Assembly: GCA_973895155.1 (NCBI GenBank)
Contig: OZ316894.1
Location: 20,342,451-20,406,450, forward strand
Origin: Marsupella aquatica
Taxonomy: Eukaryota; Plantae; Marchantiophyta
Direction of reading: 5' to 3'
DNA: 64,000 nucleotides
Below the pieces are notes generated by a model. It was not told the DNA's origin. It did not search any database and saw nothing but the letters and a program-made list of their open reading frames with translations. Below are positions 1-64,000 of the stretch, piece after piece. Position 1 is the first letter of the stretch. Each line of letters opens with the position of its first letter. Position numbers and translations under genes: made by a program.

Positions 1-133
1 GTCATGTACATTGTTTGGTTGTAGACAAACTGGACTATCTTACTTGTCGATGCAATTCGAATTGCAATCATTGTTTTTCGTATCAATAGTTACAAGATTT
101 TACATTCTTAAAGTGTTATTTACATTTGTTAAG

Positions 134-259
134 GTGAAGATGTCCTTATCCCACAAACAACACCCGCTTCTGAAGATCTTACGAACATCCCCTTACCACC
201 TACTGAGGAGGAATGGACGAAAATGGATGTCAACATTGAGGAACAAGAAGAGAATGAAG
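134..259 (+). CDS. Probable internal coding exon (acidic/Pro-rich linker), possibly an upstream exon of the ARM-repeat gene
   Basis: AG acceptor at 132-133 and GT donor at 260. The open frame reads (G)EDVLIPQTTPASEDLTNIPLPPTEEEWTKMDVNIEEQEENE(G), phase 1-1. Linkage to the ARM exon is inferred from position only. Confidence 0.45.
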
Positions 260-309
260 GTTTGTTTCCTCGTCTGGGTGTAATCTCAATTGCCGTTTGA
301 ATTTGATGG

Positions 310-1055
310 CTTGTCTTAGTTTGTCAGGATTGATACTGAACCGACTTAAACTTAGATTCAAGGTAGTGGAGCTTAGTCTCACATACTGCAGTCATTTTAG
401 ATGTAAGTATTTAGAGTAAAGTCCATTGTCTTCAAACGTTCACCATGATGTTTTTCTTTGTTCATGATTCCAGCTCATGGGTGTATTCTCGGGGGCCTCA
501 CTCTAAAGGGGGTCTCATAACACGCTCGACATTTTTAGCTATTACACACCCTAAAAAATAAGAAGAAAAAAAACTGAACTATTTTTTCCCATGTCTTTTT
601 GGAATATTCTAAAAATATTCATAAATTCATTTCTAAAACCATATCTTCTCTTATAATTCTCAAAATTGTATTTTGAAAACCCTAATGTTCTTCTGCATAA
701 ACTTAAAAGTATTCTTCTCAACCCAATAAACAAATCCTATACTTATTTCCACGTGATGGGTAGAAAGGAAATAAATAAGGACTCCAAGGGTGTATTTGCC
801 AGACTAAGACTGCAAATTGTTGTTATTGTCGGAATAACACTAGAAAGGCAGTACATACAGTCAAGTTAAGTCTAGTGATATTTGCTTTGTTTATGTTAAG
901 ATTGATACTGTTGCAAATAAACTTAGATTAAATGCTTTGAAATTCAACATAGTAGAGCTGGGAGTCGCACTCGTTCAAGTCATTTTAAAACTGAGTTTTT
1001 AGGCTGAGTCCAGAGTCATGAATCAGCTTTTCTCTTTGTTCTTGATTCTGAGACA
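310..1055 (+). repeat. Diverged ~170-bp direct duplication (about 310-475 and 885-1055)
   Basis: Shared blocks in the same order: GATTGATACTG, TAAACTTAGATT, GTAG(T)GAGCT, AGTCATTTTA, TCTTTGTTC(A/T)TGATTC. Confidence 0.55.
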
Positions 1056-1057
1056 TA

Positions 1058-1232
1058 AGTTGGGATGGATCTCCATCCAAGTTTAGCTTTGAATTCAAAT
1101 GAAGTTTTTCAAAACTCTCTGCCTATGAAAGTTAAAATTTGTCATTCTAATTCATATTTTCCAAAGTTAAATCCCTGCCATCATAGATATTATCTGAGAA
1201 ATTTATTTTTGAGATGGAGATCCATCCCAAAT
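1058..1232. mobile_element. Small MITE (Stowaway/Tc1-mariner-like, TA target site)
   Basis: Perfect 18-bp inverted repeats TTGGGATGGATCTCCATC (1060-1077) and GATGGAGATCCATCCCAA (1213-1230), extending imperfectly to TA dinucleotides at 1056-1057 and 1233-1234. The interior is AT-rich and non-coding. Confidence 0.65.
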
Positions 1233-1254
1233 TAGAGCTCCTTCATTTTGGCTT

Positions 1255-3366
1255 GTGTATGTATTTGCTGTATGTTTTACGTATAATGCTCTGAAGTTGA
1301 GAGTCGCCAATGCAGAGGAGGCTCTGGTTGGCCTAGTGAATTGTTTGTCACAGAATGACCACGGTGGTTTCCAAGAAAAAGCAGCATGGGAGTTGGCAGA
1401 TCTTGCCAGTTCGAGAAATAATGCTCTGAAGTTGAGAGTCGCCGATGCGGAGGGGGCTCTGGTTGGCCTGGTGAATTGCTTGTCACATAGTGACCATCTT
1501 GGTTTACAGGAACAAGCAGCACGAGCATTGGCAAATATTGCCTGTTCAGCGGATAATGCTCTGAAGTTCAAAGTTGCTGATGCGGAGGGGGCTTTGGTTG
1601 GTCTGGTGAATTGCTTGTCACACAATGATCACCGTGGTTTACAAGAAGCTGCAGCAGGGGTGTTGGCAAATATTTCTGGTTCGACAGATGATGCTCTGAA
1701 GTTGAGAGTTGCCGATGCGGAGGGGGCTTTGGTTGGCCTGGTGAATTGCTTGTCACACAATGATCACCGTGGTTTACAAGAAGCTGCAGCAGGGGTGTTG
1801 GTAAATATTTCTGGTTCGACAGATGATGCTCTGAAGTTGAGAGTTGCCGATGCAGAGGGGGCTCTAGTTGGCCTGGTGAATTGCTTGTCACACAATGATC
1901 ACCGTGGTTTACAAGAAGCTGCAGCAGGGGTGTTGGCAAATATTTCCGGTTCGACAGCTAATGCTCTGAAGTTGAGAGTTGCCAATGCGGAGGGAGCTCT
2001 GGTTGGCCTGATTAATTGCTTGTCACACAATGACCACAGTGGTTTACAAGAAGCAGCAGCAGGGGTGTTGGCAAATATTGCCAGTTCGACAGATAATGCT
2101 TTGAAGTTGAAAGTTGCTGATGTGGAGGGGGCTCTGGTTGGCCTGGTGAATTGCTTGTCACAAAATGACCACCGTGGTTTACAAGAAGCAGCAGCATGGG
2201 TGTTGGCAAATATTTCCGATTCGACGGATAATGCTCTGAAGTTGAGAGTTGCCGATGTGGAGGGGGCTCTAGTTGGCCTGGTGAATTGCTTGTCACAAAA
2301 TGACCACCGTGGTTTACAAGAAGCAGCAACATGGGCGTTGGCAAATATTGTTTGTTCCACAGATAATGCTCTGAAGTTGAAAGTTGCCAATGCAGAGGGG
2401 GCTCTGGTTGGCCTGGTGAATTGCTTGTCACACAATGACCACCGTGGTTTACAAGAACAAGTAGCAGGGGTGTTGGCAAATATTGCCGGTTCAATGAATA
2501 ATGCTTTGAAGTTGAGAGTTGCTGATGTGGAGGGGGCTCTGGTTGGCCTGGTGAATTGTTTGTCACAAAATGACCACCGTTGTTTACAAGAAGCAGCAGC
2601 ATGGGTGTTGGCAAATATTGCCGGTTCGACGGATGATGCTCTGAAGTTGAGAGTTACCAATGTGGAGGGGGCTCTGGTTGGCCTGGTGAATTGCTTGTCA
2701 CAGAATGACCACCATGGTTTACAAGAAGCAGCAACATTGGTGTTGGCAAATATTGCCGGTTCGACGGATAATGCTTTGAAGTTGAGAGTTGCCAATGTGG
2801 AAGGGGCTCTTGTTGGCCTGGTGAAATGTTTGTCAATGAATGACCACCGGGGTTTACAAGAAGAAGCAGCATGGGCATTGGCAAATCTTGCTGGTTCAAG
2901 AGATAATAGTCTGAAGTTGAGAGTCGCCAATGCAGAGGGGGCTCTGGTTGGCCTGGTGAAGTGCTTGTCAAAGAAGGACCACCGTAGTTTACAAGAAGCA
3001 GCAGCACGGGCATTGGCAAATCTTGTGTGTTCAAGGGATAATACTCTGAAGTTGAGAGTCGCCAATGAGGAGGGTTTTCTGGTTGCTCTGGTGAATTGCT
3101 TGTTACAGAATGACAACCTATATTTAGAAAGAGAGGCAGCAAGAATGGCATCAAATCTAGCTGGAGCTTCAGAGGCAAAAGTGATGCTCAAAAAAACGCA
3201 AGGTCTTTTGGAGGGGCTTACAAGCTTGGTCAGAGATGACATGCGTTCGGATACTCGATATGCAGCAGTAGAAGCGTTGTTGAAGATAGACCCGACACTA
3301 GCTAGGACAGTAGGCTTGCTCTCCGTACAATTTGATGCCAATCCATTAAGGTATGTGAATTCATGA
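1255..3366 (+). CDS. Armadillo (ARM)-repeat protein exon: 14 tandem 45-aa repeats plus a C-terminal cap
   Basis: 703-codon ORF with unit NALKLRVADAEGALVGLVNCLSHNDHRGLQEAAAxVLANIAGSTD, matching the ARM pattern (GAL..LV..L, H3 ..W.L.N). The ORF has no ATG at its start, so it is probably an internal exon. A likely donor GTATGT lies at 3351, with a short last exon from 3587 (RCQLD*). Confidence 0.85.
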   Translation: MYVFAVCFTYNALKLRVANAEEALVGLVNCLSQNDHGGFQEKAAWELADLASSRNNALKLRVADAEGALVGLVNCLSHSDHLGLQEQAARALANIACSADNALKFKVADAEGALVGLVNCLSHNDHRGLQEAAAGVLANISGSTDDALKLRVADAEGALVGLVNCLSHNDHRGLQEAAAGVLVNISGSTDDALKLRVADAEGALVGLVNCLSHNDHRGLQEAAAGVLANISGSTANALKLRVANAEGALVGLINCLSHNDHSGLQEAAAGVLANIASSTDNALKLKVADVEGALVGLVNCLSQNDHRGLQEAAAWVLANISDSTDNALKLRVADVEGALVGLVNCLSQNDHRGLQEAATWALANIVCSTDNALKLKVANAEGALVGLVNCLSHNDHRGLQEQVAGVLANIAGSMNNALKLRVADVEGALVGLVNCLSQNDHRCLQEAAAWVLANIAGSTDDALKLRVTNVEGALVGLVNCLSQNDHHGLQEAATLVLANIAGSTDNALKLRVANVEGALVGLVKCLSMNDHRGLQEEAAWALANLAGSRDNSLKLRVANAEGALVGLVKCLSKKDHRSLQEAAARALANLVCSRDNTLKLRVANEEGFLVALVNCLLQNDNLYLEREAARMASNLAGASEAKVMLKKTQGLLEGLTSLVRDDMRSDTRYAAVEALLKIDPTLARTVGLLSVQFDANPLRYVNS
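1285..3171 (+). repeat. Coding tandem array, 135-bp unit x14
   Basis: (A/G)ATGCTCTGAAGTTGAGAGT recurs at 1285, 1420, 1555, 1690 and onward to 3040, with an exact 135-bp period and no indels. Confidence 0.95.
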
Positions 3367-6300
3367 CTTCGATTGACCAACGCAACTCTTTATTGTGTAA
3401 ATATTCAGAAAGTAGCAAAGAAGTTGATCATCCAAGGAAATGGACAGTGTCAATAAAAAATAAGTCAGTAGGGACCGGGGTAGGGACGAACGAAGCTAAG
3501 GGCAATAGATGCACAGACGCTAAGATTCAATTTGCCGTCCTTGGGAAATTCTAAATATCTATAAGTAAGACATTGTCTTGTCATAGGTGCCAGCTGGATT
3601 GAGAATATCAGTTGGATAGGGACTAATCTGTGATGATGATGACTGGACACCTGAACTTTTTGAAAGCCGCTGAATTTCCAGACATTTCTGTTTTCTTTTT
3701 TCCTGATTCAAGTTTGATTTTGGTCGCGTTTTGGATTCTCACCTTCTTGACTTACTGTAGATCCCTTCCATACATTCCAAGCAAAAGGGAAATGCCAGAT
3801 AGGAAGGATCTTATCATTGAAAAATCCAACAATGTAGGCTACGATTGGAGACATCCAGGCCTGTATGCTCTGCATTGGATTCACTAACATAGCTTTTCTT
3901 GAAATGTGGTGGTAGCCAAAGTTGCAAAGTATAGGAAAATCGGTTTACATCCTACCCGATGTGATCTGTTTGCAACATTACTCAGTGGTCTATTTGTGAT
4001 GGCAGTAAGAGAATTTCTGTAAAGGGAGAACTTGGAGATTTTCAAAGGGCATTGGACGATGCCAATGAGCCATTCAACTGGACAGATGCCGATAGGGCGT
4101 TTGGCTTGCAGGAGAGACGTGTCTTGAATTGAAGTGAATGGGAGATCTGGGGGCCGCCCTGGCAGATTTGGACGAAGCTTTAAACCTAACGACAAATGAC
4201 TATTAAATGCTGAAGCACTGTGGTTATGTCAAATTCTTGTTAAATGACATGGAAGGAGCTCGCGCAGATGCAGAATGGGCTCCATCAATCGAACCCTTAA
4301 GTGATGAATCAGATGGCTACTTGGGAGGATCCCGCACAGAATACTTGGGCTACAAACTCTAAATGTGAAGATTGTGTTGGATAGATATTGACTGGCGGGG
4401 GTGTGCATTAATTGTGTGATGGACAGCAAACTTGAGCCACGGGAGATCCCTGTCTCCAATTGAAAAGCTTGGACTCTTAGTACCATAGTTGTAATGGATG
4501 TCGGTCTGACCTTTCACGGATGTTTTCAAAGATGTTTATACGCCTAAGATGTAAATTCATGTGCTATGCAAGAGCTTATTTAAGATGGGTTTCAAAGTTA
4601 CTTATGGCACAAAGCATCCGTGCCCCAACATCATCAGCAGTATGGGGCTCACTGTTACGTTAGAGACTCAAACGTCTACATGTGTAAAATTTCAGGTTTG
4701 TTTGTTACATGGCACTGTTCTCAGCTGTAAGAAGTGTGTGAGTTCAAATTGTGTTCTGAATATGTGTACACATTATGAGTCATATACATGCAAATTCACA
4801 GAATTCAAACATTTCTTTTAGCCAATCCTTTGAAGATTGCTATCGTGTAATATCTGAAACAAAACAATTTCATCCCATGGTTCAAAACGTCCAGAATTGC
4901 GAATCCAAAATCTTGTGCGCATCTCGTAGTTTAAAGATTAGAAAAATCCTCAATAGCATCTCTTCATTCCGTCAGTAATATCTGGAGAGCAACTGGCCAA
5001 AAAATCAGCCACTCCCTCATGAACAACAGCGAAAAGTCACATAGAGGGTGGACATAGCCAAGAGAGGACACCACTCGTCATCAAGCCCAACCTACATCTC
5101 GTGACAAGTCAGTTAAGCAATTTAAGTGAACAATGTGCTACTTCTAGGGAAGATGGTGCTGGTAAGTTCTTAGGTAAGTTGTCAACTCTCCCCGCCTGAT
5201 TTGAATCTCTCGGCTTTTGAACGTCTAGAAGGGCACGTTCATGGAGACTTAAGCTTTGCTTGCTGAAATGGAAATGGTACCCTTGTTTGTCATGACAAAA
5301 CCTGGAGATGGACTCCAGTTGAAAAAGAAATATACTTGGAGTGGGATTTCGGTCCCCCTTGAACATCTACTGTGAGCAACGTCTAAGCTTAGGCCATGGA
5401 ACTCGCAAATTGCAATTCTTGTGCTCGAAGAATTTGCCGAGAATTTTGTTCATTCACACAATTGGAGCACACTGACAGTTTGTTTTAGGTTTCAAAGTCT
5501 GCTCAGCTTCGAGTGTCCCTTGCACAAGTCCAATGGATCTGGAAGGAAGATTTCATCGCGATAGACTGGGAAGACACCACTATTGAAGACGATACGTTTC
5601 CAATGACAGCACTCAGTGAGTTTCCTGCATGATTACTGTTCCATGAACAAAACTGGACTATATACACTGATAGCAGAGGATGCTCAACAAGCATCAAGCA
5701 TTTTCCTAGATCCTGCATTCCACTATATATTTTAGACTCGGCCTTCGTGTTTTGACTCTTGAAGTTCAGCAAACGAAATGCGCAAGACTAGGCCATACTT
5801 CCAAACACTAAATACACACTTCATCACTAAGCAGAACGATCCCAGGAAGCTTGACGTTGGTTTCAATTTATTCCAAACCATTAAATACGGGTTTTCCTGG
5901 TTCGTACTCATTATTTTGTGTTGTCCCACAAGAAGATATTTTCTTGGCTCTAACTGGACCCTTGAACTATTTTTAGTCACTCACTAATTGAGTCAGACAG
6001 AACATACACTAATACCTCAATTCAGCCAGTCAAAATAGCTTGTGTTCATCGAAGTGACTCTCTGCTTGCTCAAGCTTTGCGAATTATTGAGATGAGATCC
6101 ATCTAATTATTTTATGGTGATGTGAATAATTAGTATGATGCAGTCAGCTTCATTCAATGCCAATCAAATGACCATTCAAGCCACTGTCCCCTAAATTCAT
6201 GTAATCATGTTGGCCAGATTATCTCCAAGTGTGGACAACTAGAAAACTTCAAAATCCGTTCACTGTCATCATTGTTAAGAAACTTTGGGGGTATCTTTTG

Positions 6301-6698
6301 TTGTTGTAGATGTTATGCACCAAGGAAACGTGAAAATGTAGACAGTTTGTTGGTGACATCATTTTTCTATGCATGGTACGTGTTAATTGAGTAGCGTCAA
6401 TCACGAAGTGGACTGTCCGAGTCCGGGCAGCAAGTTAAAGTCTCGCAATGTGAACTCCACGCTCAGCCACAGACGCCTGCCTATACAATTTACACTCGAC
6501 CTGAGGCAGCGATTCTGCACAACCCATACATGCACTGGGACCTGGGAATCCAAAAGGCCCTGCGATTGGAAATGACGATTATATTGTCTGTCCCAGCCAA
6601 ATGTTGAGTTGCAATCCTCACTTAGTATTCATAACAAGTAACAAACATTGCTAAATCCCAGTCAAGACAACAAATGGAATTTCGAAATGGTTTGGTTT

Positions 6699-7391
6699 TT
6701 AAATTGCCAATTCAAATCGCAGAGGAAGCACATAATTATGTGCGACGGGCTGTTGATATAAGTTATACAATTTGCTTGCTACTATGCCAAAGCCAGTCGG
6801 CAGGTTATGAATGAATCTCTTCAGAGCATGAGTGTGCATCATTTCCTCACAGCTTTGTCCCCACATTGAATAGAAAAGAGAACTAGTGACTCTAAACCGA
6901 TCTTCAGAGCTTGCAAAACTCCTATGGTACATGACTAGCAGTGCAGTTAAATTACTTACAAATTTTTACAATTATTTAAGCCTTAGCTGTTCCAACTTCA
7001 CCGTCTCTCTTGCCACAATTTTCTCAAACGCCCCCCTAATTTTGAGACCTACGATGGTGTGGAACAATCCTGTTCCGTTGTTGCTACTGGGGAAGTCAGC
7101 GTGCTTCAACATCTGTTGGCTGATCTCTCCGTAGACCTTGGTCAAAATGTTCAAATGACTCTCCACATAAACAAGCTCATCCAGTTTGTCGAATTGACCG
7201 TCTATTCTGGAACTGAAACCTTTACAAATTGAAGGCATCTGGCATCAATAACTAATGCAAAGACTGAATACAAATACTTAAATAATGCCCATTCATCAAG
7301 AAGACAGCAGAAGCACTGAGACCAGGGAGGGCCAACAGTTTAAATTTGCAAAAAATTGACCAACCAAAATGTACCTTGTGGCAGTACTAGG
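6699..7391 (-). pseudogene. Decayed spliced gene fragment of unknown family, cut off at its 5' side by the retroelement block
   Basis: ORFs 6972-7238 and 6699-6932 share one frame, joined across two TAA stops. A GT...AG intron (about 7376-7239 on the minus strand) precedes them. No family was recognised. Confidence 0.35.
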
Positions 7392-7866
7392 TGTTGGGGC
7401 CCTAGGTGAACAGCATCCCGGCTATGAGCAGGTCAGCTTTCACCGTGAGTTAAATCTACATCAAGTTAATGCTATCCAGGATTAGCGATGAAAGGTGCGC
7501 TGCCCATCTCTTGTCCCGATGCAACCTGCCCGCCCAAACTAACGGACGACGGTTTATGTTTTCCTAAGTCTAAACTAAGTAAACTAAAGTCAACTTTGAC
7601 TAAGGAATAGTCAAGTAATCAAAACTAGAATAAGCTAAGTAAAAAGGTCTACAAACTAAGTACTAACCTCATAGTATAATAAGAGGGGGGTCAACTACAA
7701 GTAAATGAAGGCGAGCTACATAACCAAGGGCTAACTTCCCTTTGGTCTTCTATCCCTTCAAATACTGTCGACGAAAAAGATCCTTGCGATAACGAATAAG
7801 TCGTGGCTCACTGGTCTTCCGGATGGGATGTCCATCCGGTCCGATCCAAACAAAATAATCTGAAGG

Positions 7867-9355
7867 TCATGGAATGTCTGGGGTTGGAAGAGGAAAAGGT
7901 GCAATGACCTTTCTACAATGGTAAACCCAACTCCACAAGTCAGGAGTCTCAATCAATGGCAGTCTTAGCTTGTCGATAGGTAGCCATAGAATACCACAAG
8001 AAATTGGAACCGTGTCGTAGGTATGTGGAAAAGGAAAAGACTCACCACCAAACATAAGTGGAGGTAAGGGAGGTGCAAGAGGAATGCATGCGTCGATGAG
8101 TGACGTGATCATCCTATCAAACTCGGCGGGGAAGACATAAAGAGGCTCAATATCGGTAACAGAAGAGACAATAGGAGACTGAGACATCAAAGGGGTAGGA
8201 GCTATAAAGGGTACACTGGGAGGCTCTACAGTCTCAGGCTCAGTCTCAGTCTCGGGAATAGGCTCAAGAATGGGTTCATTTCCTTCCCTGGTAGGAGAGG
8301 GAAATGAATCATCAGGGGGTGGTAGGGTGGTATCCTCGATGGGGAAGAATGGAACTGGAGTGGATACTGGTGAAGGAGGTAAAGGCTCAAGGGTAGGGGA
8401 TGGAGGGTACTTGGGTAAAGGGGGTGTAGGTGTGGATGGAAGGAGTGAAGGGTCAACAATAGGTATCTCCGGCTCATCCACATCCATAGGGTGGTTAAGC
8501 TATGGTGAAGGTGCATGAGGTGAAACATGAGGGGGTGGGGTGGAACGAGACTCAGAAATCAAAGTACGAATACAATCAAGTAACTGCATGGGAGTACAAC
8601 TCAAGATTCTAGTGGCCTCATCTACCAAATGCTGGTTGAAACCAGCCACACTAGCTAGTCTCTCGACATCACCAACAAAATCAGTCCATGACGTGTAAGA
8701 AGTGGAAGCAACAAAAGAGGGAGAAGTTATCCCTGGTAAATCTGGTGCTATCGTCTGCTCCACTAGAGGGGGTCTTGGTGAAGTCGTGGGCGATGGAGTC
8801 AACTCTCTCGCTAACTCTAGCTAAGGAAGCTCAAAGTGTCTCACTCTCCTCCTCCAATCGCTTAGCTCGATCCACTGGTAACACGCAGTCTCTCAAAAAT
8901 TAAATGTGAGCCAAGTAGGGTGTCAAATAGGTATCACTAGTAGTAGTCAAGACAACCACTTGCTTGGCGATCGCCTCCGAAAGAGCTAGGGCCCAGTTGA
9001 TCCTCCTCTTGCCGGTCCATGAAGCGATGATGGAGCTGGTCAAGTAAACCATAGCCCGGGCCATAGCCCTGGTGGGTTTGGTCGGATGAAAGATAGGTAC
9101 AAGGAATCGGAGTAAATGAGCTAACTCCCGATTCCTACACTGATCAATCTTCCAACCAGACCTCCGGTTCTTGGTACTTCTAAAGTAGGGGACAGTCAAG
9201 TCCTCCCCAACAAAAATCAATCTCTCTCCTTCCTGGCTCAACTGGTACACCTCAGAAACAATGGCGGCGGTACAAACATCAGCTGAACCTCTAGTAGAAC
9301 TCCAGAAAGTGCTAGGACGTGCTGTGCGCAGAAAATAAGCAATGAGGGACCCCAT
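7867..9355 (-). pseudogene. Degenerate retrotransposon accessory ORF (HP..P...INWA...YLAH domain plus Pro-rich tail)
   Basis: ORF pieces 8900-9355, 8500-8802 and 7867-8487 are separated by stops and frameshifts. The motif FLVPIFHPTKPTR...GKRRINWA...YLTPYLAHI is homologous to the ORF at 10549-12291. Confidence 0.55.
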
Positions 9356-10548
9356 GCACCATGTCCCATGGAATGAAAAGTAAAGAACTCAATCCCATCT
9401 CTACCAGGTTACTAAGAAGTCAAAAGTAAGCCTTAGGACCTGGAGGTAAGGTCACCCTAATGGTCTTACTAACTGGTAAGCTTTTGGTAGCCATATATAG
9501 CTTCCAAGAAATCAAAAAAATCTGAGAAAACAATTGAACTTAATACTCCTAAATGGCTGACCTTCGGAAATTGAGAATGGAGGTATAAGCTCTTGAAGTA
9601 GCTACGCTGCTTCTAGAGAAAGAATGAACAGAAAATGTCAAGGAGAAAAGTAGTACTGATCAGTTGAAATTTGAAACTCTGTGAGATAAGGATGTTCATG
9701 AAAGAAGGGTTAACTAACCATAAATTTTAGAATTTTTACGTTTAAGATCTCAAATAAGGCTGAAGAGGGACCTGAAGACTACTTTGAAGTGTTATGAGAC
9801 TTTCAAGCCCATCTGAGGTCAACCCGGATTGATATTAGAGAAGGAGGATCGACCCGGAACTTTTTACTATAAGCCTTGAATGAGATATAAAGCTTATACC
9901 AAGACTCTACTCAACAACAGCTGTCCATTGCCAAAGTTTTTAAAACCATAAGTCAAACACAGGCACGACCACAGCAGAATCCGGATATAAGGAAGGAGAG
10001 TCGATCCGGCCTCTCATACCTCTCAAAGCCAAACTTAGTAGGTTTTGAGCTCCCGAGCGCATTAGGCTGTTTAAGCAGTAGAGTGAGGAGGCTCTACCCT
10101 TTTGGTAGAGGATCTTGGGTCCGGATTATAGGACCAATCTTGCATTGCATGATGAGAGCCTGGATATGAGGGTACTGACTGATTCATTGTAAGGGGAATG
10201 CCTACTCCACCGCTGGAAGTGAAGGCAGGAAGTTTGAGATCCTGATCGTGGATACATCGGTTGTGAGAAGGGAGGCCAGGTCGACCCAGACATTACCATT
10301 GCAGGCCCGACTGAGTCCAGCGTTTCCCCATGTTAGATGACCCTACATTGTGGTTGACGAAATCTTGATGAAATTCTTCCGAAACGATTTTCAATTGATC
10401 AGAAACGCTGCGGCCAGCTTGACCCGGACATTTCTACCAGTGGTCGACACCGAAGAGATTGAACATTCTGAAGCCGCATCATTGTAGAGCTCACCGTAGA
10501 GGAGGCAAAACATTTACCATAAATCAAGTTTCAGCTTCCAGAAATCCT

Positions 10549-12291
10549 ATGGAGCAAGGGGCGGATCCAGCCGGAATGTCCACTTCTCGCGTCTCTAAGG
10601 GGCATTCAACCTCAACATCACCTGCACCTACTCCAGTTAAAGCCCCTGTGAGACGATCAAAGAGAAAGGAGGTCCCCATTGCCATGAAAATTCTGAGACC
10701 AGCTATTCCGGACAGTGAAGCTGAGAAGGTCAAATTGAGGGAGTCTTTGCTCAGGATGGGCTGTGAGTCTCTGATGGAGCTACCCTGGAGTTATCAGAGC
10801 GAAGATATGATCAGAGAGATCCGATCCAAGGAGTGTCCGGCTGAGTTTAAGGATACCTCCAGAGGCCGACCTGAGCGATGGACTCAGATGATGATTGCAG
10901 GAGCTTTTGTATTGGAAGATGAAGGAGAAGGTCCAGTGGGGAGAGCTGTCAACCTAATCCTTCCTTACTTCAAAGGAGCCATCAACAATAAGGACGGGTT
11001 CAATGTTTCTAAGTGTTTGGATCCTGATCTGAGACAAGTCTTCAGCTTTCTGCTACCCTTGCTGTACCCTAAGAAGCCAAGAAGAGTTACTGTTGGAGTT
11101 GGCTCTACCATTGTTGCTGCTTACAAGGGAGAAAGAAAAGTCAACTGGGCTAAGCTTATCTTTGATTTAATAAGGAAGTTGGTACAGAACCTGTCCAACA
11201 AGAGTCCTACTCCCCTCTCCTGCTACCTAGCACATCTATATAGTTTTGAAGGAGTCTTGTTCAGAGAGGAGAAGAAATTACTATTGGCCAAGTTCAACTT
11301 CATAAAGTATGGAGAGACAGATCCAGATATCACTCAGGCCACCTCTGATGACAGTGAGGATGAGGAACCAGTAGAGACAAATCCTCGAAAGACCCGGTCT
11401 GTTGCTCGGAACCTCGACCCAGACTTTGCCGACCCGGCCTTCGTCGACCCGGCTGAATTTCTGGATGCACCCGGCCATGCCTCCCTAGACACCCTAGCTG
11501 ATATCCATATCATCTCCGACACATTCCAGAAGGTGAAGAGGAAGACCACTGTGATGGAGAAGGCCATCACTGACATTTCTCAGAAGTTAGGAGTAAAACC
11601 AGGGCAGATTCTTGAGAAGATCTCCACCATGAGTGATGCCACAGATAAGAGGAAGTTGGAGAAGGAGAATGAGTTCCTTAAGAAGAAGGTATCTGAACTC
11701 AAACAGCAGTTGGAAAGGAGTAAGAAGAAGAATGAGCTTGAGCATACTCTCCAACTCAGTATCACTCAATCTTTGGATCTGATTGAGCCTTTGACTAAGA
11801 TTGCTTCTCTGGATCTTCTTAAGACCCAAATTTATGATGAGTATTTGGCCAAGAACACCACACCCATCCTTTTCTCCAAGATTAACCATTTAGTGGTAGA
11901 TGTGAGTACCAAGGTGGATGATGCACTTACGGGTCTCTCAAAGACCTGTGAAGCCTTAAGGGAGATGAGTGACTTGACTATAGAGGAGCTATTAGCTGAT
12001 ACTGAGATTCCTGTCTTTACTACCAGATCTTTCTCTCCTAGTCCTCATGAAGGAGTCTATTCCACTGGCCCCTCATCACCCCTCAACCCTCCTGGTTTCC
12101 CCACTCTCAGTACACACTTCCACTCCCATTCTTACACTTATTCTCATGACCCAAGTGCCCATCAGGAGAACATGAATATTGACCCGTCCATCCCTTTTAC
12201 CACTGGCCAGCAGGGAGTTTTCCTTCGACCAGAACCCCTTGCCATGGCTAACCCTGAGGAGGTTCCTTCCCAAAAGCTAGGACCAGAATAG
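10549..12291 (+). CDS. Intact intronless transposon accessory protein (putative plant-transposon-protein-like domain, coiled coil, Pro/Ser tail)
   Basis: 580-aa uninterrupted ORF from ATG 10549. It contains FLLPLLYPKKPRRVTVGVG...GERKVNWA...PLSCYLAHLY, then an acidic linker and a coiled coil (KRKLEKENEFLKKKVSELKQQLE). This layout is typical of extra ORFs in plant Gypsy elements. Confidence 0.65.
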   Translation: MEQGADPAGMSTSRVSKGHSTSTSPAPTPVKAPVRRSKRKEVPIAMKILRPAIPDSEAEKVKLRESLLRMGCESLMELPWSYQSEDMIREIRSKECPAEFKDTSRGRPERWTQMMIAGAFVLEDEGEGPVGRAVNLILPYFKGAINNKDGFNVSKCLDPDLRQVFSFLLPLLYPKKPRRVTVGVGSTIVAAYKGERKVNWAKLIFDLIRKLVQNLSNKSPTPLSCYLAHLYSFEGVLFREEKKLLLAKFNFIKYGETDPDITQATSDDSEDEEPVETNPRKTRSVARNLDPDFADPAFVDPAEFLDAPGHASLDTLADIHIISDTFQKVKRKTTVMEKAITDISQKLGVKPGQILEKISTMSDATDKRKLEKENEFLKKKVSELKQQLERSKKKNELEHTLQLSITQSLDLIEPLTKIASLDLLKTQIYDEYLAKNTTPILFSKINHLVVDVSTKVDDALTGLSKTCEALREMSDLTIEELLADTEIPVFTTRSFSPSPHEGVYSTGPSSPLNPPGFPTLSTHFHSHSYTYSHDPSAHQENMNIDPSIPFTTGQQGVFLRPEPLAMANPEEVPSQKLGPE

Positions 12292-13469
12292 AGTTATATT
12301 TAGAGAGTTAGAGCCACATTAGTTTAGACTTAGAAATAGCTATATAGATTAGTATATGAGTAAGTAGACTCCAGTATTTTGTTGGTGTATCCATTGGAGA
12401 CTCTACTCCATTTTTGACTAGAATAGTTCACTTTTATTTACATATTTCTTTAGACTTGGGTTTTGAAGAGGCATGTCTTTTCATAATCTCCACTTTTAGT
12501 ACAAAAGGAGGAGAACCCAAAGTCAACCCCGGGAGAGAGAGATGCATTTGATTTTCCCATTTTGATTTTGGAGAAATCTATGTCTTTTCTTCCCTTCTTT
12601 TTACCATGGTTAAGTAAAGAGAAGTTTCAAGATTAGCAACCCTTTGAGTAAGTTGTTGTGCAATATTCAATGAATACTAGCGTGTGCCTATGATGATATT
12701 GGAAGATCAGCAAGGTCTGTGACCAATTCATATAGAAGATTCACCAAAGAGAAATTGGAATTTACGTGAAACTCAAATAAGCAATCTTAAGGATAGTAGG
12801 AGAAGTAAACCAATTCGAGTATCCTAGTACCGTCTTAAGCAAGACCAGAAAAGTGTCACGGGTTGATTTACATTGTTGTCTTCTAAATTCAAGAGATGGA
12901 GAAGAGTTGCTATGAGAAATCAAAAAGCATATACAATGTTGATTTCCGAATCTTAAATTAGGCCATAATCCTTATTGAAGGAGTGGTGATGGTCGGAATT
13001 CAATTTCCTTGCGCTTTGAAACCTCCTACTTACTCTATCTAGTTTCAATCTTTGTTAATTCTAGTTTTTATTATTGCACTGTGAATCCTAAGGATTACCC
13101 ACTTGAGTTTGTGGTTAAACACTTATGTTAAGGAGATCATTAGAAATCTCTCCAACCTAAGAATGTTGGTGTAAACTTCTCAAATTGTGTTAATTCAGTC
13201 TTTTCAATCTTATCCACTCCTAACGGGAACAAAATCGAGTTATTAAGGAGTAAATAGTCATTTATCTCTTTATCACCTTGTTACAAACTCCATAGCTTTT
13301 CTGATTTAAAGAAATCAGAGAGCTTCTATGATTCAATACTCCTCAACGCCTTATCAATGGCAGTTCAAAATTGGGGTGAACGATCTCTAGGCAGATGCAT
13401 TGCTATAGCAAGTGGAATGAGAACAAACGATGGTCTAACGAGTGAGTATCAAAGGTCAAAGCTCGCACC

Positions 13470-14465
13470 CTACTGTCGGCCGCCATGGACGTCCTCGAAG
13501 AAAAATGAAGAAAAAGTGATCGGGCCGGCGCGGACGTCTCATTAGGTCATGGCAGGGTGGACGTCCCGGACATCCCTACTTGGAGGCCGTCCAAGACGTC
13601 ATCGGGTTTTCTATTCTGGCTGTCGTGGGAGGCTTGGGGCCGTCCTAGGGTGAAAAGGTGGACGTCCCGGACGGCTTTACACTGGGGTTGTCCAAGACGG
13701 CTGCCGTCCCGGACGTCCCTTACTCTAGGCCGTCCAAGCCGGCGCTTCATTTTTGAAACTTTTTCAACTTCTTGCCGTCTTGACGCCTAATATGTTTAAA
13801 CCAGGGTGGCCTTGACGCCTCCCAATGGTAGGCTTACCCATTCAAGCTTAACTAACTTAATTTTGCTTAAAGGGGCCTTATAAAGACTTAAAAAATTTAA
13901 TTTTTTATAGTTTTTGATACTTTAACTCTCCTTTTGGAATAATCACCTAATTACAGAGTGCCTAGTTTATGGTGCATTTTACCTTTGTACATTTGCGTTC
14001 TGCCTTTTTCTGTTGTTCATGGGCTTTGCACATTCGGTTGAGCCAACATGCATAGGAAGATTTTCAGAACCCCTAACTTGGGAAATTCTGATCTGCAGAC
14101 CTTGCTGAAGCCCTCACGTCGATGCTATCATCCCATGGAACCGTTTGTCAGATTTCAAAATGGTGAGGGTAGAAAGGATCCCAAACTTGAAACCTCTTTC
14201 CATATTAGATCCGGCCTTACAACAGTCACCTTTGGAATACAAATGTTTTTGGTCCTTTTATGGGCGCCAAGAAGAAGACATGTAGACTCTAATTGTTCCT
14301 CCATTGCTAGGAACAAAACCAAAATTAGGTGTTGGCAACATACCCAAACTACGGAAAATATCATTCAACAATCATGCAAAGTGTGGTTGTCAATGTCACT
14401 TCACTGTGCACAAGATGAGAGCCAATCCTGATGCGTGCAAAATCGCCTACAAAAATAGGTAAGGA
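13470..14465 (+). mobile_element. Mutator-like (MULE/SWIM-type) element remnant: GC-rich terminal motif array plus a frameshifted transposase N-terminus
   Basis: Clustered GGACGTCC/GGCCGTCC/GGACGGC motifs in both orientations at 13487-13790. Across frameshifts, 14110-14458 reads HVDAIIPWNRLSDF/QNGE...SFHI.../EYKCFWSFYG...KCGCQCHFTVHKMRANPDACKIAYKN followed by a GTAAGG donor. This resembles, from memory, the N-terminus of plant MULE-related SWIM proteins (YWCSFG...RGCTCHFIVKRL). Confidence 0.55.
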
Positions 14466-14917
14466 CTCAGTGGGGGGGCTCAGTGAGGACTTTGCTGTAA
14501 TTGAAACCAGAAATTGTTATGTTGCGGTATGCTAGTCTTCGTGTGCTCTACTGAATTGGTATGTGCTGGTTTGTGTTTTGCCTGATTATGCATGTGAACT
14601 TAATTGGTTTGTAACGGTTGATGTACTACCTTATTATGCTAGCCTTTGCATGTTATACTCTGACACTTTCATTGAATTGCTATGTAGTGATTTGTGTTCT
14701 GCCCTCTTATGCAAGCCCGGTTGTGACACTGGCATTGAATTAATGTTGAGGGGATATGTTCTGCCTATCTTTGTATTACATAAATAATTGCAACTAGAGA
14801 GCGTAAATGGGATCCACAATTGGGCCCACCGCTTGGGGACCAAAATGCAATATTGTTGTGTGGTTGACCAGTGACTTTTGTCATGCACATACACATCATT
14901 ACACAACATGCATCACT

Positions 14918-15420
14918 TGTCACACGTATCCAAGCCCGTATCCAAGCATAGTCACAATCCAATATCACAAATACAAGAGACTCGAATACAAATGAAACTC
15001 ATATCCACACATGCCCAAAACCCACATGAATTGGGGGAAGGGAGGAGAGGTGAAAGTTGCATGCAAAAGCAAAATGCAATTCATCCTGAAAATGTGGGGT
15101 CGAGAAAGAGTGCAATTAGAAAACAAACCCATAGAGTGCATCACTGTTGCGCCCATAGCCCGGGCCTTAAATCCGAGTTATTTCCCTGGGGCGACCTCGA
15201 CCACCAGTAGGGGTGAGGGTTCGGGCAAGGAGGTGTCTAGCGGGCCTGATTAGACCTAAGTCGGGCTAAGTCGATATACTTACCAGTATAATACTTACGC
15301 AACTCGTACTGGTCATAGGTATATTTGTTTTCCACCGCTGGAATATTCCCACAGTTAGTGACTTGGACTAACTCCCGGCTTGGGGCTTTCAAGCCATCGA
15401 TGCGACAGAACCTTGTGACA
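14918..15420. repeat. Candidate LTR (~503 bp)
   Basis: Bounded by inverted termini TGTCACA (14918) and TGTGACA (15420), and adjacent to retro-like ORFs. No matching TSD was found. Confidence 0.4.
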
Positions 15421-18400
15421 TGCAATGGGTGGCAATCCTACCATTAGTCCGCACCCGGTACGTCCCTTGAAATGGCGCTTTTTCTTGGACAAAGCATACA
15501 CACAACACCAGTTACTCGCGGGTAGAATCAGAGGGAAAAGACTACATTTACTCAGCGAAGAATCAGTTTACATAGTTGACTCGACTTCTAAGGGGGTCAG
15601 CAGGCCTAAGGCAGTCGATGCCCAGTCTCTACGAGGCCCCACCCCGCACTTGCCCAGCAAGCTCGACTCTGGCTCTCACTCCTTAGTGCACTCTGACCCT
15701 ACTCAGGCCGGGACTCCTCGTACCTCACCTTTTCTTGCATTGAGATAACTAAGCCTTCTCCCCCTCCCACAACGGAAGGGGAAGCCTAAATACTACATTT
15801 GCGAAAAGGAACCGGAAGAAACTACCTCTCGGGGTAATGCCTACTGACTGACTACCTTCTGACTAACCGGCCGCACTACCTCTGACCGTCAGTGGCGGGG
15901 GCGCTGACCAGGGTGGCAATAGCCAAGTCTATTGACCAAAATCCTAGTCCATTGATGGACTCTATCCTATGTCGGCCGATCCTAACTGATTCTGTCCTAA
16001 TTCTTCCTATTGCGCCGCTAATCGGCGCCTAATGACAGCCATTCTATCGTTAAGCCTAATAAAAAAGATGTTGCTGACTCAACTGCCCTACGCGGCGCCT
16101 GCTCAAACCCTTTGCTAACCACCCCTTACGTGCATGTTGTGGTCGGGCCAGGGTTTGTCCCCTTGTCGGGGCGAGATCTCAAGCCGCCTTGATCAGAGGT
16201 GGGCCCAGGTCTTGCCCACTGGAGGACTAGCAGGGTAATGCGATCCTACAAGGCCTTGTTGTTCTGTACCGCCTCTTCTACCTCGTTTGCAGCTTCATCA
16301 GCCTCAATCTGGAGCCGTGCTACCTCTAGGCTGAGCTGGCCAATGGAGTCACGATGAGTCTGGTCCTGCGCCAGCAATTTATCTTGCTCGGCGGAGAGAC
16401 TAGCCACCTGCTGAGCTGATTGCAGGAGTTGGTTGTTGAGGTCAGTCAAATTGATAACCCAAGCCGAGGATTCTGAGTGCAACTGAAGCACGGTGTCGTC
16501 CAACTTCTTGAGATCTGCTCGCGTTGTGCTCAACTCTTGGCTTAGTCCGTCCCGTTGTTCAACGGTGTGGACTAACTCCTCACGACGGGTAGTGGCCTCC
16601 TCTTCAAGGTGTTCCACTAGCATTTGGAGGTGCCCAATCTCGTTCCCCTTTGCCATGAGTTCTTCTTCCAAGCGGCCTACGATCCGCGGTTGGTGCTCTA
16701 ACATGAAAAAGGCTGGTTAAAAGTACGCCGAGACTTGTTGTCCGATGTACGTTGCCAGCTCCCCTGACAAAGTCTGACTAAACTTCTGGACCAGGTCGTA
16801 GGCCATGGTCCCTGGGGCTACTTAGTAGTCCTCCATCCTCTCAGGCGCCGGTGGTTCCTCGGGAGGGGCGGCGAGCTCCTCCGTAGTCTACAATGGGGAG
16901 GGGAAGGTTTCTTCAGGTGGTGGAGGGATTGGGGGTGGTTGTACCGGGGGTAGCGGAGGCTCGACGGAAGGAGGTGGCAGAGTATTAACAGGAGGAGGTG
17001 GCGGAGTATTAGTCGGGGCCATGGGCTTGGGGTTTTCCTGAGGCGCGATAGTCCACTCGCTCATGGTCGCCTCCTCCGAAACGGGGGTGACATTAGTCGG
17101 GGCTGAGGTGGCCATGTTCTTTCCCCTGGCCTCCCGCTGCGCTTTGTACCAGGCGAGGATGATGGCAATATGACTTCCCAGGCAGGTCCTTCCTCTGATA
17201 GCCATACCTCCTTGAGCCCGCTTAAGCTCCCCCGAGAACCTACGGTAAAAGAATTGGGCCCAGTTCCGCCGTTTGTACTGTTTTACCTGTACGATCGTAC
17301 AGAGGGAGATCTCGGATTGTGGCTCAATCATGTGTAGGGTAGTCCGTATGAAGTTAAGCCGCACCATACAGATTAAGTTGGTGTATGACCCCTGCTTGTA
17401 CCCGTTGTCTATCTTACCCTCGGGTTTGAAGTGCCGAGGTGTATACTCCTTATCCCGAATTCAAAGTTCAACCAACACCGGCCCGGTCGGCAGACAAAAG
17501 ATCTATGCCAACCGATGCTCCGTAAGTGATAAGGTCTGTCCCAAAACCTTGGTGGTCAATGCGTCAGTGTCAAAGTTGGAGATGAACTCATAAACCTCCT
17601 TTGGCCCGGTTGCACAAGGTCTCCATAGCAAGTGAGCGAACTGCTCCAACTGATGCTCCTTGAGATAGTCCGCGTGGTCGGGTTTCTTGATCGCCGTCTA
17701 GACTACCTCGGGGACGCGGATTACCTGTAATAAGTTGTGCTATTGATTATCCAAGGGCCGTCGGGTCTAGTTGGTTGGGGGGTTGGTCGGGGCAGGTGTA
17801 GGGGCGGCATTGGTTCGCATTGTCGGTTTGGGGGTTGGCGTCATCCTCACCCGCTTCCGAGAATGCTGCTCAAGCTACAGACTAACACGCTCGGAACCCA
17901 AGGAACACTCGGTGTTATTCACGGGATGAACTTGGGACCGGTTTGGCGGTACGTCGGTGATCATCGGCTGAGGGGCTGGGGGTGGTGTCGGGGTAGCCAT
18001 ATCCCAGTTGAAGGCGTTGGAGCTTTCCCCGAGGAACGTGAGATTACGCGCCGCTTCCCGTTGTCTGCTGATGTCTTCTTCACGCTTCTCGGTTGCAATC
18101 TGTTGGTCAATGTATCCCGGGATCTTGTCAAACTTCGTTGGAGTCAGTCTCTGGCTGCCCCTCGGCCTAAAGAACTTCGCGGGGACTTCAAGAATCACCT
18201 CTGCTACCGATCAAAACCCCTCCTCGCTGATATATAGCTCGGTGATGTAATCCCGCAGCTCGTTGTAGCTGGAATCCCTGGTGATGGCCGTCTTCTCACA
18301 GTTAACCTGTGCTACCTTGGCCACCAACTTCGCGTATCTTTGTTTGTAAGTGGCTTTCTCGGGGCAAGAGTACCAGTAAGTCTCGGAGAACTTAGCACCT

Positions 18401-18998
18401 ACCTCGCCAAACAAGGTCCAAAATCCCAAGGCTGTAAAGGTCATACTAACCTTTGAAGTCTGGTTCGTCGAGTCCGCGTTCGCGCCCGGCAGTTTTGCTT
18501 GCTGGTGGCAGCCTTAGTTGCCCTGACTACATCCCGCCACAATCCGCTCTTGCCCTTTGATAATTTCCTCGTAAAAGTTAGCTCGATTCGAGCGAAAGGC
18601 GAGAGGGAATGGTAGCGTCCGCAAATTCTGAAAGGTATGAATGAGAAAATGGGCCACGGCGCCATCGACTCAACTCTTATGGAGGTGCCAGGGTGAGTTT
18701 GAGCGTGAGAGGTCAAGGCCATTTTGGTCATTGATAATGAGCTGAAGTTGGGCATCTCGGTCCAAGCGTGATCTCCTAACGGATTTTTACTCCACTGCCG
18801 CCACCGTACCTCGGTCGATCGTAATAATCCTCCTTCCCTTAATTCGTAATCATTCAGTCAACTAACCTACTCCTAATCTATTCATAATGGCAAAGACGGC
18901 TATTCGTGCTATTCTACGCTATGGCTACGGTCCTAATGACCGTATAAGTCCTAATCTAGGACCTGCGTTCGGTTAAGTGACATGTTATCCGTGTCACA
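14918..18998 (-). mobile_element. Degenerate LTR-retrotransposon (Gypsy-type accessory ORF region)
   Basis: GC-rich block with broken minus-strand ORFs 18211-18444, 17875-18198, 16888-17700 (RRNWAQFF...TCLGSHIAIIL plus a Pro-rich stretch) and 16246-16704 (coiled coil). The right end GTGTCACA at 18991-18998 is LTR-terminus-like. Confidence 0.55.
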
Positions 18999-20705
18999 AT
19001 CACGTAAATTATTATCACGTATTGATTACTATAGAGTATTTTATAGAGTATACCTATACATGCCTCCGGGAATAGGTTTGTGGGTTGGGTTCTTCTAAGT
19101 CAATTATAAAAATTAATTTGGAATGAATAAAAAGCGCCCTTTGATGTTGAGCAATGGACCACTCATAGACAACATGCACATTTGAAACATACAATGAGCA
19201 AGTAGTTGACACAGGAGATAAGTAATTCATTTCTCCAGATGCTACATTCACAAGAACACACAAAAGAGATTTATTGTATCTATGCAAAGTCTCATCAACA
19301 CAAGCTCATTAACAATTGAGTTTGTGCTTACACTTATGGGCAGTATGGGCATTAATACACTTAAAAGGCCGAAGAAAATCTCATTTTTTACTATTTGGTG
19401 ACAAGGCATTGTGAGGCATATTGCCCCTACAAATGAGGGTTCTAGCTCAAGTTTTGAGGGGCATTACTGCCCATACTGCACATATAACATGGCATTAATA
19501 CACTTAAATGCCTAAGAAATTCCTATATGTGCTACTTGTGGTAAAAGTATAGGAGAAGTTTCTTAGTTCCCTGATCCAAATCTGGACTGCATTCTTCTCC
19601 ATGAAAGCACTAAAAATTATAGTAAATGTTCAAGGGCATTACTGTTTATGTTGTTAGACCAACCGCATTGCTTTGGTGTTTCCTTACCTGTGGCTTAACT
19701 GCTTGTTAAATCTACAGCTATAGGAATGCCAAAACTCAAACCAAGTCACACATCTATTCAAGTCAACTGGTTTGTGTATTGTAAATACCTTGGCTTGATC
19801 GGGCATCACGACCCAGTGACTGCACATAAAAAGCAACAGCCACATATGTAGAAAGAACCAGATATGTGGAACATCTTAGTTTTAAGTACATTGTCACTTA
19901 AGATGTTTGAATTTACAGCTGCCACTGGTTTTAATGTATATACAAATATGCCACAGTTTTTGTATATAGTTCCCCCTGTTACATTGGTGAATCATCAATA
20001 TACAAAACCGTGACATATTTGTAAACACAGAAAAAAAACTATTTAAATATTTTCAATTAGAATCTCTTTAGTGGCAAAGTACTTCAAACTTGATATGGAG
20101 AAAGAAGAACCCTCAACATATAACAAAACAATCAAATTTGTTGTTTTATGGGAAAATCTGTCCACTTACCCTTTCCACTTGACATAATTATGGTGCTTCG
20201 ATGATATACAAAAACAATTCGTTCTCTTTGTGGTATGGAAAATCAGTCCACTCTGTGTACCCTTGCCCCTTGGCATGTGGTGCTTCTTGGTTCGATTGAT
20301 GTGCATTTACTGTGTTCCTACTCTACGAAAGTCATCATTAGGTGTAACCGAATCAGGACTTACGCAGTACAAGTAGTAGAGGGATGAGTAGTGGAATGGG
20401 ACGTACCAAATGAGTCTCTGTTGCCCGGTACGCTACATCAATCTGGAATTGATGGGCTTCGCCATCTGCACTGAGAGCCTTCCCACCGGAAGTGATGTGT
20501 CCAGAAGTGATGGTGGGCAAGGGGAGCAGAGAGAGCTCTGTTTACTTTTCTCGTCAGCATTGTGATTGTGCGCCATTAGGCATTGTTTTTGTTCAGCAGT
20601 AGTGTGGATGATGGAGGAAATGGTGGTGGTGGTGAGCACTCTATCGTGAGCGGTTCGGCTCTGCTGCTGCACAGACATAACTTCTTGTCCGTTTCAGTCA
20701 CTCAG

Positions 20706-23700
20706 ATGGCAAGCTGTGCCGGTGTGCTGCTCTCTACTGCCCCATACTCCCAATCCCTCGGCTCATTGTTGCCAGAGCAGATACGAACAAGAAATTTCAT
20801 ATTTTCAAGTGAATGTTGCCTTGGCCTTGACCTTGGGCAGAGACGGGTTCGTCCGTTTCTACTGAAGCCTGCCCTTCATCATTCTTGGCTGAGATGCCTG
20901 CCGAATCGGTGAGATTCTTCCCCATTGCCTAAATCCCTTACGACATTGGATTGTGCTCTAGGAAAATCAGAAATTCGGACAACGTGAGAAGAAAATTTGG
21001 AAATTCACATCGTAAAGGTCTGGATGGTAGAATTTCTTTTCCATGATTTTGATATGGGAAATGGGTCGGTGAAGAAATTTTCATCTGAATGAGAACTATT
21101 TTATTGGAGATTTGTCTTGAAGACTTCAAGTTACCGTAGCCTGCGAATGTTGGTAATGGAGGGAATTTTGTACCGATCGTTTCTTTTGATATTGACTCTG
21201 TATTTCAAATTTTTGGGCTCGAGAAACTGCTAGAAAAGAGCATAGTAAGATTTTGTCTGACGGATTGTATCGGCCGTTGTCATGTATTGTCAGGCCTTCT
21301 AGCCAACAAAAGTTGTCATGGGCATGCTCAGGTCGTAAACCTCGGACATCCATAACAGTAAGATCAGAAATTTCTTCACATTTTTGCTCGTCTGTGACGA
21401 ATTTCATTCATTTTCCGAAAACGAGCCATGGATGATCATTTGATAGAGATTGTCGGAGCATGAAATGTCATTATTCTTATTGTAATTGTTCACGCCTATG
21501 AACAATGGTCAACACCCCATCGCGTTACGTCTCTGGATTTCAGTCCGGTAGATCAATCCTTAGTGTTCTTCAGACGAGTTCCCGTTGTACAGCCTTGCAC
21601 TGATAATCCCTTAATTTCTATGAAGCAGTTCTACGGTGGAAATCTTCACAGCACAGAATTGTCTCGGGCATGACATGATCACTCCCTTTAAATTAAACTT
21701 ATACATTTTTTGGAAATCCATTCTTGGTGAGCAGGATAGTGGGTGGCAAGCAGAGAGGATCCCAGACAATTCGAGAATGGGTGAGCTCGTCGTAAGTGCC
21801 CAAACAAACCCCTGTCGGATCCTCTCAAGTGCCCTTTTGGGGTGTGTCAGCATAACTTTACACGTAGACTTCTGTGGTTGAATGTGGTCAACAGTAGGGT
21901 TTTTTGCCCTGTGCTATTCAGGTTATACATTGTCAGCGTTGTAAAGTTTGATCTGAGTTAGTGATCTGTTGGCAGGCTCTGTCCAGCAGCGTTGCTGCTT
22001 CTAGAACGTCTTTCAATGTCTTATCTGGAGAGCCATCTCCGCTGGGAGTATCGAAGCTTTCAAATTCTGTCAATTTTGCCCTATTCTCGGAGCATGCAAC
22101 TGCTGTAACACTTTGCTTGTAAGCGGCCCGCCATTGCTAGAACTCCTTCTCCAATGCTGTTGTATGTGGTCTTTTCAGGTTGGGAGACTGAATTTTTGGT
22201 CACCAATATTTCAATCTACTAACTTTTCTAATAGATTCAGAGACATTTTGAGTTGTCTGTGCTGTGGAAACATCTAGGGGAGTAGAACACCATGTATGGG
22301 ATTGTCATTGCACCCTCTGAAATAAAAGCAAGCTTTGCTCTTGCGGGTGGCTGAACAGATATTTCGATCTTTCAGAAAATGGGCCGACGGCTGAGATCGA
22401 TCTGGATCCACAAAAGAATAGAACCGGCAGTGTGTGGCACATTGGTGTTGAGGTTCGTCTTTCCCCTATGCTAAAGGTTCTGCGCCCCCCCCCCCCCTCC
22501 CTATTGCAGATGTTAGGGATCCAATTTATGTGACGGAATTTGGAGACATCTATTTGCTTTGATGCCAATGTCTTCCAATTGTAGCAAAGTTGGAAGTTTT
22601 TATCGGTGGGAGCTCTCAGGTGGTAAATGTGAACTGCTCCTATCAGGATATTCCATTGGAAGGTGTTTGCTATGGCTACCGTGTTGATGGACCTCAAGGC
22701 TGGGAAAATGGGCATCGATTTGACAATAGCAAAGTGCTCCTCGACCCTTATGCAAAATTTGTGGAAGGCCGACGAATCTTTGGAAATGCCAGCCAAAAGG
22801 ATACCGCTTTTCTTGGAACATATGATTTCACATCAACCCAATTTGATTGGGGTGATGGGTACAAATTGCCTGCCATTCCAGAGGTAAATTTGTAGGATAG
22901 TGTAATCTCATCGTTATGGGATAGGTATTTTTGTACTTGGATAATACGACGTCTGAATTATAGAGTACGTTTTCTGAATATTCTATGCAAGTTTTACTTA
23001 TCCAAATATATTGCATCTGTAACAGAAAGATCTGGTAATATATGAAATGAATGTCCGAGCTTTCACTGCTGACGAGTCCTCAGGAGTAAATTCTGGAATT
23101 CGCGGGAGCTACCTTGGGGTCATAGAGCAGGTATCAGCTTCTTGTCTTGGTTCCGATCTCGAAAACGGCTACAGACATTGATGCTGAATTTCTGTTTGCG
23201 TTATTGAGGAGGGTACTAGTTGTCTTATCGAGTGTCTTCTACTGCATTGTCCTTCTCATGATAAGGTTTTCGCTGAAATGCTGCAAACTTGATCTGTTAT
23301 TATCGATTCTGTGATGCTGGGTTTTGAACTTGCTCAAAACGTTTTTGTCATATTTTCGCTTGTTTCAGATCCCACATCTGGTTGAACTTGGTGTAAATGC
23401 AGTCGAGCTATTGCCCATCCATGAATTCGATGAATTGGAATTTCAGCGATTAAAAAATCCGCGAGACCATATGGTTAGTATTTGCTGAGTGAGCACAAGC
23501 ATTTTCTCATTGTTGTAGTTCAGGAGACATGGAAAATGTGATCTCCTTTTCAGTCGAGAAAATTAAGAACTTGATGTTAACAACTGCTGTTGACACTGTT
23601 TGATAGTAACAGAGCTGTTACTTTGGAAATTTAGGACATTTCTCAAGAGATCTGTCCTAACTCTTATTTATTAGCTCATAGCTGCACTGGCACAATCTAT

Positions 23701-26700
23701 CTATGGATGACCAGGTGCTGTTGGTGGAAATTGAGTTGGAAATCCAACTATTTTCAACCCTTATTAAGCTCACTGATATCAAGTTCGTGTTGTGCTGCTT
23801 ACTCAGATCAATACCTGGGGTTATTCCACTATCAATTTCTTTGCTCCAATGAGCCGATATGGGAGTCATGGAGCAGGTCCTGTAAAAGCAGCTTCAGAAT
23901 TAAAGGAGATGGTCAAAGCTCTCCACAACGCAGGCATTGAGGCATGCTTTTCTGTTTCTGCGCTTGCGATTTTGTTTAGTGATGGGTTTCAACTTGGTTA
24001 TTTCTACTAGTAATGTAAGTGTATAGGTCGTCAGCGTTTTGTAGCTTTAGATGATTTCCCATCTTCAGCTGATAAAGGGCCACTAGATACATGGCATGAG
24101 AGAGTAAATATTAAAAAATTTCCCTGCCTGTTTCCTCCTGAACAGGTTATTCTTGATGTTGTGTATAATCATACCAATGAATCAGATGACAAAACTCCTT
24201 ACTTGACTTCTTTTCGTGGGATAGATAATCTGGTAAGAATTCATTTATTCATACAGATCACCCTTAATTGAAAACCTTATGCTAAGTTGTGAATTTTTTT
24301 GGCGTTGGCTAACTTGGTTTTGGAGGCTGATTAGAGACGACTCTGCTCGTAACACTGTCAGCTTCATAGATGGCGTGACTTGTAAAATTCTTGCGCCTAA
24401 TTAAATCATCTCAGGAACAGTTTGAGGTTGTTAGAATTGTATTTAAATTCCCTGTTCTTGCTTGTGCTACATCTTCCCTTGGTGAACGTTAAGATATCTC
24501 TGATTAATGCAAAGGTGTTACCAGATTTACTACATTGTTGATGTCAACAGTGATGAACAGCTTGCGAACTACACCGGGTGTGGTGCGTTCCCTATTCTCC
24601 TCACTTAAAAAACAGAACATTCCTTTCTCCAGGGTTACTTAGGTTCACTAAAACGTACTGAACACTATCGTCTCATGTTTCAGGAAACACTTTTAACTGT
24701 AATCATCCTGTGGTCTCGCAACTTGTGCTGGACAGTCTGCAGCATTGGTACCCTAAATCTCCCAAACACAACTGGCCTTGTGGAATGTTTTTCGAAGGTT
24801 CCTAATTGACTATATAAAGTTGCTCTATGAATCGGATGCTAGTGTTTCGATTGACATCTCACCAAATGTCATGGTCTTGGGGAAGGCGGCGGTGGGACTG
24901 CTGGCCCCTATCTCAAAGTTTGCGAACTCGATTTTCCAGTGCACTGACAATATTTTTTCCTGAAACTCTGCAGGGCTACGGAGTACCACATTGATGGTTT
25001 CCGCTTTGACCTTGCTAGTTCACTTTGTCGAGACACCAATGGGGCTCCTCTTACTTCTCCTCCTGTTATTAAGGTGCGTGTGGTTCAATTGGTGAACCTA
25101 GCTAAACTTATTTATGGATTTCTGTTCTTTGTAATGTTCGTAGAGAACTGAAACTAGTTTCACGTGGATTAGAAATATTCAGGTGTGCAATATCAGGGCA
25201 GGCCCTGCTGACACGCCATTGTATACGCTGCAGTGACGGAAGAAACTTGTCGCTCTGTTAGCACTGGTTAAACCTTCGAAATTTATCTCTATTGTTGCTT
25301 AGGAGCCCATAGTATGACTCTACACTGAATGCTCCTCGTGCAGGCCATTGCCAAGGATCCTGTGCTGTCAAGGTGTAAGATTATTGCTGAGCCGTGGGAT
25401 TGTGGCGGCCTCTATCTCGTTGGTTCATTTCCAAATTGGGACAGGTGCTAGTTGTAACATTTTTCTTCCAAACTTCATGAAAGAGGCAACTTTAAAGATG
25501 TGTTACATTCCTATTCTAATGAGAGCAGGATTTCTGGAGGCAAACTTCACAGCCACGTGCTATCTGTTCGTTGTCACCTTCCCTGCATGCCATCTACACA
25601 CACTACATTGTTTCTGGCTACAAATAAGATAACCATGAAAGTGACGTAATCAGTAACTCTCACTTCTTTTCGCTCCTGACAATTGTGAGGGGAACCTTGC
25701 TGACATCTTGACCGTCATCAAAGTGATACTGATTGATTGCAATTTCCCTTGATCTTGTGATCAGGTGGGCAGAATGGAATGGCCGATATCGTGATGATCT
25801 TCGCAAGTTTATAAAAGTATGGTGCTCCCTCCCTCCTTTAAACTGTGTACTGTCAATTTTACATACTGCTGCTGCTGCTTCAAAAGCTCTTCTACTGGAC
25901 TTGTACAGTCCTGCTCAATTGGTGAGGGTTGAATGCCATCTAGGGTGAACCTGCAGAGACCTAGTTAAGGTTGGGTATGAAGTAGAGGACGTGGATCGTC
26001 TGGCATCTTGTAAGGATCGTCAGGTCGTGAGAAATAGAAGTGTGAAATGAACAAAGGATCCCTCTTTGGTGCGGATTTCACATAAGGGAGTACAATCTAA
26101 ATATGTTTCAATGCAGAGGTTTGATCAGAGTTACACAGCCAAACTGTCACATTGAAAAGATCAAGAGCTAAATCTGGGACGGCTCAATAGATGACTATAG
26201 GAAAAGGTCTCCAGAAGCGACATCTGATGTCAGCCTATCAGGGTCAGAATTTTATTTCCAGCATATATCCTTAGCTGATATGTTGTTGTGCGCCAACTCC
26301 TATATTTGAGTTATTGAGCTTATACATACATCACGGTGATCTTCCCACGTTTGGCATCATTTCACAAGATTGTAACTCGTCTCTTCTTCGGTTCAAAACA
26401 AGCGTAGCTGTGGATGATAGCTTGTGCCATTGGATCACTGGAGATTACTGGTGGCAATTGTTGATCTTGCTGAGATGAAAGCGGTGCCAATCACCTCAGG
26501 GTGACAGCTTTGTTTCTAATTGTGGTTTACGGCAATATTCTGCCAATCTCTAGTTGGGAACACAGGATCTTCGACTTATGTTCGCATGTTGGGTATGCCA
26601 GGGGGATCCAGGCATGAAAAGTCCTTTTGCAACTCGGCTTGCTGGGTCTGCTGACCTTTATAATGTAAGAATTTGAGGGCAGACATAACATTTGAGCTTG

Positions 26701-29700
26701 TTCTGCTGGTTTTATTTATCGGAGTCTCACAAATTGTTATCGTACGCTATTGTGCGGATGTATTCGTTCAAGTGTTTACAATTCAACAACTGAATTTGAT
26801 TGTATTTCAACGGTCAAGGATTCTATATGAGCTCGCCTTACCATCTATTTCATGCCTTGTTCAGATCCACAATCGAAAACCTTATCACGGCATCAACTTT
26901 ATCGTTGCACATGACGGGTTCACTCTGTATGATCTTGTGGCATACAATTCAAAGGTAAATTACACGATTCATGCCTTTTATCTAGTTACATGTTCGTTAG
27001 TTTTGAGCTTCCTGTTGGTATTGTAGCTCGTTATTCATTCTTTTTGAGATTCAGAAGGATTGGCTGATACATCTAGTCCCTAATACTACTTTCACCAATT
27101 AGGGTAGCAGGGGGCTCCATGTCCTATAATCCTTGTTCTACACTCTGGAGCAAAACAATCATGCTATTTTACAAAAAATTGTGAACAACATGTTCGTCTA
27201 TTCAAGATTATGATCAATTGCTTCTTAACTGGTGCAATTATATTGGTTTCTGTTCATTTACAGCATCTAAGAATTCTAGTTGATTCGATTGTCGCAAACC
27301 ATTTTGAACAACTCAGATATTACTGTTATAACGGCTGAACACGTTCTTTGGTGTGGCAAGGCTTCTCATTATAGTTCATCACTTGTGGACGTGGGTAAAC
27401 TGTACTTTCTGAACAGCATAACGAAGCAAATGGTGAACAGGGCAGGGACGGAAGCAATGACAATTTTAGTTGGAATTGTGGTGCGGAAGGTTGGTCTCAC
27501 CACTGGGGCGCAAGCCTCTCTGCCAATCTTGTGAAAAATATTGTCAATAGAATAACGTCCGAGTTGATGGTTTGACTCGATTTCACGTTTACTGTATGAA
27601 ATCCAAATTGAAATGTTCTCCTGGATACTTAAAAAACAAAGATGATATTGGGAATCATTCCCTGAGGCCTTCTTGCAGAGGGGTTTGGCAGAAGCATGGG
27701 GGCTTTCCCATAGCGGTGGCGTTTTGTTAGTTTCTAGAATAGTTTTGGGGATTTTATGTTCTAGACGCAGGGATGTCTCCCGAAATCCCAAACATCTGCT
27801 ATGTCTCATGGTGAAGTCTTGTAAACTGATACCTGGGAGGCGGTAATTGGGTCTGACAACATTTTGCTACATTGTAGGTGAAACCAGTGATTCCGAGGTG
27901 AATGCTTTGCGGCAAAGACAACTGAGGAATTTTCATCTTGCTTTGATGGTGTCACAGGTGGGTTCTCTGTTAAAGAAGCTGAGTAAATTCCTCTTCTTAA
28001 GCATGTATCAAAAGAAGTCGTCAAATGTTCCAATTAGGATTCATTATTCCAGTCAAAGGTAACATTCCACTGATGGAGGAGTGTCAATTAAATACTAAGC
28101 GAATTTGACTTCATTTGTGGGAAAATGAGTAACCTTGCTTGGGATTTAAGGAAGAGATTGACTGGTTAGATGGCGTGTGGTTGCATCAGGGAACCCCCAT
28201 GATGCTCATGGGTGATGAGTATGGACACACCCGCTTCGGAAACAATAACAGCTATGGCCATGATACAGCCATCAACAATTTTCAGTGGAGCAAGGTTTGC
28301 GTACTGTGACAAGAGTAGTAACCATAGATACTCATTGTAAAATTTGTTACAGCTTCCGGCTTAGGCTTGTCAGGTCTGTCTCTACCATTACTTATGCAAG
28401 GCTTTGTGGCATAATCAGTTCCGTCTGTAGTCCTGTTTTCTTCAAGTATTTACAATCTCACTGACTTACCTATAGGTGTCTTGTTATAATAACCCAAGGA
28501 TTCTAGTGTCTGCACAGAAAAGGGTCGTCTACTTGAACAGATGGAGTTCTCGCGGTTCCCTGAAAGTTCAATGCTGATGTCTTGCAGTTAGAAGACAACA
28601 GAGAGTCATTATTTCGATTCTTCTCGGACGCGATTAAGTTCCGTCGGCAACATTCCCTACTCGGCCGTGATAGTTTCATGACTAATGTAGGCAGCTTGTT
28701 TCATTCAAATGCAAAAATGTTGGGCTCTTCTGATATTGAAGAAGTTATGCTGGCTCCCAGTTCCAAGGATAGAAACTGCTACTATTGGAGAATTATTTGT
28801 ATATGAGACCAGTGACGGCTCTCGAAGCCCTTCCCGAACTGTTTCAATGGCAATAGAACAACTTAGTGATGCTTGTTGACTTTTTGGTGATTCTAACTTT
28901 CTGATTTGAGTCTGTCATGTGGGCAGGAAGATATCACTTGGCACGAAGATAACTGGGAAAATACAGATAGCCGGTTTTTGGCTTTTACGTAAGTGATTTC
29001 ATGATTTAAGTTCTGGAATATTGTTCAGTGTAGAGATTAAAATGGTTCATCTTTACTGTGTGTGGTTTGACTACGGTAGTCACGTACTACAAGAAAAATG
29101 GCGTCGTCGAGCATACTTAGGCAGAAGTATTAAAATTTTGCGTCGTCGAGCATACTAAGCGTAGGCTTTGCTGACAGTGGTTAATATTTTCTTACGATTA
29201 AACCTTTTGTGTAACGATTATGTGTGGCCTGATTAAAAACGTTTAACTGGTTGACTGCAGGCTTCAAGAGACAACTACAGGTGGAGATGTTAATGGAGAG
29301 CTCTATGCTGCTTTCAATGCTCACACATACTTTGTGAACACCATTTTGCCTCAGCCTCCCAGCGGAAAAACCTGGTTTAGGGTGGTAAGCTCTTTACTCA
29401 CAATTCATTTGAACAAGTCACTTTGTGCTGTACGCGACATTTGAATCTTGTCGCTCCAAGCCAGCGTAGCCAGTCCCTATGCAGAGTCAGTGTCCTGTCT
29501 TTCACATGCCTAAGAATAGACGTGAAATAATGGCCCCCAGGATCATGTGAAATAAAATATTCCTCTGCTGAATTTTAGCAGGGTCATGTGCTTTTTGTGG
29601 TCAGAAATGCTCAGGACTTTTCTTGTATGAAAGTTAAGAGATTCTATAATAATGCTGATCAATTTCGTGATGCAGGTCGATACAAACCTTCCATCACCTG

Positions 29701-29795
29701 CCGATTTTGTGGCTGAGGGAGTCCCAGGGATCGGTGCCACCTATAATATAGCACCTTTTTCTAGTATTCTGTTACACGCAAAGCATTCAAGCTGA
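20706..29795 (+). CDS. ISA3: Isoamylase 3, chloroplastic (GH13 starch debranching enzyme), 23 coding exons
   Basis: Manually spliced exons: 20706-20908, 21735-21780, 21976-22118, 22359-22452, 22647-22883, 23026-23130, 23369-23473, 23807-23941, 24146-24232, 24525-24582, 24684-24747, 24974-25073, 25344-25444, 25765-25816, 26602-26664, 26865-26954, 27417-27489, 27878-27957, 28190-28294, 28588-28686, 28927-28988, 29261-29384, 29676-29795. Motifs include [101 protein letters not shown] and [15 protein letters not shown]. Exon 1 is transit-peptide-like. The first two exons are less certain. Confidence 0.95.
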
Positions 29796-30699
29796 AGTCC
29801 TCAAGGAAGGTAGAATGTCTTGCGATGCAGTTTGTTGGTGACATCTCTCCTTTTGCTGGTATCTTGGGTTATGAAAGGAGATGAGACAAGCAGAAAGATT
29901 CTTAGCCAAGATTGTGTGTTATAAGTGGCTAAAACGTTCTGTAGCGCTGGTCTGAAGCAAATGGGCCTGCATTGTGAAGGTCTATGCAGTCTTAGACATA
30001 CATTTCCAGAGTCAAAGGAGGCAATTTTGTAAAGAATCTTGTGGGGAATCTAGAATGCCCGGAAGGGTTTCAGTGAGGAACTTTGTCATTGTCGTGATAA
30101 ATGAAAAACACTGGGAAATAATTTCTTCAGATTTCAATGAAAAGATACATTGGAATCTGCACTGCGAAAGTACAAATTGGACCTATTGAAGCGCTAGTAA
30201 TGAGTCGGCAGAGGAAGGTTGGGGCTGCTTACGAGAATTGTACTGCTGTCTTCAGCTTTGAATGGTTGAATGTTGTCAAATCTTATATAACTAGCTAACG
30301 AATTTCTAATATACCTTTGAACATAGGTCCCCATATTTTTGTACGTCGTTCAGCTGAGCCTTGAGCTTGAACATATTCTTGCCTTTGTTTAAACTTTTGA
30401 AACTCTAGGACGCAGCTATATCGCTTGTGTTTATTCGATAAATGTTTTATGTATGAGTTAATCTCTCCTTAGTGAATCCACCAATTAGTGTGGACATCTC
30501 TGCAAGTGATATCAAACAGGTGAATATATATAGAGGGAGAGAAAGATTTGCATATGTACATTTGGAGATTCCTCACGCCCTGATGTGATGCAGGTCTGAT
30601 TGTCCTTCAGTAAATTGATTAATGACTCTCAGTACAGTATACTGATGTCATCCGCATACACATTAGATAATGCTTGGAATCTTACTAATAAATATCGAC

Positions 30700-30822
30700 A
30701 AGAAGCTAGAGTTGATGTCTAGGCTTCGAGAGTGAAACATGAGAAGAAGCTAGAGTTGATGTCTAGGCTTCCAGAGTGAAACATGAGAAGCTAGAGTTGG
30801 GGGTCTAGGCTTCTAGAGTGAA
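30700..30822 (+). repeat. Short tandem repeat, ~44-bp unit x3
   Basis: AGAAGCTAGAGTTGATGTCTAGGCTTC.AGAGTGAAACATGAG occurs twice, with a third degenerate copy running into the inverted repeat at 30812. Confidence 0.8.
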
Positions 30823-33800
30823 GTCTCTAGACTTTGACTCTACGACCCCACCAAAATTTATGTGGATGAAAAAATTCATGGGATGTTATGTCTGTGAAAA
30901 TGATGATCATGCCTGATAAATTTTTGTCATCCTTTCTAATTGACATTCAAAGAATGGGCATTTGGGCTTGTGTATTCCAAACAGAACTTTTGTGGGAGTG
31001 ATCTTTGTGAACAGTTCACAGAGTACTTTCATCCCTTGAATTGGAGTGACCTTTGTGAACAGTTCAGAGTACTTCAATCCCTTCGTCCTTGCAATATATG
31101 TTTGTAACGTAAAATTTCACTTTTTATATGAAAGAAATACGAAGAAGAAATATTGGTGAAAGTGTACCATTGTAGTTGTTAAGTTCATGCCAAAAATAAT
31201 TGAATTAAAATCATGTGGTGCCCTGGGAGAAAATATCATGTTCCAACAAAGGTGGCGGGAAAAGTATGTGGGCAGTTTTGGGAAATGGGTTGGGAATTGA
31301 ACTCTAGATATGGGAGATCCCAAACCAGTGATAGTATTGAAACTGTCCTTAATATGTGTTGTGGCTAGGTTTAAGCAAAATGCAGACTGAGAATGGTTTT
31401 TGGTTGTGTAAAATTGAATGATCATCAACCAAAGTTTGGAAGCAAGTAAAAACAAGTTTTTACAATAACGAATAGCTAGCTAAGATAGCTCTAAGATACA
31501 ATTGGGGATAGCCTACAAGTAAAATGGATATGTGTGAGTAAAGGACGATGCTGGGAAAATACACCAAAAGACCAAAAGTACTATGAAAATTATAGGGGAA
31601 AAAAGAGGACAGACCACGAGAATAAAACTAGCAGCAGCATTCTCATGGAATACCTGATGTGGCGCTGCAGCCATGTGGGGAGGGACCTGTCAGCTCCAAC
31701 TGCCAATTCCACTTTTCTAAAGCGTGCAAGTTTTCACAATACCAGGTAATCAAATTGAAACAAAAGTTATGGATGGTAAATGGACTAAAGATTGCATACA
31801 ACCATGGGTAGGCCAACTTCAATCAAGTGGCCTCAATCATGAGGCCACTTGTATATGCATTGAATTGGAGTATATGCAAAGTATTCAAAAATTTCAAGAA
31901 CCTCGTGAGGAAATATGGGGAGTGCATAATGGCTGAAGTGGAGAAGTTGGATGAGGTTTAACAAATCATACAAACCAAAGATGCCCCTAAATTCAATTAG
32001 AGTAATGGCACATCCTGCAAAATAGGCATTGAAATCAAATGTCCCAGAGGTTTACAACAGAAAAGAAAAGGCAAAGTAATGTCCCATTCAGTGAAAAGAA
32101 GGGGAACACTATATAAGGAGAGAGGGTTAAAAATCCCTTACTAGTTTGGTTTGTTGCATGTTTTTATTTGTTTTTTTTTGGGGGGGAAGGGGAGGAAAAC
32201 CCTGCCCAAGAAAAGAGTGAATCCCTTACTAGTTTGGTTTGTTTCATGTTTTATTTTGTTTTTGGGGGAGAAAGGGAGGAAAACCCTGCCCAAGAAAAGA
32301 GTCACTGGCCAAAGAAATTAGTGTGTTGCACTTCACTGAGTAGGTCATGAACGGTGGACTTTGATTATGATTGACACTAATGTCAAGGTTAACTGAGGAC
32401 TTTGTTACACAGTAACAAGTAACAATTGGCCAGGGGATTAGCCTAGAACCAAGAGGTCCCAGGTTCAATGCCCCCCCTTTGCACGCAAGGGGTATGGAAG
32501 GTATTTGTGTGTATGTGTGGGTGGGTGTAGTGGTGGGAGTCCTGGTTTCTCCTCAACCCCTGGCTGGTCCGCTTTGGGGCCCTGGTTCAACCCTTTCTCC
32601 CTCCTGGTCTGGGTTCCTGTCGGATCCCTAGGTACGGTCCCCTTGTGGCTACCCTACATAAAATTGCATGCTCCTGAGCAGGCCGTCTATCCTCTGTTGG
32701 ATGGGCCTGCTTTTGGCTTTCAAGGCAAAGAAAATAGTTTACACACTTTTAGTGCATGCTTGGGATGGGCATAGTGATGTGGGGCACAGTTTGCTTGTTC
32801 TCCATAGTGGATTAGGAGGGCCAGTGGAAAGAAGAGTGTTGGGCAAACATTGACACTAAATTTATTTTTATACTAAGGCACATACACACAACTTTGGAGT
32901 GGTGGACTCTAGGATGGACTATTCATACAACTAAAATTCAAAGACTTGTATGGGTGATGAACATAACCACCTGTGAACATCAAAAACTCTAATATAGACT
33001 GCACTCAAAGATTCACCCTAACATTGTGGTTGATGAACTTGGAGCATTGATCTCACTTTCAGTTCATATCATTGTGAAGCTGGTTTCTCGCCTTCAAGAG
33101 GGTGATGAGGTTCCAGGCGCAAGTTTTGCCTGAGCAGTAACAAAGGTAGGTACGTACACCACAGTGTCAGGAGGATAGGCACTCCATGTGAAGCAACATC
33201 TTCAGTAAGCTGTCCTTTTGGGCGTTTGCTATGGCTAGAGTCAAGTAGAGTAGAGTACAGTACAGTACAGAGGTCTGGCATGAGAATCCCATGAATTGGA
33301 AGGAGAGATTGGAACCTAGATTGGAATGTTCAATGAGGATATCTACCATGAATGAAAGCTCTGCTCCACTGCGCTGGAGTGTTCTTTGTGGCTAGTTTTT
33401 TGGAGTTGGACTGCCAGATCTTTTGCTGGCGGGTCCCTTGACCTCTTTGTTGCACTGTTTTCTTGGACTCATGGCTTTTCAGGTCCAGGTTGTTGCTTTT
33501 AGGGACTGGAGACAAATTCTTCTTCATGACATGCCTATGAGGCTTACTACTGAGCTTTACTAGGCTGGCTTTTCAGTTTACTGGTCAGCAGGGCTTTAGT
33601 GTCTCTCCCTCCTATGGGGTTTCCTTAATCTTACCCGACCTTTTAGTTTACTGCTCATTAGAACTTTCATTCAGTTGCAGTGGTGGAGTCCTCCAGGACT
33701 TTTGGCTCTTTGGTTTCTTGGGTTTTTCCCTAGTTTTCTCCCCATTATTGGGTCTCCAACCTCTAGGATAGTGTATTTCAGGTTCAACCCTTTTGATGTT

Positions 33801-36249
33801 TTGGCAGTGTGATACATATATACTCTTGGCCCTTCTGAATGTGAGTGATTCAAATAGGGTTGGCCCAAACTTTACCCTATTTTTGATTTGAGAGTGTTCC
33901 CCTAGCTCTTTTATTCAGAACAAATTTTCACCAAGAGACCACTAAGAAAGTAAAAAATGATGCTCCCATAGACATAGCACATTAAGTATGCAACCCCCAT
34001 GCACCATGAAACCTTTTACACCTTCACTCGTGGATACCCTTCTTGTTTCCAAAAGGTTTTCCCTGCAAAGTTTGACCTTCAAAATCTCCCTTGCTATCCA
34101 ACAGAATTTGATTCTTCTTGGGCTCATTACAAGCAACTTGAAAATTTAATTTTCAAAGATGCCTGTCTCCCTTTCTTGCCATATTTCACTCATTAGTGTG
34201 ATTGGGGGTGTGTGTGTACTATGTATGAGCAGAAAAAAGGCTTTGTTGCAGTCCATTGGAGTTGCAAAAGTCTATCTGAGAACTTTGGCCAACATGGAGG
34301 TCCATCTAGGCTTCAATTTCAATCAAGTCAGGAAATTGAATGAGATCCATGCAGTGCTTTTCTATTGACCAAATTATCACTGTTTCATATTGGACCTTGG
34401 GCTAACCATGGTCTGGGTTGCAGGATGCCCCCTCACCATCAGGATTGCTATGATTCTGTCCCATCGGCTCCTTTACACTCCACCGGTAATATGGTGCCAC
34501 TTGTCTCACACAATTAGCGCTGATTTTGCACCAGACAATTTAAGAGCCCCTATAGACTTGCCCGCCTTGTGTGACTCTAGAAGCTGCCAGGGAATCCTCA
34601 ATGGTAGCACAGCAAATGAAGGCCGCATTGAAACACTCACTTCACCCAAAAGTTGGATAGGAGTACATGTAGCTACACTCCACTCTATTCACTATCACCC
34701 CACCCAAAAGTGGGATACACTTGTCCCTAATTACATTCAAGAGAACCTAGGCATCCACTCCTCTCTGTTCTTACTCACCCAACCCAAAAGTGGGATACAT
34801 TTGCCATTAATTCATTCAAGAGAATTTAAGCAGCCACTCCTCTCTCTTTACACTCGCCCCAACCAAGATGGGGTACACATTTGCCCCAAATTACATTCAA
34901 GAGAATTGACCTGGCAGTCTGGCACCTAACTTTATTGCTTGTCTCATAAAGTAGAAAGGGGTGCACCCTCAACTTGAATACATCCTACAAAAGACAGTTC
35001 CTTCCAACCAGTCACCCACAATATGCAACTGTTACCTCATACATGAAAAAGGTAGCACTAAACACTAGTACACATGGTCAACAATAGTGACATTTCCAGT
35101 GGCACACTGGTTAAATTGGTTTCTTCCAAAACAAAGCACACACTATGCCAAATTCTTGTTTCACTTGAGTAGTGTGATGTTGTATCCACATGGTTTGGGC
35201 ACTACCTGCTCTGCACTCTGACCTTGGCTTCTCTTGGTGCTTGTCCCTTCTGGGTGTCAACTCCATTTTGTGGCCTGCCCTTTGCCCCTGTTCCATGTGC
35301 AACTGGGACCACCTCAAACCTGCCATTGTTTTTCCATGATTCTAGGACAAGTGACCTAACAGATTAAGGTATTTGAAGTTTTCTCCCTCCAAAGTGATAG
35401 GTTCAGAAATTTAATTCATCCACATACCAAGAATGCTGTTTCTGGGGGCGAGGGCATGGGGCGACTGACATGAAATATGGCCAAAACTGTCCTTTCCAAT
35501 GGTTGTTGAGTTCACAAGAAACAACAAAGCAAGCTCACTGCCGCTGCTAGTGGGTTCTTGGGTCTAGCTCAAAATGCTCCCATTTCCTTGCTGAATTATC
35601 ATTATTAAGGTTCAATATTTACCATTCAAAAGGGGAAAAAACCAAAGTAACCAATAGAAATTGCCAGATACTTACCGTGACTAGATAACAGTGATTCAAG
35701 ACACAACTCTTGCTGATTTAAACCCACAAGGCATGCTAGTCTGGCAGAGTACATTGAGTGAAGGCCAGAAGCTCAAAGATAAAAATCTCAACAACTGGTT
35801 ATGGTGATCCCGCCAAAAACTTGCCGGACAATTATAGGGCTCAATGTACATACAACTGTTGTTTCTTACATTAAGCTCCCTTGATAAAAGTGGAGCTAAT
35901 CTGCTGAGAGCCACAACAAAGCATTTTAGGAATGACTGTCCATGGCTGCTGGTAAATGTACAAGTATAAATTGTGTTCTTTTCACCTCCCAAATTGAATG
36001 CAATGACACAGTTGGTGTAACATAGTCCATCCAGCCGGCCATGTGCCAATAAAATCAAGGTGATACTAGCTAGAATACAATCCAGTCCTCCATGTGCCAA
36101 CAAAATCAAGGTGATACTACCTAGTGTACACTAGCTCATCCATATGTTATTTGATCATAAATTCAAAGAACGCTGCCCATTCACTTCACAACCCCACCCC
36201 CAACTCTGGCCGCATCCCCCAGAGCAGGGTCTAGAGACTTCACTCTAGA
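30812..36249. mobile_element. Candidate ~5.4-kb non-autonomous TIR element between ISA3 and CFAP70
   Basis: Perfect 21-bp inverted repeat TCTAGAGTGAAGTCTCTAGAC (30812-30832) and GTCTAGAGACTTCACTCTAGA (36229-36249). The interior has no long ORF and holds several local duplications (about 30995-31082, 32131-32301, 34640-34910, 36025-36120). Confidence 0.45.
32423..32492 (+). mobile_element. tRNA-derived SINE head (copy 1)
   Basis: Degenerate A-box TTGGCCAGGG, then AGCCTAGAACCAAGAGGTCCCAGGTTCAA (variable loop plus B-box), shared with 57492-57573. There is no acceptor stem. Confidence 0.55.
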
Positions 36250-36327
36250 CAATAACCCCTGAATTGTATCTTTGCATCATACTTTATTGGTTAGATGCAT
36301 CTGTCCTTGTAAAGAGGGGAACCCTCA

Positions 36328-39300
36328 TTAGATTTCTACATTCACATGTTTCTGGTGTCTGTTGACTGGTTTATCAGGCCCGTCATCTTCCTGCATTTCA
36401 GTGAGTCTAGAAATGGCAACACTCTTCTCTTCTTCTGTAGCATCAGGAGCCTTGACTACTATCTCATAACTTTGCTCGGCAAATGGAAACTTCCCCTCCT
36501 TGAAATACATTTCGGCAAGTTGTAAGCGTGGAGCAGCTGCCTCCTTCACCTTCAATGATTCTAGATAGGCACCCTCAGCATCTCTGCAAACATTTCATTT
36601 TACATGAGTCACAATATCTAATTAATGTGCATATCCTTGAGTAACCACCCTTCATGCTCTTATTTTGCTCCATCAATTATTTTAGGAGGTTGGTGCTTTT
36701 GTCTTTGCTTGTCTAAGCTGAAATAGTTCAAAAGGCTAATTAGCATAAATAGAAAACAATATGATTATAAAAATTAAAAAGAACTGAGACGTGTTACTTA
36801 CTTGCAAGCCCCTCTTTATTATTCCAAAAAAAGGAGATGATTGGGAACTATCAATCTCAGCTACCGCTAAAACCAATTTTTTGGAATCTGTCCAGTGAAT
36901 TTTTCAAGACCTAGGTGTCACTCCTTGCTCTACCTGCAATGAGTGAAGAATATACCTGAAGTTTCCAATTGTGGCAAACCCTTGAGCAATTATGACCAAC
37001 AAGTCTGGATCCACAATGCATTTCAGGCTTTGTTGGTAGGAGACCTCTGCTTCATCATACCTTTCTGCCCTTAAACAAGTAAGAGTTAAGAAAGCCCAAA
37101 TCTTGAAGTTTGATGTGTCAAGTACATTTCCTTCAACCAATGCTAACTCTGCATGGTCTAGGTTTCCAGCATGAAAGTAGGACATGCCAGCACCCAACCA
37201 CAAGGCTGGACTAGTCGGTACGACTGTGCAACCCTTCAAAAAGACTTTTCTTGCATCTTCCCATTCTCCAAGCTTGAAATAAGAGTATCCCAAATCCAAA
37301 TAAACGTGCTTGTAATAATCTTGATCATCTTTAATGTATCTCTGATACTGCAAAAAAAATCAAGACAAAATTCTGAATATTTGCAGAAGTAAACAACTGC
37401 CTTGGGGATACATACTAGAACTTGCATCTATATCTATACTGAGTATAATATGCTAGGGAAATTTATGTTCGTGACCTTCTCCGTAGAGTAAGGCCATAGG
37501 CCAAAATTTGGTTGGTATTAATAGAAAATGTCAATATATTGACTACCTTTGTGAGTAGGGATGGGCATGGGGGGTCAGGGTACAAGGAGCCCTTCCTGTG
37601 CATATGCACAGTTATATGGGCTGGTGGAAGCAAAAGAAACAAGTCAAAGCATTTCCATATAGTATCTCTATTGAAGATAGCAAGCTCTCACTGAAATTTT
37701 GAATATCAGTTTTATATCCTTTAGTCAAACAAGTGACTCATTACATTACTGGACTGCCTTTGCTATATTTAGCTGTACAGGTGCCACCATATGTTAAAGT
37801 TCAAGAAGATCAGCACTAACTTCAATAAGAATTAGTGTATAATATTATGAGGCCTCGTCCCAGACTTACAAGATATAAGTTGAAAGGAGAAAACGTTTTC
37901 AGAAGAAATGACAACTCTGAATTCTTCAGGAGTGCTAAACATTATAGGCATCTTATTTAGGAGGTGAATTAATAGCAACACACCTGGTTAAATGCATCAA
38001 TGGCTCCCCGGTAAAGAGTGGTCTGAAGAGCAGTAGTATAATGGGGAGGAGGGTCGTAATTATATTTCAGGTGACCTAAAAGAAGCCAACTTGTTGGATT
38101 TTCTTTCTCCATTTTCAAAGCTTCTTTCAGAGCTTTTTTAGCCTTTTCTAATTTTCCACTCAACTCATGAATCCTTGCTCTACACCACTTGTTATCCAAC
38201 GTGCACGAGTACACTTCCACCTCCAATCCGAGAACCTGCTCTGCCTCTTTTGGCAGGTGGAGATCAAGTAACATCATGGCAGTGTCCACAAATACACCAC
38301 CAGTGTTTCGAGATGAGAGAGATAGGTTAGATATGCTGAAAGCAAAATTCCATAGAGAGCTCAATAGCTGATGGGGTGGACTATAGTGACTTTGTTGGTC
38401 TTGTCTTGATCTGTAAAGAGTTTCTGCTCTTTTCAAACAACTTCTCACATTAGCTTTCTTCTTTTGTGCAGCATACACCTGTTCAAGCAATATGTGCATA
38501 TACACCGTCATCCAATCACTGATCGTAATTGACACTCTTTTGTAACCGTATTTTTAGCCTGAGAGTTCAAATGTTGCACCATGGCTTGACAGCACTCCTA
38601 GTACTGTCAAGCATAAATAACAATGCAGATCATTCACCTGACTAACAAGGACCCAATTTATGTGTTCCTCTTCAGAGTGCAAGTTGATAGCATTCCGAAA
38701 CAATACTTCTGCTTGAGCCAGATATCCACGATGCCACAGTAGGCATCCCAATGCTTGTAGACTGAAAAGATGGTTTTTCTGCAAGGTAAGTGCTTCTCTC
38801 CAACACTCTTCTGCTTTTCCTTGTTCTTTTGGCCTAACCTGTATCCATTGTCAAGCTCATGTAAACTTCATTTCCAATTTATCACATTTTCATATGAATT
38901 TCTTTAAACATAATCTTCATGGAAGGTTTCTCGTCTGGTACTTGCACTGACTAGGAGAATTCTGTATTCAATCGTAATGGAAACAAGCAGAATGACCTGT
39001 TATGTGCGTCAGCCAGGCCACACCAAAATTATGTTAACTATGAACAAAATCATAAATGTTGATTTTTGTTTAGAAATCTTGCCTACTGTGGATACATAGA
39101 TCCTTCTACTTTTTGATGAGAATTTTGAGTTCAAACCAGCAAGAAGTGAAAAAGATTTTGGGAAAACTTACTCGCATGTAGAAACAACCATACTCAAACC
39201 AAATGTCTGGATCATAAAGATTGTCTCCCAACAACCGCTCTTGGTGACATCTGTTTGCCTCCTTGTAGTCCTCTTGTGCCTGATCAAGGTAACTTAGTGC

Positions 39301-42300
39301 TTCAAATTTCTAAAGAAAATTCAATGATCACTGCTGAAAAATTAGCAACAGATTAAAGTGCTGGTCTGATTCCACTAGTTTAGTTGAGTTATTTTTTGTT
39401 ATAGCAGGAAACCCGGTAGGAAATAGATCAAAGTTGGAGGCAAAAGTTCAAAATTCAGGAGTTTTGCATTTTCTGAAATACAGAGATATGCTTAATTTCA
39501 TGTCAACTTATAAGCATATCTCTGTATTTCAGAAATTTGAATCCTTTTATTGCAGCCAGTGGTGCCAGATTTATTTTGCTAAAAGACAGATTCAGTACCC
39601 ACTCCACCTGAATGTCACCTCTTCTTTGGCCTAAGTCTAGATGTGACAAGAGAAGATCTTACTAAGGACTTGTGGGTCCCTTTTTAATGCAAATGACTTA
39701 AAATAGAAATGGACCAAGGGGCCAGAAGAAGAGACCTCCAAGGTGGTCTAAAATCTAGGACAAAAGAGTGGTCCACATAAGCAAAAATCATGCAGGATTG
39801 GTAACAAGTTCGGTTGAAAGTGCCCCCAATGTTTTGTAAAGTGAACAGCAGCAGTTTCTCCCGAATGAATGGCTCTGATCAGATCTTGGAGACAAAAAAA
39901 ATTGGAAACTGCCCCCAATGTCTTGTAAAGACACTCTGAATCATTTTTTGTGAGTTGAACAGATCTTGCCACTAGTCCACAAATTAATCCAAACATCTCA
40001 AATTCGAAGGAAGACACCTGACACAAGATCAAATTGAGATCCCTGAGGTGCATTGAGGATTAAATTATGATGTGCTAAAACTTTTCACCAGAGGTTACTC
40101 ACTTCATATTCATCTGCCAACTGACGAAGTCTTGTCAAATTATCAAGTATATCTGTCTTTTTCCCATTTCTCTGCAATTTAATCAAAATTCAGACTTCAC
40201 AACTTCATACACATCACTTGGAACATTGCTCTCAAATTCATTTTAGTTCTTTATGATGTCTTTGTCCACTAAAAGTAGTTTTATTTGATAATGCAAACCA
40301 TAGCGACCAAGCAACCCACTAGCAGGAACAAGCCAAGTAGTAACAAAAACTAAGCCCTTGGTTAGTTTCTGAACTGACAAGAGGTCCAAGGTCGACCTAA
40401 AGCCAGGAGAGAGAAAAAGGTATTGTAAATCTGTGGGAATTTTTTCCTAAATGAGGTTCATAAACTGCACTTCAATCTATGAATCCCATGATCTTAGCCA
40501 TTCGCTGGGTTTGAAGATTGATAACTTAATTCAACATCTATAAAGTATCAGCTCATGCACAACCATGAGCTAAGACAATCATCACTAATGTACTGCCAAG
40601 AATTTCTATGCTGTATAAACTCATGGGCCGGGAAAGATTTGCTCTTAATTAACACGTGCTTGTCACTACTAACCTTAGCAAAGTAGGAGCGCAGAGCAAT
40701 AATGAATTTACTTTTTCCAGCATTTTCTTGAGAGTGTTGAATGTAACTTCTGATAGCGAAATATAGAGGTTGTTGCAAAACTCAAATTTCCCAATGTCAG
40801 TGGCAGCTCGTTTCCTCTCTCTGTACTTTTCTGCTGCAACTTTGAGAACTTTTGTTTTCATTTCCTCTCTAATGTCATTCCAAAGTCCTTGCTTTTGGAG
40901 TTGTCGCACCATTTTTTTTCTGATCTCTCCTTTTGTTTCAAATCTATACATGAAATCCACAAAATGAAGGAATTAGGTCATTTAAGAGATTTTTATTTGA
41001 AGCTACAACTCCACGAGACTGTACAAATTCTTCTCTTATGGGGACCACATCTATCTCTTCATCTATTCACGTCTCTTGATTGAAGTGTGTTAAACAGTTT
41101 TCCCTGGGCTAAAAAAAACAGCACCAGCATAATCTACCAACCCACTCACTTTAGCTTAATTTGTTCTGGATATTTGGGACTTCACAATGTTTTTGACAGC
41201 TTTGACCTTGGCTGTGACATGCATGGTTGGTCATGTAATTGGTTATCATCCTCACAAGCACCGGGATATTGAGTAAGATCTTTCAAGAAAGCAAATGGGA
41301 ATGAAGATATTAACAGTACTCCTTCTAAGATCCACTTTTCTATTTCAACAAATTAATCAACACTTTAATTAGTTCTAATCAAAGAAACTATCATTTGCTT
41401 AGCGCCATCTGTTTGGGGTCAGTCCTAAGTTAGCTCTCCATGTTGCTCTCCATGTTTTTCAGCACTCACTAATATCTATTCAGCAAACAAACTAATTAAA
41501 TCCATAAGTAATAGTTCATTTACATACTAACAAATCATTTGTTGTCTGCCTAGCTCCATCTGCTTGGGGTCAGTCCTTAGCTCTCCATGTTTTCCAGCAC
41601 TGACTAATATCTATTCAGAGAATTAATAATTAAATGGGTACAATGACGTTCATAAGTAATTGTTTTATACATACTAGTATATCATTTGGCATCTTGATAT
41701 GTCCATACTAACTGACCTTCTATGTTTTGGAGCATTTGGATCTCCCATGGTATTGGTCTCTTCATAGAGTTCCTTGGCTGTAAGGTCTTGGTGCATGTCT
41801 AGCAAATCGGATCCAACATACTCCACAAACTCAGCAAACTTGTCAATTGCCATTTGGACAGCATCATACACGGAGGCTTGCTTGGGCCGAGGAGGTATCA
41901 CGCTATCAAGGCTGAAATCTGGCTCTGGTGGGGGCTCCCATATGGGTTCCATTGGCTTGCTAGCTTGAATTCTCATTTCAAGTAAAGCTTCAGACAATTG
42001 CCAGGCATTGTTGGGAAGAGGATGGTCCGGGTCCGCACATACTGGAAGAGGGGGATCGTCATCCACAAGGACTGGCTTTGGCTGTTGCTTTTTCCCACCA
42101 CCTTTAGGACTTGTAGGCTTCCCACTGGCCTTGGGACTTGTAGGCTTGCCACCAGGTTTGGGGCTTGTTGATTTGGCAGTAGGAGGTGGAACACTAGCAG
42201 GACCTTGAGGTTGAATCAGCGGTATGCCAGCTCTGGTCCCAACCAAAGAATAGCGCTGAAGAGGTGTTTTGAGCTCAAAATAGAAACAGCCTTCTTCCAA

Positions 42301-45056
42301 GAAAGGAGATAGATCCAAGAAAAAGCAGCCATGATACTTGTCAAAACTAGTGTCAGTGACTTCTGATGAGGATTTAGCAACTCTAGCTATCTCACCTCGA
42401 AAGAGGCGACCAAGCTTCACCAATCCCTTCAGCTCTTGTATTGCTCTGCTTGGATAAAGTCTCTTCACAACAATATGATCTGGCCACTTCATGACTGCTT
42501 GTGGCTCGAGCTCAGAATCCTTTTTATCAAGTACTGAGTATGGGTCTACAAGCTTGTCCGTACTTGAAACATATGCTGTCTCTGACTGCAACAACCTCCT
42601 TTTCAATTCCTCTGCTTCCATCCTCTGCATCCTCTCCTTTGCTTCTGCAGCAAGTAATTTTTCCCAAGTCATGGCATCCTGAGCAGCTTTTGCCTCTTGG
42701 GATTTCCTGATTGCCCTAAGCTCTCCCTCAAGTGATCCTTCTGGAGGAATTATGCTTGGCCTTCTGTCTGGCTGGGGTTCTACTGCCTTCACTTCAACTT
42801 TTCCTCCCTCAAATTTTACTTGTGCAATAGAAGCCTTTTCTTCAGGGTTCAAGTAGTTTATTTCATCCCACCAACCTAGGCCAAAAAATCCTGGTAGCTC
42901 CAATGACAATGTGTAGCTAAAAGGGTCAACTGGAGATTTCAACCCAAAGTCTACTACCTTTGGTGGAAGATTCCGCAACATGCCAATGTCAAATTCCACC
43001 ACCACACCATCATGAATATCATCTTCAGACCAAAATGGAGTTGTGGTTGATAGAGAGACTTTTACCTCTGCTCCTTCCAGCAAGGTGGGCATAGTTTCAA
43101 TTGGAGGAGCTTCCGCTTCTCCCTTTCCCTTTTTGGTCTTCTTGCTTCCTTTCTCCTCAAATTTTCCTGTCTTTTCTTTAGCACCTTTTCCACCTACACA
43201 AGATTGAAGAGACAAAGCATGATTTGAAGTTATGTTACCTGGGGATTTCATCTTTAAAAAACATAGGAACCACATGCAATCCAAACTAGGTAATTTCATA
43301 TTGTCCAAGAATATATTCTCCTTATGAAATGGGGGTATTAAATTAGGTCAAGATTGTACATGGTATCCAAAAATATGTTGTTAGCCCCCAAGTATGTTGA
43401 TGTAAGCCTATTTTCATACTTTAACGTACTGTGACCTCACTTGAAGCTCAATCTATGTAACTACTCATTCCTAGTGGACAGTTCTTTTGATAGTGACATC
43501 CTTATGTGTAGGGGTAGAAGTAATGAAGTTTTGTGTAGTATTTTTTCTCAAGAGTCTCTGTTATTAATCCCATTTGGATGTAACCACGAAAACTTAGTAT
43601 GACAATAAATTTAACTCACTGGGAACATTTTGCAGCTCTTCACATTGGGTTCTTAATATTTGAAAGGAAGAAATCTGTGCTTGTCAACATCTCAAATCAA
43701 ATGTGCTAAGATGTTTTTGCAGATGGGTGAGCAATATCATTGTTATTTCTTGTTCATTTTCTCAGTTTAGATGACATTAGAGGTACATTGATATAAGATT
43801 CTTTTTGTTGTTGTACAGTATATGTTTCATGTCAATCAATCATTCCTTTTAGCTCCTGTTTGAGTAAGGGCATTAGTTGTGAAAACATAAAGACAATAAT
43901 ATTCTGAAAAGCTAAAGATAGTAGAACTTGAAGCCTTTTGAGATGGCAGTCTCTTGCATTGAGTCTTTGATCATTATTTCACTCTAAATTAGTCAAATTG
44001 AGTGGTGAAGAAATGTCTATTAAGTTTGGATTTGAACACACCTTTTTTGGGCTTGTCTTGCTTTTCATCCTCTATGGGCACAGGGGGCTCTGGGATTTTC
44101 TCTAGCTTGTAAGAAGCCAATAGTTCACCTTCTCTGAGTGCAAGCACTGGAAAGGTATCAATACGGGCTTGGGCAAATGGTAATCGAATGGCCCCAGTTG
44201 GAGAAGTCCAATACATGGTAACTATTAAGGGCTCCGTCAGAAGTTTATGCCAAAGAGCATAATTGGACACCACATCAAATTCCTTTGGTGGAATGTTGGC
44301 AAATCTTGTAGTTGGAGGTGGTGGTGGTTCATGTAAATCTTTTTTAAGAGGCTCTTCTGGCTCATCTAGGTCAGTGTCACCCTCTGGGGGTTCAGAAGGA
44401 GGAACCCATGGATCAGGTGCTACTTCTGGCTCAATTGCTTCCCCAATTTCTGGGCCAATTTCTTTGGGAGGTGGAGGAGCTCCAGGAAATTGGAATGAAA
44501 ATGATGCCTTGGACTTTAATTGCCGCTCTTCAATTGCAAGGGCATCGGTCATGTTTGGAATGACGACATTGTCAGAATTTTCATCCTTGCCACTAACTTT
44601 AGTTTTTTTAGCAGTGACATCCTTCACAATATTGTCTTTCTCGCCTATGGGGGCCTTCTCCCCAGTGTCTTTCTCCCCACCACTTCCTTTCTTTGTTTTA
44701 GCTTTTGCTGAAGATATCTTGTCTGCATTGGTAGAATTGAGAGGTAGTTCTTTCTCTGCATTTTCAAGAGGATCTCCCTTTGGGCCTCCCTCTAATGCCC
44801 ATGGTTGCTCTGCTGATAATATTTTCACCACAATGGCATATCTGGTGGAAGGAAGCGTAAACAATATTATTAAATTTATAGCCAGAAAGGTAATGAATAC
44901 AAGACAAATTTAATTCTGTTTGAAACAATCACATTGAATTGAGAGCAAAGTTTGAGAGGTAGGAAGAACTATCACTCACCTAGGTGGAGGTGGTGGGATC
45001 TCATCCACAGGAATGGTGATGTCATCCTCTGTTAAAGGCCACTCTTTTGTCTCCAT
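36328..45056 (-). CDS. CFAP70: Cilia- and flagella-associated protein 70 (TTC18; C-terminal TPR repeats), 10 coding exons
   Basis: Phase-consistent GT-AG exons on the minus strand: 45056-44980, 44841-44042, 43193-41717, 40943-40712, 40171-40103, 39279-39172, 38838-38638, 38478-37984, 37347-36956, 36583-36328. Motifs DKYHGCFFLDLSPFL, VIPPRP, LRQLADEYE, HQERL...IWFEYGCFYMR, KAEECWREAL and LWLGAGMSYF...AELALVEGNVLD..N..IWAFL match the CFAP70 organisation as recalled. Confidence 0.85.
41400..41620 (+). repeat. Intronic tandem duplication (~150-bp spacing)
   Basis: CCATCTG(T/C)TTGGGGTCAGTCCT...TAGCTCTCCATG...CAGCACT(C/G)ACTAATATCTATTCAG appears twice inside CFAP70 intron 3. Confidence 0.7.
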
Positions 45057-46054
45057 CGCCAGAAAATACTATGTGTAAAAGTTTCAAATCTCAAGAGTCT
45101 TTGACATGTTTTAGATCAAACCTCTCCTGCTCCACATCAATAGTCCTACTAAATTGACCAACAGCTATGATCATTTATAGGAACTCTGGTGGCCAAGAAG
45201 GAAACCATATCTCTCAAAAAGGTTATCAATGTACCACAACTCTCTAATATCATAACTCAAAACTTGGTGCAAGAAAAGTCAAGGAGTCCTGGAAATGTCT
45301 GAGGGTCACTCTCTACCAGGGTAGATGTGATTTGAATGGGGACACTCTCGAGTATAACTACTATGGTCTCTCCGCCTATATTACACCAACAAAGAAGCCC
45401 TATTCGTAATCACACATCAAACTGTGGTAATACACGGTGTGCACTCATTGATTCAAAGAAAATAACCAGGTTCATCATGGTATGGAGGGATGTCCTACCC
45501 CAGATATATCATATTTTGATGTGCAGTTACCGGGACCCACGAAGAACTAGACTAGTACACTCACCATCCTCACCATCCTCACAACAGATTGAGAATAGTC
45601 TAACTTTGACTGTGCCTTGCAACTATTATGGTTGGTACAAGAGTTTTGGCACACTATCAATGTTTGGCAGGTTCCCTTTGCTACTGTACAGTCAAATTGT
45701 AGTTGGACACATCTGTGACATCGTGAGATGAGATGGTTCAAGATTTTTAGGAAGATATTTTTTAGGAAGATATATTGTCTTCCCTGTTGGAGAAACTTAA
45801 GTCTAGTAATAGGCCATCAATGTGGGAAATTTTGAATACAGTAGTCTCTGTTCCCACTGCATTGTGGGCTATAATGTCCTTAAAAACAGGGCTTTGGCCC
45901 AGGAATTGAGGAGCTGTAACAGACCCTAAAGAAATGTTTATTTGTATTTTTGAGTGCACTAATTTTCCATATTACCTCCCTTCTTTTGAGGAGAAGATTA
46001 TGTACAACACCATAAATGTAGGAAATGTAAAAGCCAAATATAGTTTTACCCTAT

Positions 46055-46081
46055 AATAATAATAATAATAATAATAATAAT
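46055..46081 (+). repeat. (AAT)n microsatellite
   Basis: About 9 AAT units read directly. Confidence 0.9.
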
Positions 46082-47767
46082 TCTATCCAATATCACAGGA
46101 CTTGTTTTTAACACCTTTCATGTTTTTTGGCCAATTGCATAGCAACCACTTCCTGCATGTCCCTTTAACTTCAATTTTCTATTTCAAAGATGCACTTTTC
46201 CTTGTCCCCTACCAGAAAATCATTCAAGTGTTTACAATGTGTATGTACTAGTCAAAACTTGGGCTACCGCCCTCACTTTGGGGGGGCATTATATCTCACA
46301 ATGCTCTCCACCCAGGACATTATCATATTCATAATGCCCTGGTAACAAGGAGTCAATATACTTTTATCCCTGAAAGATTTTTATTTTGACTACTTCTGTT
46401 TGTTTTCCTCGTCACAGTTTAAGACAATCCCCAAATTTATGCAAGTTTAAATATCATTCTCTTTAACAAGAGACAAATGAAGGACAAATCTCAAAATACC
46501 CTTGCACAGCCTTTGATGGCCATTGTCTTCCATAAAGTACACAAGAATACAGAGAATAATCTTGAAAGGATTTGAGTACATGGTAACGTCCTGTTTGTAG
46601 GGCATTGTGGGCCACAACTGACCCCAAACTACTGCTGCGGTAACTACTGTAAAAATTCATATCCTTAAAGGCATAAGAGATAATTATTCTTTAGTAAAAG
46701 CAGAGGAGAAGTTTCATAATGCAGTGATCCAAGTCTTGACTATGCAATTTCTCCATAAATGCACTGAAACTTACAAAGAGAAAATGCTGGAGGGCATTAA
46801 GAATAAAGAATGCATGTCAAGTGATGTGTACTTGGCCAAGCTATTGGGTGACTGTTGGTTTTGTCTCCTAGTCTACATTTTCAATATGCTTGAGAGAGTC
46901 TTACTACCATGGACCATAAGTTTGGACCCATATGTTACAAGCTTGTTGGGACTACAATGCCCCGAGGAGCCTCAAGGTTTGCTCATATGTTTGGATGGGC
47001 TTTTGAATGATTTGTGTACAAACATTGATTTGCTTGAAGACATGTTTTGCACTAAAGATTCAATTAGTGTAAACCAAAATCTAACTGGTGACTATGGATG
47101 ACCAGCTTTCTAGCTCAAATTCTCTGAACCACTTAATGTATCAAGGCTCAGACTAGCTGGTCAGAAAGGACATCGAATGATTTATCCAACAAACTGGATT
47201 TTGCTCGATTCCAATCAGGTTTGCAAGCGTTGTGAGCTCCAAAAGCAAGACAGACAGGTTTAACGACTTTCTCTACTTGGTTAGGCAACCAGTCTGACTA
47301 CCTTTTCACGTCATCATGACTGTAAAGCAGGCGAGGTCTGTCCAAGTCAATTGGTTTGGGGCAAGCCCTATCCACGTTTCCACTTTGCCTTTTATGTGTG
47401 TGTAAACAAATAAACAACAATTTAGTAAATTTGGATCCACAGACACAAAATTCTAGTGTGTTAGTATGAAATTCCCCCCACAAATGGTCCATTCGGATTG
47501 CCGCAGTCTACCCATTTATTTCTATGAGATATTGGGGGCCATCTAGCTTCTTTTTTCCACAAAATATGCGTAGCATCAGAATGCTTAGGTTTAAATGAAA
47601 TTGTAGCTTCCATGAACCACAAGATTTGACCTCGGGACACCCATAAACCAAAGAAGTTTGTTTAAACACCCAGAAAAGACGATATTTGCTTGATCGACCC
47701 AAAATGAAACTTGTTATTTGATTAACCCTCTGAGGTCTATCAAGGGCCCAAATTGAGGAAAAGTATA

Positions 47768-47864
47768 GAGGGGGTTAATTAACAAACTTTTTCCAAAAAG
47801 GGGTCTACTAAGCAAAGTATCGAGGGGGTTAATTAACAAACTTTTTCCAAAAAGGGGTCTACTA
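47768..47864 (+). repeat. 54-bp-period tandem duplication
   Basis: GAGGGGGTTAATTAACAAACTTTTTCCAAAAAGGGGTCTACTA occurs twice. Confidence 0.85.
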
Positions 47865-49023
47865 CGCATATCTCTCCCAAGAGAAAAGTGACACTCAGAA
47901 AAGTGAGCATTTATACAAAAGAAAGATCTTACCTCAGTAATAAGAAACGCTAGAATGGTCCACACCAATCATATTGTCAAACGTGGTGGTCCACGGGAAT
48001 TCAGTTTATGTTCGAAATATTAAATCGAGTATTAAATTATTCAAAATCACTCCCGAAGTTTTGGAACACGTGTCAGTGCGCATCGACTGTCCACGCACGC
48101 AGTCAAAGGTATTCCCGCGCTTTTCCTCGTCTTTCTTTCTTTCTCCTCCTCTGTTCTCTGCTCAAGAGCAAACGATGCAGATTTCTTTTCCAGTTTTTTA
48201 GTAAGAAACTTGTCGTTGGGTGTCGTCTAGCGGGAACTGCACATTTTCAACTTTAGATCGGAGGCAACCTTCGGTCTGTCAATCATCATATTCTGTCTGC
48301 CATTCTGCGCCGATTCGCGTAACGTTCCATGAGTACCCCTCTGCTGCATTGCTGCTCGTTACACGATTCATTCCATCTCATCCACACCCAAAGAGCTGCT
48401 GGCTGCTGCTGTGCTTCTGCATCATTCTGCCTAGAGTACTACCGTATGTACCGTACTCTCTCTGCAGGCCCACAGTCGAGGGGTGAGCTGTGTGTGAAAA
48501 GCGAGTTCACAGATTCTAGCTGATGCCTTGATTAGCTTAAGACGAGCGATTTGGAATTGAGCGATTGGATTTGCGCGAGGGTTTAGCTGGCAGGAGACTT
48601 CTGTAGGAGAGAGAGTTTACCTTCAGAGCAGGAGAGAGAGAAGGTAAACGCACTCGGGAAGGTTGTACAGTACTGTAGTGAACTGGTGATGCCCTGTTGA
48701 TCATGTGTTGTTGGGTCGGTAAGGGAATCCTATGCTGGGAGATAATTGGGGGCGCATTTGCAGCTGAAGAGTGTTTTACATCAGTGGTTCGCACATTTTC
48801 TGGAGAGAGTTTGCAACTGCAGAGTGGGCGTTCATATGTCTTGGAAGACGACTTCCCAGCTTCAGAGGGAGTCCAGTTCAGTTAAATTAGATCGGATTAA
48901 CAACACTTCCCACATTGAGAGGAAGTTTGGTTCAGTTGAAACGAGATCGGATTATTAGTGGACTATCTTGGGGTATGGTTGTTGAGCCCGAGAACGACGT
49001 AGTCCGAGCCCGTGAGCGAGAGA

Positions 49024-49152
49024 TTAAGTAGGTTGGCCTGGTACAGTGCATTGCCTGGAACTTCGGGAGGTACTGGATACTTGAGGAGTCGAGGGAAAGG
49101 GAGAACAGTGCATTGCCTGGAACTCTGGAAGGTACTGGATACTTGAGGAGTC
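49024..49152 (+). repeat. ~63-bp-period direct repeat in the TAG upstream/leader region
   Basis: CAGTGCATTGCCTGGAACT...GTACTGGATACTTGAGGAGTC occurs twice. Confidence 0.8.
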
Positions 49153-49181
49153 AAGGGAACGAGAGAGTGTGCGTGTTTACA

Positions 49182-49184
<3 letters not shown>

Positions 49185-49230
<46 letters not shown>
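49185..49230 (+). repeat. (GA)n microsatellite upstream of the TAG-like gene
   Basis: About 23 GA units. GAGA tracts are common in plant 5' regions. Confidence 0.95.
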
Positions 49231-49235
<5 letters not shown>

Positions 49236-50006
49236 GAAAGCAGGCTGACTGGCCTACCGGTTGAAACGAAGCTATACATAGACAATCAAGGTTCCTGTCT
49301 TCGCTCCCACTCGGTCCTCAGTCGCTGCTCTGCTTGCTCTGCTGTACCATTGCTGGTGTCGAGAGAGGACTATCTAGCGGACAGAACAGCAGGCACCGTT
49401 TGGCTGTTTAAAGTGTGACAGGCACGATCAACTTCTCTTGGCAGCGGTTCCGGTTTATTGACTAGTCTGCAAGCAAGCAAGCAAGCAAGCAATCAAGCGA
49501 GCCCATTCTGCTCTTTGCAGTCAGGCGTCTTGGTTGTTTCAGGAAGGCAGGAAGGATCCGGTCAAGATCACTGCGTGCACTATTGTGTGACAGAAAAAAG
49601 GGAACATCAAGCTGGGTTTGCGTTTGGATTTCTGACTGAGGGACTAGAGGGGACGGGAAGATCAGACGATCGGACTCTGTTTTCATCTGGAATTCTTACT
49701 GACGAGCAGCGAGAGGTCGATCAGCAGCTGAGGTCAAGATAGGAGCAGCCAAGCTTGAGATACTGCCAAGGAAGTAGTCTTCGGTGTGCTAAATTCGAAG
49801 AAGTCATATCGAGGATATAGAGCAAGCGAAATGAGTCTGCATTTTGTTCGGTGAGCAGTGAGCCTCTGAGCATTAGTCTAACTAATTTAGAGAGGTCAAG
49901 GATTGGAAGGAAAATTTCTGTTCGGCAGAACAATTATGCTTTGCTACAGATAGAGATAGTCGAGAAGAGGTTGGTCTGGGAGAGCATCATAGAGAGTCAA
50001 AAAAAC

Positions 50007-53000
50007 ATGTGCAGGGAGACACAGTTGGAGTGGTACTTGGGAGGCGCGGACCTGGACGACACATTGGTATCTCTGCAGCCTCGTACCACTGTGAAGGATT
50101 TGGGAGGGGCAGTGAGGGGTCCTGAGCCTCCAAACTTACCGGGGGGTGTCAGTGAGGTTGCCTACTCGGATCAAGTATCTGAACAACAAAGAGCGGTACG
50201 CGCAAGGGAAGTTTGCAAACCCATTGAACCGCGTAGAGCACCGTCTGCCCAAGCTTCTAGACTTCTTCCATACTTCCCGAAACACGGAGTCACTTGTCCC
50301 CCTCAGCCACAGTCCCTTGCACGAAATGCAGATCTCGTCACCCAGAATCCGTCGTCCCCCGCATCTAAGGCCACCGAGAAGGCCAATGCTCGAAATCCTC
50401 TGCCTCCCCCGACTTCGAGAGTCACAGCTCACTCAGTCCTAGCTTCAACGAAGGCAGCTGCTCGGAATCCATCTCCTGCTCCGGCTACTAGGACCACATC
50501 TCGGAACCAATCTTCTGAGAGAATCTTGAAGATCCCTGCCACAATTCCATCTCCTGCCGTAGCGTCAAAGGCCACTGCTCGCAACCAATCCCCAATCCCG
50601 GCTCCAAGAGCAGCAACTCCACGCAATCCGTCTCCCACACCTGCCTCTAGAGCCACTGCCAGGACCTCCTCTCCCACTCCAGCTCCCAGAACCTCCTACT
50701 CCACCGGGAATCCATCTCCAAGCCCCGCATCCAAGGCCAACCCAGTCGTGTCCTCAGCGAAGAGTCCTCTCACCCCATCGAGCAATGGTAAGACTGTTCC
50801 GTCCTTGAGGAGACCAGCTTCTCCTGCCTTGACGAGGAAAGAACCGTCTCGACCTCTTTACGATGACAACGGCAGGAGAATTGTCACTCCAGAGTCTGCA
50901 CGGAAATCAGCGACGATTGGTAGCTCTCCTGCCAGCTCGCTAGACTCGTCCGGTGAGCTCTCCCCCAGATCTGCCCTGGATGTCAACAGGGCACTGAGGA
51001 TGTCGATCAACAGGTCGCTGAAGAAGGAGGGACTTGGGCAATGGTATCCCGAGTCCACAACATACTCCCCAATTAAGAAACTCAGTCCCCTGGAACTCCA
51101 AGCTCAGAAGAAGGAACGGATTGCTGGATATGGAAGGAAGGGTGGAAGTCCTAAATCTGGTCGAGTGGCTTGCGAGGGTATGCTTGACAGCTCTCCTGTG
51201 AAGCCTGACGTTAGAAAGAGATGCCATTGGGTCACTCCACAAAGTGGTAAGGGCTTCTCGGCTCCCCTCGTTCTTGATCCTGTCTTGTTGGTGTGGTCAT
51301 GCCGTTGGCTTCCAAATCGTCGCCTCCCTGCAAGGAATTATGTGATAGAAGAGAGTGTAATGTTTATTCCAAATGGTCTTCAGATCGATTCTGCATTAGA
51401 GAATTGTTTCATGACGAATAACTTTGTGAGGAATGCGTCTCGTGTTCATCATGTTTCATGAGTTGCCATCAGTGCAAGTGGTGGTCTCTTCTGTTGCACA
51501 AGATTCAGTCTCTCCGTCCTTTAGACTGTGGCAGCAAACAGGGGGCTACCCAGTTTGGCATTGTTTGATCGCTGGATTTCGATGTAAGGTTCTCTAGTTT
51601 TGGCTGAACAATCCTCCGCAGTAGGAAGTGGATCCAAAGGTATCGCAGCCCCATCTAGGCATGGGACTATCGATACAACATGGATTGTGGTTTCTGGCAG
51701 CATTAAGACTCTTGAAACGAAGATCAGTCACTAACTCGGGAATGTAACGATCTTTTGCTCGGAATTCTTAGTCCAGAAAGGCACGTGGACCCAAATGTAT
51801 CACGATTTGGGTGGACCATCAGACTCTACCGTCTGATGTGGTGGCCGTTACCGTATCTGTTTGGCTAGACAATGGCTAACATCCATTATTCCGACATCGT
51901 ATTTCTAGACGGCAGTAAGACGCTTCTTGCGGCATCTCACGCTCATTTTTATGTATTTGCAGAACCTGGCCTCATAAGTTATCACGACGAAGTCTGGGGA
52001 GTTCCACTTCATGACGACAAGTGAGGCATCTTTACCTGAATCCCCTTTTAGCGTCTTTGCTGTGATGCTCGCATCCTAGTTTTCGGAATCGATTTGTACT
52101 TGATGTATCACTTATTCGCCATCTCCACTTTGTAGACTCCTTTTCGAGCTCCTAGTGCTGGAAGGACTACAGGGAGAGCTAAGTCGCCCTCAGATATTGA
52201 GCATGCGGGATTACTTCAGGTAGCTTCTTGACCCCTCCACTCTTCGTCTTTGTACACGAGGGGAAGACGTGTACTGCTGCGCTTGTGAGCATCGAAATCC
52301 CCCAATAGGCTACCTCTTTAGTCGCCTGTTTTAATTTTCCCCTCCTTCCCGATCATCTACGTTGTAAACCGGTATCACTCTACATTGAAGCATGAGTTGG
52401 AGTCGATGAAAGATGTGGGACTCCTTTCTTATTGTGAACCTGTTCCAGCTCGTGAAATCCTTTCGCGAGCTGAAGAACCCATTTTTTTAAGGACAGCCTT
52501 TTTGCCTTGATCTTGCGGAGACCGGATTTGTCCGTAAGGTCACCTGACTTGAGTTGTGCAAATGTGTGCTGTTAGCAATTTTTGTGTTAGAATGAGGAGC
52601 TTTGTTCATTTCTTCTATTATCCAGCTCTACCTTCCTGTTCTGATTTATGTCATTGGCATTCTCCACTACAGGGATGTATTCGCAGACTTCGACCCTGCG
52701 ATTGTGGCCAAGTTTGATGAGAAGAAAGTTGCCGCTTTGAAATTAGATGAAATTATAAGGCAACCTGAGGCAAAGCTTCGTGGTGTAATTGACAATGCCA
52801 AGCAGCTGCTTCAGGTACGCAGGAGATCGGACCCTTCCCTCCTTAGTAATGCATTTTCCTGCGAGTGTTATATCTGCAATTGTCAATGCAGACAAGTTGG
52901 GTGTAGATTCTTTCAATGCATCCACCGAAACGAGTGCCCACAGCTCGCGTCTTCGGCAACTTGATATTTCCATTTGTACGGTTTTTGTGGGTCGGAGAAA

Positions 53001-53379
53001 CTCGAAGGGCCTTCCAAATTTGTGCTGGAAATATGATTTGCACTCGCTGACTTACCCGCGTGCTGCTCAACTTTTGCAGATTATGGAAGAGTTCGGATCG
53101 TTTGACAAGTATCTGTGGAACTTTGTTGGATTCAAGCCCATAGTGAACAACTACCACATTTTCACTCAAATCCCTGTAAAGAGTTCGAAGTCAGAAACGC
53201 TGAGCAAGGATCTTATGAGGAGAGGGTTCCGTTATGTGGGTCCAACAACTGTGTACTCCTTCATGCAAGCTGCAGGTATGGTTAATGACCATCTCGTCAG
53301 CTGCTACAGACACGGAGACTGTTCTGAAATCTCACAAATCCAGCCGAAGGATGTAAATGGCGGCAACAAAGACTGTTAA
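50007..53379 (+). CDS. tag: DNA-3-methyladenine glycosylase I family (TAG, Adenine_glyco) with a long Pro/Ser/Ala-rich N-terminus; 5 exons
   Basis: Exons 50007-51246, 51963-52020, 52136-52219, 52673-52814 and 53080-53379 are all GT-AG and phase-consistent. Motifs include KRCHWVT, YHDEVWGVPLHDDK, LFELLVLEG, FADFDP, EFGSFDKYLWNFV, SKDLMRRGFRYVGPTTVYSFMQAAGMVNDHLVSC, with Zn ligands C/H/H/C present. Confidence 0.92.
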
Positions 53380-55314
53380 GCGGAGCTCGCCACTCAATTT
53401 GGAACGGGAGTTTGAAAGGGGTTTGTCCTCTAAGAATAGAAGAGATCCGGGCGGTATTCTGTTCCACGTAGTTTCTATTGCGCGAGTTTTTGTACTCTAC
53501 ACAAAGACATTTGTACCATATTTCGATCGAGAGCACGAGGAGTGTTATGCGGTCACCGAGGGACAGACACCTCCCGCACTCTGCCACGGGAAAGTGCCCT
53601 GCCTACGAGAAAGAGTCACTGTGTATCTATAGATTTCTGTTGAATAACCTTCGATATGGTGGCAGTTATCCAGCCCTTTCGCTCCTTTCACCGTTGTCTC
53701 TCCATCAGAAAACTGAATTTAGTACTGGTTGACGGCCTTTTTAACGACTTCGGAAGAGATTCCATGTATAGTAGTATGTGGAGTAGTTTGTAGTTGGGCT
53801 GGGGCTGGTAATCAATGTACTAGAGGATTCATGTAAATTCATCTTGACTTTTTGGTTTCCAAGGTACAAACTGTGACTGCATCAACTTTTGAATATTTTC
53901 TTGCCTTCCCGACTCCCTACATGACGAAAAATGATCTTGTCCGGATAAACGGGTAATGCTTGAACTGCAAAGCAGGTTGGCATGGTTGAGGTCCCCACTG
54001 CAACTGGTTTCTGTGTGTGTTCTCGGGACTTGTCAATCTGGTTTCAAGTTTAGAAACTGCTGGGCTGAGATCTTCCATGGCAGTAGATATGTCGGATTTC
54101 TCCATCTAAATGGGTCCGACGATACAAGAATTGACGTTTCGGCCATTGATGTGTTCTGTTTAAGTTCTTAGAGTTCTCGTTTTGGGCTCCAAATGTAGAG
54201 AACCAGTATAATTTTTCGGAAGTTCAAAACTCAATTTGATCAATCCACACTACATTTGAAGTCCACGCCGATATCTGCTTGTTCACACTAATTTTTGTCG
54301 AACCCGTTGCGAACCTAGACTAAATGTCGAAAGCTGTGATCTATCACCGTTTCCTCAACATGAGTGCTACCGTAGTCCAGACTAGTTTCTGTCAATCGGA
54401 CTAGTTTCGAACCCAGACTACACGCCATGAAAAGTGTAATTATCTCGGTTTTCTCGACAAGGGACAGTCACCGGTGAAGTGTCCGTCGACTTAAACAGAG
54501 AATTTCGTCTGGACCTGTCTCCGCTTTCCGCTGAAACTTCTTAGCAACTTATTCGTAGAACAGAAAAATATCCACAATCAATGTGAAGCATGTCTCTGGA
54601 GCACACATGGCCCAATGGTGCGTCCCCGCAGGCAGGGAGGGTGCGGTGGTTGCTTACAGGAGGGGCCAATTTACGTTCACTGTTTCCATCAAATGTTACT
54701 TGAATTCCCTTTGCGAATACCAATGCTGGTCAGATGGCTTCGGATTCCAAATAGCTTGGAAACGTTAGGAATAAAAAGTGAGCGTACTAATGCCGTTTGA
54801 AATCCAAATCGTGTGCGTATTTAAAGTGTGTAGAGAATGATCATCAAAGGCGTTACTTTGGATACCAAATGCAACCCAAATTGGGGCACGGGCACCGATG
54901 GCTGGCAGTTTCGGGACAGGAAAGACAGACAGTTGAGCTTTGGTTGGATAACGTTGAACTGCCATACCTGTGGTAGAGCACGACTGTTTTCAGGAATTGA
55001 CTGTAACCCACCGAAAGGACGTCAGTGAAAAGTCCTGAAATTTTCGGTGAACGATACCATTCTAGCCAGGCAGCCAGCACTCCCAGTACCGTACCAGGAA
55101 ACGCTTTGTGCGAACTGCACCAGCAGCACCACCGTGTCCTGGCCAAGGTATTAATGCCCGTCTGGAATCTAGGAAGCGTGAGAGACTTTTACAGGTCAGG
55201 ACGTCAACGGAAACAGGGTGATTCGGTGAGATCAACAGTCACATTCTCCCCCTTCAAGCTGACGAGGGGACGGGACAATTTTTGTACTTGGACCCAATGA
55301 ATCTAAAGTTGTAA

Positions 55315-55827
55315 GAGCACCTCCAGTGGTTTAGGGGTCAATGACCTCCATATTCGAAATATAACACCTCATATGGAGTCCTAAAAATTAGAAAAGCTTT
55401 CCTATTGAATTCAATTATCAGTTCACCTATTTCTTTTACCCCTGTCCCTCCAAAATGATGTGTTGTCATAACTAGATTCAAGATCACAATCATATCCAGG
55501 ATCTTGTGACATGTGGCAAAATCACTGACATACATGAGAATAGTGATGAAATCTGTGACGTAAAAGAGAATAGAGGTCAGGATAGAGGTCTCTCTCATAA
55601 AAATCACTGACATACATGAGAATAGTGATGAAATCTGTGACATAAAAGAGAATAGAGGTCAGGATAGAGGTCTCTCTGCTGCCCTTTTACCAAATATGGA
55701 GATATAGGGTTCTGAGAATGGAGGCTGGCTGTCATTTACCTGGGAAGCCATCCCTCCAAATTGTTAGAGGTCCCTATATGTTTTTTTTAGAGGTTACAGG
55801 TGCATTTGACCTACCACTGGAGGTGCT
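55315..55827. mobile_element. Tourist-like (PIF/Harbinger) MITE, copy 1
   Basis: TIRs GAGCACCTCCAGTGGT and ACCACTGGAGGTGCT are flanked by TAA on both sides (55312-14, 55828-30). There is an internal ~82-bp tandem duplication. Confidence 0.85.
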
Positions 55828-56454
55828 TAAGGGGACAGTTTTGAAGTAATTGCCTTCAAGTTGCTATGTTAACAATATAGGGACACACCTTAACAATGCA
55901 AATCATCTCCTTTTTTAGTTTTTAAACCACAACTACCCATATGTAAGAGGAAGTGTCCCAATTTTCTCCTTTTTTCAAATTCCACCCACTTCTTTCCTCT
56001 ATCGTGCCAGTTTGCTTCACGATGGCACAAAACATTTATTGTTTCTAGTGAAATTTGGTTCCTACAGTAACCTGTAACCCTTGAAGGGGCAGCTCTGGTT
56101 TAAATAATTTTGAACTGTCTGGCATAACACATTAAGGCTAGTGCCAATGCCGGGGCCAACTGTTTTCTATGTGGGATACTTTTACTTGTGTAATTACCTT
56201 ATCATTCAAAGTTAGCATGAATCTCAGACTGTATTTGAGAATGATGCATATTTTGAGAGAAAATAGATGGAAGCTATGTGCAGCATCTGTCAGCATCAAT
56301 AAACGTCAACTGCGCAAAAGCCTTGCACAGTGTCATCCAGCACTAAGATATCTCCACTTGAAGGTGAACATTTACACACCAACCTGACCAACATTGACTA
56401 GCAAGGAGGTACGAGTTTTGAGCTATCTCATGAGTCATTGTTTCCCCTGTAAAA

Positions 56455-56903
56455 GAGCATCTCCAGTGGTTTAGGAGTCAATGACCTCTAAATTCAAAAT
56501 ATAACACATCATATGGAGACCTAAAAACTAGAAATTAAAGCCTTCCTATTGAATTCAATCACCTGTTCACCCCTTTTTTTGACCCCTATCCCTCCAAAAT
56601 GATGTGTTGTCATAACTAGGTTCAAGATCACAATCATATCAAGGATCTTGTGACATGTGGTGAAATCTCTGACGTAGATGAGAATAGTGGTGAAATTTCT
56701 GAGAATAGAGGTCAGGATAGAATTTTCTCTCCTGGCTGCCATTTTTACCAAATATGGAGGTAAAGGATTCTGAGAATGGAGGCTGGCTGCCATTTACTTA
56801 AGGATAGGGGCCACAGGTGGGAAGCCATCACTCCAAATTCAACCCCTATATATGTTCTTTTTGGAGGTTACAGGTGCATTTGACTCTCTGGCTGGATCTG
56901 CTA
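56455..56903. mobile_element. Tourist-like MITE, copy 2 (more decayed right TIR)
   Basis: Begins GAGCATCTCCAGTGGTTTAGG and aligns along its length with 55315-55827, without the internal duplication. Confidence 0.8.
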
Positions 56904-57491
56904 TAAAGGTACACAATACTCTTGCATAAATTTGAAGCTAAAGGTTCTAGCCTCCCATAGTGCAGAGTACTTCCCCCCCGATATTAGGAAAGACCAAACA
57001 GGTTTCATGGAATTGTACCGCAGAGGAAGATCTCAAGGAAGATTTGGTCGGGTTCAGTCTTGTCTCGGCCCCAAATAGGAAAGAGGAAATGGGTTGTATG
57101 CAATAGCCCCACTTACAAAGCTCTTGGCGCAAAGAGGTGGTCCGGTGCCACAATCATATTGCTCCCAAACATCAAGAAAGAGTTAACTGGTTACATATAC
57201 TCATAAAGTGGACTTGAAAATGGAGCGAGCTTTATGGTGCAAAGAGCTGGTCTAGTTACCATCTTTTGTATCACCCCCACTATCAGGAGAGAGGAAACTT
57301 CTCCTTTGGCTTGTTTTTTGCCACCAGGCAAGGAGGTGGTGCTGAAGATGTCAGAAGAGGTACCCTTGCTGACATCCTGGTTCAAAGCACACCAAGTTGC
57401 CTAGGGTTTAAACCTAACCACCCCCACTTGTAAAGATAGGTTAAACATATATTGAACTGCCAAAAACAAAAACACTTACAACCAATCAACT

Positions 57492-57573
57492 GGCTTTGGT
57501 CAGTTGGTCAAGGGATGAGCCTAGAACCAAGAGGTCCCAGGTTCAACCCCCCCCCCCTCCACATGCAAGGGGC
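57492..57573 (+). mobile_element. tRNA-derived SINE head (copy 2), interrupted by a CACTA element
   Basis: A-box-like TGGTCAGTTGGTCAAGG and B-box GGTTCAACCC. It shares its core and the following C-tract and GCAAGGGG with 32423-32492. Confidence 0.6.
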
Positions 57574-57574
57574 C

Positions 57575-59432
57575 CACTAGTAGAAAAGGGGTCGATTATG
57601 ACCCAACTACTTAGGACTCATGCAACCCCGGTCATTTTCTAAGACTACAAATCATTTACAATGACTCCAACTGGCATGGAGTCATTTAGATCACTCTGTT
57701 AATGACTATTGCCATACAAGTTTTGTGAAAAAGGTTTTGGAGGCCACTCTATACTCTGCCCCTCTGTACATGGACCCCCTCAGTCGCCTCCTATGTCAAT
57801 CCATATCGCAGCTCCGGTCGGTGCAATGTTAGCCGCCCGACAGTTGCCTCCACTTGATTCACCTTGACTCAAGTTGACATGAGTCGACTTGAGTCGCCTT
57901 GACGCTGCCAAAGGTTTGTGGTAAAATCCTAAGCCCTGAACTAGATTTTTCCATTTGAGTTAAGTACTATGTGCACACAACGGAATGGACATTTTTCACC
58001 CGGTTCGAGGGAAGAACACTTTTACAACCTGAATAGTTTACCGGCACAGCTTCGCACCTTGACCTAATCTTATGAAGGGCGCCATTGTTCCTTCTTGTTG
58101 CTTTTCGGATCATACTTTTTGTTTGCCTGTCCCTGCCAATGAGTATTTAGTTAGTTGAATCCTCACAAATCTTTAGAAGATGGAGAAGGAAGCAACGACC
58201 TTGAAGTCACCAAAAGCACGGGAGATTCAAGCAGTGGTACCAACCGATTTGATTGAATTGAAGACATTGTGTAGTAGACTGAAGGTGATGCGCTTAGAAG
58301 GATTTGGCAAGTTCCAGTGTGATTTTGGATTTCCTCCCTGCTAAATGTGCTACTCGACACAGGGGATCAATTAGTGCTCAACCTGTGAACTGGACCAAAG
58401 CTTTCATTGGGAAAGTTTATGGAATTGTTGCCTCCGGTGACAGAATGTGTGATTCGAATGGCGAATTCTTTGCTGTAGCTGATAAGTACTTCGCATCTGA
58501 GGAGAGGAGGCAAAAGGAGGGATGGAAGACTATACACTGCACTCATCCAGAGGTCAGACATATTTTTGAATTTCTCAATTCCATTCTACATCCGGAAAGG
58601 CCTGGGCGAATCACTCTCTCTATTGCAATTACTGTCGTGGCTTCATTTGAAGGAATGTTGAAGGTTGATTGGGCTCACATTCTCCACGAGCTAATTAATA
58701 CCCAGGTCCAGCAATTATCTCAAGTTCCAAGCTTTACATATGTGGCTCCTTTTCTCTTCCATATCTATCACCATTTTGGTTGTTTGAGCATTGAGAAGAA
58801 GCGTTGCTGGGAGAATGCCATTCACTCACGGCCTGTACCACCTTTGCCTTCAATTCCTACCAAATTGCATCTTTGCCATGACTGGCGAAGCCTATTATTT
58901 ACATGTAGGTGACCCGTTTGTAATTACTGATGGAGCCATTCATTATGACAAGTGGAGTAGGTTTTAACAACAGGGGGAGCTATTTCTTATAACTAGAGGA
59001 GTGTTGTTGGAGCCATTGTAATGAGAAGTGGAGTCATGTTTTATGACCAGCCCAGTCAACTTTTATAACAATATGAGCTGTTTGTAACGACTAGTTCATA
59101 CATTTGTTAGGACCATGGAGTGGGGCTTTACATCAAACTATCATGTCGTATGTTATGACTCGGAGAGTCATAGTAGTGGCAAGTGGAGTAATATCTTATG
59201 AACAGCCCAGTCTATTTTACAACAATATGAATCTTTTGTGAAGACTAGTTCAGACATTTGTTCAGACCATGGAGTGGGGCTTTGTAGAAAACTATGTCCT
59301 ATGTTATGACTTGGAGAGTGATAGTAATGGCAAAAGGAGTGATATTTTTTGACCAACTCAGTCAAATTTTACAACAATATCAGTCGTTTGTGAAGCCTAG
59401 TTTGCATTTGTTAGGACCATGGAGTGGGGTTT
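57575..59432 (+). mobile_element. Non-autonomous CACTA (En/Spm) element: left end plus subterminal repeats, right end not seen
   Basis: Canonical terminus CACTAGTAGAAAA at 57575, ATGAC/GTCAT-rich motifs at 57595-57720, and ~170-bp repeats (GACCATGGAGTGGGG...) at 58920-59432. It abuts a Gypsy LTR at 59433. Confidence 0.7.
58304..58912 (+). pseudogene. Fragment of the retrotransposon accessory-ORF family lying inside the CACTA element
   Basis: FLNSILHPERPGRITLSIA...GMLKVDWA...YVAPFLFHIY is homologous to 10549-12291 and 8900-9355. An in-frame stop lies just upstream and there is no ATG start. Confidence 0.6.
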
Positions 59433-59966
59433 TGTCATGACATATAGTATCGTAGCCATAGTGTATCGAAAACATACAAGTCATCGGCAAGGCATATGTG
59501 CAAGCTGCTAGCAACCAACATGCATAGAAAAAGTTCAATCACATTCACAAGTGCCAAGAAAAAGCAAATGAAGTGGTATGTACGTAATGGAGGTGTAAAC
59601 CTCTGTATATAAAAGGCGTAAGAGAAACAATTGTACTGAAATCAAATCAAAAATCGGCAGGATGCCAAGATCAGCCGGGAGTATCTAACGAATCACTGTG
59701 TGAATCCCGTGTACGGAACCGACGAGCACTGTCTGAGCTCTGTCAACAGTGATTCAAGAAGAACTGAAAAACCCACAAACAAAGACATGCCCTAAGTAAA
59801 CAAAGTCCTGGCGTCACACTAATAAGCGCGTTTGCTTCAAGAACGCCTGGCATTTGCTATAAGAACATTCGCTAACTCAAGTCGTACACTAGCCCTAACT
59901 ACATACCTAGCGGGCATGCGAGGGACATGCCGATGTGCATAAGAGGCACTGTCCCTCGGCATGACA
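59433..59966 (-). repeat. Gypsy LTR (534 bp)
   Basis: On the minus strand it starts TGTCATG (59966) and ends CATGACA (59433), with perfect 7-bp inverted termini. A TATA-like TTTTATATA lies near 59606-59614, downstream of the integrase ORF. Confidence 0.7.
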
Positions 59967-59968
59967 GC

Positions 59969-60144
59969 TGTCGTGACATATAGTATCGTAGCCATAGTGT
60001 ATCGAAAACATACAAGTCACCAGCAAGGCATATGTGCAAGCTGCTAGCAACCAACATGCATAGAAAAAGTCCAATCACATTCACAAGTGCCAAGAAAAAG
60101 CAAATGAAGTGGTATGTACGTAGTGGAGGTGTAAACCTCTGTAT
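59969..60144 (-). repeat. Second, partial LTR copy (176 bp, same as 59433-59608)
   Basis: Near-identical direct repeat at a 536-bp offset. On the minus strand it is preceded by a short G-tract (TGGGGG, PPT-like). Confidence 0.9.
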
Positions 60145-60182
60145 CCCCCCAGACCACAGCCAAAAGGAGGGCTGAAGAAAAT

Positions 60183-61010
60183 TCAGGTAGCACGTGGAGC
60201 ATAGGAAGGGCAAAACCATAACCCTTCTGGCACCTGGGTAAGTTCAGGCTGAAGGCAGAAAAGATGGTACCCTCCATTGCAATTGTCACACAGCAGCATC
60301 TGGTCAGCATCATCAATTTGCAAACACACTTTGCAAGGGTAGTCCACAGGTGGAATCCAGGTAGAAGTCACAATGGTGGGATCCAGGTTAGGCAGATGAC
60401 AAGGGGCGCAATTCTTGGCATTGTCAGCAATTGTGCGCCCATATGCCCCTTGTAACTCTAGCACTCCAGACGGTCGAATAGCTTTAACCCTAAGAATAGT
60501 ACGATTGGTAGAGGTGTCCAAGGTGTCGTTAGCTTGCCGTTGCAAGTACACAAAATCTCCCACTTCAAACTTCCTGACCTTGGGCTGAAAAGTGCCCCCT
60601 CGTGTGTGTGCATAACGCAGTGTGTCCCTGTGCTGTACGATGGCCAAATTCTCCATGGCCATGGGCATAACCCTCCTGAATAGGGCAGCCCTCTCAGAGA
60701 TCACATCAGACCAAGTCACAGTTGAATCCAAGTCTACCACCTGAAGCATGTGAGCAGCAATAGCATAAGGTGGAACTGGATGACAACCAAACAACAAGAA
60801 GTAGGGACAAAAGTTAGACAGTGATGCATGTCTGGACATCCTATACCCCATGGCAATGTAGGGTAAGGCCAGGTCCCAATCCTCCTTGTTTTTGGTGAGG
60901 CAAATCTTCCGAAGACCCTTCTTGCATGTCTGAACCATGCGCTCTGCCAAGCCATCTGCCTGTGGGTGATCTCGTGATGTCCGGCGATGATCAATGAGGG
61001 CCTGATCAAG
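60183..61010 (-). mobile_element. Ty3/Gypsy pol 3' fragment: integrase core C-terminal half plus PHD finger
   Basis: HPQADGLAERMVQ (catalytic E region), WD..LP....YR...H.S, FEVGDFVYL, then CKVC...LLCDNC...YHLFC...WFCPSY (PHD with the last Cys replaced by Tyr). It is truncated at 61011 by a different sequence starting TGTGG. Confidence 0.9.
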
Positions 61011-64000
61011 TGTGGTGCGTCCCATGGCTCCCTAAACCCAAGAAACCCCCCAGCTCAAGCCGATTCCCGCAAGTTTCGCGCTTGGCGAGGCCGTTTCCGC
61101 GGCTTAGCGGCATGGGACGCTGCTAACCTTCTACTACTACTATTAGCATTTTACACACATATACTGGACAGATCCTTCATCGGGTCATGAGATACGTAGC
61201 CGGCCTAATCTAGCCTTCCCTCGTCTTCCCCTCCGCCTTGTTAGGTATGTTTGGATTCCGCCGCCGGAATGATCCCCAATAGGCTTGGTTAAGCCGCTAA
61301 GACCTCTCTCAGCTCGACACATCCAACTCTCACTCCCCTGCTTACTTTCCTTCCTTCTAGTTGATGTGGGCACTCTTCACACAAGTTAATGCGACACACA
61401 AATAGCAAAATGACTCATTCTGACTGAGTCATACCATGCACTTGCCATACAAACAGTACATCTCATACACAAGCTCTGCGAACTAAGCCGTGAGGCCAAC
61501 TCTATTCAGCTCTTAGGCATGAGGAAACATGAATATACACAAGGGTCACTGTATGACTAACCGAGAGCTTCTCTTACTACTTGATCCCAGCCCGGCTGGT
61601 GCAAACTAAAAACTTGCTAAAGAAGAGGCCCTGAGCTCCCCGCTGCCCAGGTACTTATCCTGGTAGTGGATCCGCCTAATTCCTTGCAGCGTAAGCCTAA
61701 TCTACCTAACAGTAATCTACTTGCCCGGATCTACCTCTGTACAGCAAGGTAGGAGCACAAGTGTTGCTCCTACCAGTGGAACCGCAATCCCACTAAGCTA
61801 AGTGTCAGGGCCGCTCCTGGTCCTGATCCTAATCCTAAACTTGGAGATCAGCGCCCGCCCTACCCATTCACGCCTCCTCCCTCCATGTCCGCCCTTCCTA
61901 AAAGGAATGGCGCCCTTGCACCGTCACGACACCGGTGGTGGATCCTCAATGGACGTCCCCAACGCTTCCTCCTCAGCCACTGCCGTAGGTTCTTTCTCTG
62001 ACAGATTACCTGCCCTTGACTGAGTCAACTCTCCATCGGCCTGACTGGGTCCACCGTCGGCGTCGGCATCGGCTCGGGAATCGGTTACGGCCTCAGCCTT
62101 GGCTACGGTCTCCCCGGCCTGCTCAAGAGGCGGATTTGGGATACCGGCCTCATTACTGAGTAGTTTGGCTTGGGCCGCACCATCCCCACCTGTGATGATA
62201 GCGGGATCTATTGCCGTATTCATGCCGGAGGATGGTGCTGGGTCTACCTCCTTGGTCACCACGGCCTGTGGAGTCGGATTACTCCTTGACCCTGAAGGTT
62301 TCCGCTTCTTCTTCTTTTCTGGTTCGGCAGCTGGTCCCTTCCCCTTCCCTCTTACTTCCGGCATTGGTGCAGGTGGCGCGGCTTTTTCTTCGGCAAGTAC
62401 CACTCCTGGTAACTTGGTTGTCCCAATTGGAGTTGGGTCTGATGAAGACAAGCACTTAAATACTGCGGCTTGTTTCTTCAGCCGCACTGTTTGGTTATCG
62501 GCCCGCCACTGAAGATTCTCCATCTTCCTCATGATTTCCTCCAACTCCTCCTGGGTCTCATCCAGGTCCTTGCGCGCCTCCTCTAGTTCCTTCTGGGCTT
62601 CCTCCCGTTCTTTCTTCAAGGTAGCCCTCTCCTCCCGGGTTGCTCTTAGCTCCTTGTCGAGCTCTGCAATGATGACAGACTCCATCTGATTCATCTTGGC
62701 GTAAGTCTGATCGAGCATCTCGTCATTCTCCCTTAGGTCGGCCTTGAAGCTGGCCGTCAGGGACGCAAGCTCTTGCTGCAGCGCCATAATCCCTTGATAG
62801 GATTTTCCTAACTCGGCCTCCTTTTGCTCAAGGGCTCCGCGGATTTTCTCGAGCTCCCCCTTCAACGCCCATTCCTTTGGGTCTCCGCCATGGCCCGGCT
62901 GTTGGCTGTTATGTGGGCCTCCTCTGCATTCCTCAGCTCTCGCTTCCACTTCTCCCTCTCTTTGATCGTATCGGCCAACTCTCCCTGCGTCTGAGTTAGT
63001 TTATCCTTGATATTCTGATTATCAGCCTGCGCGGTGTCCAACTGCCCCTACATGATGTTCAGCTCATGCCGTTTAATCCGTAGTTCATCTTGGGCTTTCT
63101 TGGCCGCCCTTAGATCTTCAATCTCGGCTTCCATCCTCCTAAGCCGCCGAATGACCTCGTCCTTCTTTCTTCTCTCTAAAGCCACCGCTTCTTCTAATTG
63201 GTGCTTCTCCAACTGCTCCCTATGGAAAAAGGGTCCTACCTCCAACTCCTCTCCAAAGATGTCGAGCGCAAGTTCCCCACACATCTCACCATACTCCATG
63301 GCTCTATTCTTAGCGTAGGTGGAGTAAGTAGAAGTGATCGGCATCGCCCATCGCGGCCTCTGCTCCCAAGCCGTCTTGCGGATCTCTTCAATCGTGGCTA
63401 GAGGTTTGCTTCCTTTTTCGGCTAGCCGCCTGATGTCCTCCGGCCAATCTCCTCCTGGTAAATCCTTTTCCCTAGCCAGGGCTGCCTCCTCTTCCTGCCT
63501 GATTCGCTCCTGAAATTCCTGCGCCGTCTGTTTTATGCCGTCAAAGCTCGGGGGAGCAACATCTGGTGGGGGAGACTCAGGGCTACTCTGCTGGTTGGGG
63601 TCCCCTCGTACTACCCTTGGAAGTGTGGGGACAAACTGGCCACAGGTCCTTACTCCTGGAACGTGATGCTCCGACCCATAGCCGGAGTTATCATGGCTGC
63701 AGTCCTCCATTGCCTCCTCTACTTCTTGGACGTCCGGCTTCTCCCTCTCCTCTTCGTCGGTAGGAGCTTCAGGCAATTCTGCCTTAGATTCAGAGCTTGA
63801 GACTCCCACATACATTCGAACACCTGGCTTGGATTCCGGCCTGATTCTCTCCTCGTCTCCAACAAAGGGGTTTTCTCTTGTGAGCCGGTGTAGGCCTACC
63901 TCTGGAGTACTGTCCTGCATTGTTGCCGTTGCCATTGTCGTTGCCGATGCCGATCTCTTTTCTTTCTCCAGTAGTTTCAGCAGACTCTGCATGCCTGGTT
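61011..64000 (-). mobile_element. Nested LTR-retrotransposon running off the window, with a pseudogenised coiled-coil accessory ORF
   Basis: Abrupt TG start at 61011 inside the integrase. Minus-strand ORFs 63048-63992 and 61924-62949 are Glu-rich, coiled-coil and low-complexity, joined across a TAG stop and a frameshift near 62865. Confidence 0.6.

What the first reader, a model, noticed from the sequence alone, without database searches (positions are those of the whole stretch)
1285..3171. Homogenised 14x135-bp armadillo array with variation focused on peptide-binding positions: candidate variable-specificity repeat receptor
Seen: 14 units of exactly 135 bp in one exon, with a scaffold nearly invariant even at synonymous sites. 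Helix-3 residues vary from unit to unit. The x of xxxxN (the W of WxxxN) runs W,R,G,G,G,G,W,W,G,W,L,W,R,R (codons TGG/CGA/GGG/TTG/CGG/AGA). The position three residues earlier runs K,Q,A,A,A,A,A,A,Q,A,A,E,A,E. The pair after N-I/L runs AS,AC,SG,SG,SG,AS,SD,VC,AG,AG,AG,AG,VC,AG. Known: in importin-alpha and designed ArmRPs these correspond to positions 33, 30 and 39-40 of the peptide groove, and the conserved Asn37 binds the peptide backbone; unit 12 carries the full E30-W33-N37 motif. Natural ARM repeats within one protein are normally very divergent, whereas homogenised repeats with hypervariable contact residues characterise fungal NLR WD40/TPR/ANK sensors and TALEs. Inference: this is a plant ARM-based modular recognition protein (immune or allorecognition) that is diversified by unequal crossover or gene conversion.
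Basis: partly seen in the sequence, partly recalled or inferred. Interest (0 to 1): 0.85.

Follow-up and report, generated by a model that had tools for sequence, protein, structure and literature searches.

The report
Shuffled armadillo sensor of liverwort receptors
Fourteen near-identical armadillo repeats that differ most at a few predicted peptide-binding positions are closest to the repeat domains of liverwort NB-ARC (immune-receptor-like) proteins, so they likely belong to a plant receptor family that would change what it recognises by reshuffling repeats, although this copy has a broken tail and is possibly no longer functional.

Summary
The array is real: 14 in-frame 135-bp armadillo (ARM) units at 1285-3174, with every residue list as stated. 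'Nearly invariant synonymous scaffold' is overstated (dS about 0.24). The gene continues past a cap and a splice donor to a TPR tail exon (4006-4362). The two best of 735 hits in the 1.84-billion-protein search are Calypogeia fissa (liverwort) NB-ARC-ARM proteins with their own repeated ARM arrays. In those, the seven most variable columns are one face of helix 3 (ARM 26, 29, 30, 33, 36, 37, 40). Here 30, 33 and 40 vary (omega 2.6, sites chosen partly post hoc), but site models show no positive selection (p=0.55) and the whole face gives omega 1.07. This copy's tail has a frame break and a stop that paralogues lack. No NB-ARC lies in the window and no AG acceptor precedes unit 1. No RNA evidence either way. 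Verdict: likely the sensor domain of a multi-copy liverwort-type NB-ARC-ARM-TPR family with fungal-NLR-like conserved repeats; this copy probably damaged. New variant of a known kind.

The parts
134..259 (+). possible upstream exon (AG/GT bounded, phase 1 at both ends, acidic and proline-rich peptide); assignment to this gene uncertain
   Evidence: Seen in the sequence. A phase-1 donor would complete the GAT codon that precedes most units. No homologue among 201 stored proteins or in Pfam.
487..782 (.). high-copy insertion (MITE-like) in the presumed intron
   Evidence: Summed contig depth hundreds- to thousand-fold above the flanks, with loose ends at 487-491 and 782; 12-nt direct repeat at its borders.
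1056..1234 (.). small element with 22-nt inverted arms
   Evidence: 95% complementary.
1285..3174 (+). 14 x 45-aa armadillo repeat array; helix 1 = unit residues 1-9, helix 2 = 13-21, helix 3 = 27-41; no AG directly before unit 1 (GT at 1281-1282), in-phase cryptic CAG at 1313-1315
   Evidence: AlphaFold model of units 8-14 plus cap with alignment, pLDDT 89.9; Foldseek TMq 0.73-0.84 for the top ten designed armadillo proteins.
3175..3350 (+). C-terminal cap of the ARM domain, ending at a phase-2 splice donor (GT at 3351-3352); unspliced read-through stops at 3364-3366
   Evidence: Unit 14 plus cap is 51% identical over 80 aa to the end of Calypogeia P0041; a paralogous contig keeps the same donor context (loose end at 3336).
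3807..3911 (+). possible middle TPR exon (phase 2-2, 35 codons) with an in-frame TAG at 3835-3837; low confidence
   Evidence: Inferred from a gap of about 30 residues against relatives. One paralogous contig in three runs lacks the stop. No blastp support.
4006..4362 (+). last exon, TPR tail of the family, broken by a frame break with TGA at 4130-4132 and an in-frame TAA at 4204-4206
   Evidence: 46-55% identity to liverwort ARM-TPR and NB-ARC-ARM-TPR tails. Same phase-2 intron position in metagenome locus L001, where the exon is unbroken. Lesions present in window-type contigs and absent from paralogues.

Best explanation
This is an armadillo-repeat exon plus a broken TPR-tail exon whose closest relatives are liverwort NB-ARC-ARM(-TPR) proteins, so it is likely the ligand-sensing domain of an immune-receptor-like gene, and this copy is probably a damaged paralogue of a multi-copy family. 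Shown: the array, its fold, the family link, the tail lesions, constraint on the hydrophobic core, and concentrated variation on one helix-3 face in related arrays. Inferred: one unit was amplified in tandem and the inner units were kept alike by duplication or unequal exchange, while positions 30, 33 and 40 of the peptide groove diversified. In intact family members an extended peptide would bind along the groove (conserved Asn37 on the backbone, variable residues on side chains), release the NB-ARC switch, and let the N-terminal domain signal defence or cell death. Changing the number and order of units would change specificity, as in fungal NLRs with conserved repeats.
For: Best two of 735 hits (E 4e-127 and 5e-111) are Calypogeia CAM6113877.1 and CAM6087058.1, both NB-ARC plus ARM. 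All 7 hits at E<=1e-30 are liverwort proteins and 3 of 7 have NB-ARC. The tail is shared with 11 of 15 NB-ARC family proteins examined (NB-ARC scanned in 14, assumed for one from its cluster), including the cluster named MpNBS-LRR15. In P0041 and P0042 the seven most variable of 34 columns are exactly ARM 26, 29, 30, 33, 36, 37, 40 (each p<0.0001). A third Calypogeia NB-ARC array (P0071) varies most at 29, then 24-26, 30 and 40. Units are more alike within genes (mean 52-72%) than between (37-43%). In the window: core omega 0.29 (p<0.001); P(no stop under neutrality) 0.016; positions 30, 33, 40 omega 2.6, p=0.006. Six to 15 contigs per run carry an intact codon at 4204.
Against: No NB-ARC sequence in the 64-kb window (profile scan of six frames; tblastn of 27 relatives against 1-1283, best E 0.025). 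4 of the 7 top hits lack NB-ARC, and the tail scores best against NB-ARC-less Marchantia Mp3g10370-type proteins (54-55%; tree unresolved). M1a vs M2a is not significant (p=0.55 and 0.62). The face defined from relatives gives omega 1.07 in the window (p=0.82), with enrichment p=0.07, and 26, 29, 36, 37 are conserved here (omega 0.34). The per-column profile correlates with P0041 (rho 0.41, p=0.017) but not with P0042 (rho -0.02). Derived states run 49 nonsynonymous to 25 synonymous, close to the neutral 2.1-2.2. Against 'damaged': 4 of 15 NB-ARC relatives, including the two closest, are annotated without the tail. No function has been tested for any liverwort member in the papers I saw.
Confidence: 0.5

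Rival explanations
1. This copy is a working NB-ARC-ARM receptor: its N-terminal exons lie beyond the window's 5' edge, it splices in at the cryptic CAG at 1315, and the TPR tail is dispensable.
For: The ARM frame is intact over 693 codons. The two closest relatives end at or before the cap, and 4 of 15 NB-ARC members lack the tail. An in-phase acceptor exists. The core is constrained.
Against: No AG at the unit boundary and two insertions in the presumed intron. No family-like sequence in 1-1283. Unit-private changes look neutral (29 nonsynonymous to 12 synonymous), though not significantly different from shared ones (p=0.46).
Confidence: 0.22
2. The array grew by ordinary tandem duplication; the variable positions are surface residues under relaxed constraint in a decaying gene, with no selected change of specificity.
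For: Site models are not significant. Loop columns vary as much as groove columns. The a-priori groove face has omega about 1. The tail carries at least two lesions.
Against: Loops and helix 2 are also exposed, yet in two independent relatives variation concentrates on one helix-3 face. Positions 30, 33, 40 stand out in all three arrays (p=0.003, 0.003, 0.03). No stop or indel in 14 units (p about 0.016).
Confidence: 0.18
3. It is an ARM-TPR adaptor without NB-ARC, like Marchantia Mp3g10370 and Mp4g04270, serving as a non-immune scaffold or as a decoy.
For: The tail is most similar to P0010/P0011. No NB-ARC in the window.
Against: The ARM units and cap score far better against NB-ARC protein P0041 (139 bits) than P0010/P0011 (about 71 bits). 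Those NB-ARC-less proteins have divergent repeats (at most 36% self-identity).
Confidence: 0.1

Closest known systems
Liverwort NB-ARC-ARM(-TPR) proteins: Calypogeia fissa CAM6113877.1, CAM6087058.1, CAM6117780.1; Marchantia 'MpNBS-LRR15' (MARPO_0095s0062); Riccia sorocarpa R1sor_026262/026268/026317
   Same: 43-45-aa ARM units, terminal unit and cap, TPR tail; in the three Calypogeia proteins a repeated array with helix-3-face variation.
   Different: Window array has period 1 unit; P0041 has period 2, P0042 and P0071 period 3. Asn37 and Glu29 are nearly fixed here but vary in P0041. No NB-ARC seen in the window; tail broken.
Plant CC-NB-ARM class (rice RLS1; NB-ARC with ARM repeats expanded in Selaginella)
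   Same: NB-ARC with ARM in place of LRR; RLS1 is tied to cell death and resistance (PMC10030324 passages; PMC8559963 and PMC12512272 passages).
   Different: RLS1 is described with three ARM motifs; no near-identical repeats or TPR tail in the passages read. Whether the liverwort genes share its clade was not tested.
Fungal NLRs with high internal conservation (HET-E/HET-D WD40; ANK, TPR and HEAT arrays of Podospora)
   Same: Near-identical repeats with variable residues on the concave face (PMC4986451 section 17; PMC12222747 abstract). The window reaches 95% over 100 aa; 152 of 486 windows at one-unit lag meet the 85% criterion.
   Different: Armadillo repeats in a plant. Positive selection and repeat-number polymorphism are shown in fungi, not here.
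Designed armadillo repeat proteins and importin-alpha
   Same: Fold and the Glu30-Trp33-Asn motif, complete in unit 12 (PMC4756613 passages).
   Different: 45 rather than 42 residues per unit; most units lack Trp33 or Glu30; natural and heterogeneous; no ligand known.

Membership tests
Armadillo repeat protein | three-helix repeats, Pfam Arm, ARM superhelix | tested here: met
   PF00514 E 4e-50, 11 stretches; three helices per unit, pLDDT 89.9; Foldseek
Liverwort ARM-TPR family | ARM units and cap homologous to family members | tested here: met
   E 4e-127 to P0041; unit 14 plus cap 51%
Liverwort ARM-TPR family | family TPR tail exon after a phase-2 intron | tested here: met
   46-55% identity; same intron position as L001; present but broken
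Liverwort ARM-TPR family | tail reading frame intact | tested here: not met
   TGA 4130 with frame break, TAA 4204; seen in window-type contigs
NB-ARC-ARM receptor (NLR-like) | NB-ARC domain N-terminal to the repeats in this gene | tested here: inconclusive
   Absent from the window, but only 1,284 bases lie upstream and no genome is held
NB-ARC-ARM receptor (NLR-like) | spliced, expressed transcript | not testable with these tools
   No RNA holder listed
NB-ARC-ARM receptor (NLR-like) | triggers defence or cell death on ligand binding | not testable with these tools
   Needs experiment
RLS1 / CC-NB-ARM clade | NB-ARC phylogeny groups with RLS1 | not tested
   No RLS1 sequence was returned by any search
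High-internal-conservation sensor (fungal NLR type) | >=85% identity over >=100 aa between repeats | tested here: met
   Max 95%; 152 of 486 windows at lag 45; mean 79%
High-internal-conservation sensor (fungal NLR type) | variable residues on the concave face | tested here: inconclusive
   30, 33, 40 yes (p=0.003, partly post hoc); whole face p=0.07; loops also vary; clear in relatives
High-internal-conservation sensor (fungal NLR type) | positive selection at those residues | tested here: inconclusive
   M2a p=0.55; fixed-site omega 2.6 p=0.006 for three sites, 1.07 for seven
High-internal-conservation sensor (fungal NLR type) | exchange between units | tested here: inconclusive
   44% of informative-site pairs incompatible; neighbour test p=0.05, 0.17 without same-codon pairs
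High-internal-conservation sensor (fungal NLR type) | repeat-number polymorphism between individuals | not testable with these tools
   No listed contig spans the array

The most novel reading that the evidence does not exclude
Liverworts run an expanded family of NB-ARC immune receptors whose sensors are natural modular peptide readers: near-identical armadillo units carrying a small code on helix 3, reshuffled to make new specificities. This would be a plant counterpart of fungal conserved-repeat NLRs and a natural version of designed armadillo binders, arisen repeatedly within the family and paralleled by HET-ARM and kinase-ARM proteins in green algae.
Probability: 0.35. Interest if true: 0.85.

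Novelty: new variant of a known kind. Interest (0 to 1): 0.62.

Why it matters
Plant NLR sensors are nearly always LRRs, and NB-ARC-ARM proteins are a rare, little-studied class. A family in which ARM units are near-identical and differ at a few groove positions offers a directly testable residue-to-ligand code, a model of how early-diverging plants generate recognition diversity, and natural modules for armadillo-based binder design. The same pattern in three annotated Calypogeia proteins means the idea can be tested even if this copy is dead.

Tried and rejected
No genome is held for this window, so upstream exons and paralogous loci could not be read. No RNA holder listed; this is no evidence on expression. 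The word-index search with the whole array found only 6 distant hits and missed the closest relatives, whose lengths were outside its range. The search with the window's tail found 1 unrelated TPR protein. Metagenome scan with the array: 138 pattern matches, none confirmed; with the family alignment, 1 locus from 592 matches in half the collection. ESM Atlas gave generic ARM clusters only. The single-sequence AlphaFold model was poor (pLDDT 50) and was not relied on. The tail tree was unresolved and the unit tree weakly supported. The first unit cutting of relatives misaligned two units and was redone ungapped over 34 columns. Summed contig depth over the array is about 9-80 times the flanks, but it is not a copy number and is used only as a hint. 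Assembly error as the source of the tail lesions was rejected, with the caveat that a run may be the source sample. Pfam hits such as FAS_pseudo-KR and ACT_4 were rejected as summed repeat noise (0 significant stretches). Three look-ups of earlier findings returned nothing. No complex prediction was run because no ligand is known.

Full report
Observation. The window holds 14 gap-free units of 135 bp at 1285-3174 in a stop-free frame 1213-3366. The scaffold is less uniform than claimed: units 1-13 differ by 5-28 nt, unit 14 by 39-43; pS 0.21, dS 0.24, and 25 of 45 third positions vary. Identity reaches 95% over 100 aa and averages 79% at one-unit lag, which meets in part the 85% criterion used for fungal NLR repeats (PMC4986451, passages). 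The most variable columns by pN are 32, 41, 23, 35, 44, 42, 27, 36, 10.

Fold and register. Pfam Arm matches with E 4e-50. An AlphaFold model of units 8-14 plus cap, built with a 13-row alignment, has pLDDT 89.9 and three helices per unit, helix 3 at unit residues 27-41; its best Foldseek matches are designed armadillo proteins and importin-alpha. Anchoring on the Trp and Asn of the designed repeat gives ARM number = unit column minus 2, so columns 32, 35, 39, 41, 42 are 30, 33, 37, 39, 40. PMC4756613 (passages) describes Glu30 and Trp33 as surface residues important for peptide binding and conserved asparagines on the concave side as backbone binders; PMC10684580 (passages) places binding residues in helix 3. 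That 26, 29, 36 and 40 line the same groove is recalled and follows from helical spacing; I had no coordinates to measure it, and PMC11228518 (passages) did not give the numbers.

Gene anatomy. After the array come a cap and a donor at 3351. Liverwort ARM-TPR proteins match a downstream segment at 4138-4359, and the exon starts at 4006 after a phase-2 intron found at the same place in metagenome locus L001, where the exon is unbroken. In the window it has a frame break with TGA at 4130 and a TAA at 4204. Contigs with no differences cross the frame break in 3 of 4 runs and the TAA in one listed record of the fourth, while 11, 6, 12 and 15 contigs per run carry G at 4204 and loose ends run through the break in frame. 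So the lesions are specific to this copy and the tail is multi-copy; the four runs come from two studies and one may be the source sample. Upstream there is no AG at the first unit boundary (GT at 1281-1282), an in-phase CAG at 1315, two insertions and an unassigned possible exon at 134-259. No NB-ARC or other family sequence lies in 1-1283 or elsewhere in the window. No genome is held.

Relatives. The index-free search of 1.84 billion representatives with units 12-14 plus cap gave 735 hits, 150 listed; I looked up 20 of them. The 7 best are liverwort proteins; the top two, Calypogeia fissa CAM6113877.1 and CAM6087058.1, have an N-terminal domain, NB-ARC and a repeated ARM array with periods of two and three units (72% and 91% self-identity). 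A search with a Marchantia tail had already returned NB-ARC-ARM-tail proteins from Calypogeia and three neighbouring Riccia sorocarpa genes. Of 15 NB-ARC family proteins, 11 have the tail and 4 are annotated without it. The family also has members without NB-ARC (Mp3g10370, Mp4g04270) with divergent repeats; 4 of the 7 best hits are of that kind. That the window's organism is a liverwort is inferred from these hits only.

Variation in independent arrays. Comparing like units within P0041 and P0042 over 34 ungapped columns (caps left out; 11 of 13 and 13 of 15 units used), the seven most variable columns are ARM 26, 30, 40, 37, 36, 29, 33, one face of helix 3. P0071, a third Calypogeia NB-ARC protein with 12 units averaging 82% identity, varies most at 29, then 24-26, 30 and 40. 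In the window itself only 30, 33 and 40 of that face vary; 26, 29, 36, 37 are conserved.

Selection in the window. With my own codon-model code on units 1-13: M0 omega 0.65 (vs 1, p=0.037); M1a vs M2a p=0.55. A stop-free array has probability 0.016 under neutral simulation, but simple counts of derived states are near neutral. Recombination tests are borderline, and exchange between units would inflate tree-based omega. So constraint on the scaffold is modestly supported and diversifying selection is suggested, not shown.

Mechanism and rivals. Most likely the array is the sensor of an NB-ARC-ARM-TPR gene, amplified from one unit, with groove residues setting specificity; activation through the NB-ARC switch is inferred from the general NLR model and from rice RLS1 (PMC10030324, passages). 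This copy is probably damaged (0.5). It may instead be functional with exons beyond the window and a dispensable tail (0.22), a neutral amplification (0.18), or an NB-ARC-less adaptor (0.1).

What is known. CC-NB-ARM proteins are a recognised class (PMC12512272 passages); ARM-type repeats are reported as expanded in Selaginella NLRs (PMC8559963 passages); non-LRR solenoids are rare among plant NLRs (PMC9825502 passages). Conserved-repeat sensors with concave-face selection and number polymorphism, including a HEAT-type locus, are established in fungi (PMC4986451 section 17 read whole; PMC12222747 abstract, which also warns that short-read assemblies misreport such arrays). I found no description of near-identical ARM arrays in liverwort NB-ARC proteins in searches (0 papers; 2; 0; 35, 20 listed; 6; 17; 6), judged from listings except for the papers named here; bioRxiv 10.1101/2022.10.19.512840 has no occurrence of 'armadillo' or 'ARM' in its main text. 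The library lacks most subscription papers, I did not read Urbach and Ausubel 2017, and I opened no supplements; these may list such genes.

Verdict. A real feature and a new variant of a known kind: an ARM version of the conserved-repeat NLR sensor in a plant family, replicated in annotated relatives, with function untested and this copy probably impaired. Interest 0.62.

Noticed in passing
P0053 (Pleodorina starrii GLC57930.1): Weak HET-domain match (E 4e-6) followed by ARM repeats with 90% self-identity that appear by eye to vary on the same helix-3 face.
   Followed up: partly
P0054 (Tetradesmus obliquus WIA28525.1): Kinase, about 19 ARM stretches with 86% self-identity, and a RING finger.
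   Followed up: no
P0071 (Calypogeia fissa CAM6117780.1): NB-ARC-ARM protein with a three-unit period reaching 100% identity over 100 aa; its N-terminus looks alpha/beta-hydrolase-like (my reading from recall, no Pfam hit at 1e-5).
   Followed up: partly
P0199 (Marchantia MARPO_0095s0062): Named MpNBS-LRR15 but Pfam shows NB-ARC, ARM and TPR, no LRR at E 1e-5; several family members carry the automatic label 'unc-45 homolog B'.
   Followed up: partly
P0016, P0017, P0022 (Riccia sorocarpa R1sor_026262, 026268, 026317): Three related NB-ARC-ARM-tail genes with nearby locus numbers on the same-length contig, suggesting a cluster.
   Followed up: no
window 298-470 and 876-1048: Old degenerate duplication flanking the high-copy insertion upstream of the array.
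   Followed up: partly
window 36904-44909, minus strand: Multi-exon gene with TPR exons; resembles a cilia protein such as CFAP70 (recalled, not tested), which would fit a plant with swimming sperm.
   Followed up: partly
window 49821-53379, plus strand: Methyladenine glycosylase exon at 52789-53379 (PF03352) downstream of a long Ser/Pro-rich frame, possibly one gene.
   Followed up: partly
window 60183-61031, minus strand: Frame ending in a PHD finger whose first part looks like a retrotransposon integrase (recalled motif, no Pfam hit).
   Followed up: no
window 8900-12291, 16246-17460, 58298-58912, 61924-63998: Related-looking long frames without Pfam hits in those scanned, probably accessory genes of transposable elements.
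   Followed up: no
L001:729-1118: Intact last exon of the same TPR-tail family in a metagenome contig.
   Followed up: yes
window 1497-1500, 3042, 1221 and 1273: Paralogous contigs show small indels against the array and its upstream flank, so some other copies differ in frame or boundary.
   Followed up: no
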